Assembly (NCBI GenBank): GCA_044892525.1 | Contig: CM097885.1 | Span: 30,320,001-30,384,000, forward strand | From: Schmidtea polychroa | Lineage: Eukaryota | Direction of reading: 5' to 3' | DNA length: 64,000 bases | Shown: piece by piece, positions 1-64,000 of the stretch | Layout of the letters: the number at the start of each line of letters is the position of its first letter | How positions within the stretch are numbered: the stretch's first letter is position 1 | Made by a program: the position numbers and the translations under genes | The notes under the pieces: model-generated | Told to the model about the DNA's origin: nothing | Seen by the model: only the letters and a program-made list of their open reading frames with translations | Databases searched by the model: none

Positions 1-399
1 TTAAAATGGATATTCGCAATAAAAATCAAAATAGATATATGGAGCCAAGGGAGCTTATTAAGAAGCTGCAAGAACGGAACTATAAAATAAAAATGGAAAT
101 ACTTTAATTAAAAATATTGAGTGGTTGAAAACTTTTAAACAAGGGGATGTGAGGTGTTCTAAAATATAAATTAAATAAGTATTGTATGTTGTCTGTATGT
201 TGAAATCCTTACTTATGCATTAATTATTTTTATAGAAACTCCTCAAACAAATTATGATTTGATTTGTTTAAGTACTATTGTGATTAAATAATAAAACGTT
301 GTATTCGAAATCTTGATTTTAAATGTATTCAATTAATACCAGACGTTATGTGGATAACACCGAAAAAATAAGCACAAATGGAGGGAAATGACTAAATTG

Positions 400-625
400 A
401 AGAACAATGTAACAATAAATAAGTCACAAAAACAAACTTTTGAACATGTTGGAATCCATTTGTCTAATCCAGTACTTAGTTATGGTCAATCATGTGGATT
501 TTTACGATGTCGGTCTCGCGAAAACAATAAAGTCAAGATCTCCAAAATATGTCTCCAAGGAAATCGTTATGAACAATCGAAATTGAATAATAATAATGTT
601 TGTACATAAAATATCGTGTATATAA
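400..625 (+). pseudogene. Helitron Rep-helicase C-terminal remnant (Pif1-like helicase motifs V/VI)
   Basis: TINKSQKQTFEHVGIHLSNPVLSYGQ matches the Pif1/Helitron signature TINKSQGQT..VG(I/L).L..PVFSHGQLYVA.SR; degenerate, no upstream ORF. Confidence 0.75.
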
Positions 626-888
626 TTATTTTTGTGAATTAAATAATTCATCAATCTAGATGTTGGAAAATAGTATTAAACTTTTCATTTCTTTATATTC
701 ATCAATCAACTATCAAAAAATATTCAACAAGGAAAAAAACAAAATTATCACCATCATCCTGGAAATGTGGCGGAAACTGTGACTATGATAACTTATTTTG
801 AAGGTTTCGGTAATAAATGACAAAATCTGTAAGTAGAATTTGTATTGAATGTAGAAATAGATCGAATGCAGCAGGGTTTATACATTTT

Positions 889-1560
889 TGGTCTGGTTCA
901 ATTTCCCGACAATCACTTTTCCGACAATCACTTTCCCGACAAACGGTTTAAAAAAGTCGATAATTCAGTTGAGTGTATTATTCGAGGCGAAGAACGTCCA
1001 AGGCAAAAGAAAAAAGTGATTGAAAGAGATAGAAGAATCTTAACATTTTTTAATAACAGTGGAAATTTAACTTTATTAGATTATCTTCGTGGCATTGCTC
1101 ATAGTGTTTCTTTATGAATAAGCTCTTTAAATTAAACATTTTTAATTTATTTATGTTTTAAATTTATGTTTAGTTTTCTAATATATTCTATTTACGTTTT
1201 TTAGCAGACAATTTTTGTTGATATTTTTTTATAATGCTTAGCTCAAGCTTTAATATTTATAAAAACCTTTATGAATATGAATTTCAAAACAGAAGTCTGA
1301 AAATTAAATTTTAATCCTTTCATTGATTATTCACTTATTTTTCAATTTATTTTTCAATTCTTATGACTCAAAATTAAATTATATTTATTATTTATTTTTT
1401 ACCTTGAATAATTATTTTTTTAACTTTTATTAAAAAAAAATTCACCTTAATTTTTTTTTTCTTATAACTAGTTTTAACTTAAATAATTTCTATTTATTAA
1501 AGTGATTGTGGGAATGTGATCATGTCAGGAAAGTGATTGTCGGGAAAGTGATCGCCACCC
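889..1560 (+). mobile_element. Non-autonomous Mutator-like (MULE) element
   Basis: 9-bp direct repeat ATACATTTT at 880-888 and 1561-1569; subterminal inverted repeats of CCGACAATCACTTT / AAAGTGATTGTCGG; residual transposase C-terminus LLDYLRGIAH at about 1070-1105. Confidence 0.8.
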
Positions 1561-2399
1561 ATACATTTTATTCCTTTTAAAAAATGAGCTTAGAACATTT
1601 TTTATCAATCTTCTGTCTTTGAAAGATTTCATGGTTTTCTAAAGTACTATTATTTATCAATGGTGCGTTTTATCTCAAACTATCCGACAATAGGCGCTAT
1701 TTATCAAATGATAGTACCAGAGACATATTTGCTACTCTGTAACAAACTATAAAACAATTTATGAAAATTTCCTGCTTGATATTTATTTCCCAATTATGTT
1801 TTTTTATAATTACATAAACCGCTTTGTAAATAAGCAATTTACATACCGACAAATCATAACTTTCATGAACCAATATTTGCCAGATTTTATAAGATCTTAT
1901 ATTACTAACAAAATTACATTTGTTAGATCCGCTAATCATTAGAAACAAAAAAAATTCATCAATTAAACAAAAATGTATAAAAATATATATAGAAATGAAA
2001 ATTCTAAATATTTAGTTTCTCATTAATATCTTTCAATAACAATTTTATCGAAACGACTATGCAAAATTATGTTTATGCCTTATTCTTTAATCTGTTTAAT
2101 TTTGAAAATTGGGTAAGTTGTAAAAAGCCATTAAATTCAAAGCTTCTTCCATAATAATATTCAAACAACTCAAGCATTTGTAATTTTGACATTGTAATTG
2201 AAATATTTTTTATTGATTTTAATTTTAATTAATTTTAAAATGAAATATATAAAATTATTTTAGATAAATGAATTTAATTTGGTCAGCTATAATTTAAAGA
2301 GTTTCAAAATTCTTAAGTGACATTAATTAATTTCAGTAATAGGCGTAAAGTCTTAGTCATTGTCTAACTCTATAGAATCTATAATATTCACAAACTTAC

Positions 2400-12920
<10,521 letters not shown>

Positions 12921-15484
12921 TTTCAAAATTGAATATTATTTAGATGTTCATAATATTTAAATTGAAATATTTTAAGTGTTGTTATAGTTTTCAAAATGGT
13001 TAGAAATATTTAAACAAATTGCTTAGGAATTAGAGTAATATCAATTAATTTTTATTATATCACTTTTATGTTGATTTTTCATATAAAATAATAATGATGT
13101 CTGAATTTAAATATTGTAAAATAATATAGCATTAAATTTAAGGAATTATAACTTATTCAATTGTCTAAAATTTAACAAACTTAAATGACATTAATTATTA
13201 TTAATTTTAAAAGAACTATCTCCACAATAAAATTTTGCATTAGCTTGAAATTGATGGGTTAGGGTAGGTTAAAAAATGTTTTTATTTTGATCTTGTTCCG
13301 ATATCTATCCTTTACTCAGATGATACCCGTTGGTACTAAACCACGACTGATAAACTTTATATTCTAGTGGGTATAAAAATGATCGATAGAATGTATTTAG
13401 ATGTCAATTCATTTAGAACGTCTTATTTTTATTTTTAATGCTACTCGTTCTAATAATTAGTACTAATTCTAACTAGATTTTCCAACCGTGAAAATATTTA
13501 ATAAGCAATTTTCGAATGTTGCCTATATTAATTAAAATTAATAATTGTTATTAATTATTGTAGTTTCGCTAAGCCGGATGTGTGATGGTTTAAAATTTTC
13601 TAATGAAACGTAAGATTTACCAAATATCATTACTTCATCTTTTAATTAAATCATATACATATATATAGATCTACAATTTAACATTTCACGAATATCATAC
13701 ACTCTGTAAATCTTTGACTCACACTGGAAAATTATACATTTAAGTTGCAATCGCATTGTATTCATTTTCGTCTGTAATCATAACTAAATTTAATAATAAA
13801 GACCTACATTTCAACTCTTTATTTTAACACAATACTTTTTTTTAAACAAAAATATAAACTGTGTTATTTAAATATTTTTCAAAGGCATCAATAATTCATT
13901 TTATGAGCTATGATTTCAAACTTACATTTCTACATACAAAATTTCTATTTAACACTATTTTTAAAATTAAATTCAAAGGGTCGCCAAAGTACACAAATCA
14001 ATATAGAAGCTAGGGTCTTGGCATAATCGGACACGCTTTGCTATATTTTTACCAAACTTTTAAAACTCTACTAGTAATAATAATTTCATTGAAAATGCAA
14101 AGTGATATTGAAAATTTCGATTTATACAACATTTTGGAAAGATTTTTTTCACTAAATGTTAATAATTTAAATTTAATTGCTTAAAGATATATTCAAAAAG
14201 ACTGATTGCGTAATATTATTCAAACAATACATTTTGCTATATAATACATTTGCTATATAATAATATTTGATACCTAATACAATATATATTTTATTTAGAA
14301 ATTAATTATTTCCATAACACTAAATAAGTTCATATGTGATTAAAGACTTTCTTTGTGTGTTATAACAACATTTTTTCCAATTTCACAACTGATTTATTTT
14401 TTCATAAATTTTCGGCCCAGCCTTTAGTGAATATTAAATTCGTGCATATCAAAAACATTGATATATTTACTGATTTATAGTCTTCAAGCTCTATTTAATA
14501 AATTTCTTTATGTGCTTGTTCATTTTCTCGTTTCCTTGGTGAAGCATGATTTTATTTGATGATCAATCAGATTTTTAAGTTAGCCCCAACTATTGAGTGA
14601 AAGTCAAATTGACAAGGTTTAATGGAGTTGAATCAGTGAACTGAATAAACTCTTTGCCCTATTCCCTAGAATTGACCATCTGCCCCACTAGAAATAGATT
14701 TCAATAGATTTCAATCTTAACTATCTAATTTAATTTTATCTTTTATTTTTGTAATGTCTATAGGCATTTTCATTAATTTTAATTAAATTTATATAATTTT
14801 TTCATGTTATTATTTTTTGTTTTATATTATTTTGTATTATTTTTTGTGGATAAAATACTTTTAATTCGAACTTGTTGCTTGTGCATGTATGCGTTATTGT
14901 TTAAATAAAATAAAATCTCAAATGGGCTTTTTTGTCCAACAAAATTAACTCAACCAAGTAACTTACCTAGTACTAAGCACTGTCAACTAGATACCAAGTA
15001 CTTACAACCAGGTGACCACATGAAATTATTGGTTAAATAGGTAAATTAATTTTTAATTTTTTAATTAACTAATCAATGATCTAAAATATTAAAATTAATT
15101 TAAGATGAAAGTTTTCTGGGATTTTCAATGTTATTTGTAGATGCAAATCTTCGTCAATCATGACCACATGAAATTATTGGTTAAATATGAAAAAAAGGGT
15201 TATAATTAGTTGTTAAGTAAATTATGGTGTAAAATTAAGTAATAAAGAATAATTAGGAAAATTAAGGATAAGTAAATTAAGGTTCAAAATTTTAAATTAA
15301 AGAAAACAATGGTTTAAATTTTAAATTAAAGCTAAATGAGTAAATTAAAGTAATAATTTTTAAATAAGTAATGTAATAAGTAAATTAAACTAAGATTTTT
15401 AAATTTATTATCAAAAGATTGAATAACCACCAACTTTTTTGAGAAATGTAATTTATAATGAAAATTTAAATGGGAATTTTAATG

Positions 15485-15515
<31 letters not shown>

Positions 15516-18500
15516 TATAATAATAATTAAACAGTTACCAACAAACGGTTACTAAATATTTTTAACTAGGTGCTAACAAATACTTACAACATGATACCAC
15601 GTACTAACTAACTCTCAAACAACCAAGTAAAAACAACTAACTACTTACACTCAACTAAATATTCTTTATTGTATTTTATGAAATGCTTTTTAAATTAATT
15701 TTTTATCTGTCTTCAAAAATATGTTTAATTACAATCAATAGAAAAACCTTTTCATAATGTCTAAATTTAACAAAAAATGATGATTTTCATCAAAAAAAAA
15801 TGAATAATTGTCAACTCACCACTACGTGGAATTGATGATAATTTAAATTACAATGAAAGACTAATGAATTTTAATTTACAAAACATTCTTCTTTTAAATG
15901 ATAACTACTGACTTATTATTGCAATGTAAAATCGCATTCAATAAATACTTATTGTTGATCAGTTTTATTATATATACTCTGAGTTTATCCGACAGGATGT
16001 TTTGACCCCCTAAGGGTACTGGTCGTAAAGGTACTAGTCGTAGGGGTATTGGTAACACTCAACCACAACCTACCCATTAACTAGCTACTAAGTACTAACC
16101 ACTAGGTTTCAAACAACAACTGACAGTTACATACTAACAACTAGATACCAACTACTAACAACCAACAACAACCAGGTACTAAGCATTATCAAACTACAAC
16201 TATATAACAACAATCAGTAAACAACACTGTACCAACTATCAAATACAAGATACCAACAATATAGTATCATCAACCAGTAACTTACGAAGATGTACTAACA
16301 ACCAACAACAACCAGGTACTAAGCATTATCAACCTACAACTATATAACAACAATCAATAAAAAACACTGTACCAACTATCAAATACAAGATACCAACAAC
16401 TAGATACCAAGTACCAACAATCAACTAACCACACATAAAAATAATAGCAATTAAATACAAGATATTCTTCATCACATACACTATCATCTTATCAAAATCT
16501 AAAAAGTCAACCAACTACTTACAACCAACAACTATGTACTAACAAATTGATCTTTAAAAGAAAAATACTCATCACTTGAAAAATTAGATGGAAAATTGAT
16601 TGAATTCAAGGCATCAATAACTAGGTAAAAATTGATGAAATTATTGTAAAAATTTAAATTATTCAAAATAAATATCATAAAAATTTAATTAATGGACAAG
16701 AAAAAATTCTAATCATCAAGTAAATAAAAGAAAAATACTGATCATTCAAGTTGAATCAACTAAGATAATAAATTAATAAGATAGATCTAGTAGATAATTG
16801 ATTTAGATTGAATAAATTAATCTTTTAAGATTGGTATCTTATCGATAAGTACTTGTTAAAGATCATATATTCACCTCAAACTAACAAGATTCCTTAAAAT
16901 CCCTTAAATGACTATATTTCTACCCTTAATTCATATTATTACAAATATCATCTAAAAAGCATCAAATTTCCCTGAAATAACTCCAACTTTAAAGATTAGT
17001 ATTTTATCAATAAATATCCTTAAAAGGTTATATATTTACCTCAGACTAATAAGATTGCTTAAAATCCCCTTTAAATGACTATAATTCTAACTTTAATTCC
17101 TATTATCACGAATATTTCCCTATAAAACATGTAAAATAAATTGGTCATTAACCCTAAATAATTTATAAAATCTAATGATAAAACCAGTTATAATTAAATT
17201 TTTGTTATTCACTGTACTCGAAATTTAAAATAAATATAACTGACTAGGTCCCATTGAAAGATTAAATTTATCCATTCAATAAAATAAATTTCTTCAAATG
17301 GTCAACTTTTGTCGTTGTCCGTCTAAATAAAGATAAAAATAATTTAAAGTTGATATCAATCCCAATTATCTGTAAAGATTTCATTATCAAAACCAAGTAA
17401 ATCGATCATTATCCCTACTTAATAAAACATTGTTCTAAATTAATTTACTGTGCATTAATCACAACCTAATAAAACGATATAATTATTATTGATTCATAAC
17501 TGACTAATTGCAATTTCCCTTAAAACATTGATATTTTACCAACATCTCCCTTACAATGATATATTCCCATCAAAACCCCTCCTTCATTAAATTCAATCGA
17601 CTATATCCCCTTAAAAGATCATATTTTCCCACCTTATCCGATCCCTCATTAAATCTAACCGACTATATCTCCCTTAAAAGATCATATTTTCCCATCTTAA
17701 CCGATCCCTCATTAAATCTAACCGACTATATCTCCCTTAAAAGATCATATTTTCCCATCTTAACCGATCTCTCACCAAATATTTCTACCCTTTTAAACAT
17801 CTAACCAATTATATCCCTTAATTCTACCCACTTGAATCCTCCTTTAATTCACTCAATCCTCTTAAAATCCTTAGAGAGAATTCTTCAAAAATATGACTTA
17901 ATTGTTACAGACACCAGGCATTCTTCCATTGAAATAATTTAGAAGCTAAATAATAAGAGCCCACTAACCAATCAAAATCATGGAATGGCAGGGGAATAAA
18001 TATATTACGTTGCGGTATTTTAAAATTTAAATATATTTTAAAAACACATTTTGACGCTAAAGTCGACTTATGTAACAGACATAATAAACTCATTATTTTC
18101 TACAAATATTTACCATCAAATACCTAACTGGAGATGATATATATTGATTTATCTTAATTCTTCATCGATTCAGCCAATCATTTTCAAGCACAATCAGCAA
18201 ACTAAATTTCAGTATCCTGCAATAATTATCAAGTAAATTTAAAGTCCTTGATAAAGTTAACTGGTTTCTTAGCTTATGTTTTTTAAAGTGCATCAATGTG
18301 TAAATATTCTTAGAAAATTATTGAAAACATTATTTAGTCAAATATATTACAAAGTTATCATCAAATATTTATTCTATCACTTAATTATTAACCTAATTGT
18401 CAATGAAATTAATTTAAAATTTAAAAACTATTCAATAAAATACAACTAATTATCAAGAAATTAATTAAATTTATTACCATTAAAACCTTAAATTTTAAAA

Positions 18501-21500
18501 TATTCTTTCAGTCAACATGAAATTCTTAGAAAATTATTCAATATCCTCATCAAAATTTATCCTATCACTTGATTATTGTACAAACTTTAATTATTAACCT
18601 CATTATAAATAAATTTTTATTTAAAATTAAAAAACAAGTCAATAAAAATACATTCAATTATCAAGAAATTAATTAAATTAGCATTAAATTACAGATATTC
18701 ACAAAAAATTACGGAAATTCATGAAAATAATAGAAATTCACGAAAATGTTAGAAAATTACAAAAAATGATGGAAATTCACAAAAATGATAGAAATCCGCA
18801 AAAATAATAGAAAATTACAAAAATAATGGAAATTCACAAAAATGATAGAAATTCATAAAAATGATAGAAATCCGCAAAAATGATAGAAATTTACTTGAAT
18901 ATTTACTAAAACCATCAACTCTAAAAATTACCATTGAATGCCTTAAACAACAAATTTGCCTAAATAATCATTCAAATAGAAGCATTAAATGATCAGTACC
19001 CTTGCGACATGTTGAATGTGAGTGATACCCACAGAATATTTTGTCGGATAAACTCAAAGTATATATAATAAAACCCATTCAAATTTTTCATTGATTTAGT
19101 CAAATTATCATAAATTTCGATAAAAAATCTAAAGTGGTAAGCAATGAAAAAGACAATTATTCTTTAAACTATGATAAAATTAACAATGAAGGTGGTAAGA
19201 ATCTTCATTAAAGTGAGGAAATTATTCATTATTCGATGATAAATTCAAATGGGTGAAAATAATTGGTAGAATAATTCATTAATGGAGGTAAATACTGAGA
19301 ATGGGCATAGATAAGATGAAGGTTGATAATAATGGAAGTATATTAATTGAATTTATTTAAAATTATTTCAGAAAATTCATAAATTTAATAAAAAAAAACT
19401 TTTAAAAGAAATATTTGTGGGGATGTTTTAAGTGAATAATTAATAAAAATCGGCGGAATATAAGTAGAAAATCGGGGAATATAAGTGAATAATTAATGGA
19501 GAATCGGGGGAATATAGGGGATTAAATAGTGGGATAATGAGAATCGGTGGAATATAAGTGAGAAGGATATGTAATTTAAACTATTTTATTACGTAACAAG
19601 CCGCGGCTAATTTATTACATAACAAGCTGTGAATGGTATTTTACCAACATTATACCTGGTATATAATTTTAATTTTAATTGTATTTTTAAATTGTATATA
19701 TTTTCAATATCATTCTATTGTTTAATACCAATAATAAGTATAAAAAGTCTATAATGATTAATAAATTAATATCTTGTTAACATTTATCTGAGAATTTAAA
19801 AAACTTTACTTAAAATTTAGTGAAATATTTAATTTTGATTGTATTTTATAAGACATATATTTGAGTATTAACTTATTTTGATTGAAGTATTATATTCAAT
19901 ATTATGATGATTGTTTTCTAAATTAAAATATTTTAGTGTAAAATAGTAAATTTAATAATGAATAGAATACAATATTAAAGGACTTTTTAAAAAAAAATTA
20001 CTTTCTATTACCTAATTCCATCATTAAGTTTAAAAAGTCTATAACTGTTAATAAATTAATTTCTTATTTACATTTATTTAAAAAAGCTTTACTTATAAAT
20101 TTTATATTTTCTAAGACTTATATTTGAATATTAACTTATTTTGATTGAAAAGGGTAATTGATTTAGAAATTATTTAGTGTGAATCAAAACATTTAAATTA
20201 TTAAGGTATTAAAGTACCTATTCAAAAATTAAAAAAAAAGACATAATCAATAATTCTCAATAAAATACCATTTTCAGCTTGTTATGTAATAAAATAGTCA
20301 CGGCTTGTTATTTAATAAAATAGTCAGTCAGTTTATTATGTCTGTTACATAAGTCGTTTTAGCGTCAAAATGTGTTTTTAAAATATATTTAACTTTTAAA
20401 ATACCGCAACGTAATATATTTATTCCCCTGCCATTCCATGATTTTGATTGGTTAGTGGGCTCTTATTATTTAGCTTCTAAATTATTTCAATGGAAGAATG
20501 CCTGGTGTCTGTAACAATTAAGTCATATTTTTGAAGAATTCTCTCTGAGGATTTTAAGAGGATTGAGTGAATTAAAGGAGGATTCAAGTGGGTAGAATTA
20601 AGGGATATAATTGGTTAGATGTTTAAAGGGGTAGATATATTTACTGAGAGATCAGATAAGATGGGGATATAGTCAGTTAAATTTAATGAGGGATGGGTTA
20701 AGATGGGAATATATCATTGTAAGGGAGATATAGTCGATTGACTTTAATAAGAAATCGGTTAAGATGGGAATATATGATTTTTTTTAAGGATGATGTTGGT
20801 AAAATATCAATGTTTTAAGGGAAATGTCAATACATTAGTCAGTTATGAATCAATAATAATGTGAAATTATATTGTTTGATTAGGTTGTGATTAATGCACA
20901 GTAAATTAATTTAGAACAATGTTTTATTAAGTAGGGATAATGATCGATTTACTTGGTTTTGACAATGAAAACTTTACAGATAATTGGGATTGATATCAAC
21001 TTTAAATTATTTTTATCTTTATTTAGACGGACAACGACAAAAGTTGAGAAATATTGATTTAAAACATCAACAAACACTAAATAAAATTGATCTTTATTGG
21101 AAGAAATCTATCGATTGATTTTAATTAATAATTAAATTGGTTGAATATTGGTAAAAATGATCATTTGAAGAAATATATTTTATTGAATGGATAAATTTAA
21201 TCTTTCAATGGGACCTAGTCAGTTATATTGTAGTAATATTTATTTAAAATATCGAGTACAGTGATTAACAAAAATTTAATTATAACTGGTTTTATCAATA
21301 GTGAAATATGTATGATAATAGGAATTAAAGTTAGAATTATAGTCATTTAAAGGGGATTTTAAGCAATCTTATTAGTCTGAGGGGAATATATGATCTTTTA
21401 CGGGTACTTATCATTAAAATATCAATCTTTAAGGATAGAGTTATTTCAATGAAATTTGATGCTTTTTAGATGATATTTGTAATAATATGAATTAAGGGTT

Positions 21501-23204
21501 GAAATATAGTCATTTAAGGGATTTTAAGGAATCTTGTTAGTTTGAGGTGAATATATGATCTTTAACAAGTACTTATCGATAAGATACTAATCTTAAAAGA
21601 TATAGATATTTCAGGGAAATTTGATGCTTTTTAGATGATTTTATTGGAGAATTCATTTGGATATACCAATTATTCTCATTTAAATGAATTTTCTGGTTTG
21701 TTAGATGTTATCATTAGTTATCTAGTCTCTTTTGGAATTTAATGATAATTATTTTTATTGTAGATTGCTGACTTTGATAATTGTAATGAATTTATACTGA
21801 TTTTTTGAATATATTGAGAAATCAGTCAATCAATTTGAGTATATGTATTACTTTTAAAAAAATAATTAAAATTAATTTTATTTCAATTAATTTATTCAAT
21901 CTAAATCAATTATCTACTAGATCTTATTTCAAAGTTTTTATTAATTTATTATCTTAGTTGATTCAACTTGAATGATTAGTATTTTTTTTTATTTACCTGA
22001 TGATTAATGATTAAAATTCTTTCTTGTCCATTAATTAAATTTTTATGATATTTATTTTAAATAATTTAAATGTTTACAATTATTTAATCAATTTTTACCT
22101 AGTTATTGATGCCTTGAATTCAATTAATTTCTCATCCAATTTTTCAAGTGAAGAGTATTTACTTTTAAAGATCAATTTGTTAATACATAGTTGTTGGTTG
22201 TAGGTTGTTGGTTGTTAGTACTTGTTACTTGGTAGTTGGTATCTGATTGACTTTTTAGATTTTGATAAGAAGATATTGTATTTGATGAAGATTATTTTGT
22301 ATTTAATTGCTATTATTTTTATGTGTTGTTAGTTGATTGTTGGTACTTGGTATCTGGTTGATAGTATTTTGCTGATAGTCTTGGTATCTTGTTGTAAGTA
22401 CTTAACTGATAGCGTTTGGTATATTGTTGTAAGTACTTGGTATCTAGTTGAAAATACGTGTTTATAGTTACTGGTTGTTGGTACAACGTTGTTGGTATCT
22501 TGTATTTGGTAGTTGGTACAGTGTTGTTTACTGATTGTTGTTATATAGTTGTAGGTTGATAATGCTTAGTATCTGGTTGATGTACTTGGTATCTAGTTGT
22601 TGTTTGAAACCTAGTGGTTAGTACTTAGCAGCTAGTTAATGGGTAGGTGGGGGTTGAGTGTTACCAATATCCTTACGACTAGTACCCTTACGACTAATAC
22701 CTTTACGACCAGTACCCTTACGACCAGTACCTTTACGACCTGTACCCTTAGGGGGTCAAAACATCCTGTCGGATAAACACAGATACACAAATACTGATCA
22801 ACAATAAGTATTTATTGAATGCGTTTTTTACATTGCAATAATAAGTCAGTAGTTATCAATTAAAAGAAGAATGTTTTGTAATTTAAATTATTTTGAATTT
22901 CACTTGGTGTTTTAAAGTGATTGAGTTGTGGTTTTTTGATGAAAATCAACATTTTTGTTAAATTTGAAAAGGTTTTTCTACTGATTGTAATTAAAATTAT
23001 TATAGAAGCTGTATAAAAAAAAATTAATTTTAAAAAGCATTTCATAAAATACAATAAAAAATATTTAGTTGATTGTAAGTAGTTAGTTGTAAGTATCTGG
23101 TTGTTTGAGAGTTAGTATGTGGTATCACGTTGAAAGTATTTGTTAGCACCTAGTTAAAAATATTTAGTAACCGATTGTTGGTAACTGTTGAATTATTATT
23201 ATTA

Positions 23205-23252
<48 letters not shown>

Positions 23253-23689
23253 CATTTAAATTTTCATTTGACTTTGAAAAATATTTCATTAAAATTAACT
23301 TAAAAATTATTTCATTAAAATTTGTATTTAAAATTATCTTAAAAAATTTTGCATTTAAAATTAACTTAAAAAAATATTTCATTAAAAATTTTCATTAAAA
23401 ATTACATTTCTCAAAAAAGTTGGTGGTTATTCAATCTTTTGATAATAAATTTAAAATTCTTACTTTAATTTACTTATTTAGCTTTAATTTAAAATTTTGA
23501 CCATTGGATACTTAATTTTAAATTTTGAACCTTAATTTACTTATTTAAAATTTTTAACTTTAATTTACTTATCCTTAATTTGCCTATTTATCCTTTATTA
23601 CTTAATTTTACACCATAATTTACTAAACAACTAATTATAACCCTTATTTTCATATTTAACCAATAATTTCATGTGGTCATCTGGTTGTA

Positions 23690-25060
23690 AGTGTTTGGTA
23701 TCTAGTTGACAGTGCTTAGTACTAGGTAAGTTACTTGGTTGTTAGTACTTGATTGATAATGCTTAGTACCTGGTTGATGTTGGTTGTATGTACTTGGTAT
23801 CTAGTTGTTAGTAACTAGTTGTAAGTACTTGATATCAGGTAACTGGTTGTTAGTAACTAGTTGTAGGTACTTGGTATCTGGTAATTGGTTGTTAGTACTT
23901 GGTATCTGGTTGTTGGTTGTTAGTAACTAGTTGTATGTATCTGGTTGATGTTGGTTGTAAGTAGTTGGTAGGTGGTAGCTAGTTGGTTGCATGTTTTTGG
24001 TTGTTAGTATCTAGTTGTAGGTACTTGGTATCAGGTAACTGATTGTTAGCTGGTTGCTTTTGGTTGTTAGTGCTTGGTAGGTGGTAGTTAGTTGTTAGCT
24101 GGTTGTTGTTGGTTGTGAGTACTTGGTAGGTGGTTGTAGGTGCTTAGTAGTTGGTAACTGGTTGTTAGTACTTAGTATCTAGTACCTAGTTAGCTGGTTG
24201 TAGCTAGTTAATGGGTAGGTGGTTGTAGGTACTTAGTAGTTGGTAACTGGTTGTTGGTATCTAGTTGTAGGTATCTGGTTGATGTTGGTTGTAAGTAGTT
24301 GGTAGGTGGTTGTAGGTACTTAGTAGTTGGTATCAGGTAACTGGTTGTTAGTAACTAGTTGTAGGTTGATAAGGCTTAGTACCTGGTTGTTGACGGTTGT
24401 TAGTACATGGTATCTAGTTGTTAGCTGGTTGTTAGTACTTAGTAGCTAGTTAATGGGTAGGTGGTTGTAGGTACTTAGTAGTTGGTAACTGGTTGTTGGT
24501 ATCTAGTTGTAGGTACTGGGTAGCAGGTAATTGGTTGTTAGTAACTAGTTGTAAGTACTTGGTAGCAGGTAACTGATTGTTAGTTGTAAGTACTTGGTAG
24601 GTGGTTGTAGGTACTTGGTTGATGTTTGTTGTAAGTACTTGGTATCTAGTACCTAGTAGGTTGTTTTTGGTTGTTAGTACTTAGTAGTTGGTTGTAGGTA
24701 CTTGGTAGGTGGTAGTTAGTTGTTAGCTAATTGTTGTGGGTTGTTAGTACTTGGTATCAGGTAACTGGTTGTTAGTAACTAGTTGTAGGTATCTGGTTGG
24801 TAATACATGTTCGTAAGTTACTGGTTGTTGGTACTTAGTAGGTGGTTAATAATGCTTAGTACCTGGTTGTTGTTGGTTGTTAGTACTTAGTAGCTAGTTA
24901 ATGGGTAGGTGGTAGCTAGTTGTTAGTACTTGGTACCTAGTTGGTTGCATGTGTTTGGTTGTTGGTACTTGGTATCAGGTAACTGGTTGTAGGTATCTGG
25001 TTGTTAATACATGTTCGTAAGTTACTGGTTGTTGGTACTAAGTTGTTGGTTTGTTGTTGA
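23690..25060. repeat. Strand-biased G/T-rich degenerate repeat (TGGTTGTTAGTACTTGGTATCTAGTTGTAGG-like words)
   Basis: Seen directly; related blocks at 22180-22660 and, inverted, at 16060-16550. Confidence 0.9.
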
Positions 25061-25389
25061 ATTATTATTAAAATTTGTCTTTGAAAAATATTTCATAAAA
25101 ATTTTCATTAAAAATTATCTTAAAAATTTCCATCTAAAATTATCATTGAAAAATATTTCATTAAAATTTCTATTAAAAATTACTTAAAAAATTATTTCAT
25201 AAAAATTTTCATTAAAAAATTTCAATTCTCAAACACCTTCTATTATTTGTTAATAAATTTTAAAATCTTACTTTAATTTACTTATTACATTACTTATTTA
25301 AAAATTATTACTTTAATTTACTTATTTAAAAATTATTACTTTAATTTACTTATTTAAATTTTTTACCATTGATTACTTAATTTTAAAAT

Positions 25390-26265
25390 TTGGACCATAA
25401 TTTACTGTAATTTAATTTTTTAGAACCATAATTTACTGTAATTTAAAATTTTGGACCTTAATTTAATTTTTTTAGAACCATAATTTACTTTAATTTAATT
25501 TTTAGAACCAAAATTTACTTTAATTCAAAAATTTGGACCATAATTTACTTTTAATTTAATTTTTAGAACCATAATTTACTGTAATTGAAAAATTGGGACC
25601 ATAATTAACCGTAATTTAATTTTTTAGAACCATTATTTACTTTAATTGAAAAATTTGGACCATTATTTACTGTAATTTAATTTTTTAGGACCATTATTTA
25701 CTGTAATTGAAAAATTTGGACCATTATTTACTGTAATTTAATTTTTTAGAACCATTATTTACTTTAATTGAAAAATTTGGACCATTATTTACTGTAATTT
25801 AATTTTTTAGAACCATTATTTACTTTAATTGAAAAATTTGAACCATTATTTACTGTAATTTAATTTTTTAGGACCATTATTTACTGTAATTGAAAAATTT
25901 GGACCATTATTTACTGTAATTTAATTTTTTAGAACCATTATTTACTTTAATTGAAAAATTTGGACCATTATTTACTGTAATTTAATTTTTTAGAACCATT
26001 ATTTACTTTAATTGAAAAATTTGGACCATTATTTACTGTAATTTAATTTTTTAGGACCATTATTTACTGTAATTGAAAAATTTGGACCATTATTTACTGT
26101 AATTTAATTTTTTAGGACCATTATTTACTGTAATTGAAAAATTTGGACCATTATTTACTGTAATTTAATTTTTTAGGACCATTATTTACTGTAATTGAAA
26201 AATTTGGACCATTATTTACTGTAATTTAATTTTTTAGGACCATTATTTACTGTAATTGAAAAAAT
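25390..26265. repeat. Subterminal tandem array of about 30-bp monomers in about 60-bp dimers (ACCATTATTTACTGTAATT..)
   Basis: Seen directly; inverted homologue at 54760-55270. Confidence 0.95.
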
Positions 26266-27501
26266 TTACCACGATTTTTAGTGTAGACCACTTGTTTCTC
26301 AGGACCAAGGAGACCCCCTCACTATAGTCTGAAAATTCCATGCTTTTTTAGTGGTAGTCGGATTTTTGTATTGAAAATCCCAGTACCATCGAGACCCCCT
26401 CACTATTGTGTGAAAATTCCATGCTTTTTTAGTGGTAGTCGGATTTTTGTATTGAAAAGATTTTATTTGTATTGAAAATCCCAGGACCATCGTTTTTGTA
26501 TTGAAAAAAATTTATTTGTATTGAAAATCCCAGGACCATCGAGACCCCCTCACTATAGTGTGGAACAATTGCGTAATCAAAAGTTGCAGCAAAAAAAATC
26601 GTGCAGCAGGGAGCCACTATCTACCTACTGACGTAGTAAAACGAATAAAATACTTTTTATCGTGATTTTCAAAAAAAAGTAGAACATGTTTGGAATCACA
26701 TTTTGATTTACTTGATTGTGAAATTTCAAATTTAATTATTTTTATCTATTATAGTATCATTTAATTTATTAGGAGAAATATGTAAAATTATTATATGGAA
26801 CGCCCCCTTTACCGCTGTTTTTCTTTTGGATATTGTGATAAGGGAACCAAATGGATTATATCATTACAAAGAAATCTGGTATAACGCTCAGAGTATGACA
26901 AATTGTCTATGTAAGTTGAAGTTTAATTATGTCAGATTTGTGAGAGTAGCAAGTATGATGAGAGGTTATATAATTGTTGACTGGATAAAATGGTTGGATA
27001 GACCATTTATGGGTTTATGGCATAAATGATCCATTGCTAAGTCTTGAAAAATATTATACTCAAACCTCACAGAGATTTCCATGTGAGGGTGATGATTATG
27101 ACTGCTTGTTGATGAAAGTAGCAAACTAGAAAATAGAAAATTAAAAGATAGAAGCTGAAAGCCATCAAACTAGAGTTACGGCGGCTGAACCTTTCAAACT
27201 GAAAGTTAACCGATTAGTGCGGCAGATATTCGCCTGCAGTATAAATGGTAGAGGGGATTCGTCCAACTAAGGAAAATCATATTTGATTCGGCTCAAAAGA
27301 AATGGTCAGCACATGCGAAGTATTTTTACTTCATACATATCAACCTCGGAAAATTTGAAATGCATTTATCCACTTAGTACCAAATTATCTTGTCGGTTGA
27401 ATTTTTATTTTAAATAATCTTGTAATGATTAATGCTATTATGATTAATGCTTCACTTTCAAGGAATTAATTCATTGTCATATTTATTTCATTGTTATAAA
27501 C

Positions 27502-27641
27502 AATTAAACGATAACTTAAGCCTTTTGCTGCGAATAATATATTTAATACAAATGAAAAAAATTCGACTATAAGATAGGTAAGTTTTTTCATTTGTATTAA
27601 ATATATTATTCGCAGCAAAAGGCTTAAATTATCATTTAATT
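27502..27641. repeat. About 140-bp hairpin / MITE-like inverted repeat
   Basis: TTAAGCCTTTTGCTGCGAATAATATATTTAATACAAATGAAAAAA and its reverse complement, separated by about 22 nt. Confidence 0.85.
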
Positions 27642-30600
27642 TTTTAAAATTTAATTAATGCTGCTAACAAGTAATTATCACTTTATATTATTTCATTAAA
27701 AATTTCAATATTATTTTAATTTTTCCCTTGATTTCCAATTTTATTATTTTTATTAAGGCTTTATACATATTTTTAAGATTTTCATTTTATATCAAAGAAC
27801 TTAAGCTAATTTTCTTATTTCAGTAAAATATGATTATTAAGACCTTTTATTGTAACGGTTTGATAGTTTTGATTTGTGCATTTCATTTTTAGTTGTCGTC
27901 ATTGCTGTTACAGATTGACATCAAATAATTATTATTCATTTTTTTAAACGGAATTTATTATTGTAAATCTTCATTTTTACCAATGCAATGTACAAGAAAT
28001 GTTAAATTTTGCGGATTTAAATTTTCAAAAAAATCAAAAAGAGGTTTTTTAATTTGCAATTTTTATTTTTATTTTTCATTCATAATAATAATAATTATAA
28101 TAATGATTATTATTATTATTATTATTACTATATGTAATTTATATCTTTTAAGAGAATTGTAAATTTTGATGCTTTTTCTAATGATATTCAAGAATATTTA
28201 AATAGTTTTAACTGAATTTAGCGAATTTTTAATAAAAATTTTTGTTGTTTAGGATATAAACGTTCCAAATCTGGATTTTTATTATTCTTTCTGATGTTAG
28301 ACTGTCATGAGTTTGACAAGAAAATAAAATATAGAAATTTTAATGAAATATTTATTATTCGAATATTTAATGAATAATAATTATTGAAATGATAAATAAA
28401 ATACATGAATAATAAAATAATTAAAAATAAATGGTAAATTAGAATAAATTATCTTTAAAAAATAAATACTCTAGCATCCCATTTAAAGGACATTAGCATG
28501 AAAATGTAAAAGTTATTTATATATACTATAAATTTATTATAAATTATTTTTATGAGAAAGCTAAAGAGATTAAGTTTCACTTTGTGTAAATTTGTATCAA
28601 TTTATATTGAAGTTGATATATAAAAATTCAATGATAACGAAAACAACACAGCAAAATATAAAACGTTGAAAATTATCAAAAATTGTCTGTTATACATTCT
28701 TTAAGTGATATTGTGAAATAGGACCTCGAAATTAGGAACTTCGTCTGGTTAATAAGATAGAATAAAGATTTGCACAAAAAGTTATAAAATTTCTTTGGTA
28801 AAATGATCTAATCTCAGGCAGGAGGTTAAATTTGATTGTGTGCATTATTTTTTATGTTTTTCAATCGTGCTCTAATGTAATATATTAATATTGCTAAAAA
28901 TACCCCCCCAAATACCAGGTCATCTAGAAGGGGGTGATTTTTAGGTTTGAATGATTTTGTGATATAAAATCTATCAATCAAATCACTAAGTGTTTTACTG
29001 GTTAAAAAAACTAGACTATCTATTGTTTTCATATATTGTATTTAAATTACAAAATTATTTCGAAAATTATTTTATCGTCTAAAAAGTTAAAAGTCTTTGA
29101 TGAGATATCATCTTTCTTATAAACAGGGCGAAAAATGTGTTATGAAAAATTCTTTTTAAATATTGTAGAGGTGGGTGAAAGGAAGCGACTTGGAAAATAA
29201 AATTTTAAAGGAGAAGTGTTAACAAAACTTAAGAAAATCAAGTAAATATTGAATACTGCAATAGTGTTTTTTTAACTTTCTCAAAAAATGTTATTTTTCA
29301 TAATATTTGGATTATAGGAAAAAAATATTAAAGATACTGACAGCACAGTTAATACACTGCGTTACATTTGATAAAAACTGATTATACTATAAAAAATACT
29401 CAATAAGTTATATTATAAGATACATACAAACTCACCTATATGCAGTTACACCTGTTAATTTATTATAGGATTCCAGAAATGGTGGACAAAATAAAGAAAT
29501 ATTACAAACACGATTCATGCAATTACTATAATGAAACAAACATATAAACAATCAATAAAATACATCCATTTTTAATCAAATAATTTTTTACGACAAATTT
29601 CCGAAACTTTACCAAATTCTCAAGGACAATACTCGAAATTTACTTTTGGGGAAAATGAAGAAAGAAATTCGAGAGTTTTAATTGTTTATTATAAATAATT
29701 GTTGTCAAATTATTGTGAAAAATTCATATACACCATATTTAAAAATGTTTTTACAAAGGCTTTGATAAAATATTAAATTTAAAAAAACTTTTTTGAAATA
29801 ATTTTGGCATTAAAATTCACTTAAATAATTTAAATATGTGAAATTTTAATAATTTGTTATAAAACCTTAACAATAATTTAACTTTGTATGTAAAATCCTG
29901 TCTGTTAATTTAAAATTTTAATCAAATTAAAACTTTTTAATTGCTTTTATTTAATATTATTTTCTGAATAAATATTTAAATAATCAAATTCATGGTACTT
30001 CCATTAGTACTTTATGATTTTCAGTTCTGTATGCTTGTCAAAAATAAACAAATAATAATATAAAAAGCGATTTTCGAAGTTTTATAGTGGAGAATCTCGT
30101 ACTTAGTCAATTGGAGTGGGAAACAGAAATACATAATTACAGTATTTAAATATATAACCCAACTGAAGTATTTTGATAGTCATCTTTCACTGACATTTGT
30201 ACTTCGACTGGATGGTAATTATAAAGTGATCTTCAGTATGCAATCATCTTGTGCAGCATTTTGAAGATATTTAACACTGCGTGAAACGATAATATCATTT
30301 TGTTGTTTTCAGCCTCTACGATTCATAGATTGGAATGAAGTTCATCGGAAATGTGGGTCACAAAATTGAAATGTGGTAACTTAAAAAATAGACTAATATA
30401 ATAAATGTTTTTTATTAAATCATGTTGTTAAAAACCCTTAGTCTAGACAAATGTACATAAAGAAATAAATTTTCAAGCGGGTCAATAAATGTGTGATGTT
30501 TTTATGTTTAATTTATTATTAATAGCAAATTTGAACAAAACAAATTAATCAAATTTTAGTTAAACAACAGCTGAGTTGTAAAAATGACATTAAATTGTTT

Positions 30601-31570
30601 TTAAATGATAGCTCTTCATATAATAAGTGCTATTGAAAATTAAAAACCGTAATATTAGTTTCAACGAAATATAATTATAACATAATTTCTGATGTTTTGT
30701 CTGCAATAACATATAAATTCTGTCAACTATGAGATAAAATTAACATTTTATTTTCCTATTAGATTCATCCCTTCCAATGGTGCTTTCACAAAAATTGTGA
30801 CATTAATTAGAGAAATATTAATAATTAAAAGAAATAATTTAAAATATGATAAATATAAGCTGTTGTGTAATCTACGTTATAAGATTGTCTCGGTGTCGTG
30901 TTGTTTGTGCATTATACATTTCAAATTCTGATTAGATTGTGATCAGGTTTCGTTTATCAATTTAAACTTTCAACTGAGGATATTGATTAATATTAGCTTT
31001 ATATGTAGAGGGTGGTATGTTTGTGTTTGTATTGTTGTATTTTGAGTGATACAAGAAAAACTTCTGTGCAAAATGATGTAATCTTTGTTTTTTGAATTTT
31101 TTAAATGTTATATTTAAACCACTTGGGGCTTTGTTTTAGGTTATTTAAAGGATTAAATTGTTCTGTTAAAATGACATAATTCTTAAATTTAATAAAAATA
31201 AATTAATTAAACATGGAAATGATTTAATTATTAGAATATACCTTTCATAGATATATTTTACGATATATTTCGAAGATTTTAATGTCATCATGAGGTAAAA
31301 TAGAAAGACACTCGTTATTAATAATTTATTATTAATAATATTTTAAAATTATGGTTCATTTAATTCGTATCAAATTGTCTAATTATTGTTTAAATTAATC
31401 ATTATTTTCAAAGATAATATTTAGAGCATTTTAAAATAATTTTCATTTTAGTAATCAATCTATAAATTTCAAAATTTTTTAAAACAAAGTCATTTAACTT
31501 ATTAATCTAACCATTCATTTCATTTGAAAAAACAACAAAAACCCACGTACTCTAATGTGTTCAAGATTTT

Positions 31571-31744
<174 letters not shown>

Positions 31745-32160
31745 TATTTCTTATATATTATTTCTTCTTGAGTTCTAGTTGTATCAACATTGTCCTCTGA
31801 CAGTTTTAATAGGCTTACTTAGATTAAAATTCAATTATTCCAAATCTTTCATTTAAAATTTATTTAAAATAATTGTTTGTTGAAAATTATTTTTAAAAAT
31901 AATTATTTAAAATTGTTTTTTATAATTTAAAAATTTTATAGATCTTATAATTTGTTTATAAATTATCAATATCCGTCGTGAATGTAGGTAACCTGATGAT
32001 GATAGTGATGCTATGGAAATATATAGTGAAAAAGATGTACGAATGACGATATATATATATTATTCCTAAAAATATAACGCGATGTTTAAAACAATTATCC
32101 ATAGCAAAGATTAGTTTTGTTTTTGTTTCGTTCCTAAACTTTTTCAATGTCATTTTTCAG

Positions 32161-38096
<5,936 letters not shown>

Positions 38097-38609
38097 AATT
38101 TTGTCAACTCGATTCGTTTTCGGTATTTTATTCCCGAATTTGTTTTTGAGTCTTCAATATAAATTATTAGAAAGATATTCATACTGATGGTAAAGGAGGT
38201 GGAAGGGGTGGGGGCGGTAATGAATTAACATTGTTATTAATTTAAGTGCACTTGATTATTCACTTGATATATTCAAAAAACTGATTACGTAATAATTTCC
38301 ATTATTCGAACAAACGATTTAAATGCGATTTAATTAATTTAATAATAATGATAATTATGCGTGCCAGCATTTATACTTATAATACTTTTTCTATATAATA
38401 ATATTTGTAACTTATAATACAATATATATTTTATTTATAAATTTGTTATTTCAATATTCCTAACAAACATTAAAATGTAGGAATTTTTGAACTTGAAGTA
38501 GTATACAAACCTTCGTACTGTAATTCACTTTGAAAAGTTACGAGAAGTAAATTAGGAATTGTTCAATCTCAAAATAGTAGGTAGAAGTGAGCCCACGATG
38601 ACTCATCGT

Positions 38610-38960
38610 TAAGGTCAACTTAAGGTCATAGAAAATTTTGAGGTCAACTTAAGGTCAAATTTTAAGGTCAATGTCATTTTCAGGTCAATTTAAGGTCAAT
38701 TTAAGCCATTTAAAGGTCAAATTCTGAGGTCAAAGTCGATTTTAGGCCATTTTAAGGTCAAATCTTGAGGTCAAAGTCGATTTTAGGCTATTTTAAGGTC
38801 AACTTCTGAGGCCAAAGTCTAATTTTTCCAAATTTTAAGGTCATAGGAAATTTTAAGGTCAACCCCCCTACCCCCTACCCCTATTTTTAAGGTCATAGAA
38901 AATTTTAAGGTCAACCCCCTACCCCCTACCCCTAATTTTAAGGTCAAATCAAGGTCAAAA
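38610..38960. repeat. Subterminal (A/G)AGGTCA repeat array with CCCCCTACCCCCTACCCC units; mirror at 48745-49212
   Basis: Seen directly; 2 C/G-tract units in the left arm and 4 in the right arm. Confidence 0.9.
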
Positions 38961-39464
38961 ATTAAAAATTTTCTAAGTCCATTTAACGAATTACTTTATA
39001 GAAAATTTTCAAAGTCAAAACACGTTTTAATACTACGTTTGCAAATGTCTTTGTTACTCATGCATTTGCATTGCAAATGTCTTTGTTACTCATGCACTTG
39101 TATTGCATATGTCTTTGTATTACACACCTTAAGGATAGAAAAATATTTCTAAGCGAGATCTAAAGTGAATGTGTGTAAAGGGCAATAAATAAGGGTAAAA
39201 TCAAAATTTTTTAAGAAAATACATGTAATTTGATTAAAATTTATGAAAACTATATATATATATATATTTGTTTTATTTTGGTCAGATAATCTATGTGTGT
39301 CTGTATATGAAAACATTGATAAGGAGCAATAAATAATGGACGGTTTTACTCACACACAAGTTTTATATCATTCGAAAGTCTACTATATATATAATACATA
39401 ATTGAATCGAATCAAAATAAGGGTAAAATAAATGGTAAAATAAAATGGTCATTATCAGACATTT

Positions 39465-39524
<60 letters not shown>

Positions 39525-39606
39525 ATCTATTTATTTTAAATAAAAATATGTAATTATGATCATAGTTAATTTAAGCACATATTTATTTCACTTTTCACAA
39601 AATAAT

Positions 39607-39656
39607 TTTAAAATACCACAACGTAATATATTTTCTATCTTAATTTTAATTGGCTG
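39607..39656 (+). promoter_or_regulatory. Putative pPolB promoter motif with inverted CCAAT; mirror at 48072-48121
   Basis: TTTTAAAATACC(A/G)CAACGTAATATATT..ATTTT(A/G)ATTGG is shared with element A (20395-20455); about 65 nt before the predicted ATG at 39718. Confidence 0.55.
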
Positions 39657-39717
39657 GAGAATAAAGTATGCTTTTCATTATAAACATTTTCATTATTACA
39701 AAATAACTTTAGAAATA

Positions 39718-42700
39718 ATGATCACAGACATCGATTACGAAAATGGTATTTTCATTATTTTTTAATTCATTTTAATATATATATATATATATTTATTTTC
39801 TAGATAGCGATTGTGTCATAATTGAAGAACATTTTGTTACTTCGATACCTGCAAACGAATATGGACGAAAAAGTTAAATAATAATAATTCATTGCTTATT
39901 CTTAATTGTCTTTTCCAGGAAATTTTAATGAGGATTCAGTTGATGATTCAGTTGCTTGTGCTGCTGGAACTATTGAATATTTCGCAAAGAAGATAAAATG
40001 TAAGTAAATTACAAAATTTAACTTAGATTTCTAGTTATATATTTCTTTGTTTAAGAAAATTTAAATTAGTAAAAAATGATATTTAATCAGATGTTAATAT
40101 TTAGATGAATTCATTTAAATAAATTTCTTAAAATTAATGAAAATTAGTAATATATTAATTATTAATTAAAATTAGTACAAAGTTAATATATTTACTGAAA
40201 TTATTTTTTAGACAATATTTTAATTATTGATAAGGAATATTATTTTTTACTATAAGTAACCTAATTATAGAAAAGATATTTATTATACCAGAAATAAACA
40301 GAATTCTGTCACTGATGTCAAATTAAAAAAATATAAACTTCTGCTTTTGATATCTCTGAGAATAATTTTCTAAAACAATTTTCATGAAAAATAGGTGAAG
40401 AAATTATATACTTTACCTGTTAAAGAAAAGTATGACTACAAAAACAATTGATGTTTCAGATTTTCAATATATAATATTAACAATTTTAATTGTATTATAA
40501 AAATTTCAGATTTGAAGATAAAAATGTTCATTTATGCAACTCAAATTTTTGCCCAAGTCCTTTGAAGCATAAATAATATACGTATCACATAAATACAAAT
40601 ATATTGATATATAAACTGAAAAAAAAAAGTACAAAGTTAATATATTTACTGAAATTATTTTTTTTAGACAATATTAATATAGTTATTGTTAGTTTATTTT
40701 AACTATATTACGACGATCAACTTTAATTTTATTATAAAAAAAAAATGATGAAAGTATAAATAAAACTTCATTTTAAAATCGAATTTTTATTTGCAATATT
40801 ATTTTTACATTAATCAACTAAGATGAGATTAATTTAAAATTTGATTGCATCACGAAACTTCTAGTATTTCATGTAAGTGAAATTAAAAGTATATGGATTG
40901 TTAAATAATTGTCATATTTCTATAGTTCTTTGTTTAAGAAAATTTAAAATAGTAAAAAAAAAATGATATTTAATCAGATGTTTATTGGTAAATATTTAGA
41001 TATTTAGATTTAGATTTAGATTTAAATAAATTTCTTAAAATTATTGAGAATTATTGAGACTTCCACTCCAAGGGCCATATATAATAAATTAGTACAAAGT
41101 TCAAATTTTAAATGAAATTTATTAGACAATATATATATTTTTTTAACTATATTAAGACGTTCAACATGAATTTTATTATAAAAAATAATGAAAGTATAAA
41201 TGAAACTTCATTTCAAAAATATGAATTGTGATAAAAAAAAAATTGAACAATTTTGAAATAACTAAGGGCATTCAATAATATTGTAACTCATTAAATAAAG
41301 TTTACATAGTGAGCTAAATGCTGCCCTTGTCCATTTTTATGGTGTATAGAGGTGAAAAATAAATTTAGATGCACAATGAAATTTAAAAGTGTAAATCTAT
41401 AAAAAGTTAAAATTTATAAAAAAAAAATTGAAAATTCGAAAAAATTAAAAATTGATGCATGTATGTACGTATGGCAAATAAAAAGACTAGCACAAATACA
41501 ATAAAATAAAATCATCTAGGACATCCACTTAATGATTTATTTTATGAATGATTATAATTGATTTTATCTTATTTTGAATTTGAATAAATAATTGAATATA
41601 CCCTGGACAAATTAACTTAATTATAAATTTTAATATATTAATAATTTTGGAATAATAATAATTAAGATAAATGATAATCAATAGAGATAAATGAATTACC
41701 GATAATATAAATGAAATTCAATATTATAAATAAACCATATAATTAAACCATTTAATGGTTAAAAATAAATAAAACATAAAACATAAAATAATAAAATAAA
41801 TATATTATAAAATTAAATAATTCCTTTTTATATTGCATTTCGCTATATAAACCAAGATCAAAATCAACCTTTCCGCCCATAAAAATATAAACTTTTGAGA
41901 GATGTTTATTGTTAAATATATTTAAAAAGAAACATAATAAAGCAATTGTAATTATTTAAGGCAATTTATACAAACAATGTTGCACCGCAAAAGAACATGA
42001 TGGGAAACAATGCCATGAAGCAATGGAAAAATACTATTTAAGAAATTATTATAATAAAAAATATTATTTATGCCCATTTTGCGAAGCTCTTTTCACTAAG
42101 CCCTATGAAATATTTTATAATGATCACAAAGATCATCTTACATATTTTAAATCTGATAAGAAAGAAATTTTTAAAAAATTATTTAATAACGGTATAATAG
42201 ACGTACCTACTAAAAAACAAAAACTTAATGATAACATCATCATTATAGATGAATCTGATGATGATGATGTTATCGTTATAGGTGAATCAAGGAATTTTTT
42301 AAATTATCAAATTGGTTGTGGATCAACTAATTTGATAGAAGATATTGAAGAATCAGTGGAAGAACCAGTGGAAGAACCGATGGAAGAACCTGTGGAAACG
42401 GAACAAATAGTAGAAGAGGACAATATATGGGATGATTTCCAGATTGTTAATGAATGGGAACCTACTGAAGAAGTCGAGATTGAATCTGACTTGAAAAATT
42501 GTCATAAAACAATTAAAATGTCGTTCAAAAACATGAATGAGATAAATCTACCCGAAAATTTCTCTGAGAAACTATTATCTACAATCAAGGAGATGAAAAC
42601 TGTGAAAGTTCAATTCGGGATAGAATGTGATTTCGAAAAGGATGGAGAATTCCAATCATCAAGATTTTCTAACAAAGCGGTGATGGTAACTGAGAACAAT

Positions 42701-43774
42701 TTTGAAAAGTTTATTGCAGATGGTATTGAAAAGCTGCACGAGAAAATTCATATCAGATCGGAACTTGGAAGCGGATGGCGTCTGATAAGAATAATTGAAA
42801 TAAATTTCAAAATAACTAAGATTTCCGAAATATCCAGATTATCCGGAAGAAATTATATTCCAACTCCGAAAGCCTTAATAAATAAAAATGCATTAATAAA
42901 TGTGATCAACGGAGATGATATGTGTTTCATATACAGTGTGCTAGCCAATTTGAAAAAAGATATCATTATTACTGATAATACAAATGTTGAAAATTATACA
43001 CAGTTCTTATCCGAATTGGTATATAATGAATTAGATATGCCAATGAAATTGAAGGACATTTCAAAATTCGAAAAGCATAACGAAGGAATTGCTATCAATG
43101 TCCTCAGTTACAATCCTAAAAATATGATTGATATCGATAATGTGGATATTATAATGAAACATCCACATATTGATATAATACATCGGACTAAAGTAACTGG
43201 GGTTACACCGATGTATTTACTATTGTTAGAATCGAATGGCCAATACCACTATACTGCAGTTCCAGATTTACAGCGATTAATGAATTGTAGAAAAACTCAT
43301 AGTTGCCCAGTCCGTATTCAATGCAGATGGTGCGAGACATGTTTAAATGGTTTTAGAAGAGAAGATGCTTTTGACAGGCATGTAGCTTTATGCAAGAAAA
43401 ACCAATTGGGCACAACATTATACACGTTGCCAGAAAACTCAGATTTAAAATTTAATGACTGGTCAAAAATGGTAACTCCGCCTTTTGTTATATATGCTGA
43501 CTTCGAAGCTGTTTTACCTCTTGATGAAATATGGGCTCAATCAATTTCCTCATTGGAGTCTCAGCTGCATACCAACAAGCACTGAGAAATTTTTAACATT
43601 GATAGCATGGCTGGGTAAATTTACAATAAGATTTATTTACTCATATCAGTTTGTCAATACTTCATTACATACTGCAGTAAAAACATTGAACGACTTGCCT
43701 TTGACCCGTTCAGTATTCAATACTGCAACCATCATAAACAACAAAGGAATTTTTCCTTATGATTTTGCCACAAG
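39718..43774 (+). pseudogene. Truncated pPolB, left copy. Predicted exons 39718-39745, 39804-39872, 39919-39999, 41961 onward; internal deletion and frameshift at 43529; stop at 43585
   Basis: ELGSGW, DMCFIYSVL, YHY, CETC..H..C and Exo I YADFEA present; after the deletion KYGLNQFPHW..KGIFPYDFAT continues in another frame. No polymerase motifs A/B/C. Confidence 0.9.
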
Positions 43775-46700
43775 TGAGGAAATTGATTGAGCCCATATTT
43801 CAAAATGTGATGTAGATCATACCCTTTCAGATTATGAAATACGATGGGTAATGTTTCTCTGATTTTCCTTTGTTGATTGCATACATTGCATGAGGCTCCG
43901 AGATATATGCCAGTGAAATGATCATGGTCTTTCACTTTCTCTGGCATTGGCTTTTTGCACAAGTAACAATTGACTGCTGTGTGGAATTGCAGCTTTTCCT
44001 GATTTGTCAAAAATTTCATTTGACAATGCCCTCTTGTCTTATAATAAACCTTCACTATATTGTTGACAATATTTTCTACATCCATCAGAAATCTGTATAC
44101 ACAATCTGGTCCAATAAAATGACTATATTTCGTTGACCCAGTAAAATTATTTACCAGTAACAGCCCCGCTGCTATAGGTAAATGTTTTTGGTGTTGTCTT
44201 TCATCAAGAGGTAAAACAGCTTCGAAGTCAGCATATATAACAAAAGGCGGAGTTACCATTTTTGACCAGTCATTAAATTTTAAATCTGAGTTTTCTGGCA
44301 ACGTGTATAATGTTGTGCCCAATTGGTTTTTCTTGCATAAAGCTACATGCCTGTCAAAAGCATCTTCTCTTCTAAAACCATTTAAACATGTCTCGCACCA
44401 TCTGCATTGAATACGGACTGGGCAACTATGAGTTTTTCTACAATTCATTAATCGCTGTAAATCTGGAACTGCAGTATAGTGGTATTGGCCATTCGATTCT
44501 AACAATAGTAAATACATCGGTGTAACCCCAGTTACTTTAGTCCGATGTATTATATCAATATGTGGATGTTTCATTATAATATCCACATTATCGATATCAA
44601 TTATATTTTTAGGATTGTAACTGAGGACATTGATAGCAATTCCTTCGTTATGCTTTTCGAATTTTGAAATGTCCTTCAATTTCATTGGCATATCTAATTC
44701 ATTATATACCAATTCGGATAAGAACTGTGTATAATTTTCAACATTTGTATTATCAGTAATAATGATATCTTTTTTCAAATTGGCTAGCACACTGTATATG
44801 AAACACATATCATCTCCGTTGATCACATTTATTAATGCATTTTTATTTATTAAGGCTTTCGGAGTTGGAATATAATTTCTTCCGGATAATCTGGATATTT
44901 CGGAAATCTTAGTTATTTTGAAATTTATTTCAATTATTCTTATCAGACGCCATCCGCTTCCAAGTTCCGATCTGATATGAATTTTCTCGTGCAGCTTTTC
45001 AATACCATCTGCAATAAACTTTTCAAAATTGTTCTCAGTTACCATCACCGCTTTGTTAGAAAATCTTGATGATTGGAATTCTCCATCCTTTTCGAAATCA
45101 CATTCTATCCCGAATTGAACTTTCACAGTTTTCATCTCCTTGATTGTAGATAATAGTTTCTCAGAGAAATTTTCGGGTAGATTTATCTCATTCATGTTTT
45201 TGAACGACATTTTAATTGTTTTATGACAATTTTTCAAGTCAGATTCAATCTCGACTTCTTCAGTAGGTTCCCATTCATTAACAATCTGGAAATCATCCCA
45301 TATATTGTCCTCTTCTACTATTTGTTCCGTTTCCACAGGTTCTTCCATCGGTTCTTCCACTGGTTCTTCCACTGATTCTTCAATATCTTCTATCAAATTA
45401 GTTGATCCACAACCAATTTGATAATTTAAAAAATTCCTTGATTCACCTATAACGATAACATCATCATCATCAGATTCATCTATAATGATGATGTTATCAT
45501 TAAGTTTTTGTTTTTTAGTAGGTACGTCTATTATACCGTTATTAAATAATTTTTTAAAAATTTCTTTCTTATCAGATTTAAAATATGTAAGATGATCTTT
45601 GTGATCATTATAAAATATTTCATAGGGCTTAGTGAAAAGAGCTTCGCAAAATGGGCATAAATAATATTTTTTATTATAATAATTTCTTAAATAGTATTTT
45701 TCCATTGCTTCATGGCATTGTTTCCCATCATGTTCTTTTGCGGTGCAACATTGTTTGTATAAATTGCCTTAAATAATTACAATTGCTTTATTATGTTTCT
45801 TTTTAAATATATTTAACAATAAACATCTCTCAAAAGTTTATATTTTTATGGGCGGAAAGGTTGATTTTGATCTTGGTTTATATAGCGAAATGCAATATAA
45901 AAAGGAATTATTTAATTTTATAATATATTTATTTTATTATTTTATGTTTTATGTTTTATTTATTTTTAACCATTAAATGGTTTAATTATATGGTTTATTT
46001 ATAATATTGAATTTCATTTATATTATCGGTAATTCATTTATCTCTATTGATTATCATTTATCTTAATTATTATTATTCCAAAATTATTAATATATTAAAA
46101 TTTATAATTAAGTTAATTTGTCCAGGGTATATTCAATTATTTATTCAAATTCAAAATAAGATAAAATCAATTATAATCATTCATAAAATAAATCATTAAG
46201 TGGATGTCCTAGATGATTTTATTTTATTGTATTTGTGCTAGTCTTTTTATTTGCCATACGTACATACATGCATCAATTTTTAATTTTTTCGAATTTTCAA
46301 TTTTTTTTTTATAAATTTTAACTTTTTATAGATTTACACTTTTAAATTTCATTGTGCATCTAAATTTATTTTTCACCTCTATACACCATAAAAATGGACA
46401 AGGGCAGCATTTAGCTCACTATGTAAACTTTATTTAATGAGTTACAATATTATTGAATGCCCTTAGTTATTTCAAAATTGTTCAATTTTTTTTTTATCAC
46501 AATTCATATTTTTGAAATGAAGTTTCATTTATACTTTCATTATTTTTTATAATAAAATTCATGTTGAACGTCTTAATATAGTTAAAAAAATATATATATT
46601 GTCTAATAAATTTCATTTAAAATTTGAACTTTGTACTAATTTATTATATATGGCCCTTGGAGTGGAAGTCTCAATAATTCTCAATAATTTTAAGAAATTT

Positions 46701-48010
46701 ATTTAAATCTAAATCTAAATCTAAATATCTAAATATTTACCAATAAACATCTGATTAAATATCATTTTTTTTTTACTATTTTAAATTTTCTTAAACAAAG
46801 AACTATAGAAATATGACAATTATTTAACAATCCATATACTTTTAATTTCACTTACATGAAATACTAGAAGTTTCGTGATGCAATCAAATTTTAAATTAAT
46901 CTCATCTTAGTTGATTAATGTAAAAATAATATTGCAAATAAAAATTCGATTTTAAAATGAAGTTTTATTTATACTTTCATCATTTTTTTTTTATAATAAA
47001 ATTAAAGTTGATCGTCGTAATATAGTTAAAATAAACTAACAATAACTATATTAATATTGTCTAAAAAAAATAATTTCAGTAAATATATTAACTTTGTACT
47101 TTTTTTTTTCAGTTTATATATCAATATATTTGTATTTATGTGATACGTATATTATTTATGCTTCAAAGGACTTGGGCAAAAATTTGAGTTGCATAAATGA
47201 ACATTTTTATCTTCAAATCTGAAATTTTTATAATACAATTAAAATTGTTAATATTATATATTGAAAATCTGAAACATCAATTGTTTTTGTAGTCATACTT
47301 TTCTTTAACAGGTAAAGTATATAATTTCTTCACCTATTTTTCATGAAAATTGTTTTAGAAAATTATTCTCAGAGATATCAAAAGCAGAAGTTTATATTTT
47401 TTTAATTTGACATCAGTGACAGAATTCTGTTTATTTCTGGTATAATAAATATCTTTTCTATAATTAGGTTACTTATAGTAAAAAATAATATTCCTTATCA
47501 ATAATTAAAATATTGTCTAAAAAATAATTTCAGTAAATATATTAACTTTGTACTAATTTTAATTAATAATTAATATATTACTAATTTTCATTAATTTTAA
47601 GAAATTTATTTAAATGAATTCATCTAAATATTAACATCTGATTAAATATCATTTTTTACTAATTTAAATTTTCTTAAACAAAGAAATATATAACTAGAAA
47701 TCTAAGTTAAATTTTGTAATTTACTTACATTTTATCTTCTTTGCGAAATATTCAATAGTTCCAGCAGCACAAGCAACTGAATCATCAACTGAATCCTCAT
47801 TAAAATTTCCTGGAAAAGACAATTAAGAATAAGCAATGAATTATTATTATTTAACTTTTTCGTCCATATTCGTTTGCAGGTATCGAAGTAACAAAATGTT
47901 CTTCAATTATGACACAATCGCTATCTAGAAAATATATATATATATATATATATTAAAATGAATTAAAAAATAATGAAAATACCATTTTCGTAATCGATGT
48001 CTGTGATCAT
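43732..48010 (-). pseudogene. Truncated pPolB, right copy (657-aa ORF 45705-43732 plus mirrored 5' exons from 48010)
   Basis: Identical to the left copy except M/I in NPKN(M/I)ID; continues through CYLC..DHDHFTG..CNVCN and Exo II FHNLKGYD; homology stops at FPH (43775). Confidence 0.9.
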
Positions 48011-48201
48011 TATTTCTAAAGTTATTTTGTAATAATGAAAATGTTTATAATGAAAAGCATACTTTATTCTCCAGCCAATTAAAATTAAGATAGAAAATAT
48101 ATTACGTTGTGGTATTTTAAAATTATTTTGTGAAAAGTGAAATAAATATGTGCTTAAATTAACTATGATCATAATTACATATTTTTATTTAAAATAAATA
48201 G

Positions 48202-48235
<34 letters not shown>

Positions 48236-49538
48236 AAATGTCTGATAATGACCATTTTATTTTACCATTTATTTTACCCTTATTTTGATTCGATTCAATT
48301 ATGTATTATATATATAGTAGACTTTCGAATGATATAAAACTTGTGTGTGAGTAAAACCGTCCATTATTTATTGCTCCTTATCAATGTTTTCATATACAGA
48401 CACACATAGATTATCTGACCAAAATAAAACAAATATATATATATATATATAGTTTTCATAAATTTTAATCAAATTACATGTATTTTCTTAAAAAATTTTG
48501 ATTTTACCCTTATTTATTGCCCTTTACACACATTCACTTTAGATCTCGCTTAGAAATATTTTTCTATCCTTAAGGTGTGTAATACAAAGACATATGCAAT
48601 ACAAGTGCATGAGTAACAAAGACATTTGCAATGCAAATGCATGAGTAACAAAGACATTTGCAAACGTAGTATTAAAACGTGTTTTGACTTTGAAAATTTT
48701 CTATAAAGTAATTCGTTAAATGGACTTAGAAAATTTTTAATTTTTGACCTTGATTTGACCTTAAAATTAGGGGTAGGGGGTAGGGGGTTGACCTTAAAAT
48801 TTTCTATGACCTTAAAAATAGGGGTAGGGGTAGGGGGGTTGACCTTAAAATTTTCTATGACCTTAAAAATAGGGGTAGGGGGTAGGGGGGTTGACCTTAA
48901 AATTTTCTATGACCTTAAAATTTTCTATGACCTTAATAATAGGGGTAGGGGTAGGGGGGTTGACCTTAAAATTTTCTATGACCTTAAAATTTGGAAAAAT
49001 TAGACTTTGGCCTCAGAAGTTGACCTTAAAATAGCCTAAAATCGACTTTGACCTCAAGATTTCACCTTAAAATGGCCTAAAATCGACTTTGACCTCAGAA
49101 TTTGACCTTAAAATGGCTTAAATTGACCTTAAATTGACCTGAAAATGACATTGGCCTTAAAATTTGACCTTAAGTTGACCTCAAAATTTTCTATGACCTT
49201 AAGTTGACCTTAACGATGAGTCATCGTGGGCTCACTTCTACCTACTACTGTATAATTTCTTTTGTTTTAATTGGATAAATTGCATGTTTTGTCAATTTGA
49301 CTTCAATAAAATAAACTGCACTACAACGTATATCGATTATTCTCTTATGTTTTCTCTTAGAAAATATAAAATTATACCAACACTAAAATATCACTTAAAA
49401 CCAAATTCAGCAAATTACGCTGTTACAGAATATCCTTCCCTGTGCTTTTCCTCTAATAGTGTCAAATCTGAAAGTATGTTGGGCTATATATTTTCTCTAT
49501 TTTGGCTATCTGCCAGATATATATTATTGAAACTGGTT

Positions 49539-50680
49539 AGTAGGTAGTTATTGGCTCCCTACCTCTAAAAAAATTGCGGAAACTCGTTTTTTTTTGCTTT
49601 TTTGATTACGTAATTGCGACAGGAAGCCACTCATATTTTTTTCAATACAAATAGAAGGGGCCTATAGAAAAGAGGCCATTGCGGCAGGAAGCCACTTAAA
49701 TTTTTTCAACACAAATAGAAGGGTCATATATAAAAAAATCAGGATTTCTCTGACTATACTCAGAAGATCTCGATGGAACCTGAGAATTTCAATGCAAAAA
49801 AGGGTCTACACTAAAAAGCCAAGGATTTTTCTGACTATAGTTGGGGAGGGGGTCTCATTGGTCCTGGGATTTTCAATACAAAATTCAATTATCACTAAAA
49901 AAGCATGGAATTTTCCAAGTACAGTTAAGGTGGGTCTCAATGGTCCTGGGATTTTCAATAGAAAAGTGGGTCTTCATTAAAATAGCATGGTAAATTTTTG
50001 AGTTACAGTAAATTATGGTGCAAATTTTTGAATTAAAGTTAATCAATGGTTTAAAATTTTAAAGTTAAAGTAATATTTTTAAATTAAGTAAATTAAAGTA
50101 AAAATTAAAAATAAAAGTAAATTAATGTAATAAGTAAATTAAAGTAAGATTTTTAAATTTATTAACAAAAAGTTGGAATAATAGTCGGTGTTTGAGAATT
50201 GAAAATTTTGATGAAATATTTTTTTAAGATAATTTTTAATGAAAATTTTTATGAAATATTTTTCCGTGTTAATTTTAGATGCAAATCTTTGTGAATTAAT
50301 CAATAACCACATGAAAGTATTGGTTAAATATGTAAATAAAGGTTATATTTGGTTGTTAAGTAAATTATGGTGTAAAATATTAAATTAAGTAATACAAGGA
50401 TAAATAAGCAAATTAAGGTTCAAATTTTTTAATTAAGTAATAAATGGTATAAAATTTTAAATTAAAGTAATTATTTTTAAATAAGTAATGTAATAAGTAA
50501 ATTAAAGCAAGATTTTTAAATTTATTAACAAAAAGTTTGAAGAACCAACAGCTTCTGAGAAATAAATTTTTTAATGTAAATTTTTATGAAATATTTTTTA
50601 GGTCAATATTTATTGAAAATTTTTATGAAATAATTTTCACAATCAATTTTAGATGCAAACTTTTGTCAATTAATCATAAA
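49539..50680 (+). mobile_element. Truncated end fragment of the A/C-type element
   Basis: Starts AGTAGGTAGTTATTGGCTCCCT, then the CTATAGT..GGGGGTCTC..TGGTCCTGGGATTTTCAATA block; 50275-50560 matches 15140-15460. Confidence 0.8.
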
Positions 50681-51306
50681 ATTGTGACAGGCTGTCAAAA
50701 AAATAGATTAATTGCCCAAACAAAATAGAAAAACAAAATACAATGAAAGCTACCAAAAGCAATTTGATGAAGAGATAATATAATTACGAGATGGATATAA
50801 AAGCTACTGGCAAATTGGTCGAAGAAAGAGTAAAAAAAGCGAATTTAACTTTACTGCTAACCAAATCATTTTGAATCTAGCCTACCCGTTGGAAGATATA
50901 TCAATACGCAGAGTAAAGAGTAAAAAGAGTAAAAAGTGGTGTAAACTGAAATTGTTTCATTAAAGTAAATCTAATTTATTTCATTAAATAAGTTTAATTG
51001 TGATAATTTCGAATAATTATTGTGTTGTTTAATTTGGGTTGTTTAATTTGCACCAAAATGACTTAAGTAATTTTAATTTTAAAAAATATTAAAAATTAAT
51101 AAATTAATAAATAAATTAATAAATGCTTTTCTAAAAAGATTTTTAAAGATTTATAGTAATTTTGTGTGGTAAATACATGAATGGAAATAATATGGAAATA
51201 ATAATAATTTAATTAAATATATAAAAACAAAATTTTTAATTTCGAATGCTTTAGATGTATAAAATGATGCACAATAAAAAGTAAAACAATAATAGAATAA
51301 TAGAAT

Positions 51307-52336
51307 TGTTGGGTTTTATGATATCAAGATCAACCGTTGGTTACTCTGACTCCACGTGTTCCAAAATCAATAAACACAAACTCCCAACGTATATTTGTTT
51401 TATAACAATTCACAACTCTCAACAATTAATCACACTATTGGTTAATCACAATTCTTACACAATTTAAGATCGAACTCCGCTCTGGAAGGTCTCGGCCTTG
51501 TACGATTTAAAAAAAATTGGTTTCACCTTTTGCTTGATTCCGCTCTCTGATCCGAACTCTTTTAATATTCCTTTCTGACTCCCAAATTCCTCTTATAATT
51601 CCTTTTTCCTTTTATTTTATTCCTCGAACTCCTATCGTCTGTTTCTTCGTGTCCCTACCTAAGGCTATCGCCAATTATGTGAATTTTGAGTTTCCTTATA
51701 TACTCCCATAATCGTTGTAATTGCCCCGTTTTTGACCTAATTGATTTTGACTTCTTCCGCTATCATTCCCTAATTGACTATTTTTGTTGACCCTCTTCGT
51801 AATTCCCCGTCTTTTGTTTACCCTCGTTTATCCGGTTGTTTGGATAATTGCCCTCTGAATTCCTCGTTTGTTTACCCTTCCAAATTGCCGTGCTCGGGTT
51901 TTCTTCATCGCTCGGGTTCTCCATTGGCTCGGGCTTCCCATTAGCTCGGGTTTCCCATTAGCCAATTAATTAATTAATTAATATTTTACGTTTTTCCACA
52001 TTTGTCTGTTTTACGACCCTTTCTACACATTTTCTAACAATTTCTTGCTCACTGTCTTCTTCACCATCCCTTAATCTACCCCTCTCCCGTTTTCCAGCTT
52101 CAATTTCGATAACTTCTCACTTTATTCCACTTCCTCCGGTTTGCGCATTTTCCCATTTCATCTCTGATTGTACCCTTTTATAGTTCTGTTTTTATCATAT
52201 CTTTCTTTGCCATTGCTTCTCTGCTTGACCGCCATTCAATTTCGGCTTTCCTTTTAATCTGAACTATATAATTTAATAATTTATTTTCAAACCTCAACAT
52301 ATCTCCCCCCTTAAAAAAAAATTTCGTCCTCGAAAT
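51307..52336 (-). mobile_element. Ty3/Gypsy 3' LTR (51307-52299) with polypurine tract
   Basis: TGTTG..CAACA ends; on the minus strand TTTCGAGGACGAAATTTTTTTTTAAGGGGGGAGATA directly precedes TGTTGAGG, a typical Gypsy PPT context. Confidence 0.8.
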
Positions 52337-53258
52337 ATGCTTATTCGAGAATGTAATTTCAGTTAAAATTCACATATATTATTATTATTATTATTTTAAT
52401 TTCATTTGATTGGAGAGTCATAATAAAATATTTAGAATATTAAAATTTTGAGATTATTTTATTAAATTGATAGATATTTAAAATTTTGAGACTATTATTA
52501 ATTTTATTAGACTTTATTAGACTATTATTAATTTTATTAAAATTCGTCTTTAATTTAACATGCATAATGTTTAATGATTTAGATTACCCATATATCAGTT
52601 TTATCATTGCAGTTCAATTTAAAATATTCCATCGATCAACATTCGAATCGAGTTAAGGGAGGTTAAAATTTATCACAGTTTGTTTGCTCCGAGATAGGAG
52701 CTAATATTCAAATGACCCACTCCAACCGTCCACCGGAACCAATATGATAAACATTGATTTGTGTAGTGGTTGCACAAATAGTGATCCCAAACTCACATTA
52801 ACCCAAATACACAAATATACCAAACAATCTACGATATAGGCGTGTCTGCACGACTTATCAATTCTGATCGACTGGTGCTGAAGTGCTGTGCAATTACTGC
52901 TGGAAGAGAAATATCATATATAAACTGTACTATTACCCAAAATCTCATTCGGATTTGTCTGGTAATTTGCTAATTGAATTTTATTTATTCCATCACAACA
53001 AAACTCCATCGACATTATTATTTTAATCAACTACGTTAAAGGGTAAGGATGATTTGCTATTTGAATTTTATTTATTTATTTTCAGTTAGGTGTGTTCGTA
53101 TTTGAATTTTCGTTGATTTTTTTTTTAAAAGATACAGAAGTCATAAAAATTTGATGAATTTAGAGTAATTAATGTCACGGTAGAGGATCATATGTTTCTT
53201 GAAATTTTTTCTTTTTTAATTAATTTGTTTAAATTCATAATTGAAAATATATCGTTAA

Positions 53259-53348
53259 CCCTTTTCTATCCTGTGTATGTAAAATTATGACAAAAAAATA
53301 AGAGATTGAAATATGCAGGGCGCAGACAATACTGAGGAGAGGAAAGGG
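53259..53348. mobile_element. 90-bp piggyBac-type MITE
   Basis: TTAA|CCCTTT..AAAGGG|TTAA. Confidence 0.6.
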
Positions 53349-53569
53349 TTAATACATTTTAGATTAAAAGATCGAATAATTTTAAAAAATGTTTTATCAT
53401 CATTTTGATATTAAATTCAATATATCATCACAGATTATTATAACAACAAATTCCAAAGACGGAATATTTCTCTTCGCTAATTCTAATCAACGCACAAAAT
53501 TTTATTGAACATGTTAGGCAATCGAAAATATTTCTCTACAGATCGTTACAAGCGCACTATAATTCCGGA

Positions 53570-53925
53570 TGATGATTCGTGCATTCTACAAACATATACT
53601 CGGCATTTCTATTTGATATACTGATCTAGAAAAAGAATACTATCAGTTTTTCCCTGGTTCGGAATTCCTATAGAAAAGGATGTTTTGACAATGCTTCTCT
53701 ATCAAACGTTTTCTATTCAAATATCAGAATTTGGACCGACAGAAACTCACTAGTACTACTCACAGAAGAAAATAAATCTGAATATGTTAAATTAGTTTGT
53801 CAAGAGAAAATGATTGGAGCTATTCACCAACAACTTCATAGTTTTCTCGAAGGGTTTTACGAAATCATACCCAAAAATTTGATCTCCATTTTCAATGAAA
53901 AAGAACTTGAACTACAAGTTTCAAG
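53570..53925 (+). pseudogene. Intronless HECT E3 ligase (HUWE1-like) fragment
   Basis: AFYKHILGISI*YTDLEKE and [51 protein letters not shown], with stops and frameshifts. Confidence 0.8.
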
Positions 53926-54739
53926 AGCTCGTTGACTTGAAGATAGTTATGGTCGATTACAGCGGAAAACAGCTGAAGAATGGAAACAGAAGTTCTGTAT
54001 CAAGTTTGTGACTTGCTGTAATGGAAAAAAAATTTTTTTTGTTAAATGTAACTACAAATTATTATTTTACATTTTATTATTTTATTATTATGCTTTTTCT
54101 TGGAGTAGCTTGTGTCGTTACCGCAATATGTATTCATGCCCAATATCGTTTGGATTTCAAATGAGCAATTTTAAGACAGTTAATAGAAAATTATTAAACT
54201 TTTAAAATTATTCATGTGAAAAATTACATTCTAATAATCATTCAAAAAAAATATTAAAAAGTATTTTTCCATTTCATTATTAAATATTTCTCTTTCATCT
54301 TCCTTGTAATAGAAATTCGATTTTCCAATATAACTAGCTTCCTATCTAAATGTTGAGTGTATCTTAATGATTGAAAGCTATCAATTATGCATTATTAGTA
54401 GGGAGTTAGTGGCCCACGGCAGCAATAGGGGGGGGGGGTAAAAAATGTTGCAAACTTTTGATTGCATAACTTTTTCCGTAGACATTTTTTGATTACATAA
54501 TTGTTGCCGTAATGCCCAATGTTTTCTGGGATTTTAAATACAAATTTTTTTTTTTTTTTTTTTTTTCAATAAACAAGCCAAGGATAAATATTATTTGGGT
54601 GGGTCTCCTTGGTCCTGAGAATTTCAATAGAAAAAGGTAGTCTTCAATAAAAAAGCATGGATTTTTCACACTATAGTGAGGGGATCTTCTTGGTCATGAG
54701 AATTTCAATAGAAAAGGTGGTTTACATTAAAAAACGCAT

Positions 54740-55400
54740 AGTAAATTTTTAAAATAAAGTAAATTATGGGTCTAAAATTTAAAAATAAAGTAAATGATGG
54801 GTCTAAAAATTTAAGTAAATCAAGGTTCAGATTTATTTTTGAAATAAAGTAAATTATGGTCTAAATAAGTAAATTATGGGCTAAGATTTTTCAATTAAAG
54901 TAAATAATGGTTCTAAAAAATTAAATTACAGTAAATTATGGTCCAAATTTTTAAATTAAAGTAAATTATGGTTCTTAAAAATTAAATTAAAGTAAATTAT
55001 GGTTCTTAAAAATTAAATTAAAGTAAATTATGGTCAAAATTTTTGAATTACAGTCCAAAAATTTAAATTAAAGTAAATTATGATCCAAATTTTTAAATTA
55101 AAGTAAATAATGGTTCTAAAAAATTAAATTAAAGTAAATAATGGTCCAAATATTTTAAATTACAGTAAATAATGGTTCTAAAAATTAAATTACAGTAAAT
55201 AATGGTCAAAAATTTTAAAATTAAAGTAAATTATGGTTCTAAAAATTAAATTAAAGTTAATTAAGGTCCAAATTTTAAAATTAAATAATCAATGGTAAAA
55301 AAAAATTTAAATTAAAGTTAAATAAGTAAATTAAAGTAATAATTTTTAAATAAGTAAATTAAAGTAATGTAATAAGTAAATTAAAGTAAGATTTTTAAAT
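54740..55400. repeat. Subterminal tandem array of about 30-bp units (AATTAAAGTAAATTATGGT..)
   Basis: Seen directly; inverted homologue of 25250-26265. Confidence 0.9.
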
Positions 55401-55575
55401 TTATTAACAAAAATAGAAGGTGTTTGAGAATTGAAATTTTTTAATGGAAATTTTAATGAATTATTTTTTAAGTAATTTTTAATAGAAATTTTTATGAATA
55501 ATTTTCAATGGTAATTTTTAATGGAAATTTTAATAGAATAATTTTTAAGATAATTTTTAATGAAAATTTTTATGA

Positions 55576-55625
<50 letters not shown>

Positions 55626-55798
55626 TAATATTAATAATATATCAACCAAATACTATACAACACATAAAAAATTAACTAAACACATAAAAATAACTAGACA
55701 CATAACAAAACATATAAACATTAACTAAACACATAAAAATGAACTAGACACATAACAAACATAAAAATTTACCAAATAACAAATGTAAAGATATAAAA

Positions 55799-55804
55799 TT
55801 TATT
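55799..55804 (-). terminator. Putative polyadenylation signal of pPolB
   Basis: AATAAA on the minus strand 8 nt after the stop codon, followed by a T/GT-rich tract (55790-55640). Confidence 0.5.
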
Positions 55805-55812
55805 CAATAAAA

Positions 55813-58800
55813 TTAGTCCTCATCGGACAAAATAACGTCATCGATATCGATGTCATCTTCTCCAAAATCTTCATTTAATTCTTCCTCATCTTCTCCATCA
55901 TTTTCTCCAACATTTTCTGAAACATTTTCTGCAACAATTTCTCCAACATTTTCTCCAATATTTAATTCACTTAATCTTACATGCCCATATGCAAGACTAG
56001 TATTTTGCCCCACCCAAACCCTTTTGTCATCTTTGTTAGTTAGTGCTATTTTTGTGTTTTTAATTGTAAAAATTTGATGATTTTTGCTTGTTATTTTAGT
56101 CTGAGGAACCGAAAAAATCTGGTTAGTGTTATAACAATCCAGGTATGACTGATGTTTTATGTCACTACCTTTCAATGTTACACCTTTAGCCTTTTTTGTT
56201 TCCTCATCACCCAACAAGCTATAACATTTAGGTCTAAGAAAAACCCACTCCTTATATTTAAGACCTTTATTCTCGTCTTTGAACTTTCCAATGACTGAAT
56301 CAAGGTTCTTACTATATAAGGAATGACAACTATTGTAATTGGAAGTATCCAATAAATTATCTCGAACCATTGCAGGTAAAAGAACCTCAAGTTTGCAGTT
56401 AATGACTTCGAGGAAAAAAGAATCTGTATCACCTGCAACGATATTAATTTTACAATTAAACTCATTGCGAAATGATTCCAGATCCTTATATTGCAATTCA
56501 TACATTCTAAGTTTAGATAGATCAAGTACAGATTGACCAATGTAACTCGGTCTATCTAAACATATAGAATCGGAATTCAATAGTGCTGCAATTAAATTAT
56601 CTGCTATTTTAATAGATTTTTTAAAAGTCGGTTTTGACGAATATTTAACTAATTTACCGGCAGTTGTACAAAGACGAAGATTCATTCTTCTCTTTAAATT
56701 TTCAACTGTTTTGCCGTATAAACTATTATTTAGCAATTTATAATAATTTTTATCTAAGCTATTTACGCTTTTTGATCTTAATTCGGTATTTGTATCTATA
56801 TATTTTTTAAAAATTGGTGATTGCTTAAATCTTACACCCCTATTTACACGTGTTACTTTAACACCAAGTTCCAAATATAATTTTAATAATCTCCAATGAA
56901 TAACATAATTAGATTTTGGAAGATGAGTTAATAATAATTTTTCAACCTTAGACCCAGCAGGTTTCATTTTTTCAGCAGCTACAGGGAAATCATCCAACTT
57001 ATCATGAAGCTCAGAAGGAATTACAAGATCAACTTCAAGTGTGTATCCATAAGACAAAGATTCAAGATTTAAATTCCTACATTCATCCATTATTTTATCA
57101 AATCCATCAAGAACCCAACAAAATTCGCCACAAGGTAATGATTGACTTAAAGCCCAGCCATAAAGATTATTAATATCTATATATAGTAACTCAGTGTTCT
57201 CGTCGGTTTTTACGTAATGCTTATTCACAAAAGTAAGACCGCCTCTTATTCCACCCTCATAAAAGCTAAACATTTCGTTTTCAGTTATGAGTTCAATTGG
57301 TTCATTTAAAGACATTAATGCAGAAGACCAAGACATGCCTGGAATTCCGAAATAATTCAATGGTTCCAATCTATTGTGAGCAATGGATTTCAACCGAAAC
57401 TGATGAAAGAAATCAGCCAAAAGAAAACAATCAAGTTTTAGGTAGATCATCATATAATCTAATAAAGTTACGCAATTAGTTTCTACCCAAATCTCCTGAG
57501 CTTTTTCATACTCAAGCTCAGTGACACCCTCCCAGATTGGTGGTAATTCATAAGTAGTTTGGAGAATATCTAAAGAAGTGGCGAAATTATAAGGGAAGAT
57601 TCCTTTTTCACTTACTATGGTGCCAGAAAAAGCAGAATTAGTAAAAGGCAAAGAATTCAAAGTTTTGACTGCTTTAGCCAAAGAATCATTGACAAATTGA
57701 TACGAATCAATGAATCTTAGGCTAATTTTACCTAAATGCGCAATCAAAGATATAAATTTTTCCGTAGTTATTGGGATGCACCCTAAATTCCAATTTTTAA
57801 ATTTATTTAATCCATATTTAAGTATATGGTGCATATCGTATCCCTTCAAGTTGTGAAATACGATAGGCAAAATTTTATTTATTTTCCTATTTACGTTACA
57901 TGTGCTACAAGCTGCACCCAAGTATTTCCCCGTAAAATGATCGTGATCTCTAACAGGATCGACGATAGATTTCATACAAAGATAACAAACAGATGCACTA
58001 ACAAATTGACGTTGTTCAATTTTTGTTAATTTCATCATAGGTTTCCTATCCATTTTATAATAAAAAGGAAGAACCTTATTTAATGCTATATCCTCTATAG
58101 CACTTAAAAAACTCTCGACGCAATCTAAACCTATGAACTGCTGATAAGATTTAGATCCGTCAAAGTTATTTACAAGTAAAAGACCAGCAGATATTGGCAT
58201 GTGTCGTTGGAAATGATCATTATCAGAAGGTAAAATAGCCTCAAAATCTGCATAAACTACAAAAGGAGGAGTTACTGTTTTCGACCAGTCAGTAAACTGT
58301 AATAATTTATTTTGAGGGAAGGTGTAAAGAGTTGTTCCTAATTGATTACGTTTACATAATATTTCATGTTTTTCTAGTGCGTGTTTATTATTAAACCCAT
58401 TCAAACACCGATGGCACCATAATGAACGTATGCGTGTAGGACAACTAGTGTTGATATGACAATTCATTAACTTATTTAAATTACTTATAGCAACGTAATG
58501 GAAATTGTTTCCTTTATTTAATAATAGTAAATTAATTACAGTTCCATTTAAAACTTTGGAACGATGTATAATATCTAAATGTGGGTGTTTTAATACGTAA
58601 TTATCTATTAATTGTTTGTTATTGTCATAAGAAAAAACGTTAATTATTAAGCCTGGATTTTTGGCCTCGAATTTTCTAATATCTTTTAATTTCATGGGTA
58701 AGTCCAATGGATTATATATTAATTCAGATAAATTATAACTGGATGTCCTATTTCTAGCATAACTACTAACCTCATCATATTTTAAAATAGCTAAAATGCT

Positions 58801-60154
58801 ATATAAAAAACATGAATCATCGGTGTTTTTTATATTAATTAAACAATATTTATTTTTTAGATAAGTAGGTGTTTCAATGAAACTCCTACCACTTAATCTA
58901 CTTAGCCTACTTATTTTTGTTATGGTGAAATGTATTTCAGTGATATTTTTTATATTCCAACTGCTTCCTAACTCAGTAATATTAGTAATTTTCTCATTTA
59001 ATTCCTTAATGCCTTCATCAAAAAATGATGCAGTTAAAGGCTTTGCATAATTTGAGATATTATTAACCTTTATTTCCCCGTCTTTTTCAAATTCGATTGT
59101 TATTCCGAATTGAATTTTGACGGAGCCTAATTCGTTAATAATATCTCGTAATTTTTTTATTAGTTGTTCAGGAAATATTATTTCTTTTATATTTAAGTCG
59201 CTTGTATTTAAGCTTAATATTTGATGGGTACCTCTTAGATCTTTTTGTATTATTGGAACATTTCCACCTATTTGTATTATATTTAATCCATCCCAAGAGT
59301 CAAGGGAAATATTATCTAATCCAACCTGGGATTCAACAACCAATCCATCATGGGATTCGACAACCAATCCATCATTGGATTCCACAAAAGGCAATCCGAC
59401 CTGGGATTCAAAAGAAGAAGTATCTAATTTAATTTTTTTATTTTTATTATTTTTTTCTATAGTTGAGGGTCTTTTAAAAACACTATCTTTTTTAAAATTA
59501 AACCTATCTAAATGATTTTTATGTTTATTATAAAAAACGCTATATGTTACGGGGTCACTAGTCTTACATACGGGACATATAAAATAAGTTTTATTATAAT
59601 ATTTTTTCGTATAATAATTCTCCATTATAGAATGGCAATTATTATCATGTTCTTTCGATGAACAATAATTTGGGTAAAGTATACCTATAAAATAAAAATT
59701 TAATAAAAAAAATATAATTTAAATGAAATATTTTAGTAAATGTTTACGCAAAAATTTGCAAATTATTATTATTTTACAAATTTTATTTACTAAAAAATAA
59801 AAATTTACTAAATTAAAAATATTAACATTTACTTAAATAAAAAATTATATTAAATTTCCTTTAAATTATAAAAAGTAATCAATACTTACATTGTAAATTT
59901 TCATTTCGATTTATTGACACATTGACATAATTTTTTTCTTTATTCGTATTACCTAAATTATTAATTAATTAAATCAATAAATTAAAAATTATGTTTACTT
60001 TTTCTTTTCAAATTTCCTTTAATCTTAGATTTTAAATTGTCTTCATTAATATTATCTAAATTAATTAATAAATTAATTAATAAATAAATTAAAATTTACC
60101 AAATTTCTGAATTTTTTCTCGGACATTCATAACGTTTTCTATTAAAGAATTCAT
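55813..60154 (-). CDS. polB: Intact protein-primed family B DNA polymerase (Polinton/Maverick type). Exons 60154-60100, 60055-59999, 59952-59890, 59684-55813; predicted 1348 aa (1270-aa ORF from 59625)
   Basis: Exo I YADFEA, Exo II FHNLKGYD, Exo III YLKLD, KGIFPY, Pol A YIDINNLYG, Pol B KLLNNSLYGK, Pol C GDTDS, RPKCY, KAKGV, DDKR; endonuclease VII-like insert DHDHFTGKYLGAACSTCN. Three GT-AG introns splice in frame. Confidence 0.95.
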
Positions 60155-60746
60155 TTTTAAAGGTTAACTATTTGTTAAATGTGACTAATGATTGATTATT
60201 GTTTATAGATTATTATTGTTTATAGATTATTATTGTTCATAGGAACAAATTCTAACCAATCAAAATCAAGGAAGGGTAGGAAAAAATTAATTTATTTTAA
60301 AACACATTTTGACGCTAAAGTTGACTTATTTAACATTTTCATAATAATTTAATAAAAATAATGTGATGAACCCACAAAGTAATATCATTTTTCATCAAAT
60401 TGTAAAACAGTAATAACGTTTTCATAAAATTGTAACAAAGTAATAACATATTTCAGATAATTTTTCAACAGTTGTAAAATATTTAAGCAAATTGTAACAA
60501 GATTAGAAAATATTACAACAAAGTAGTAACATATTTCAGAAAATTTCAACAAATTTGTAAAATATTTATCAAATTGTAACTAAAATAATAAAAATATTGC
60601 AACAAAGTAATAAAATAATAATGGTAATTAAGACAAATCAATACATTATTTCGAAGACGGACAACAAATTAAAAAGAATATTGTAACTAAAATAATAAAA
60701 ATATTGCAACAAAGTAATAAAATAATACAACATTTTAAACTCTAGA

Positions 60747-61160
60747 TCAATCCATTTTATAGAAAATTAAATTCTATCTATATAATATATGAATAAATAT
60801 CCAAGGAAATTACGTTAACGTATAATAAATACAAATTTATCGTAAAAACATGTGTGTATTACACACAAAACAAGATACATAATTTCTAATCAATCCATTT
60901 TATAGAAAATTAAATTTTATCTATATATTATATGAATAAAATCCTAAGAAAATTACGTTAACTGTATGAAAAATACAAATTTATCATAAAAACATGTGTG
61001 TATTACACACAACATACGAGACATAATTTTTAATCAAGCTATTTTATAGAAAATTAAATTTTATCTATATATTATATGAATAAAATCCTAAGAAAATTAC
61101 GTTAACCGCGCGAAAAATACAAATTTATTGTAAAAACATGTGTGCATTACACACAAAGTA
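60747..61160. repeat. Three tandem units of about 143 bp next to the axis; mirror at 61290-61700
   Basis: Units start at about 60747, 60890 and 61034; each has TACGTTAAC and a TGTG(TG)..TTACACACA mini-hairpin. Confidence 0.9.
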
Positions 61161-61179
61161 TCAAACTGAAATTGTAATT

Positions 61180-61267
61180 GCGCCATGTTGTAGAGAATTA
61201 AATTCTCCCTATACATGGTTACACTTAAATCTCGATCAGACATGTGAAAAGAGACATAAAAGATAAA
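61180..61267. other. Asymmetric central spacer with an internal imperfect hairpin (61183-61218)
   Basis: CCATGT-TGTA-GAGAATT-A-AATTCTC-CCTAT-ACATGG folds back on itself. Confidence 0.75.
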
Positions 61268-62120
61268 AATTACAATTTCAGTTTGATACTTTGTGTGTAA
61301 TGCACACATGTTTTTACAATAAATTTGTATTTTTCGCGCGGTTAACGTAATTTTCTTAGGATTTTATTCATATAATATATAGATAAAATTTAATTTTCTA
61401 TAAAATAGCTTGATTAAAAATTATGTCTCGTATGTTGTGTGTAATACACACATGTTTTTATGATAAATTTGTATTTTTCATACAGTTAACGTAATTTTCT
61501 TAGGATTTTATTCATATAATATATAGATAAAATTTAATTTTCTATAAAATGGATTGATTAGAAATTATGTATCTTGTTTTGTGTGTAATACACACATGTT
61601 TTTACGATAAATTTGTATTTATTATACGATAACGTAATTTCCTTGGATATTTATTCATATATTATATAGATAAAATTTAATTTTCTATAAAATGGATTGA
61701 TCTAGAGTTTAAAATGTTGTATTATTTTATTACTTTGTTGCAATATTTTTATTATTTTAGTTACAATATTCTTTTTAATTTGTTGTCCGTCTTCGAAATA
61801 ATGTATTGATTTGTCTTAATTACCATTATTATTTTATTACTTTGTTGCAATATTTTTATTATTTTAGTTACAATTTGATAAATATTTTACAAATTTGTTG
61901 AAATTTTCTGAAATATGTTACTACTTTGTTGTAATATTTTCTAATCTTGTTACAATTTGCTTAAATATTTTACAACTGTTGAAAAATTATCTGAAATATG
62001 TTATTACTTTGTTACAATTTTATGAAAACGTTATTACTGTTTTACAATTTGATGAAAAATGATATTACTTTGTGGGTTCATCACATTATTTTTATTAAAT
62101 TATTATGAAAATGTTAAATA

Positions 62121-62195
62121 AGTCAACTTTAGCGTCAAAATGTGTTTTAAAATAAATTAATTTTTTCCTACCCTTCCTTGATTTTGATTGGTTAG
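62121..62195 (+). promoter_or_regulatory. Putative pPolB promoter motif; mirror at 60252-60326
   Basis: TTTAGCGTCAAAATGTGTTTT..TTCC(T/A)TGATTTTGATTGGTTAG is shared with element A (20352-20455); about 100 nt before ATG 62293. Confidence 0.6.
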
Positions 62196-62292
62196 AATTT
62201 GTTCCTATGAACAATAATAATCTATAAACAATAATAATCTATAAACAATAATCAATCATTAGTCACATTTAACAAATAGTTAACCTTTAAAA

Positions 62293-64000
62293 ATGAATTC
62301 TTTAATAGAAAACGTTATGAATGTCCGAGAAAAAATTCAGAAATTTGGTAAATTTTAATTTATTTATTAATTAATTTATTAATTAATTTAGATAATATTA
62401 ATGAAGACAATTTAAAATCTAAGATTAAAGGAAATTTGAAAAGAAAAAGTAAACATAATTTTTAATTTATTGATTTAATTAATTAATAATTTAGGTAATA
62501 CGAATAAAGAAAAAAATTATGTCAATGTGTCAATAAATCGAAATGAAAATTTACAATGTAAGTATTGATTACTTTTTATAATTTAAAGGAAATTTAATAT
62601 AATTTTTTATTTAAGTAAATGTTAATATTTTTAATTTAGTAAATTTTTATTTTTTAGTAAATAAAATTTGTAAAATAATAATAATTTGCAAATTTTTGCG
62701 TAAACATTTACTAAAATATTTCATTTAAATTATATTTTTTTTATTAAATTTTTATTTTATAGGTATACTTTACCCAAATTATTGTTCATCGAAAGAACAT
62801 GATAATAATTGCCATTCTATAATGGAGAATTATTATACGAAAAAATATTATAATAAAACTTATTTTATATGTCCCGTATGTAAGACTAGTGACCCCGTAA
62901 CATATAGCGTTTTTTATAATAAACATAAAAATCATTTAGATAGGTTTAATTTTAAAAAAGATAGTGTTTTTAAAAGACCCTCAACTATAGAAAAAAATAA
63001 TAAAAATAAAAAAATTAAATTAGATACTTCTTCTTTTGAATCCCAGGTCGGATTGCCTTTTGTGGAATCCAATGATGGATTGGTTGTCGAATCCCATGAT
63101 GGATTGGTTGTTGAATCCCAGGTTGGATTAGATAATATTTCCCTTGACTCTTGGGATGGATTAAATATAATACAAATAGGTGGAAATGTTCCAATAATAC
63201 AAAAAGATCTAAGAGGTACCCATCAAATATTAAGCTTAAATACAAGCGACTTAAATATAAAAGAAATAATATTTCCTGAACAACTAATAAAAAAATTACG
63301 AGATATTATTAACGAATTAGGCTCCGTCAAAATTCAATTCGGAATAACAATCGAATTTGAAAAAGACGGGGAAATAAAGGTTAATAATATCTCAAATTAT
63401 GCAAAGCCTTTAACTGCATCATTTTTTGATGAAGGCATTAAGGAATTAAATGAGAAAATTACTAATATTACTGAGTTAGGAAGCAGTTGGAATATAAAAA
63501 ATATCACTGAAATACATTTCACCATAACAAAAATAAGTAGGCTAAGTAGATTAAGTGGTAGGAGTTTCATTGAAACACCTACTTATCTAAAAAATAAATA
63601 TTGTTTAATTAATATAAAAAACACCGATGATTCATGTTTTTTATATAGCATTTTAGCTATTTTAAAATATGATGAGGTTAGTAGTTATGCTAGAAATAGG
63701 ACATCCAGTTATAATTTATCTGAATTAATATATAATCCATTGGACTTACCCATGAAATTAAAAGATATTAGAAAATTCGAGGCCAAAAATCCAGGCTTAA
63801 TAATTAACGTTTTTTCTTATGACAATAACAAACAATTAATAGATAATTACGTATTAAAACACCCACATTTAGATATTATACATCGTTCCAAAGTTTTAAA
63901 TGGAACTGTAATTAATTTACTATTATTAAATAAAGGAAACAATTTCCATTACGTTGCTATAAGTAATTTAAATAAGTTAATGAATTGTCATATCAACACT
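62293..64000 (+). CDS. polB: Second (mirror) copy of pPolB, open to the window end. Exons 62293-62347, 62392-62448, 62495-62557, 62763 onward
   Basis: Reverse complement of 60154-58447; ATG GAG AAT (MENYY) at 62822. Absent from the ORF track, presumably because no stop falls in the window. Confidence 0.9.

Follow-up and report, generated by a model that had tools for sequence, protein, structure and literature searches.

A young, single-copy fold-back of a Polinton in the genome of Schmidtea polychroa

Analysis of a 64,000-bp stretch of Schmidtea polychroa DNA (G000:C1:30320001-30384000, hereafter the window) revealed a real, young and single-copy fold-back of a Polinton, assigned to a family which we designated A. 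Self-comparison of the window identified two inverted arms (38576-43529 and 44199-49246), both of which correspond to the same, polymerase-side end of the parent Polinton. Along the plus strand the order is terminus, pPolB in sense orientation, a 9-bp switch, pPolB in antisense orientation and terminus; no polymerase, integrase or capsid is encoded. The element behaves like a snap-back defective genome. A preliminary description of this DNA had proposed a complete fold-back of ~10.7 kb with arms of ~5 kb, and this structure is real: both arms end exactly at AGTAGG/CCTACT, and in the 2-kb flanks the inverted match does not continue, inverted or direct similarity being not above chance. The features of the element and its surroundings are listed in Table 1.

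Table 1. Features of the fold-back element, its flanks and the neighbouring palindrome (positions within the window).
Feature	Position	Strand	Remarks
Left flank: first half of an older host repeat	38467..38575		~80% identical to paralogs
Whole fold-back element, Polinton family A	38576..49246		10,671 bp; family label is our own
Left arm: terminus, subterminal repeats, 3.4-kb non-coding stretch, 5' part of pPolB	38576..43529	+	2 G-tract units
Truncated pPolB ORF, 520 aa: TP-like and OTU-like domains, zinc finger, ExoI motif	42023..43585	+	parent frame left at residue 502
Deletion junction, left arm: 401 bp missing	43525..43529	+	5-bp microhomology TGAAA; one exact genome match
5' half of natural 9-bp inverted microhomology (ATTTCCTCA)	43544..43552	+	
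Truncated pPolB ORF, 657 aa: TP-like (157-268), OTU-like (283-417), ExoI, EndoVII-like insert, ExoII	43732..45705	-	parent sequence left at residue 644
Loop of the original fold-back: unduplicated pPolB, sense orientation	43553..43774	+	222 bp
Fold-back (strand-switch) junction TGAGGAAAT	43775..43783	+	one exact genome match
pPolB stretch retained on the right side alone	43798..44198	-	401 bp
Right arm: left arm inverted	44199..49246	-	4 G-tract units
Right flank: same host repeat continued	49247..49291		no TSD
Neighbouring family B palindrome	54397..64000, on to G000:C1:30388003		13,607 bp; TSD ATTATT; 89-bp centre

Comparison of the plus strand with a natural copy resolved the centre into two junctions: pPolB is read in sense orientation, skips 401 bp at 43525-43529, continues in sense and switches strand at 43775-43783. 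The switch sequence is 9 bp long and its reverse complement sits 222 bp upstream in the parent gene, in which only 28 of 3,864 positions have a 9-bp inverted partner within 20-400 bp. The orientation of the strands is as expected if synthesis started at the polymerase-side terminus and the new strand then primed itself and ran back to that terminus. A 246-nt parent stretch is predicted to fold as a hairpin closing on the 9-bp match (-23.8 kcal/mol), a value of little weight, as the stretch was picked to span the match and has no shuffle control. The 401-bp deletion is later than the fold-back, because this segment is missing from one arm only and is intact on the right side. A breakpoint hot spot near ExoII was considered and rejected: only 9 of 65 breakpoints fall in that kb, and four of these come from the fold-back element.

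A genome search, as suggested at the outset, gave exactly one match for each central junction, so that no other copies sharing them were found; the element is a single dead-end insertion with no sign of spread. Its proposed replication in trans by a helper pPolB is likewise not borne out for this copy, given the single-copy junctions and the absence of a 6-bp target site duplication (TSD). The contigs of four public runs over positions 43300-44190 carry the parent's continuous form, neither junction being spanned among the pieces listed; at several sites these contigs disagree with the window at full depth, which indicates other individuals, and contigs drop rare variants.

Alignment of the arms with each other shows 6 substitutions and, in addition, 3 real indels. 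Of the substitutions, four lie in the outer 280 bp, one is located beside a (TA)n tract and one produces an M/I codon at 43126; two of the indels are changes in (TA)n length, and the third is a 119-bp block of subterminal repeats (2 G-tract units in the left arm and 4 in the right). All of the arm differences noted at the outset (the codon, the (TA)n lengths and the G-tract units) are thus seen in the alignment. With simple repeats and the first 400 bp excluded, only 1 of 4,230 internal sites differs, and the arms therefore derive from one template. Among the aligned pieces, 32 of 60 had at least 1,500 positions, and the two arms are nearer to each other than to any of the 30 other aligned arms. 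Seven other arms covering more than 4,100 sites differ by 6-18, the nearest fully covering arm by 6, and one private variant occurs in both arms of the element and in none of 22 other copies. The single template, the private variant and the pre-existing inverted microhomology uphold the view that the fold-back took place inside the element's own pPolB gene. The ends had also been described as identical, which holds for the shared AGTAGG; the outer 280 bp are only near-identical, with four substitutions, whereas none would be expected in a fresh hairpin copy. This lies within the usual range of the family (0-23 end-to-end substitutions over 24 other family A copies), which rules out the outer-end differences as proof of two origins.

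The two truncated pPolB ORFs converge, and both lack ExoIII and the polymerase motifs A, B and C, which are present in a 1,290-aa natural copy; the initial reading of them as converging copies devoid of the polymerase domain was therefore correct. The structure of the 657-aa ORF was modelled from 28 sequences (mean pLDDT 72.6). In the model, residues 157-268 match Y-family little-finger domains (best Z 8.5, rmsd 2.4, 92 aligned, Foldseek E 5e-4) and residues 283-417 match OTU proteases (Z 6.9-7.3), the Z values of both matches being middling. C301 and H409 of the OTU-like domain are invariant in the 28 aligned sequences. As modelled, the ORF retains TP-like and OTU-like domains, in agreement with the TP-vOTU-exonuclease-polymerase layout of pPolB outlined in bioRxiv 10.1101/2024.03.18.585575, where TP is likewise little-finger-like and vOTU likewise OTU-like; unlike that layout, the ORF of the element is cut inside the exonuclease and has no polymerase.

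The terminus of family A has 76 exact matches in the genome, and our sample comprised 41 regions: 25 two-ended copies, 15 that were one-ended within the stretch taken, and 1 complex duplicated locus that was left uncounted. Full-length copies (~17 kb) contain genes for (i) pPolB, (ii) an A32-type ATPase, (iii) an rve integrase, (iv) a TBP-like protein and (v) two probable capsid proteins, the latter being leads only. The search for a full-length parent pPolB was successful, in that relatives with long pPolB ORFs are present in the genome; in natural family A copies these ORFs have 1,279-1,303 aa and contain Exo I-III and motifs A-C. The family A pPolB gave no direct PF03175 match, yet PF03175 is found in 6 of its 12 closest homologs. 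The integrase matches PF00665 (rve, E 1e-7), with an additional weak chromo match, and the packaging ATPase matches PF04665 (Pox_A32, E 8e-7). The capsid candidate has an Atlas neighbour at 0.98 with PF21738 on 30% of its members, a recognition below threshold, and has no Pfam capsid match. No adenovirus-like maturation protease was detected among the 9 family A ORFs scanned. Family A thus has the features of Polintons/Mavericks, namely a protein-primed family B polymerase, an integrase, an ATPase, AGT-ended terminal inverted repeats (TIRs) and a 6-bp TSD.

Several further properties of family A were recorded. The TBP-like protein matches PF00352 (E 3e-15; L028:5004-5456, minus strand). A dual-specificity phosphatase ORF (PF00782, E 2e-21; L048:9583-9999) is present in the copy G000:C2:175829771 and absent from the reference copy, and in the copy G000:C1:64540222-64562343 the left part is duplicated in tandem over 5,181 bp (99.98%), with a new terminus starting inside pPolB.

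The fold-back element is flanked by CAAAAT on the left and ACTGTA on the right, i.e. there is no 6-bp TSD. It is the sole exception among the two-ended family A copies, 24 of 25 of which have such a TSD (one of the 24, situated in a (TAT)n tract, is uninformative), and for this reason normal integrase insertion is not shown for it. Of the features of an integrase-inserted non-autonomous Polinton, this copy has the intact termini and lacks the 6-bp TSD and the occurrence at several sites. In all three host-repeat paralogs examined, the left-flank sequence runs through 43, 29 and 43 extra bases, respectively, into the right-flank sequence. Judging from these paralogs, the element interrupts a single continuous locus, at which a short piece of the target has been lost and none duplicated; as the paralogs are only ~80% identical, the loss of 29-43 bp may predate or postdate the insertion. 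A search of termini elsewhere for a partner insertion bearing either flank as a TSD gave 0 matches. The ACTGTA motif 53 bp to the left of the element was rejected as a displaced TSD, since this stretch is continuous host repeat.

The surrounding part of the window contains pieces of a host F-box/LRR gene (32373-33236 and 37686-38096), the element beginning 480 bp past the last stop codon, and hAT transposase fragments (PF05699; 4499-5047 and 35533-35943). An older, degenerate palindrome without long ORFs is located at 15160-23680 (arms 77-85% identical), and more Polinton-like termini are found at 26629 (minus) and 49539 (plus).

A strand switch with inverted arms of 2.1-5.9 kb is present in 6 of the 25 two-ended family A copies, including the fold-back element, and every junction is different. 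The five siblings have matching 6-bp flanks. One of them (G000:C1:195151127) displays the same two steps, with a 44-bp loop and a one-arm deletion of ~2 kb. The sibling TSDs do not prove extrachromosomal folding, because the TSD would also survive a rearrangement in place with re-entry at the far terminal repeat.

The window also contains a palindrome of a second family, B, with two intact, diverging pPolB ORFs of 1,270 aa (the first at 55813-59625, minus strand), ~60% identical to family A; a PDB sequence search with this pPolB gave 0 matches. The family B terminus has 183+184 exact matches, which among 100 listed are mostly paired 13-15 kb apart, corresponding to ~180 copies, and the shared centre boundary has 186+181 matches. 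We inspected 12 copies, the one in the window and 11 selected for varied length. TSDs and inverted arms are present in 12 of 12, and in 11 of 12 all long ORFs are pPolB pieces or pPolB antisense, the remaining copy carrying a nested different Polinton. In 11 of 12, the pPolB arms within a copy are closer to each other than to those of any other sampled copy. Family B thus demonstrates the repeated insertion of palindromes that lack integrase and capsid ORFs. An autonomous family B parent was not found in a non-exhaustive look.

The centres of family B (e.g. L109-L110, L118) measure 0.7-1.4 kb, with inward-facing AGTAGAGTAGT at both edges and Polinton-like short repeats inside; the copy in the window has lost this centre. 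The centre resembles a mini-element nested in the palindrome, and the inverted ends of such an element could have determined where the strand folded back. The nested Polinton within the family B copy at G000:C1:97900478-97926647 (L120-L122) encodes a PF03175 pPolB, an A32 ATPase, PLA2 and a DJR capsid. A mirror image of ~1 kb of its edge is present in the other arm, suggesting that sequence was copied between the arms once this Polinton had inserted. A further copy (G000:C1:179837650-179844571; L117) is a 6.9-kb near-perfect fold-back within pPolB, with a 12-bp overlap, a ~28-bp loop and a 6-bp TSD. The family B element of the window and a set of Gypsy ORFs are enclosed by a 2,586-bp direct repeat of 100% identity (window 51307-53892 and G000:C1:30392984-30395569), which contains a HECT-like fragment read by eye. 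These ORFs have a CCHC knuckle and weak ubiquitin and Bcl-2 matches, and their Burro-like type hints at a planarian host.

It is probable that the element arose by fold-back of a 17-kb Polinton, in which a strand starting from the polymerase-side end folded at the 9-bp match in pPolB and was copied back, the product likely being inserted whole by an atypical route. The folding would have occurred while a free linear molecule was being replicated by protein-primed strand displacement, which would explain the precise end of the mirror at the termini. The hairpin may then have opened to an 11.1-kb duplex with an origin at each end, and the central deletion, by extending the unpaired centre from 222 to 669 bp, would stabilize it. 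Integration could have proceeded via break repair or uncoupled integrase action, or the TSD may have been lost later through a small deletion. Any further copying would need a helper, as the element encodes no polymerase, and none is evident for this copy; helper replication is made plausible by the family B palindromes and is not shown for this copy. Of the template switch by a polymerase originally proposed, the switch within pPolB stands, the polymerase responsible being probably pPolB acting extrachromosomally and less probably that of host repair acting in the chromosome.

Host repair is the basis of the main alternative, which we regard as unlikely. An integrated copy would have broken in pPolB, its end would have been folded by host repair at the 9-bp match, and the left arm would have been copied and rejoined to the far terminal repeat, the TSD being taken by a small deletion. 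Microhomology fold-back is a general repair outcome, and both the single-copy junctions and the outer 280 bp, which differ as the ordinary left and right ends of one element do, agree with such a rearrangement in place. It requires, however, a separate 29-43-bp deletion halting exactly at the terminus; moreover, the mirror does not enter host DNA, and family B palindromes have inserted as such at many sites.

An artefact, i.e. a fold-back chimera among the reads or a mis-joining of two loci in the assembly, would account for the lack of a TSD, the unique junctions and their absence from the four contig sets, but is highly improbable: each flank is one half of the same host repeat, which speaks against a mis-join as well as against a fusion of two insertions, the mirror stops at biological termini, the arms differ in microsatellite and repeat-unit number, and the two central junctions lie at natural microhomologies in a design that recurs in the siblings. 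Equally improbable is the tail-to-tail joining of two separate family members through deletion or ectopic recombination, which would suit a multi-copy family, the slightly different ends and the missing TSD, and is largely refuted by the mutual closeness of the arms, with their shared private variant, and by flanks that form one locus and recur at no terminus elsewhere.

The further mirror-image copies in the genome point to fold-back as a recurring by-product of Polinton replication. A broader proposal, which we put forward tentatively and which may well prove wrong, is that fold-back is a routine output of this replication, that fold-back genomes are copied by helpers and inserted like defective interfering genomes, and that the element is a birth record of the process behind the ~180-copy family B. 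If so, family B arms would be re-copied from each other, the element would be a fresh, base-resolved record of such a process, and its truncated genes might still provide terminal protein and protease. The base-readable junction, the independent siblings and the high-copy palindromic neighbour family together give testable predictions: free snap-back molecules in tissue, within-copy likeness of arms, and insertion without an own integrase. The value of a single fold-back copy lies in the mechanism that it has recorded.

In the literature searched (Repbase, subscription journals, older primary papers and preprint supplements lying outside the search), no account was found of fold-back or whole-element palindromic Polintons. 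The available text of bioRxiv 10.64898/2026.07.28.741278 describes terminal palindromes of 52 nt only, and the main text of bioRxiv 10.64898/2025.12.11.693146, on Maverick expansion in planarians, does not contain the string 'palindrom'. In the portions of PMC8097293 and PMC6431247 available to us, defective Polintons/Mavericks are described as mutated or fragmented, not as fold-backs, and the former treats it as unexplained how defective copies have spread by the hundreds in some genomes. A free, protein-primed linear form in Polinton replication is itself a model with little direct evidence.

Family A resembles the Polintons/Mavericks of these accounts (PMC8097293, PMC6431247) in its size of ~17 kb, AGT-type ends, TIRs, 6-bp TSDs, pPolB, rve integrase, A32 ATPase and likely double-jelly-roll capsid protein. 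Unlike them, the fold-back element consists of two mirrored polymerase-side ends and has no integrase, ATPase, capsid, polymerase domain or TSD. It shares with the copy-back/snap-back defective viral genomes outlined in PMC13506859 the duplication of one end as a reverse complement that takes up almost all of the molecule, in keeping with a polymerase continuing on the nascent strand. Those genomes belong mainly to negative-strand RNA viruses, whereas the element is DNA, is integrated and has a 222-bp loop that was later widened; as regards helper-dependent amplification or interference, the element has no second copy in the genome, and the amplified palindromes belong to another family, B. 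The duplicated end derives from a single template, as in a copy-back or snap-back genome, and the ending of the mirror at the termini suggests that a viral polymerase made the fold-back on a free genome. Palindromic or hairpin subgenomic molecules are formed in culture, in free form, by the protein-primed linear replicons of phage phi29 and yeast plasmid pGKL1. Like the element, these derivatives have two identical ends and an internal truncation of the genome and depend on a helper polymerase; they are free molecules, whereas the element is fixed in an animal chromosome.

Follow-up and report, generated by a model that had tools for sequence, protein, structure and literature searches.

The window analysed here, a stretch of 64,000 nucleotides from Schmidtea polychroa (GCA_044892525.1, contig CM097885.1, positions 30,320,001 to 30,384,000 of the forward strand), contains a member of a true family of mirror-doubled pPolB palindromes, which is neither a one-off rearrangement nor an ordinary multi-gene Polinton. 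Its copies, about 300-340 in the genome, are young and consist mainly of divergent pPolB pairs. The family is probably a semi-autonomous Polinton derivative: a palindrome that carries its own pPolB, receives its integrase in trans and was built by fold-back around a module of a second family, here called X. No description of a mirror-doubled, pPolB-only Polinton family was found in the literature searched.

Architecture of the element

The whole element measures 13,607 bp and is bordered by the target-site duplication ATTATT, the left copy of which lies at 54391..54396 and the right copy just past the far end, outside the window. The outer terminus (54397..54415, plus strand) begins with AGTAGG, has exact matches genome-wide and precedes subterminal tandem arrays with units of 31 bp, 39 bp, AAT and 49 bp (54743..55771). 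The pPolB main exon follows on the minus strand (55813..59684) and contains an intact ORF of 1270 aa (55813-59625) that points outward, as had been predicted. On the upstream side of the gene there are direct repeats of 143/144 bp (60677..61251), the number of which differs among element copies. After 88 bp of unmirrored left-arm end (61180..61267), the mirror arm begins on the plus strand; it occupies 61268..64000 and extends onward to window-equivalent 68003, with the mirror pPolB main exon at 62763..64000 (plus strand), intact up to a stop outside the window. Segments 58447-61179 and 61268-64000 form a 100% inverted repeat separated by 88 nt, and in the 6,743 aligned bases of the full arms there are just 3 substitutions, plus 3 gaps with a combined length of 75 nt.

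The AGTAGG end, the tandem arrays, the 143-bp repeats, the 88-nt gap and the mirror image named in the original prediction were thus all located. The mirror end, which it had placed near 68050, lies at 68003, and the second pPolB ORF is intact as expected (G000:C1:30382822-30386631). The proposed promoter region is present as well, but inside it lie three short exons with GT-AG introns that share the reading frame of the main ORF. Judged by splice dinucleotides and frame, these predicted leader exons lie on the minus strand at 60100..60130 (exon 1 with the start codon, 31 bp), 59999..60055 (exon 2, 57 bp, phase 1) and 59890..59952 (exon 3, 63 bp, phase 1), and their predicted mirror counterparts on the plus strand at 62317-62347, 62392-62448 and 62495-62557. 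The leader landmarks are undamaged in 28/30 arms; no splice joints of the predicted leader occurred among the listed rows of short sequencing-run contigs.

Family census and gene content

The 19-bp terminus matched the genome exactly at 187 forward and 185 reverse sites (control, 0), and a pPolB marker at 627. Among the first 100 marker matches listed, 76 were in divergent pairs and 24 unpaired. All 37 matches scored were about 100% identical and stop-free, 30 of them forming 15 divergent pairs. Pairs of termini enclosed both pPolB markers in 18/24 cases, one marker in 3 and none in 3. Element sizes cluster at 12-15 kb, and the 6-bp target duplication was found in 14/14 copies tested (11/11 and 3/3). 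The copies being mainly divergent pPolB pairs, the case that most would be ordinary Polintons and this one an isolated rearrangement does not apply.

No tblastn match at E<0.01 to integrase, ATPase, capsid, protease or TBP was obtained in the arms and 12 centre loci, the integrase search consisting of two queries taken from the same genome; the claim that the element holds nothing but pPolB agrees with these empty searches. An integrase concealed in the longer centres was considered and rejected, since none was present in those 12. Furthermore, the integrase motif was absent within all 10 divergent pPolB pairs checked, the TBP-family integrase motif was absent from the 16 AGTAGG-ended pairs listed, and the arm has no further substantial ATG ORF besides pPolB. 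Copy survey and gene searches together support the predicted reduced replicon of about 13.6 kb, with pPolB only and with the inverted repeat as its body. Self-sufficiency, implied by the term "self-synthesizing", does not hold: the 6-bp duplication is made, yet the integrase gene is absent, which points to integration in trans.

The polymerase gene

Catalytic motifs, named according to the usual pPolB nomenclature, were found in the window pPolB. PF02945 was matched by 31/31 aligned homologues and PF03175 by 18/31, while the window pPolB as a query gave a weak PF02945 match alone and no PF03175; the domain scheme was that presented in PMC11071308. In a quick tree, in which many close rows came without gene context and one row was dropped as too short, the window pPolB was nested among Polinton pPolBs. 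Comparison with an 88% identical piece, a single pair whose second member sits in a rearranged locus, gave dN/dS of 0.12 over 272 codons, which suggests purifying selection. Since the motifs are intact and the gene appears to be under such selection, the element is presumably replicated by its own pPolB.

A PDB sequence search gave no match. Viral and metagenome contigs yielded no relatives when scanned with a single sequence, but did so when scanned with an alignment. Among the relatives in public contigs, an integrase match occurred in 20/24 loci of at least 8 kb, and mirrored pPolB in none of these 24; a 57% relative adjoins capsid and protease genes.

The axis and family X

The usual axis of the palindrome is a non-palindromic module of 0.23-2.6 kb, a remnant of family X with Polinton-type ends; the range (227-2,590 bp) derives from 46 pairs formed by the first 100 junction matches listed, 8 of which were unpaired. 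The genome contains 675 arm-module junctions. The same junction recurs in all copies, even in a pair whose pPolB is of another variant, and in run X1 independent contigs run on past 61269 into module sequence. The X remnant is bordered by mirror sequence rather than by a direct repeat, and mirror symmetry ends 7-30 nt into the module in 14/15 complete centres. Its constant end lies on one side in 13/15 complete centres, on both in 1 and on neither in 1; the changing end resembles the ends of free X elements.

The predicted 88-bp spacer therefore exists, but it is not the family's normal centre: it is a left-arm remnant after an axis deletion that took out the whole central module together with roughly 90 bp of right-arm sequence and is private to one copy among 26 centres. 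Its fold was estimated at -12.3 kcal/mol (z -2.8), but the folded stretch extended on either side into 10-11 arm bases that pair with each other, and the estimate therefore carries no weight here.

Complete X members are ordinary Polintons of 16-17 kb; X-ended elements of this size carry pPolB and integrase motifs and also ATPase, capsid-like, protease and TBP genes, and one X Polinton has TBP on both arms. The ends of X begin with AGTAGT, those of the palindromic element with AGTAGG. A free-living MITE as the source of the central module was rejected, as 7/7 short X-end pairs in the region listed were situated at palindrome axes. Free X-end pairs under 5 kb numbered 0/36 in the region listed.

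Arm re-equalisation and proposed life cycle

In the 11 top-scoring copies with both arms (of about 300, hence a young and biased sample), arms of the same copy differed by 0-5 substitutions against a between-copy median of 14 (6,409 columns). Private variants were present on both arms at 32 sites, and the 17 one-arm differences were never common to different copies. Because of these two patterns, the arms are re-equalised in each round. Panhandle fold-back is the most likely step.

We suggest that half of an ancestral Polinton, with outer end, pPolB and promoter, was joined upstream of the promoter to TIR-bearing X sequence. During strand-displacement replication the 3' X end of the displaced strand would pair with the inner X end and be extended along the arm, giving arm, module and mirror arm, with a protein-priming origin at each end. 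The palindrome would then be replicated by its own pPolB, its arms being re-equalised every round by the fold-back step, and its insertion would depend on a retroviral-like integrase acting in trans, with complete Polintons as putative donors. The pattern across copies shows that one module end has repeatedly been replaced by those of free X elements, presumably through capture.

The alternative retaining most weight, although unlikely, is a single ancient fold-back followed by ordinary transposition with very long terminal repeats, where panhandle repair or post-insertion gene conversion keeps the arms alike and there is no monomer stage. It would account for nearly all integrated copies being complete palindromes and for the one junction shared by all, and the X Polinton in which TBP is present twice, once per arm, indicates that arm copying is general. 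Nevertheless, the 17 one-arm differences persist, and therefore post-insertion conversion is not erasing them; moreover, one constant and one changing, X-like module end are explained more easily by repeated capture and renewed fold-back.

The original prediction had offered a replication dimer, derived from a linear DNA that is protein-primed at one end and closed by a hairpin telomere at the other. Perfect arms and the 88-nt loop of the window copy, as well as arm homogenisation, would fit. However, that loop is the private deletion described above, typical centres are variable, non-palindromic X modules rather than a fixed short axis loop, and neither a resolvase or telomere-resolving gene nor another substantial ORF was found, which makes this very improbable. 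The dimer idea loses its hairpin telomere and survives in modified form, as a transient fold-back intermediate, which is the likely route.

Slightly less probable still is a segmented Polinton whose partner would carry integrase and capsid genes and no polymerase. Many X-ended elements of 12-15 kb do lack the pPolB motif, and 2/18 listed (12.5-13.6 kb) have the X-type integrase motif without it. Against this, 3/18 listed X elements (16-17 kb) have both motifs, and a fourth X element has a pPolB, seen as a 49% identical fragment; X elements carry their own pPolB, and therefore the partners are independent of the palindrome element. The bipartite variant prompted by TBP on both X arms was dropped for the same kind of observation, the left half of that X element having its own pPolB and other X elements pPolB and integrase. 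Finally, long-read sequencing is known to produce perfect palindromes as artefacts and no listed contig piece covers the full stretch, but distinct flanks with matching duplications in 14/14 copies, slight arm differences, hundreds of loci and the arm-module junction in 12 contigs of run X1 (which may not be the source sample) leave fold-back chimeric reads in assembly or library with hardly any credibility.

Comparison with known systems

The palindromic element resembles animal Polintons/Mavericks with OTU-type pPolB in its pPolB lineage, AG-initiated ends, subterminal tandem repeats and 6-bp duplication, which falls within the 5-8 bp typical of Polintons. Polintons are given as 13-25 kb long with TIRs of 100-1,500 bp in PMC10748475; the element is near the low end of that length, whereas its inverted repeat reaches about 6.7-6.8 kb. 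Unlike Polintons, it lacks integrase, ATPase, protease and major and minor capsid genes, and has two polymerase genes and a nested remnant of another family at its axis.

Snap-back or copy-back defective genomes are likewise palindromes of one genome end; they rely on helper functions, as the element presumably does for its integrase. As portrayed in PMC13506859 they are non-coding and transient, whereas the element keeps an intact polymerase and persists stably in the germline as a family inserted at hundreds of sites. Undersized helper-dependent adenovirus vectors, which are protein-primed linear DNA, are recovered as direct and inverted dimers below about 75% of wild-type length according to PMC4189039. 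By comparison, arm plus module would amount to 48%, and the palindrome to 82%, of a 16.5-kb complete Polinton; such vectors are laboratory-made and non-integrating, while the element integrates and its packaging is conjectural.

The integrated kalilo and pAL2-1 invertron plasmids are also comparable, being TIR elements with extensive mirror-image copies of the adjacent DNA on both sides, which PMC1864894 attributes to panhandle intermediates, and a hairpin/duplex deletion derivative of kalilo appears in the reference list of PMC11071308. They are, however, mitochondrial, have no integrase or target duplication, and mirror host mtDNA instead of a spreading polymerase arm. Cytoplasmic linear plasmids of the pGKL type are polinton-derived pPolB replicons that lost the capsid module, as outlined in PMC11071308; they are multi-gene, cytoplasmic and non-integrating, whereas the element has predicted spliceosomal-type introns and chromosomal insertions. 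The likeness to a bidnavirus-like bipartite pPolB system breaks down at the polymerase-less partner, as complete X elements have their own pPolB.

Biological significance

Doubling may have been retained for restoring a length that fits helper capsids, a speculative idea that is less likely than not. In a somewhat bolder and still tentative form, the family would be a stable polymerase-only satellite of an animal Polinton, cycling between an arm with a captured helper end and the fold-back palindrome, with doubling selected for helper-capsid packaging length. If true, the lack of free X pairs under 5 kb would be a trace left in the genome by a particle stage through which Polinton transposition has to pass. 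The 12-15 kb size clustering may also hint at such a stage, by analogy with undersized adenovirus vectors, which dimerise to a length that capsids accept; the size floor offers a concrete test for capsid passage. PMC8097293 presents animal Polinton particles as not seen and replication as modelled, not observed.

Such elements would escape a search like that of PMC10748475, in which several Polinton genes must fall inside 20 kb. Approximately 4 Mb of near-perfect palindromes of 13-15 kb (estimated as 300 x 13.6 kb) would bear on host genome stability and assembly. Because the family is young and abundant and each replication round is recorded in its arms, panhandle replication can be read from the palindromes as they occur in nature, and the element may show how Polintons replicate and whether they travel in virus particles.

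The palindromic element and its family

The element extends from the AGTAGG end at 54397 to the far mirror end at window-equivalent 68003 and is therefore 13,607 bp long, with ATTATT as its target duplication (window at G000:C1:30320001-30384000, G000 being the 781-Mb, AT-rich, eukaryotic genome assembly and C1 its contig). As had been read from the sequence, the window contained tandem arrays, an outward pPolB ORF of 1270 aa (55813-59625, minus strand), direct repeats of 143/144 bp and a perfect inverted repeat of 2,733 bp with 88 nt between the arms; the second ORF foreseen beyond the window was intact. A HECT-domain fragment (PF00632, E 1e-13) is located at 53630-53935, approximately 460 bp left of the insertion.

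The element represents a family and not a one-off rearrangement of ordinary Polintons, with hundreds of copies, mostly divergent pPolB pairs. From 22,231 candidates, 37 protein matches were scored; each was ~100% identical and none contained a stop, and 30 of them formed 15 divergent pairs. A 26-base pPolB marker had 627 genome matches, the first 100 of which comprised 38 divergent pairs (76 matches) and 24 unpaired ones, while a 19-base terminus matched 187 times forward and 185 times in reverse (control, 0); a second terminal subtype was also found. Terminus pairs measured 12-15.1 kb in 38 of 44 cases and, in the range covered by both sets of matches, carried the marker on both arms (18/24), one arm (3/24) or neither (3/24). 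Target duplications were of 6 bp in 11 of 11 copies and in three of three further copies. From the marker and 675 arm-module junction matches, the copy number was estimated at 300-340.

The pPolB gene and its relatives

Exonuclease, polymerase and OTU-like Cys/His motifs are present in the pPolB. Among 31 aligned homologues, PF02945 was detected in all and PF03175 in 18; the domain order follows PMC11071308. Three leader exons (31, 57 and 63 bp, phase 1) are predicted from GT-AG sites and their frame with the main exon to be spliced to it, and were intact in 28 of 30 arms. The dN/dS ratio was 0.12 over 272 codons in one pair, the second member being a piece of 88% identity at another place in the genome. 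In a quick tree, the protein was nested within a clade of 27 rows (SH-aLRT 99), to which a complete Polinton with TBP also belongs. A second pPolB variant of the same genome was also paired divergently in 10 of 17 matches listed.

In agreement with the expected lack of other large genes, neither the arms nor the 12 centres examined showed similarity to integrase, ATPase, capsid, protease or TBP. Polintons are summarised in PMC10748475 as having 13-25 kb, 100-1,500-bp repeats and 5-8-bp duplications; the element departs from them in three features, namely integrase, capsid module and repeat length. Related pPolB was found in 91 public loci, 24 of them of at least 8 kb, with an integrase match in 20 of the 24 (two being the same contig) and an inverted repeat of >300 bp in one of the 91; a relative with 57% identity adjoins capsid and protease genes. 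None of the 24 had pPolB on both strands, which is no proof of absence, since palindromes would be collapsed in contigs built from short reads. In the open articles and preprint main texts searched, PMC6431247 and PMC10680173 among them, no Polinton that is both palindromic and polymerase-only is described. The main text of a Dugesia preprint reports Maverick expansion without palindromes, and those in the accessible text of a Halocafeteria preprint are 52-nt and terminal.

The axis module and partner family X

In most copies the arms stop at a fixed junction, and between them lies a module bounded by AGTAGT ends of its own, a remnant of a second Polinton family, X. Junctions matched 334 and 341 times genome-wide; the first 100 matches listed gave 46 pairs and 8 unpaired, with modules of 227-2,590 bp (median 1,078) in these pairs. 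The modules are flanked by mirror sequence, without direct duplication. In the window copy, the module and ~90 bp of the right arm are gone, the 88-bp "spacer" being what remains, and 12 contigs of run X1, a sequencing run that may or may not derive from the source sample, continue from 61269 into the module. The proposed pPolB-only replicon with an inverted-repeat body stands, but the hairpin-ended replication dimer is not supported, the usual centre being the module.

Centres were examined at 26 loci; both junctions were present in 15, the others being too short a stretch, deleted or occupied by another element. In 14 of the 15, symmetry ended 7-30 nt within the module. A constant module-end type occurred on one side only in 13, on both in one and on neither in one, and median likeness over the first 200 nt was 98% on the constant side versus 90% on the other. 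The changing ends resemble those of free elements, being identical in at least one case among the matches listed.

The module end pattern had 2,634 genome matches. Free X pairs in the initial 16 Mb of C1 numbered 36 and spanned 5.9-28 kb (27 at 12-18 kb, none <5 kb); all seven short X-end pairs of that stretch were at palindrome axes. Both free X copies checked had 6-bp duplications. Among 18 X elements listed, three of 16-17 kb carried one pPolB and one integrase motif and ten carried neither; the X-type integrase motif was found in none of 16 AGTAGG pairs listed. A 17.2-kb X copy has, in its left half, an outward pPolB 49% identical to that of the element over 90 residues and, in its right half, ATPase-linked TBP, integrase, capsid-like and Peptidase_C5 genes; the element therefore corresponds to the left half of that layout, doubled.

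Among the matches listed, X termini consist of two GC-rich 16-base units, combined in many ways out of a small repertoire, and these units recur inside the module. The multi-gene X Polinton G000:C1:4159947-4177111 has TBP at mirror positions of both arms and a pPolB without the downstream motif; apparently, at least 3.2 kb of one end was overwritten by a copy of the other.

Other palindromes and Polinton-type sequences

A second palindrome with AGTAGG ends (38576-49246; perfect arms of 4,034 bp, centre of 669 bp) contains two truncated pPolB genes, ~52% identical to that of the element and converging, i.e. of opposite polarity; no 6-bp duplication was seen at its ends, and the left one adjoins a capsid-gene fragment (38473-38577). 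An older, degenerate, non-coding palindrome at 15160-23680 (77-97% in blocks) bears weak similarity to interior sequence of an X element that lacks genes. Further AGTAGG-type ends and subterminal arrays akin to those of the element occur at 25060-26629, 49539-50680 and 9925, and a broader end pattern had 3,724 matches genome-wide. At locus L060 (G000:C1:93881600-93885150), a palindrome bears at its axis a ~210-bp mini-element with AGTAGG ends and mirror flanks, the same arm-module-arm architecture made of different parts. At locus L030, an X-type end is inserted a few bases within the terminus of one family copy, and in G000:C1:197686511-197714929 a 13.9-kb copy is nested at the centre of a 28.4-kb one. 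The genome is very rich in Polintons: a pPolB motif of this lineage matched 4,760 times, a Polinton integrase motif 3,061 times and one TBP subfamily 825 times, mostly without pairing.

Arm equalisation and proposed origin of the doubling

Arms were compared over 6,409 columns in 11 copies for which both arms were available; being top-scoring, these are biased to young ones. Substitutions between the two arms of a copy numbered 0-5, against a median of 14 in 220 comparisons between copies; 32 variants were private to one copy yet present on both its arms, and none of the 17 one-arm differences was common to two copies. Under ordinary duplex copying, daughters would inherit such differences. 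The arms must therefore be made equal during or shortly before every insertion, those found on one arm only dating from after it.

A segmented-virus reading was dropped, some of the X elements listed having their own pPolB alongside integrase and, in the 17.2-kb copy, capsid-like genes. In the favoured model, in a displaced strand of the order arm, X end, interior, X end, the two X ends would pair, and the paired 3' X end would be extended along the arm to give arm, module and mirror arm with origins at both tips. Such X-end pairing would explain the mirror flanks, the arm equalisation and why symmetry stops a few bases into the module; the far X end may be captured anew from co-replicating X molecules, which, if so, would explain one constant and one changing module end. 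Precedents are snap-back defective genomes, as outlined in PMC13506859, and integrated kalilo and pAL2-1 plasmids, whose long inverted repeats at the flanks are attributed to panhandle intermediates in PMC1864894. The main rival is repair within a full-length panhandle, which would equalise the arms and requires no monomer.

According to PMC4189039, adenovirus vectors shorter than ~75% of wild-type length rearrange, and those of 15 kb are packaged in the form of dimers, both direct and inverted. Relative to a complete element of 16.5 kb, arm plus module amounts to 48% and the palindrome to 82%, which would make a packaging floor a plausible, if speculative, reason for the doubling; such sizes could instead result from deletion-limited decay or replication constraints. 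Overall, the element functions in the manner of a snap-back Polinton genome, replicating itself and being integrated in trans.

Follow-up and report, generated by a model that had tools for sequence, protein, structure and literature searches.

In the accessible portions of the literature, animal Polintons carry a pPolB gene, AGT...ACT ends, terminal inverted repeats and a 6-bp target duplication, as does the locus described here, and an integrase, a packaging ATPase and an adenovirus-type protease, as do the full-length relatives of this locus. The adenovirus polymerase probably shares the upstream exon of pTP, a point on which a literature search gave nothing relevant. In the parts of the adenovirus papers available, host splicing serves the protein-primed polymerase and terminal protein of E2B (PMC9499273), as proposed here for pPolB, and the pTP annotation includes a coding exon of 9 nt further upstream (PMC2397415). 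The adenovirus arrangement involves a single far-upstream exon for two separate proteins, whereas here several family-specific mini-exons, introns of 44-58 nt and a fused TP-polymerase are predicted.

According to the excerpts available, the core genes of Polintons/Mavericks are intronless in vertebrates (PMC8097293) and in nematodes, where introns occur just in cargo genes (bioRxiv 10.1101/2022.07.12.499685). The present elements differ from this picture of animal Polintons by their predicted spliceosomal introns and, in the case of element C, by consisting of just two mirror-image pPolB genes. Spliceosomal-type introns within integrated Polinton-like elements are also described in dinoflagellate eupolintovirus elements, whose introners are, in the available text, mostly young secondary insertions, about a quarter of them coding (PMC12166617); in contrast, the introns found here form no repeat family, and one of them is fixed across families that are 56-60% identical. 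The accessible part of a report on pPolB with TP and vOTU gives the same order, a little-finger-like TP followed by OTU, as exon 4 of the gene studied here, which has in addition a Cys/His domain and a predicted spliced leader ahead of the TP; neither "intron" nor "splic" occurs in its main text as available (PMC11161782). In the literature searched, we found no description of a spliced leader such as the one predicted here on a Polinton pPolB, and Repbase entries may hold exon annotations.

Element C and the domains of its polymerase

Element C begins inside the window, the 64,000-nucleotide stretch of Schmidtea polychroa DNA that was analysed, and extends past it. It is a palindrome of 13.6 kb that carries pPolB only, has Polinton ends and is flanked by a 6-bp target duplication. 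Its left end (54391..55650, plus strand) comprises the target duplication at 54391-54396, the terminus AGTAGGGAG from 54397 and tandem subterminal repeats; its right end lies at G000:C1:30388003, and a non-palindromic centre of 88 nt occupies 61180..61267. Terminal inverted repeats, AGT...ACT ends and the 6-bp duplication were observed in all 7 C elements and also in F_L055, D_L037 and E_L039. Integrase, packaging ATPase and cysteine protease were absent from C, the two pPolB genes being the only frames of at least 200 aa in 7/7 elements. Since the full-length relatives F and D have rve, Pox_A32 and Peptidase_C5 matches, C is a non-autonomous derivative. The further frames expected of a Polinton are also missing from C, and in F and D they have the right size and place without a Pfam match.

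The C frame of 1301 aa, with its TP-like and OTU folds, is that of a protein-primed family B polymerase, and it contains exonuclease and polymerase motifs. PF03175 matched 1 of 8 aligned relatives and not C, and the C polymerase had no sequence match in the PDB. PF02945 (HNH/endonuclease VII) matched 7/8 aligned relatives and hit C at E 0.0025, which is below the curated cut-off; an HNH insertion in the polymerase characterizes the pPolB2 class (PMC10748475). Two folds are predicted in exon 4, first one resembling a little-finger domain (4IR1, Z 8.0, rmsd 2.4, 90 aligned) and then an OTU fold (4BOP, Z 6.5, rmsd 3.6, 107 aligned) with its Cys and His in place. The TP-vOTU model had no Foldseek match at E 0.001, a homologue search with residues 1-260 against proteins 708-2256 aa long gave no match at E 0.001, and the Cys/His domain matched neither a known fold (best Z 2.8) nor the Atlas (best score 0.80).

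Predicted exon-intron structure of the pPolB genes

In the right arm of C, the gene is predicted to start on the plus strand with exon 1 (62293..62347; ATG, 55 nt, a length kept in 52/54 arms), followed by intron 1 (62348..62391; 44 nt, GT-AG, phase 1, 5% GC), exon 2 (62392..62448; 57 nt, with a basic K-R-K run at its end), intron 2 (62449..62494; 46 nt, GT-AG, phase 1, 9% GC), exon 3 (62495..62557; 63 nt, the final base being the T of a split Cys codon) and intron 3 (62558..62762; 205 nt, GTAAGT donor, phase 1), the position of which is common to families B, C, D, E, F and G. Exon 4 (62763..64000) encodes the Cys/His, terminal-protein-like and vOTU-like domains and continues past the window. 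Because segment 62100-62900 is identical to its mirror (801/801 letters), exons 1-4 also lie on the minus strand, exons 1-3 at 59890..60154 (60100-60154, 59999-60055 and 59890-59952; zero mismatches) and exon 4 at 55813..59684, with the whole pPolB frame including the stop codon. The range 59684-62822 of the preliminary description extends across both arms of the palindrome.

The B copy of the window is a tail-to-tail fold-back of the element's left end. Its exons 1-3 (39718..39999, plus strand; 39718-39745, 39804-39872 and 39919-39999) are separated by introns of 58 and 46 nt and have in-frame alternatives for the start codon and the exon-3 acceptor. Intron 3 (40000..41960; 1961 nt, phase 1) has the same position as in C, exon 4 (41961..43585) is truncated in this copy, and the mirror of the gene start is on the minus strand (43732..48010; exons 47983-48010, 47856-47924, 47729-47809 and from 45767 downwards). 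As had been described, all six introns of B and C begin with GT and end with AG at these coordinates and with these lengths, every one of them is phase 1, no exon contains a stop, and the leader adds 78 (C) or 80 (B) codons ahead of the large exon's first Met.

The short introns have 5-9% GC (22% in B intron 2) versus 16-36% for the mini-exons. We carried out a blind search for ATG-started, stop-free three-exon chains using splice-site matrices built on other families and genes (25 donors, 26 acceptors). In C, this search returned precisely the three described exons with a score of 47.0; any chain at all was found in 14/200 dinucleotide shuffles (top score 12.9, 0/200 reaching 47.0), and among 92 real stretches of the window the highest score was 23.1. 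Support for B is weaker than for C, as its chain score of 22.1 was equalled by 1/200 shuffles. The search recovered three donors and the first acceptor of B, and chose the ATG at 39556 and the exon-3 acceptor at 39940 instead of 39919, both in frame.

In neither the C nor the B copies did the mini-exons show fewer substitutions than the introns (variable sites 12.6% vs 9.8% in C and 6.7% vs 5.6% in B). Among 31 C copies, exons 1-3 showed two single-copy 1-nt indels, the short introns five gap runs and the last intron, which ranges from 186 to 226 nt, 20 runs, many of them shared; AT-rich introns are indel-prone in any case. Mini-exon length changes in D and E were +3, +6 or +9 nt in 5/6 cases. 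Of the 54 C arms, 14 had lost the start codon or a splice site, had a frameshift or stop, or had an exon edge that could not be placed. An intron was missing from none of the 54 C arms and 12 B copies whose upstream block could be aligned. The predicted introns have the GT-AG ends, consensus donor, T-rich acceptor and maintained frame of U2-type introns. Intron 3, like the integrase intron described below, also splits a motif that relatives encode without a break; the exons around introns 1 and 2 have no outside homologue. The short introns did not behave as a repeat (introner) family: 6/45 pairs reached p<0.05, none fell below 0.008 and all were low-complexity AT, the two short introns of C, one of these six pairs, being barely alike (p 0.034). 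Taken as predictions from sequence, the B and C introns are very probably real, and a C-type pPolB gene very likely starts in three tiny exons linked by host-type introns.

The last intron, inside the Cys codon, was found at the same site in six pPolB families with identities down to 56%. After removal of one spurious row, the acceptor AG was at the homologous place in 87/91 arms of these families, and the T|GTAAG donor is present in every family's reference copy. The intron sequence upstream of this acceptor is unrelated between families, and the intron measures 0.2 to 3.5 kb and can contain a nested gene. Splicing of intron 3 is predicted to supply the first Cys of the N-terminal Cys/His domain. 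In all 26 usable motifs (23 public proteins), a Cys stands 5-7 residues ahead of the second Cys, and in spliced C it stands 7 ahead; the 23 proteins may include stand-alone genes that are not polymerases, as in L149. Some public Cys/His protein frames finish in intron-like tails. The Cys/His profile matched 2/101 public loci. If unspliced, the C protein would begin with the Met at 62819, and the first half of the Cys/His domain would be missing.

Probable origin and turnover of the leader

The introns had been described as conserved between B and C. This stands for the third intron and lacks support for introns 1 and 2, since no significant alignment was obtained between the two leader peptides (p 0.095 for the whole, 0.69, 0.09 and 0.55 by exon). 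Among 21 leader pairs, significance was reached only for D against its own subfamily. Exon sizes are 55/57/63 in C versus 28/69/81 in B, and the number of upstream exons ranges from one to four (D and E four, G two, F one or two). The first coding intron of G is phase 0. C and F have unrelated leaders with polymerases 94% identical, and the D subfamilies have different first exons joined at the same phase-1 junction. In the polymerase tree, computed without E and G, D was placed between B and C. The outside relative L117 (47% identical), which falls outside the clade of this genome's families with 100/99 support, has no intron and an unbroken frame beginning Met-x-Cys, with a TATA box upstream.

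We consider it probable that pPolB is transcribed by Pol II and spliced by the host, and that its leader grew and turned over separately in each family ahead of one shared intron. Host RNA polymerase II would transcribe the gene from a promoter 5' of exon 1, and the spliceosome would fuse the large exon to a short leader of low complexity, thereby completing the first Cys of the Cys/His domain. Historically, one phase-1 intron would have been gained in the Cys codon before the B-G split; because it arose two codons behind the ancestral start, the start codon would have moved to an upstream exon. The leader would then have been enlarged and replaced per family as small exons were gained, duplicated and exchanged, and nearly all leader introns are phase 1, presumably because internal exons flanked by phase 1 come and go without shifting the frame. 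Since the leader and the Cys/His domain precede the terminal-protein domain, both would stay with the DNA-end-bound protein after the proposed vOTU cleavage; judging by residue patterns, the Cys/His domain may bind zinc and the basic runs could help nuclear import.

A broader version, which we regard as doubtful, holds that throughout the clade all catalytic genes depend on splicing, that an exchangeable cassette of phase-1 mini-exons remodels the genome-linked terminal protein, and that regulated splicing of the Cys intron sets the cells in which the element and its offshoot C replicate. The cassette could then be a swapped promoter-plus-targeting module, because polymerases 94% identical bear unrelated leaders.

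It is unlikely that B and C owe all three introns to a shared ancestor and that their small exons have since diverged past recognition. B and C do agree in exon number, phase and the 46-nt intron 2, their leaders are nearly equal in length, and both have a basic run at the end of exon 2 and an Asp at junction 1; fast-evolving low-complexity leaders may moreover lose all likeness at 60% polymerase identity. However, Asp (G|AT) and Ser/Arg (A|G) would be the commonest phase-1 outcomes of consensus sites, the B and C leaders align no better than shuffles, exon sizes and numbers differ between families, D branches between B and C, and F has another leader despite its near-identity to C.

Proposed expression, and predicted introns beyond pPolB

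CCAAT-type and TATAAAY boxes occur 5' of exon 1 in C, B, D and the outside relative L125; in C, promoter-like boxes occupy 62186..62246 on the plus strand (inverted CCAAT at 62186, TATAAAC at 62223 and 62240), their function being putative. Neither box was found inside the last intron of C, and G has none within 260 nt. Spliceosomal introns imply nuclear Pol II expression, and the earlier claim of such expression holds if the introns are spliceosomal, in line with these boxes in C, B and D. DNA-only propagation, also proposed, is true and uninformative as evidence, because it is expected for any Polinton. In F, an in-frame ATG precedes the acceptor by 16 nt and could serve as a start without splicing, giving a protein that has no first Cys.

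Four runs were aligned to 55800-60420 of the window (X1, X2 and X7, which are only presumed to be RNA and consist of contigs; X3, deep). Among the 15 joints listed of 49, all from X3, none matched a predicted intron. X1 depth was about 200-360 near the 3' end of the gene, 21 where exon 4 starts and just 1-5 across the leader. Two contigs reached into intron 3, one of X2 by 27 nt and one of X1 by about 25 nt, short of the 31 letters required for bridging. A deeper X1 contig that apparently ended near the acceptor was rejected as a sign of splicing, because it has a 3-nt deletion shared with F, whose intron differs.

In the full-length Polintons of this genome, the integrase and protease genes are also predicted to carry introns, a departure from the intronless core genes described for Polintons (PMC8097293). 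The integrase motif D-x-G-x-E-F is split by an intron of 42-99 nt in seven copies, the intron of each of the two F copies containing three in-frame stops, and is unbroken in 18/26 public integrase matches. The protease has a phase-2 intron directly after the start codon in F, D, B and G.

These introns, which suggest general intron gain, weigh against the leader being a control device in which host-regulated splicing of the last intron, or skipping of mini-exons, gates a polymerase with a whole Cys/His domain. Symmetric phase-1 exons could indeed be skipped without frameshift, the last intron is retained in all six families despite its size range and the nested gene that it can contain, and adenovirus polymerase and pTP arise by alternative splicing, according to the available text (PMC9499273). 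Retention, however, needs no regulation because, with the start codon upstream, only an exact deletion removes the intron; intronless L117 possesses the same domain and no conserved intronic element was found, leaving such control quite improbable. Very improbable is that the mini-exons are chance GT/AG pairs in AT-rich DNA and that translation begins with the large exon's first Met: the joints listed included no spliced read, mini-exon substitution is not reduced and public protein P0001 is called from the equivalent Met, but the domain's conserved Cys, C, H and C would then be encoded yet untranslated, and the F integrase would stop inside its catalytic core.

Element intactness is judged by uninterrupted ORFs in the accessible part of one study (PMC8097293), and another filters by pPolB ORF length (PMC10748475). 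If the introns are spliced, ORF screens would cut off the polymerase N-terminus and file family F as dead, its integrase frame stopping in the catalytic core. By spreading with young multi-copy elements, such introns would tie expression to the host nucleus and spliceosome; they would record a long stay in one host lineage and may restrict movement into hosts whose intron rules differ.

The outside relatives L120 and L125 have four phase-1 introns each, of 40-50 nt. Intronless L117 and a duplicated exon of L120 would together make a compact case of intron gain. In L120, two neighbouring 66-nt exons are identical at 53/66 positions, as expected of a duplicated symmetric exon, and L120 is the one locus in which exon duplication was observed.

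Junctions and last intron of the pPolB leader

The preliminary description had placed three introns in each of the two pPolB genes, between exons 62293-62347, 62392-62448, 62495-62557 and 62763 onward of C (introns of 44, 46 and 205 bp) and 39718-39745, 39804-39872, 39919-39999 and 41961 onward of B (58, 46 and 1961 bp). Read directly in the sequence, these junctions were borne out, as all six introns are GT-AG and phase 1 and the exons are stop-free, with 78 codons in C and 80 in B ahead of the first Met of the large exon. The C exons are present twice, identical and on opposite strands, and the range initially reported (59684-62822) spans both arms of a palindrome.

Six families contributed 91 arms (one spurious row left out), and in 87 of these the large exon starts with AG|G-T/C at one common place; the other four are both arms of each of two C copies. 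A T|GTAAG donor lies upstream in the reference copy of each family. This donor is lost in the E copy L039, and the end of the donor exon has no clear assignment in three further E copies. The codon split by this last intron encodes Cys. A set of 155 public proteins, made up of the best 150 of 272 matches and 5 cluster members, yielded 32 motif rows. Without 4 duplicates and 2 rows cut at the N-terminus, 26 motifs in 23 proteins remain, and a Cys precedes the next Cys by 5-7 residues in 26/26. Many of these proteins start with a Met two to five residues before the first Cys. Furthermore, the metagenome contig L117 encodes the entire polymerase in one frame beginning Met-x-Cys, and falls outside B, C, D and F, which make one clade (support 100/99, E and G left out of the tree). 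The conserved public Cys and the intronless start of L117 independently support splicing and an ancestral gain. Judged from these sequences, the last intron is very probably spliced, and its gain in the ancestor of these pPolB families is supported. The public-protein comparison must be read knowing that the Cys/His domain can also be a separate gene, as in the outside relative L149 (995-2190), where it heads a multi-intron gene downstream of pPolB.

A splice-chain search given nothing beyond splice-site matrices derived from other families and genes picked out precisely the three predicted exons of C, with a score of 47.0. The highest score among 92 real stretches of the window was 23.1, and 200 shuffles never exceeded 12.9. 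The three-exon leader of C is very likely correct as predicted. On B, the search recovered the three donors (score 22.1, matched by 1 of 200 shuffles) but departed from the preliminary description in using a different in-frame start and a different in-frame exon 3 acceptor. Introns 1 and 2 of C look real: their lengths vary among copies while flanking exon lengths stay fixed, and indels common to several copies are confined to introns. Against this, substitution rates in the leader exons are no lower than in introns, and 14 of 54 C arms have a defect or unclear exon edge.

The proposal that these introns are conserved between B and C was upheld in part: the last intron is kept in place across six families, but homology of introns 1 and 2 is not supported, as the leaders do not align. 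Only one of 21 leader pairs, D versus its own subfamily, aligned above shuffles. The number of upstream exons ranges from one to four across families, and C and F have near-identical polymerases with unrelated leaders. Orthology of introns 1 and 2 between B and C is therefore improbable.

Phase, promoter-like boxes and further introns

Every coding leader intron of B, C, D and E is phase 1, G has one leader intron of phase 0, and four phase-1 introns occur in each of two outside relatives. In the relative L120, two adjacent 66-nt exons are identical at 53 of 66 positions, which marks them as a symmetric exon duplicated in tandem. The first phase-1 intron would have set the register, which may then have been kept as small exons were gained, duplicated and swapped. 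This duplication-based account is demonstrated for L120 only, and we infer it for the other leaders. Neither the two phase-1 introns in conserved domains of L125, another outside relative, nor the phase-1 integrase intron can be accounted for in this way.

The integrase D-x-G-x-E-F motif is interrupted by a 42-99-nt intron in seven copies (two each of F, D and B, and one D-like neighbour); in F this brings in three in-frame stops. The motif is unbroken in 18 of 26 public integrase matches and has diverged in the remaining eight. Directly behind its start codon, the protease of F, D, B and G has a phase-2 intron of 37-54 nt; the search pattern failed to pick up the G integrase and the L054 protease. 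These introns suggest that intron gain was lineage-wide and not peculiar to the polymerase. In the F copy L036, the integrase intron lies between copies of a 10-nt direct repeat containing AG|GT, as would be expected if the intron had arisen through duplication of a proto-splice site. In another F copy, L035, the last pPolB intron appears by eye to contain an opposite-strand gene with its own intron, about 130-640 nt upstream of the large exon.

Upstream of exon 1, C, B, D and L125 each have a CCAAT-type box and a TATAAAY box, against a background of roughly 0.2 per 260 nt for either box. At this position only the CCAAT-type box is present in E and only TATAAAY in F, while G has neither; the last intron of C lacks both.

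In earlier reports, no introns were observed in intact vertebrate Polintons (PMC8097293), nematode Polinton core genes are called intronless (bioRxiv 10.1101/2022.07.12.499685), and endogenous mavirus-like elements are likewise described (PMC8547959). Precedents for splicing near the Polinton group come from adenovirus E2B (PMC9499273, PMC2397415) and, as introners, from dinoflagellate elements (PMC12166617). In the open literature on Polinton/Maverick introns or palindromes, judged by titles, the openings of abstracts and selected passages, we found no animal Polinton for which a conserved pPolB leader joined by splicing is described. Splicing of the introns reported here is a prediction from sequence.

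Palindromic element C and related Polintons

At least 105 near-identical matches to the large C exon occur in this AT-rich 781-Mb genome (105 scored of 12,376 candidates), mostly in head-to-head pairs. Seven C elements analysed end to end are palindromes of 13.6-15.4 kb, and all seven end in AGT...ACT and are flanked by a 6-bp target duplication; the element studied here runs from 54397 to 64000 and on to G000:C1:30388003, with other copies among L002-L034. None of the seven has a frame of at least 200 aa beyond the two polymerases. The C polymerase is 94% identical to that of F, 60% to B and 58% to D (B versus D, 56%). Full-length Polintons of about 14-17 kb, carrying integrase, A32-type ATPase and adenovirus-type protease, occur in families F, D, B and G. 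We thus infer that C is a non-autonomous fold-back of the right end and has to rely on borrowed integrase. At 38575-49247 the left end of B is folded back tail to tail in a truncated copy, and both of its polymerases are cut short; B also occurs elsewhere as full-length Polintons.

Exon 4 residues 132-427 of C gave a confident fold prediction (pLDDT 91.5), with a little-finger-like domain (Z 8.0) followed by an OTU fold (Z 6.5), both middling scores. A little-finger-like domain ahead of an OTU fold is also the arrangement described for pPolB in PMC11161782.

Across 24 C elements, 55 variants private to one element are shared by its two arms, and 13 are confined to a single arm. In 16 of the 24, no other sequence is as close to an arm as its partner in the same element, and six of the others tie at zero. 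It seems that one arm templates the other at each birth, or that arms were converted afterwards. Palindrome centres vary between copies (88-1774 nt, L002-L019), and in several the palindrome turns at the end of a D-type Polinton, where the original fold-back may have taken place. Another long, diverged inverted repeat without long frames (15160-23680) has subterminal repeats in common with C.

Among the neighbouring genes, a Bcl-2 family gene (PF00452, E 1.3e-7) lies immediately upstream of the pPolB leader in family G (L087:2478-2933, minus strand), and frames at the equivalent position in B and E may be related. Full-length Polintons also contain a short TATA-binding-protein homologue (PF00352, E 5e-16; L061:526-1035, plus strand) head to head with the ATPase. 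Family E (L039 with L064-L065) measures 7.5 kb, has short inverted ends and a 6-bp target duplication, and encodes pPolB together with one further gene. Finally, 32115-38096 holds a host F-box/leucine-rich-repeat gene containing a hAT remnant.

Follow-up and report, generated by a model that had tools for sequence, protein, structure and literature searches.

Evidence for an old, structured and conserved site at the centre of a polymerase-bearing palindromic Polinton derivative

The centre of a polymerase-bearing palindromic derivative of a Polinton is, on the evidence of its sequence and of public contigs, an old, structured and conserved site. The region 60747-61700 of the window (the whole 64,000-nt stretch of Schmidtea polychroa DNA that was analysed) is the axis of a long inverted duplication. 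Its observed features are two mirror-image arms, of which the left encodes an intact pPolB and has a Polinton-type end, and an 88-nt loop that is old, structured and found across the family. Related elements seem to retain this short central loop, a hint that it is a turning point built in for copying and not a chance break. The best model, to which we assign a probability of about 0.55, is that the element is a polymerase-only palindromic derivative of a Polinton/Maverick that replicates by a snap-back cycle and turns at a dedicated axis inherited from its family.

Over 2,733 positions, the two arms (58447-61179 and 61268-64000) show 2 mismatches, at 60774/61673 and 60818/61629. The left array, on the plus strand, consists of unit 1 at 60747-60889 (143 nt), unit 2 at 60890-61033 and unit 3 at 61034-61177 (144 nt each), and its mirror on the minus strand places three units within 61268-61700 (units at about 61270-61700). 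The units are 83-90% identical to one another. Unit 3 matches unit 2 at 114 of 123 positions in its body and at 12 of 21 in its tail, and these diverged final ~21 nt form the stem that closes the loop. The preliminary description had reported mirrored repeats around an 88-nt spacer with a hairpin at 61183-61218, and this is confirmed with small corrections. Three repeats per side are indeed present, but the internal palindromes ascribed to the repeats are not found in every unit: TACGTTAACGTA occurs a single time, at 60811, with its mirror copy bearing one of the two arm mismatches and units 2 and 3 holding only its first 9 letters, while the TGTGTG palindrome TGTGTGTATTACACACA is exact in units 1 and 2 (60851 and 60995) and carries one change in unit 3. 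Windows of 36 nt over the TGTGTG palindromes of the units fold as well as the spacer hairpin (-6.0 vs -5.9 kcal/mol), and short AT-rich inverted matches of 5-6 nt connect unit ends with unit interiors.

The asymmetric spacer at 61180-61267, to which no strand is assigned, aligns colinearly with each of the units over about 85 nt, scoring above 500 of 500 shuffles for all three, and its reverse complement does no better against the units than shuffles do (8-90 of 500 reach the score). The spacer is therefore, as judged from this alignment, an old, diverged fourth unit of the 143/144-bp array that also forms the snap-back hairpin loop; its identity to the units is 58-62%, against 83-90% between units, and it is likewise old relative to the near-identical arms. 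Being repeat-derived, it is not unrelated DNA, an adapter or filler. Within the loop, the bulged hairpin at 61183-61218 (plus strand) folds at -5.9 kcal/mol as DNA, a value reached by 7 of 1,000 mononucleotide shuffles for a segment that was chosen post hoc. The folding check proposed in the preliminary description thus bears out the hairpin, although folding of the full 88 nt is no more than modest (z -1.9; 9 of 200 dinucleotide shuffles). Compared with units 2 and 3, two double changes in the hairpin make or keep pairs (61187/61214 and 61195/61205), and 7 of 9, 7 of 9 and 8 of 10 differences from units 1, 2 and 3, respectively, fall at paired positions. When the differences were placed randomly, equal energy was obtained in 18, 16 and 22 of 3,000 trials for units 1, 2 and 3, figures that are somewhat overstated because the segment was picked as foldable. 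These comparisons favour the view that the substitutions in the spacer mostly build its hairpin. The G that most contigs carry at 61207 loses one pair of the best fold, though a fold that leaves this base unpaired is only 0.6 kcal/mol less stable. Viral contigs contained no exact match to a 24-nt pattern from the spacer.

Other copies of the family are represented in public contigs. Those of four runs (X1, X2, X4 and X5, from 2 studies with organism labels A and B; 24 runs listed) were aligned on 53500-64000 at 85% likeness. The common G allele at spacer site 61207 was found in 108 contigs of X1, 44 of X4, 51 of X5 and 23 of X2, and since this site is covered by many G-bearing contigs in all four runs, the spacer is family-wide and polymorphic. 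Summed contig depth, which is no copy number and may include other organisms, reaches 19,446 at this site in X2 as opposed to 151 at the arm sites 48 and 62 bp away, with non-coding arm sites in the same run ranging from 66 to 151. Arm bins of X2 away from the axis lie at 34-194, one polymerase bin excepted; polymerase core bins lie at 4,400-58,700, and depth near the terminus is a weaker 1,000-1,650 or so. The excess in the two axis bins corresponds to about 90 bases at spacer depth. Arm depths of 66-151 fit a small set of near-identical copies, and an abundant, more diverged population is seen in the polymerase core, more weakly near the terminus, and at the spacer. Given this peak over low arm depth, the loop is the best-retained non-coding site seen in the X2 relatives. 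The earlier suggestion that the axis is not a random breakpoint is accordingly supported on four counts, namely a spacer older than the arms, substitutions that favour the hairpin, coverage in four of four runs and the X2 peak.

The same contigs bear on whether other copies turn at this site. The ratio of spacer depth to the summed depth of arm sites 61112 and 61329 was 0.72 in X1, 0.80 in X4 and 1.74 in X5, where 0.5 is expected if all copies are palindromes. One contig (X4 record 23, 85% identical) spans unit 3 and the spacer; its match ends at 61250 and is followed by 161 letters with no demonstrated fit to the mirror arm. None of the 15 joints listed (727 further joints) changes strand, no contig among those listed spans the right junction at 61267/61268, and none of the 24 loose ends listed (6,181 further) lies near 61180-61267. 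The term turnaround in the preliminary description therefore holds in part: a snap-back cycle with protein priming would accommodate it, but the 15 joints listed include no second copy that turns here.

The left arm is present in full, as far as an AGTAG terminus at 54397. The terminal segment 54397-54420 (plus strand) starts with AGTAGG, which we take to be Polinton-type by the AGT-repeat convention. The start AGTAGG[T/G]AG recurs in the window at 38576, 49246 (minus strand), 49539 and 26629 (minus strand), and flank contigs of two studies (X4 record 18 and X5 record 28) match up to exactly 54397 and then continue into other sequence. The insertion-site DNA at 54057-54397 is itself repeated, with a depth of 734 in X4 compared with 25-56 for the other listed contigs. 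Between the terminus and the polymerase, the subterminal region at 54421-55812 (no strand assigned) contains tandem repeats of ~81 bp and 30/31 bp that are common to other elements of the window; it is 75-78% identical to 25040-26640 over about 900 bp, and its longest stop-to-stop frame is 66 aa. On the axial side of the gene, a putative polymerase promoter module with a CCAAT word and a TGACGC word lies at 60240-60350 (minus strand), about 0.9-1.0 kb (about 0.97 kb) from the axis, its promoter role being suggested by position alone. It is followed at 60426-60746 by degenerate ~83-bp tandem repeats, without assigned strand (self-match of 60426-60620 with 60509-60727, 73%), which lead up to the 143-bp array. 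Beyond the axis, 61701-64000 (plus strand) mirrors the promoter, the leader exons and the first ~420 polymerase codons, with the mirror-arm leader ATG at 62293. The right arm is visible for 2.7 kb, to the window end at 64000; from symmetry, its terminus is predicted at 68050, outside the window, for a total of 13,654 bp (~13.7 kb).

The polymerase is the one substantial gene of the element, and in each arm it points outwards from the axis. Its intact main exon at 55813-59684 (minus strand) was recognised by its open frame, its motifs, Pfam matches on a sub-stretch and homologues. The frame 55813-59718 (minus strand) comprises 1,301 codons from stop to stop, and its mirror begins at 62729. Motifs located in it include vOTU-type Cys/His, Exo I-III, an endonuclease VII/HNH-like insert, Pol A-C and KxY. 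PF03175 and PF02945 matched a sub-stretch, the only scale at which the polymerase family is visible, as the whole stop-to-stop frame gave 0 Pfam families at E 0.001. Of 534 homologues, the closest reaches 59% identity and the closest with a name, an adintovirus PolB, 33%; a PDB sequence search with the polymerase alignment gave 0 matches. Three leader mini-exons are predicted from splicing on the minus strand at 60100-60154, 59999-60055 and 59890-59952, with introns of 44, 46 and 205 nt, all in phase 1, and an open frame into the main exon; the leader is predicted to begin at ATG 60154. Several metagenomic relatives also have apparent mini-exon leaders, and by eye the CCAAT word of the putative promoter (60240-60260) is present upstream of the polymerase in two of them (L003, at its start, and L019, at about 170-190 and 310-330). 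Some public contigs have joints that skip parts of the polymerase gene, about 980 bp in window 55985-56970 (X1 and X4) and 209 bp in window 56470-56680 (X4, X5 and X2); these short-sided joints suggest internally deleted family members.

Apart from the polymerase and one frame nested inside it, 54397-64000 holds no separate ORF of at least 100 aa, the longest other frames of the element being 60-88 aa. Integrase, packaging ATPase, protease and capsid genes were not found in 54397-64000, where a gene split into very small exons could escape, and the same stretch has no candidate ORF for an HUH Rep/NS1 nickase. A search of 54000-64000 against Rfam gave 0 matches at E <= 0.1. The window as a whole is eukaryotic and AT-rich, and includes parts of F-box/LRR genes of host type, one fragment of a HECT domain and two of hAT transposases, at 32115-38096, 53630-53935, 4442-5047 and 35533-35988.

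Two further palindromes are present in the window. The element at 38575-49247 has AGTAG ends and a related polymerase (43-56% identical) that points inwards, and its inner arms differ at 4 of 4,034 positions. The polymerase is truncated at the centre of this element, which is 669 nt long, falls within that gene and sits at a 28-bp inverted match (43525-43552/43775-43802). From its sequence, this element is a clear snap-back product, with the 28-bp match probably marking an accidental template switch. Its terminus lies about 1 kb upstream of its own polymerase promoter, where the studied element has its axis. Homology between the 143-bp units and this terminus region was considered and rejected, as only the words TTTATAGAAAATT and TGTATTACACAC are shared and blastn returned AT-rich noise. 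Autonomous Polintons/Mavericks have a 6-bp target-site duplication; inspection of the flanks of this element by eye gave no matching 6-mers. About 290 bp from its right end is a lone terminus fragment (49539-50690) with an AGTAG start and 81-bp and 30/31-bp repeats. The other palindrome, at 15160-23680 with a terminus at 26629, is older and gene-less, its arms being 73-97% alike and the left one carrying ~1.5 kb extra. It shares termini, subterminal repeats and the promoter module with the studied element, the 60240-60350 module being 82-92% identical to 17964-18087 and 20333-20455. With its inner inverted pair at about 19580-19640/20261-20324, it also turns just upstream of the promoter module, at a different sequence, and no centre common to it and the 88-nt spacer was found. 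A comparison of axes had been proposed as a check: within the window, the two other palindromes have unrelated centres; in contigs, the spacer itself is family-wide. The unrelated centres mean that the 88-nt loop is not required by every palindromic Polinton derivative.

More distant relatives were sought in environmental data. A scan of IMG/VR with the single polymerase protein found no relative, whereas the polymerase alignment found 13 distant loci there, and 80 of 464 were kept from a metagenome scan. Long mirror arms were seen in 0 of these 93 related loci, which are mostly short contigs with polymerases only about 30% identical, and neither axis nor terminus DNA had a match in these mostly short loci. 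One contig with a distant polymerase (30%) ends downstream of the gene in a 166-nt, 95% palindrome (L047, 4776-4941), which could be either a natural hairpin end or an assembly fold-back. Another, of 6.5 kb (L090, 1-6543), has terminal inverted repeats of 272 bp, encodes a distant polymerase along with two further ORFs, and looks like a complete small linear element.

A history and a cycle can be proposed for such an element. An ancestor would have folded back within the tandem array just upstream of the polymerase promoter, losing everything beyond the fold and acquiring a second copy of the remaining end. In the proposed cycle, the polymerase would prime on its own terminal-protein domain at either of the identical ends and displace one strand, which, because it is self-complementary along its whole length, would snap back into a ~6.8-kb hairpin with an open end serving as a new duplex origin and a closed end formed by the 88-nt loop. 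Re-initiation at the open end and copying through the loop would regenerate the palindrome with no cut at the axis, and integration would use an integrase supplied by full-length Polintons of the same genome. Selection may maintain the loop; its simplest role would be that of a structured single strand shielding the closed end or easing passage of the polymerase, although the exact role is a guess. By analogy, the cycle may be seen as extending the panhandle route for displaced strands, a popular published model for which direct evidence is described as lacking in the available part of its source (PMC11886824), and the fold-back model for polintons as cited in part of a recent report (10.64898/2026.07.28.741278). 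In weighing a dedicated axis, the contig spanning unit 3 and the spacer and the gene-less palindrome turning at the same promoter module were counted in favour, while the spacer-to-arm depth above 0.5, the G at 61207, the unrelated centres, the 0 of 93 loci and the 2.7-kb right arm were counted against. A bolder version, which we offer only tentatively, is a one-gene 'hairpin Polinton' whose true genome would be the ~6.8-kb half, with one protein-primed end and a closed, sequence-specific loop, the integrated form being its palindromic dimer. Sub-families and host species would then have the loop in common as a conserved cis-acting turnaround, which the endonuclease VII-like domain might recognise or nick, and the polymerase would also serve the many gene-less palindromic satellites of the genome.

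A possible but less probable alternative is that the segment with the hairpin serves ordinary, non-palindromic Polintons of this family as a conserved cis-element (such as one for regulation, or one associated with an origin, upstream of the promoter) that stalls the polymerase and provokes template switching, the copy seen here or a small sub-family being a defective product of snap-back at this hot spot. Spacer depth at or above arm depth, rather than half of it, and the departure of X4 record 23 from the reference at 61250 would be expected under such a scheme, as would the neighbouring snap-back product at 38575-49247 with its terminus ~1 kb upstream of the promoter, matching the axis position here; the 5-6 nt AT-rich inverted matches could act as seeds, and fold-back priming is a known route to inverted duplications according to the portions consulted of two sources (PMC3907307; PMC10622511). 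However, the tail of unit 3, which is the closing stem, is as diverged from units 1 and 2 as the spacer is (12 of 21), which suits a long-standing stem-plus-loop module, and the 24 listed loose ends include none at the spacer. A one-off fold-back placed randomly in a decayed terminal array unit, with an incidental hairpin, is improbable and already weakened. The nature of the spacer as a degenerate fourth repeat, the modest fold of the whole spacer and the three different centres of the three palindromes in the window would all agree with such an accident. It is opposed by the pair-building substitutions in the hairpin and by the fact that, of the non-coding sites in X2, the one covered best falls in the loop.

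That the axis is a true resolution site, at which cleavage of the cruciform or loop by a nuclease (possibly the endonuclease VII/HNH-like insert of the polymerase, or a junction nuclease of the host) frees hairpin genomes of half length, in the manner of poxvirus or parvovirus concatemer junctions, is very unlikely. The motif in the polymerase and the repeats with internal palindromes placed symmetrically about the axis speak for this, yet the endonuclease VII-like domain is also scored in relatives, including the adintovirus PolB, and is hence not special to the palindromic layout; the element has no further ORF of at least 100 aa, and in place of a near-perfect palindrome the junction has an asymmetric loop of 88 nt. 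The preliminary description had proposed such a site and compared it to parvoviruses and poxviruses, a parallel that is left unsupported by the open Polinton-type terminus, the pPolB, the single-gene content and the asymmetric loop. Flip/flop isomers, which belonged to the same comparison, provide no usable test: because the arms are identical, a flipped spacer is the same as the whole element inserted in the opposite orientation, so the distinction is not meaningful for an integrated element, and the isomers find no support. An assembly or amplification artefact derived from fold-back chimeric reads is just as hard to credit. It would account for arms that are almost identical and for a right junction spanned by no listed contig, but the arms differ at two sites, the spacer is native repeat-derived DNA found in four of four runs, and in the other two palindromes of the window the arms have diverged (73-97%) and contain indels, a pattern that chimeras would not give.

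Among known systems, the element is closest in its parts to Polintons/Mavericks of the adintovirus-like kind, whose pPolB has a TP-vOTU-Exo-Palm layout as given in the available portions of PMC11071308, 10.1101/2023.08.22.554363 and 10.64898/2026.07.28.741278; the first of these is the source of the pPolB domain names and describes inserted homing-type endonucleases in polinton polymerases. It shares with them all catalytic motifs, the vOTU-type Cys/His, the inserted endonuclease, the AGTAG end and the subterminal repeats. It differs in that its fully visible half is without integrase, ATPase, protease and capsid genes, in that the whole half-element is an inverted repeat with a duplicated polymerase, and in having a conserved 88-nt loop as its centre. 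The element works like a Polinton and, because those genes are absent, fails membership as an autonomous one. Of the features of a snap-back defective of a protein-primed replicon, the mirror arms and the loss of genes can be observed here; the parent and the right end lie outside the data.

The closest functional parallels may be two sets of linear plasmids. Kikuchi et al. in 1985 reportedly described deletion derivatives of Kluyveromyces pGKL1, the hairpin plasmid F2 and its inverted dimer F1, in which a protein-primed linear replicon is said to be cut to one end region, giving a hairpin form and a palindromic dimer whose two ends are identical and carry protein. Unlike the studied element, these are said to be cytoplasmic laboratory derivatives with a perfect hairpin, not integrated, not a high-copy family and with no conserved loop. 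Qin and Cohen in 2000 reportedly obtained palindromic Streptomyces linear plasmids from intra-strand annealing, where fold-back would similarly rescue a terminal-protein replicon as a long palindrome with one end present twice; these are bacterial, with an internal replication origin and accidental centres. Poxvirus and parvovirus hairpin termini and concatemer junctions also have tandem repeats beside the turn, but there a near-perfect palindrome is resolved by a dedicated enzyme into flip/flop isomers, whereas the studied element has an asymmetric loop, an open Polinton end and no gene for a dedicated enzyme. Instead of the near-perfect palindromic junction with few extra-helical bases of the poxvirus type, its spacer is an asymmetric 88 nt, and instead of a separate resolvase ORF there is the endonuclease VII-like insert within the polymerase, general to relatives. 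AAV uses parvoviral hairpin priming and Rep nicking, unlike the studied element. Its snapback, self-complementary genomes, with one end type duplicated, are by-products of vector preparations according to part of the source (PMC10924063), and together with the hairpin plasmids of Cladophorales they may be considered looser parallels. Hairpins have been proposed for replication in the latter, with whole-molecule fold-back, although these are plastid gene-bearing single-stranded molecules (10.1101/145037, in part), and in the terminal palindromes of Halocafeteria virophages and PLVs, which are short and at the ends of elements mostly without pPolB (10.64898/2026.07.28.741278, in part). The words palindrome and hairpin are absent from the available portion of 10.1101/2023.08.22.554363, and titles and the starts of abstracts, in a literature coverage that leaves out most subscription papers and supplements, contain no description of palindromic Polintons or of a conserved axis.

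Polintons are modelled as copying themselves by way of a single strand that folds back on its terminal repeats, and for protein-primed replicons generally, direct evidence for fold-back intermediates is described as lacking in the part of PMC11886824 that was available. A natural, high-copy element that is all inverted repeat, with an intact polymerase and a conserved loop, makes the fold-back model testable. Under the model, one would expect hairpin DNA of half length with protein bound at one end, concerted change of the two arms of each copy, and a turning point at a fixed position. Should the spacer instead be an ordinary cis-element where fold-back has a hot spot, it would still be a conserved non-coding site of Polintons. 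If the dedicated, inherited axis is true, it would show how a virus-like element could become a minimal, plasmid-like parasite.
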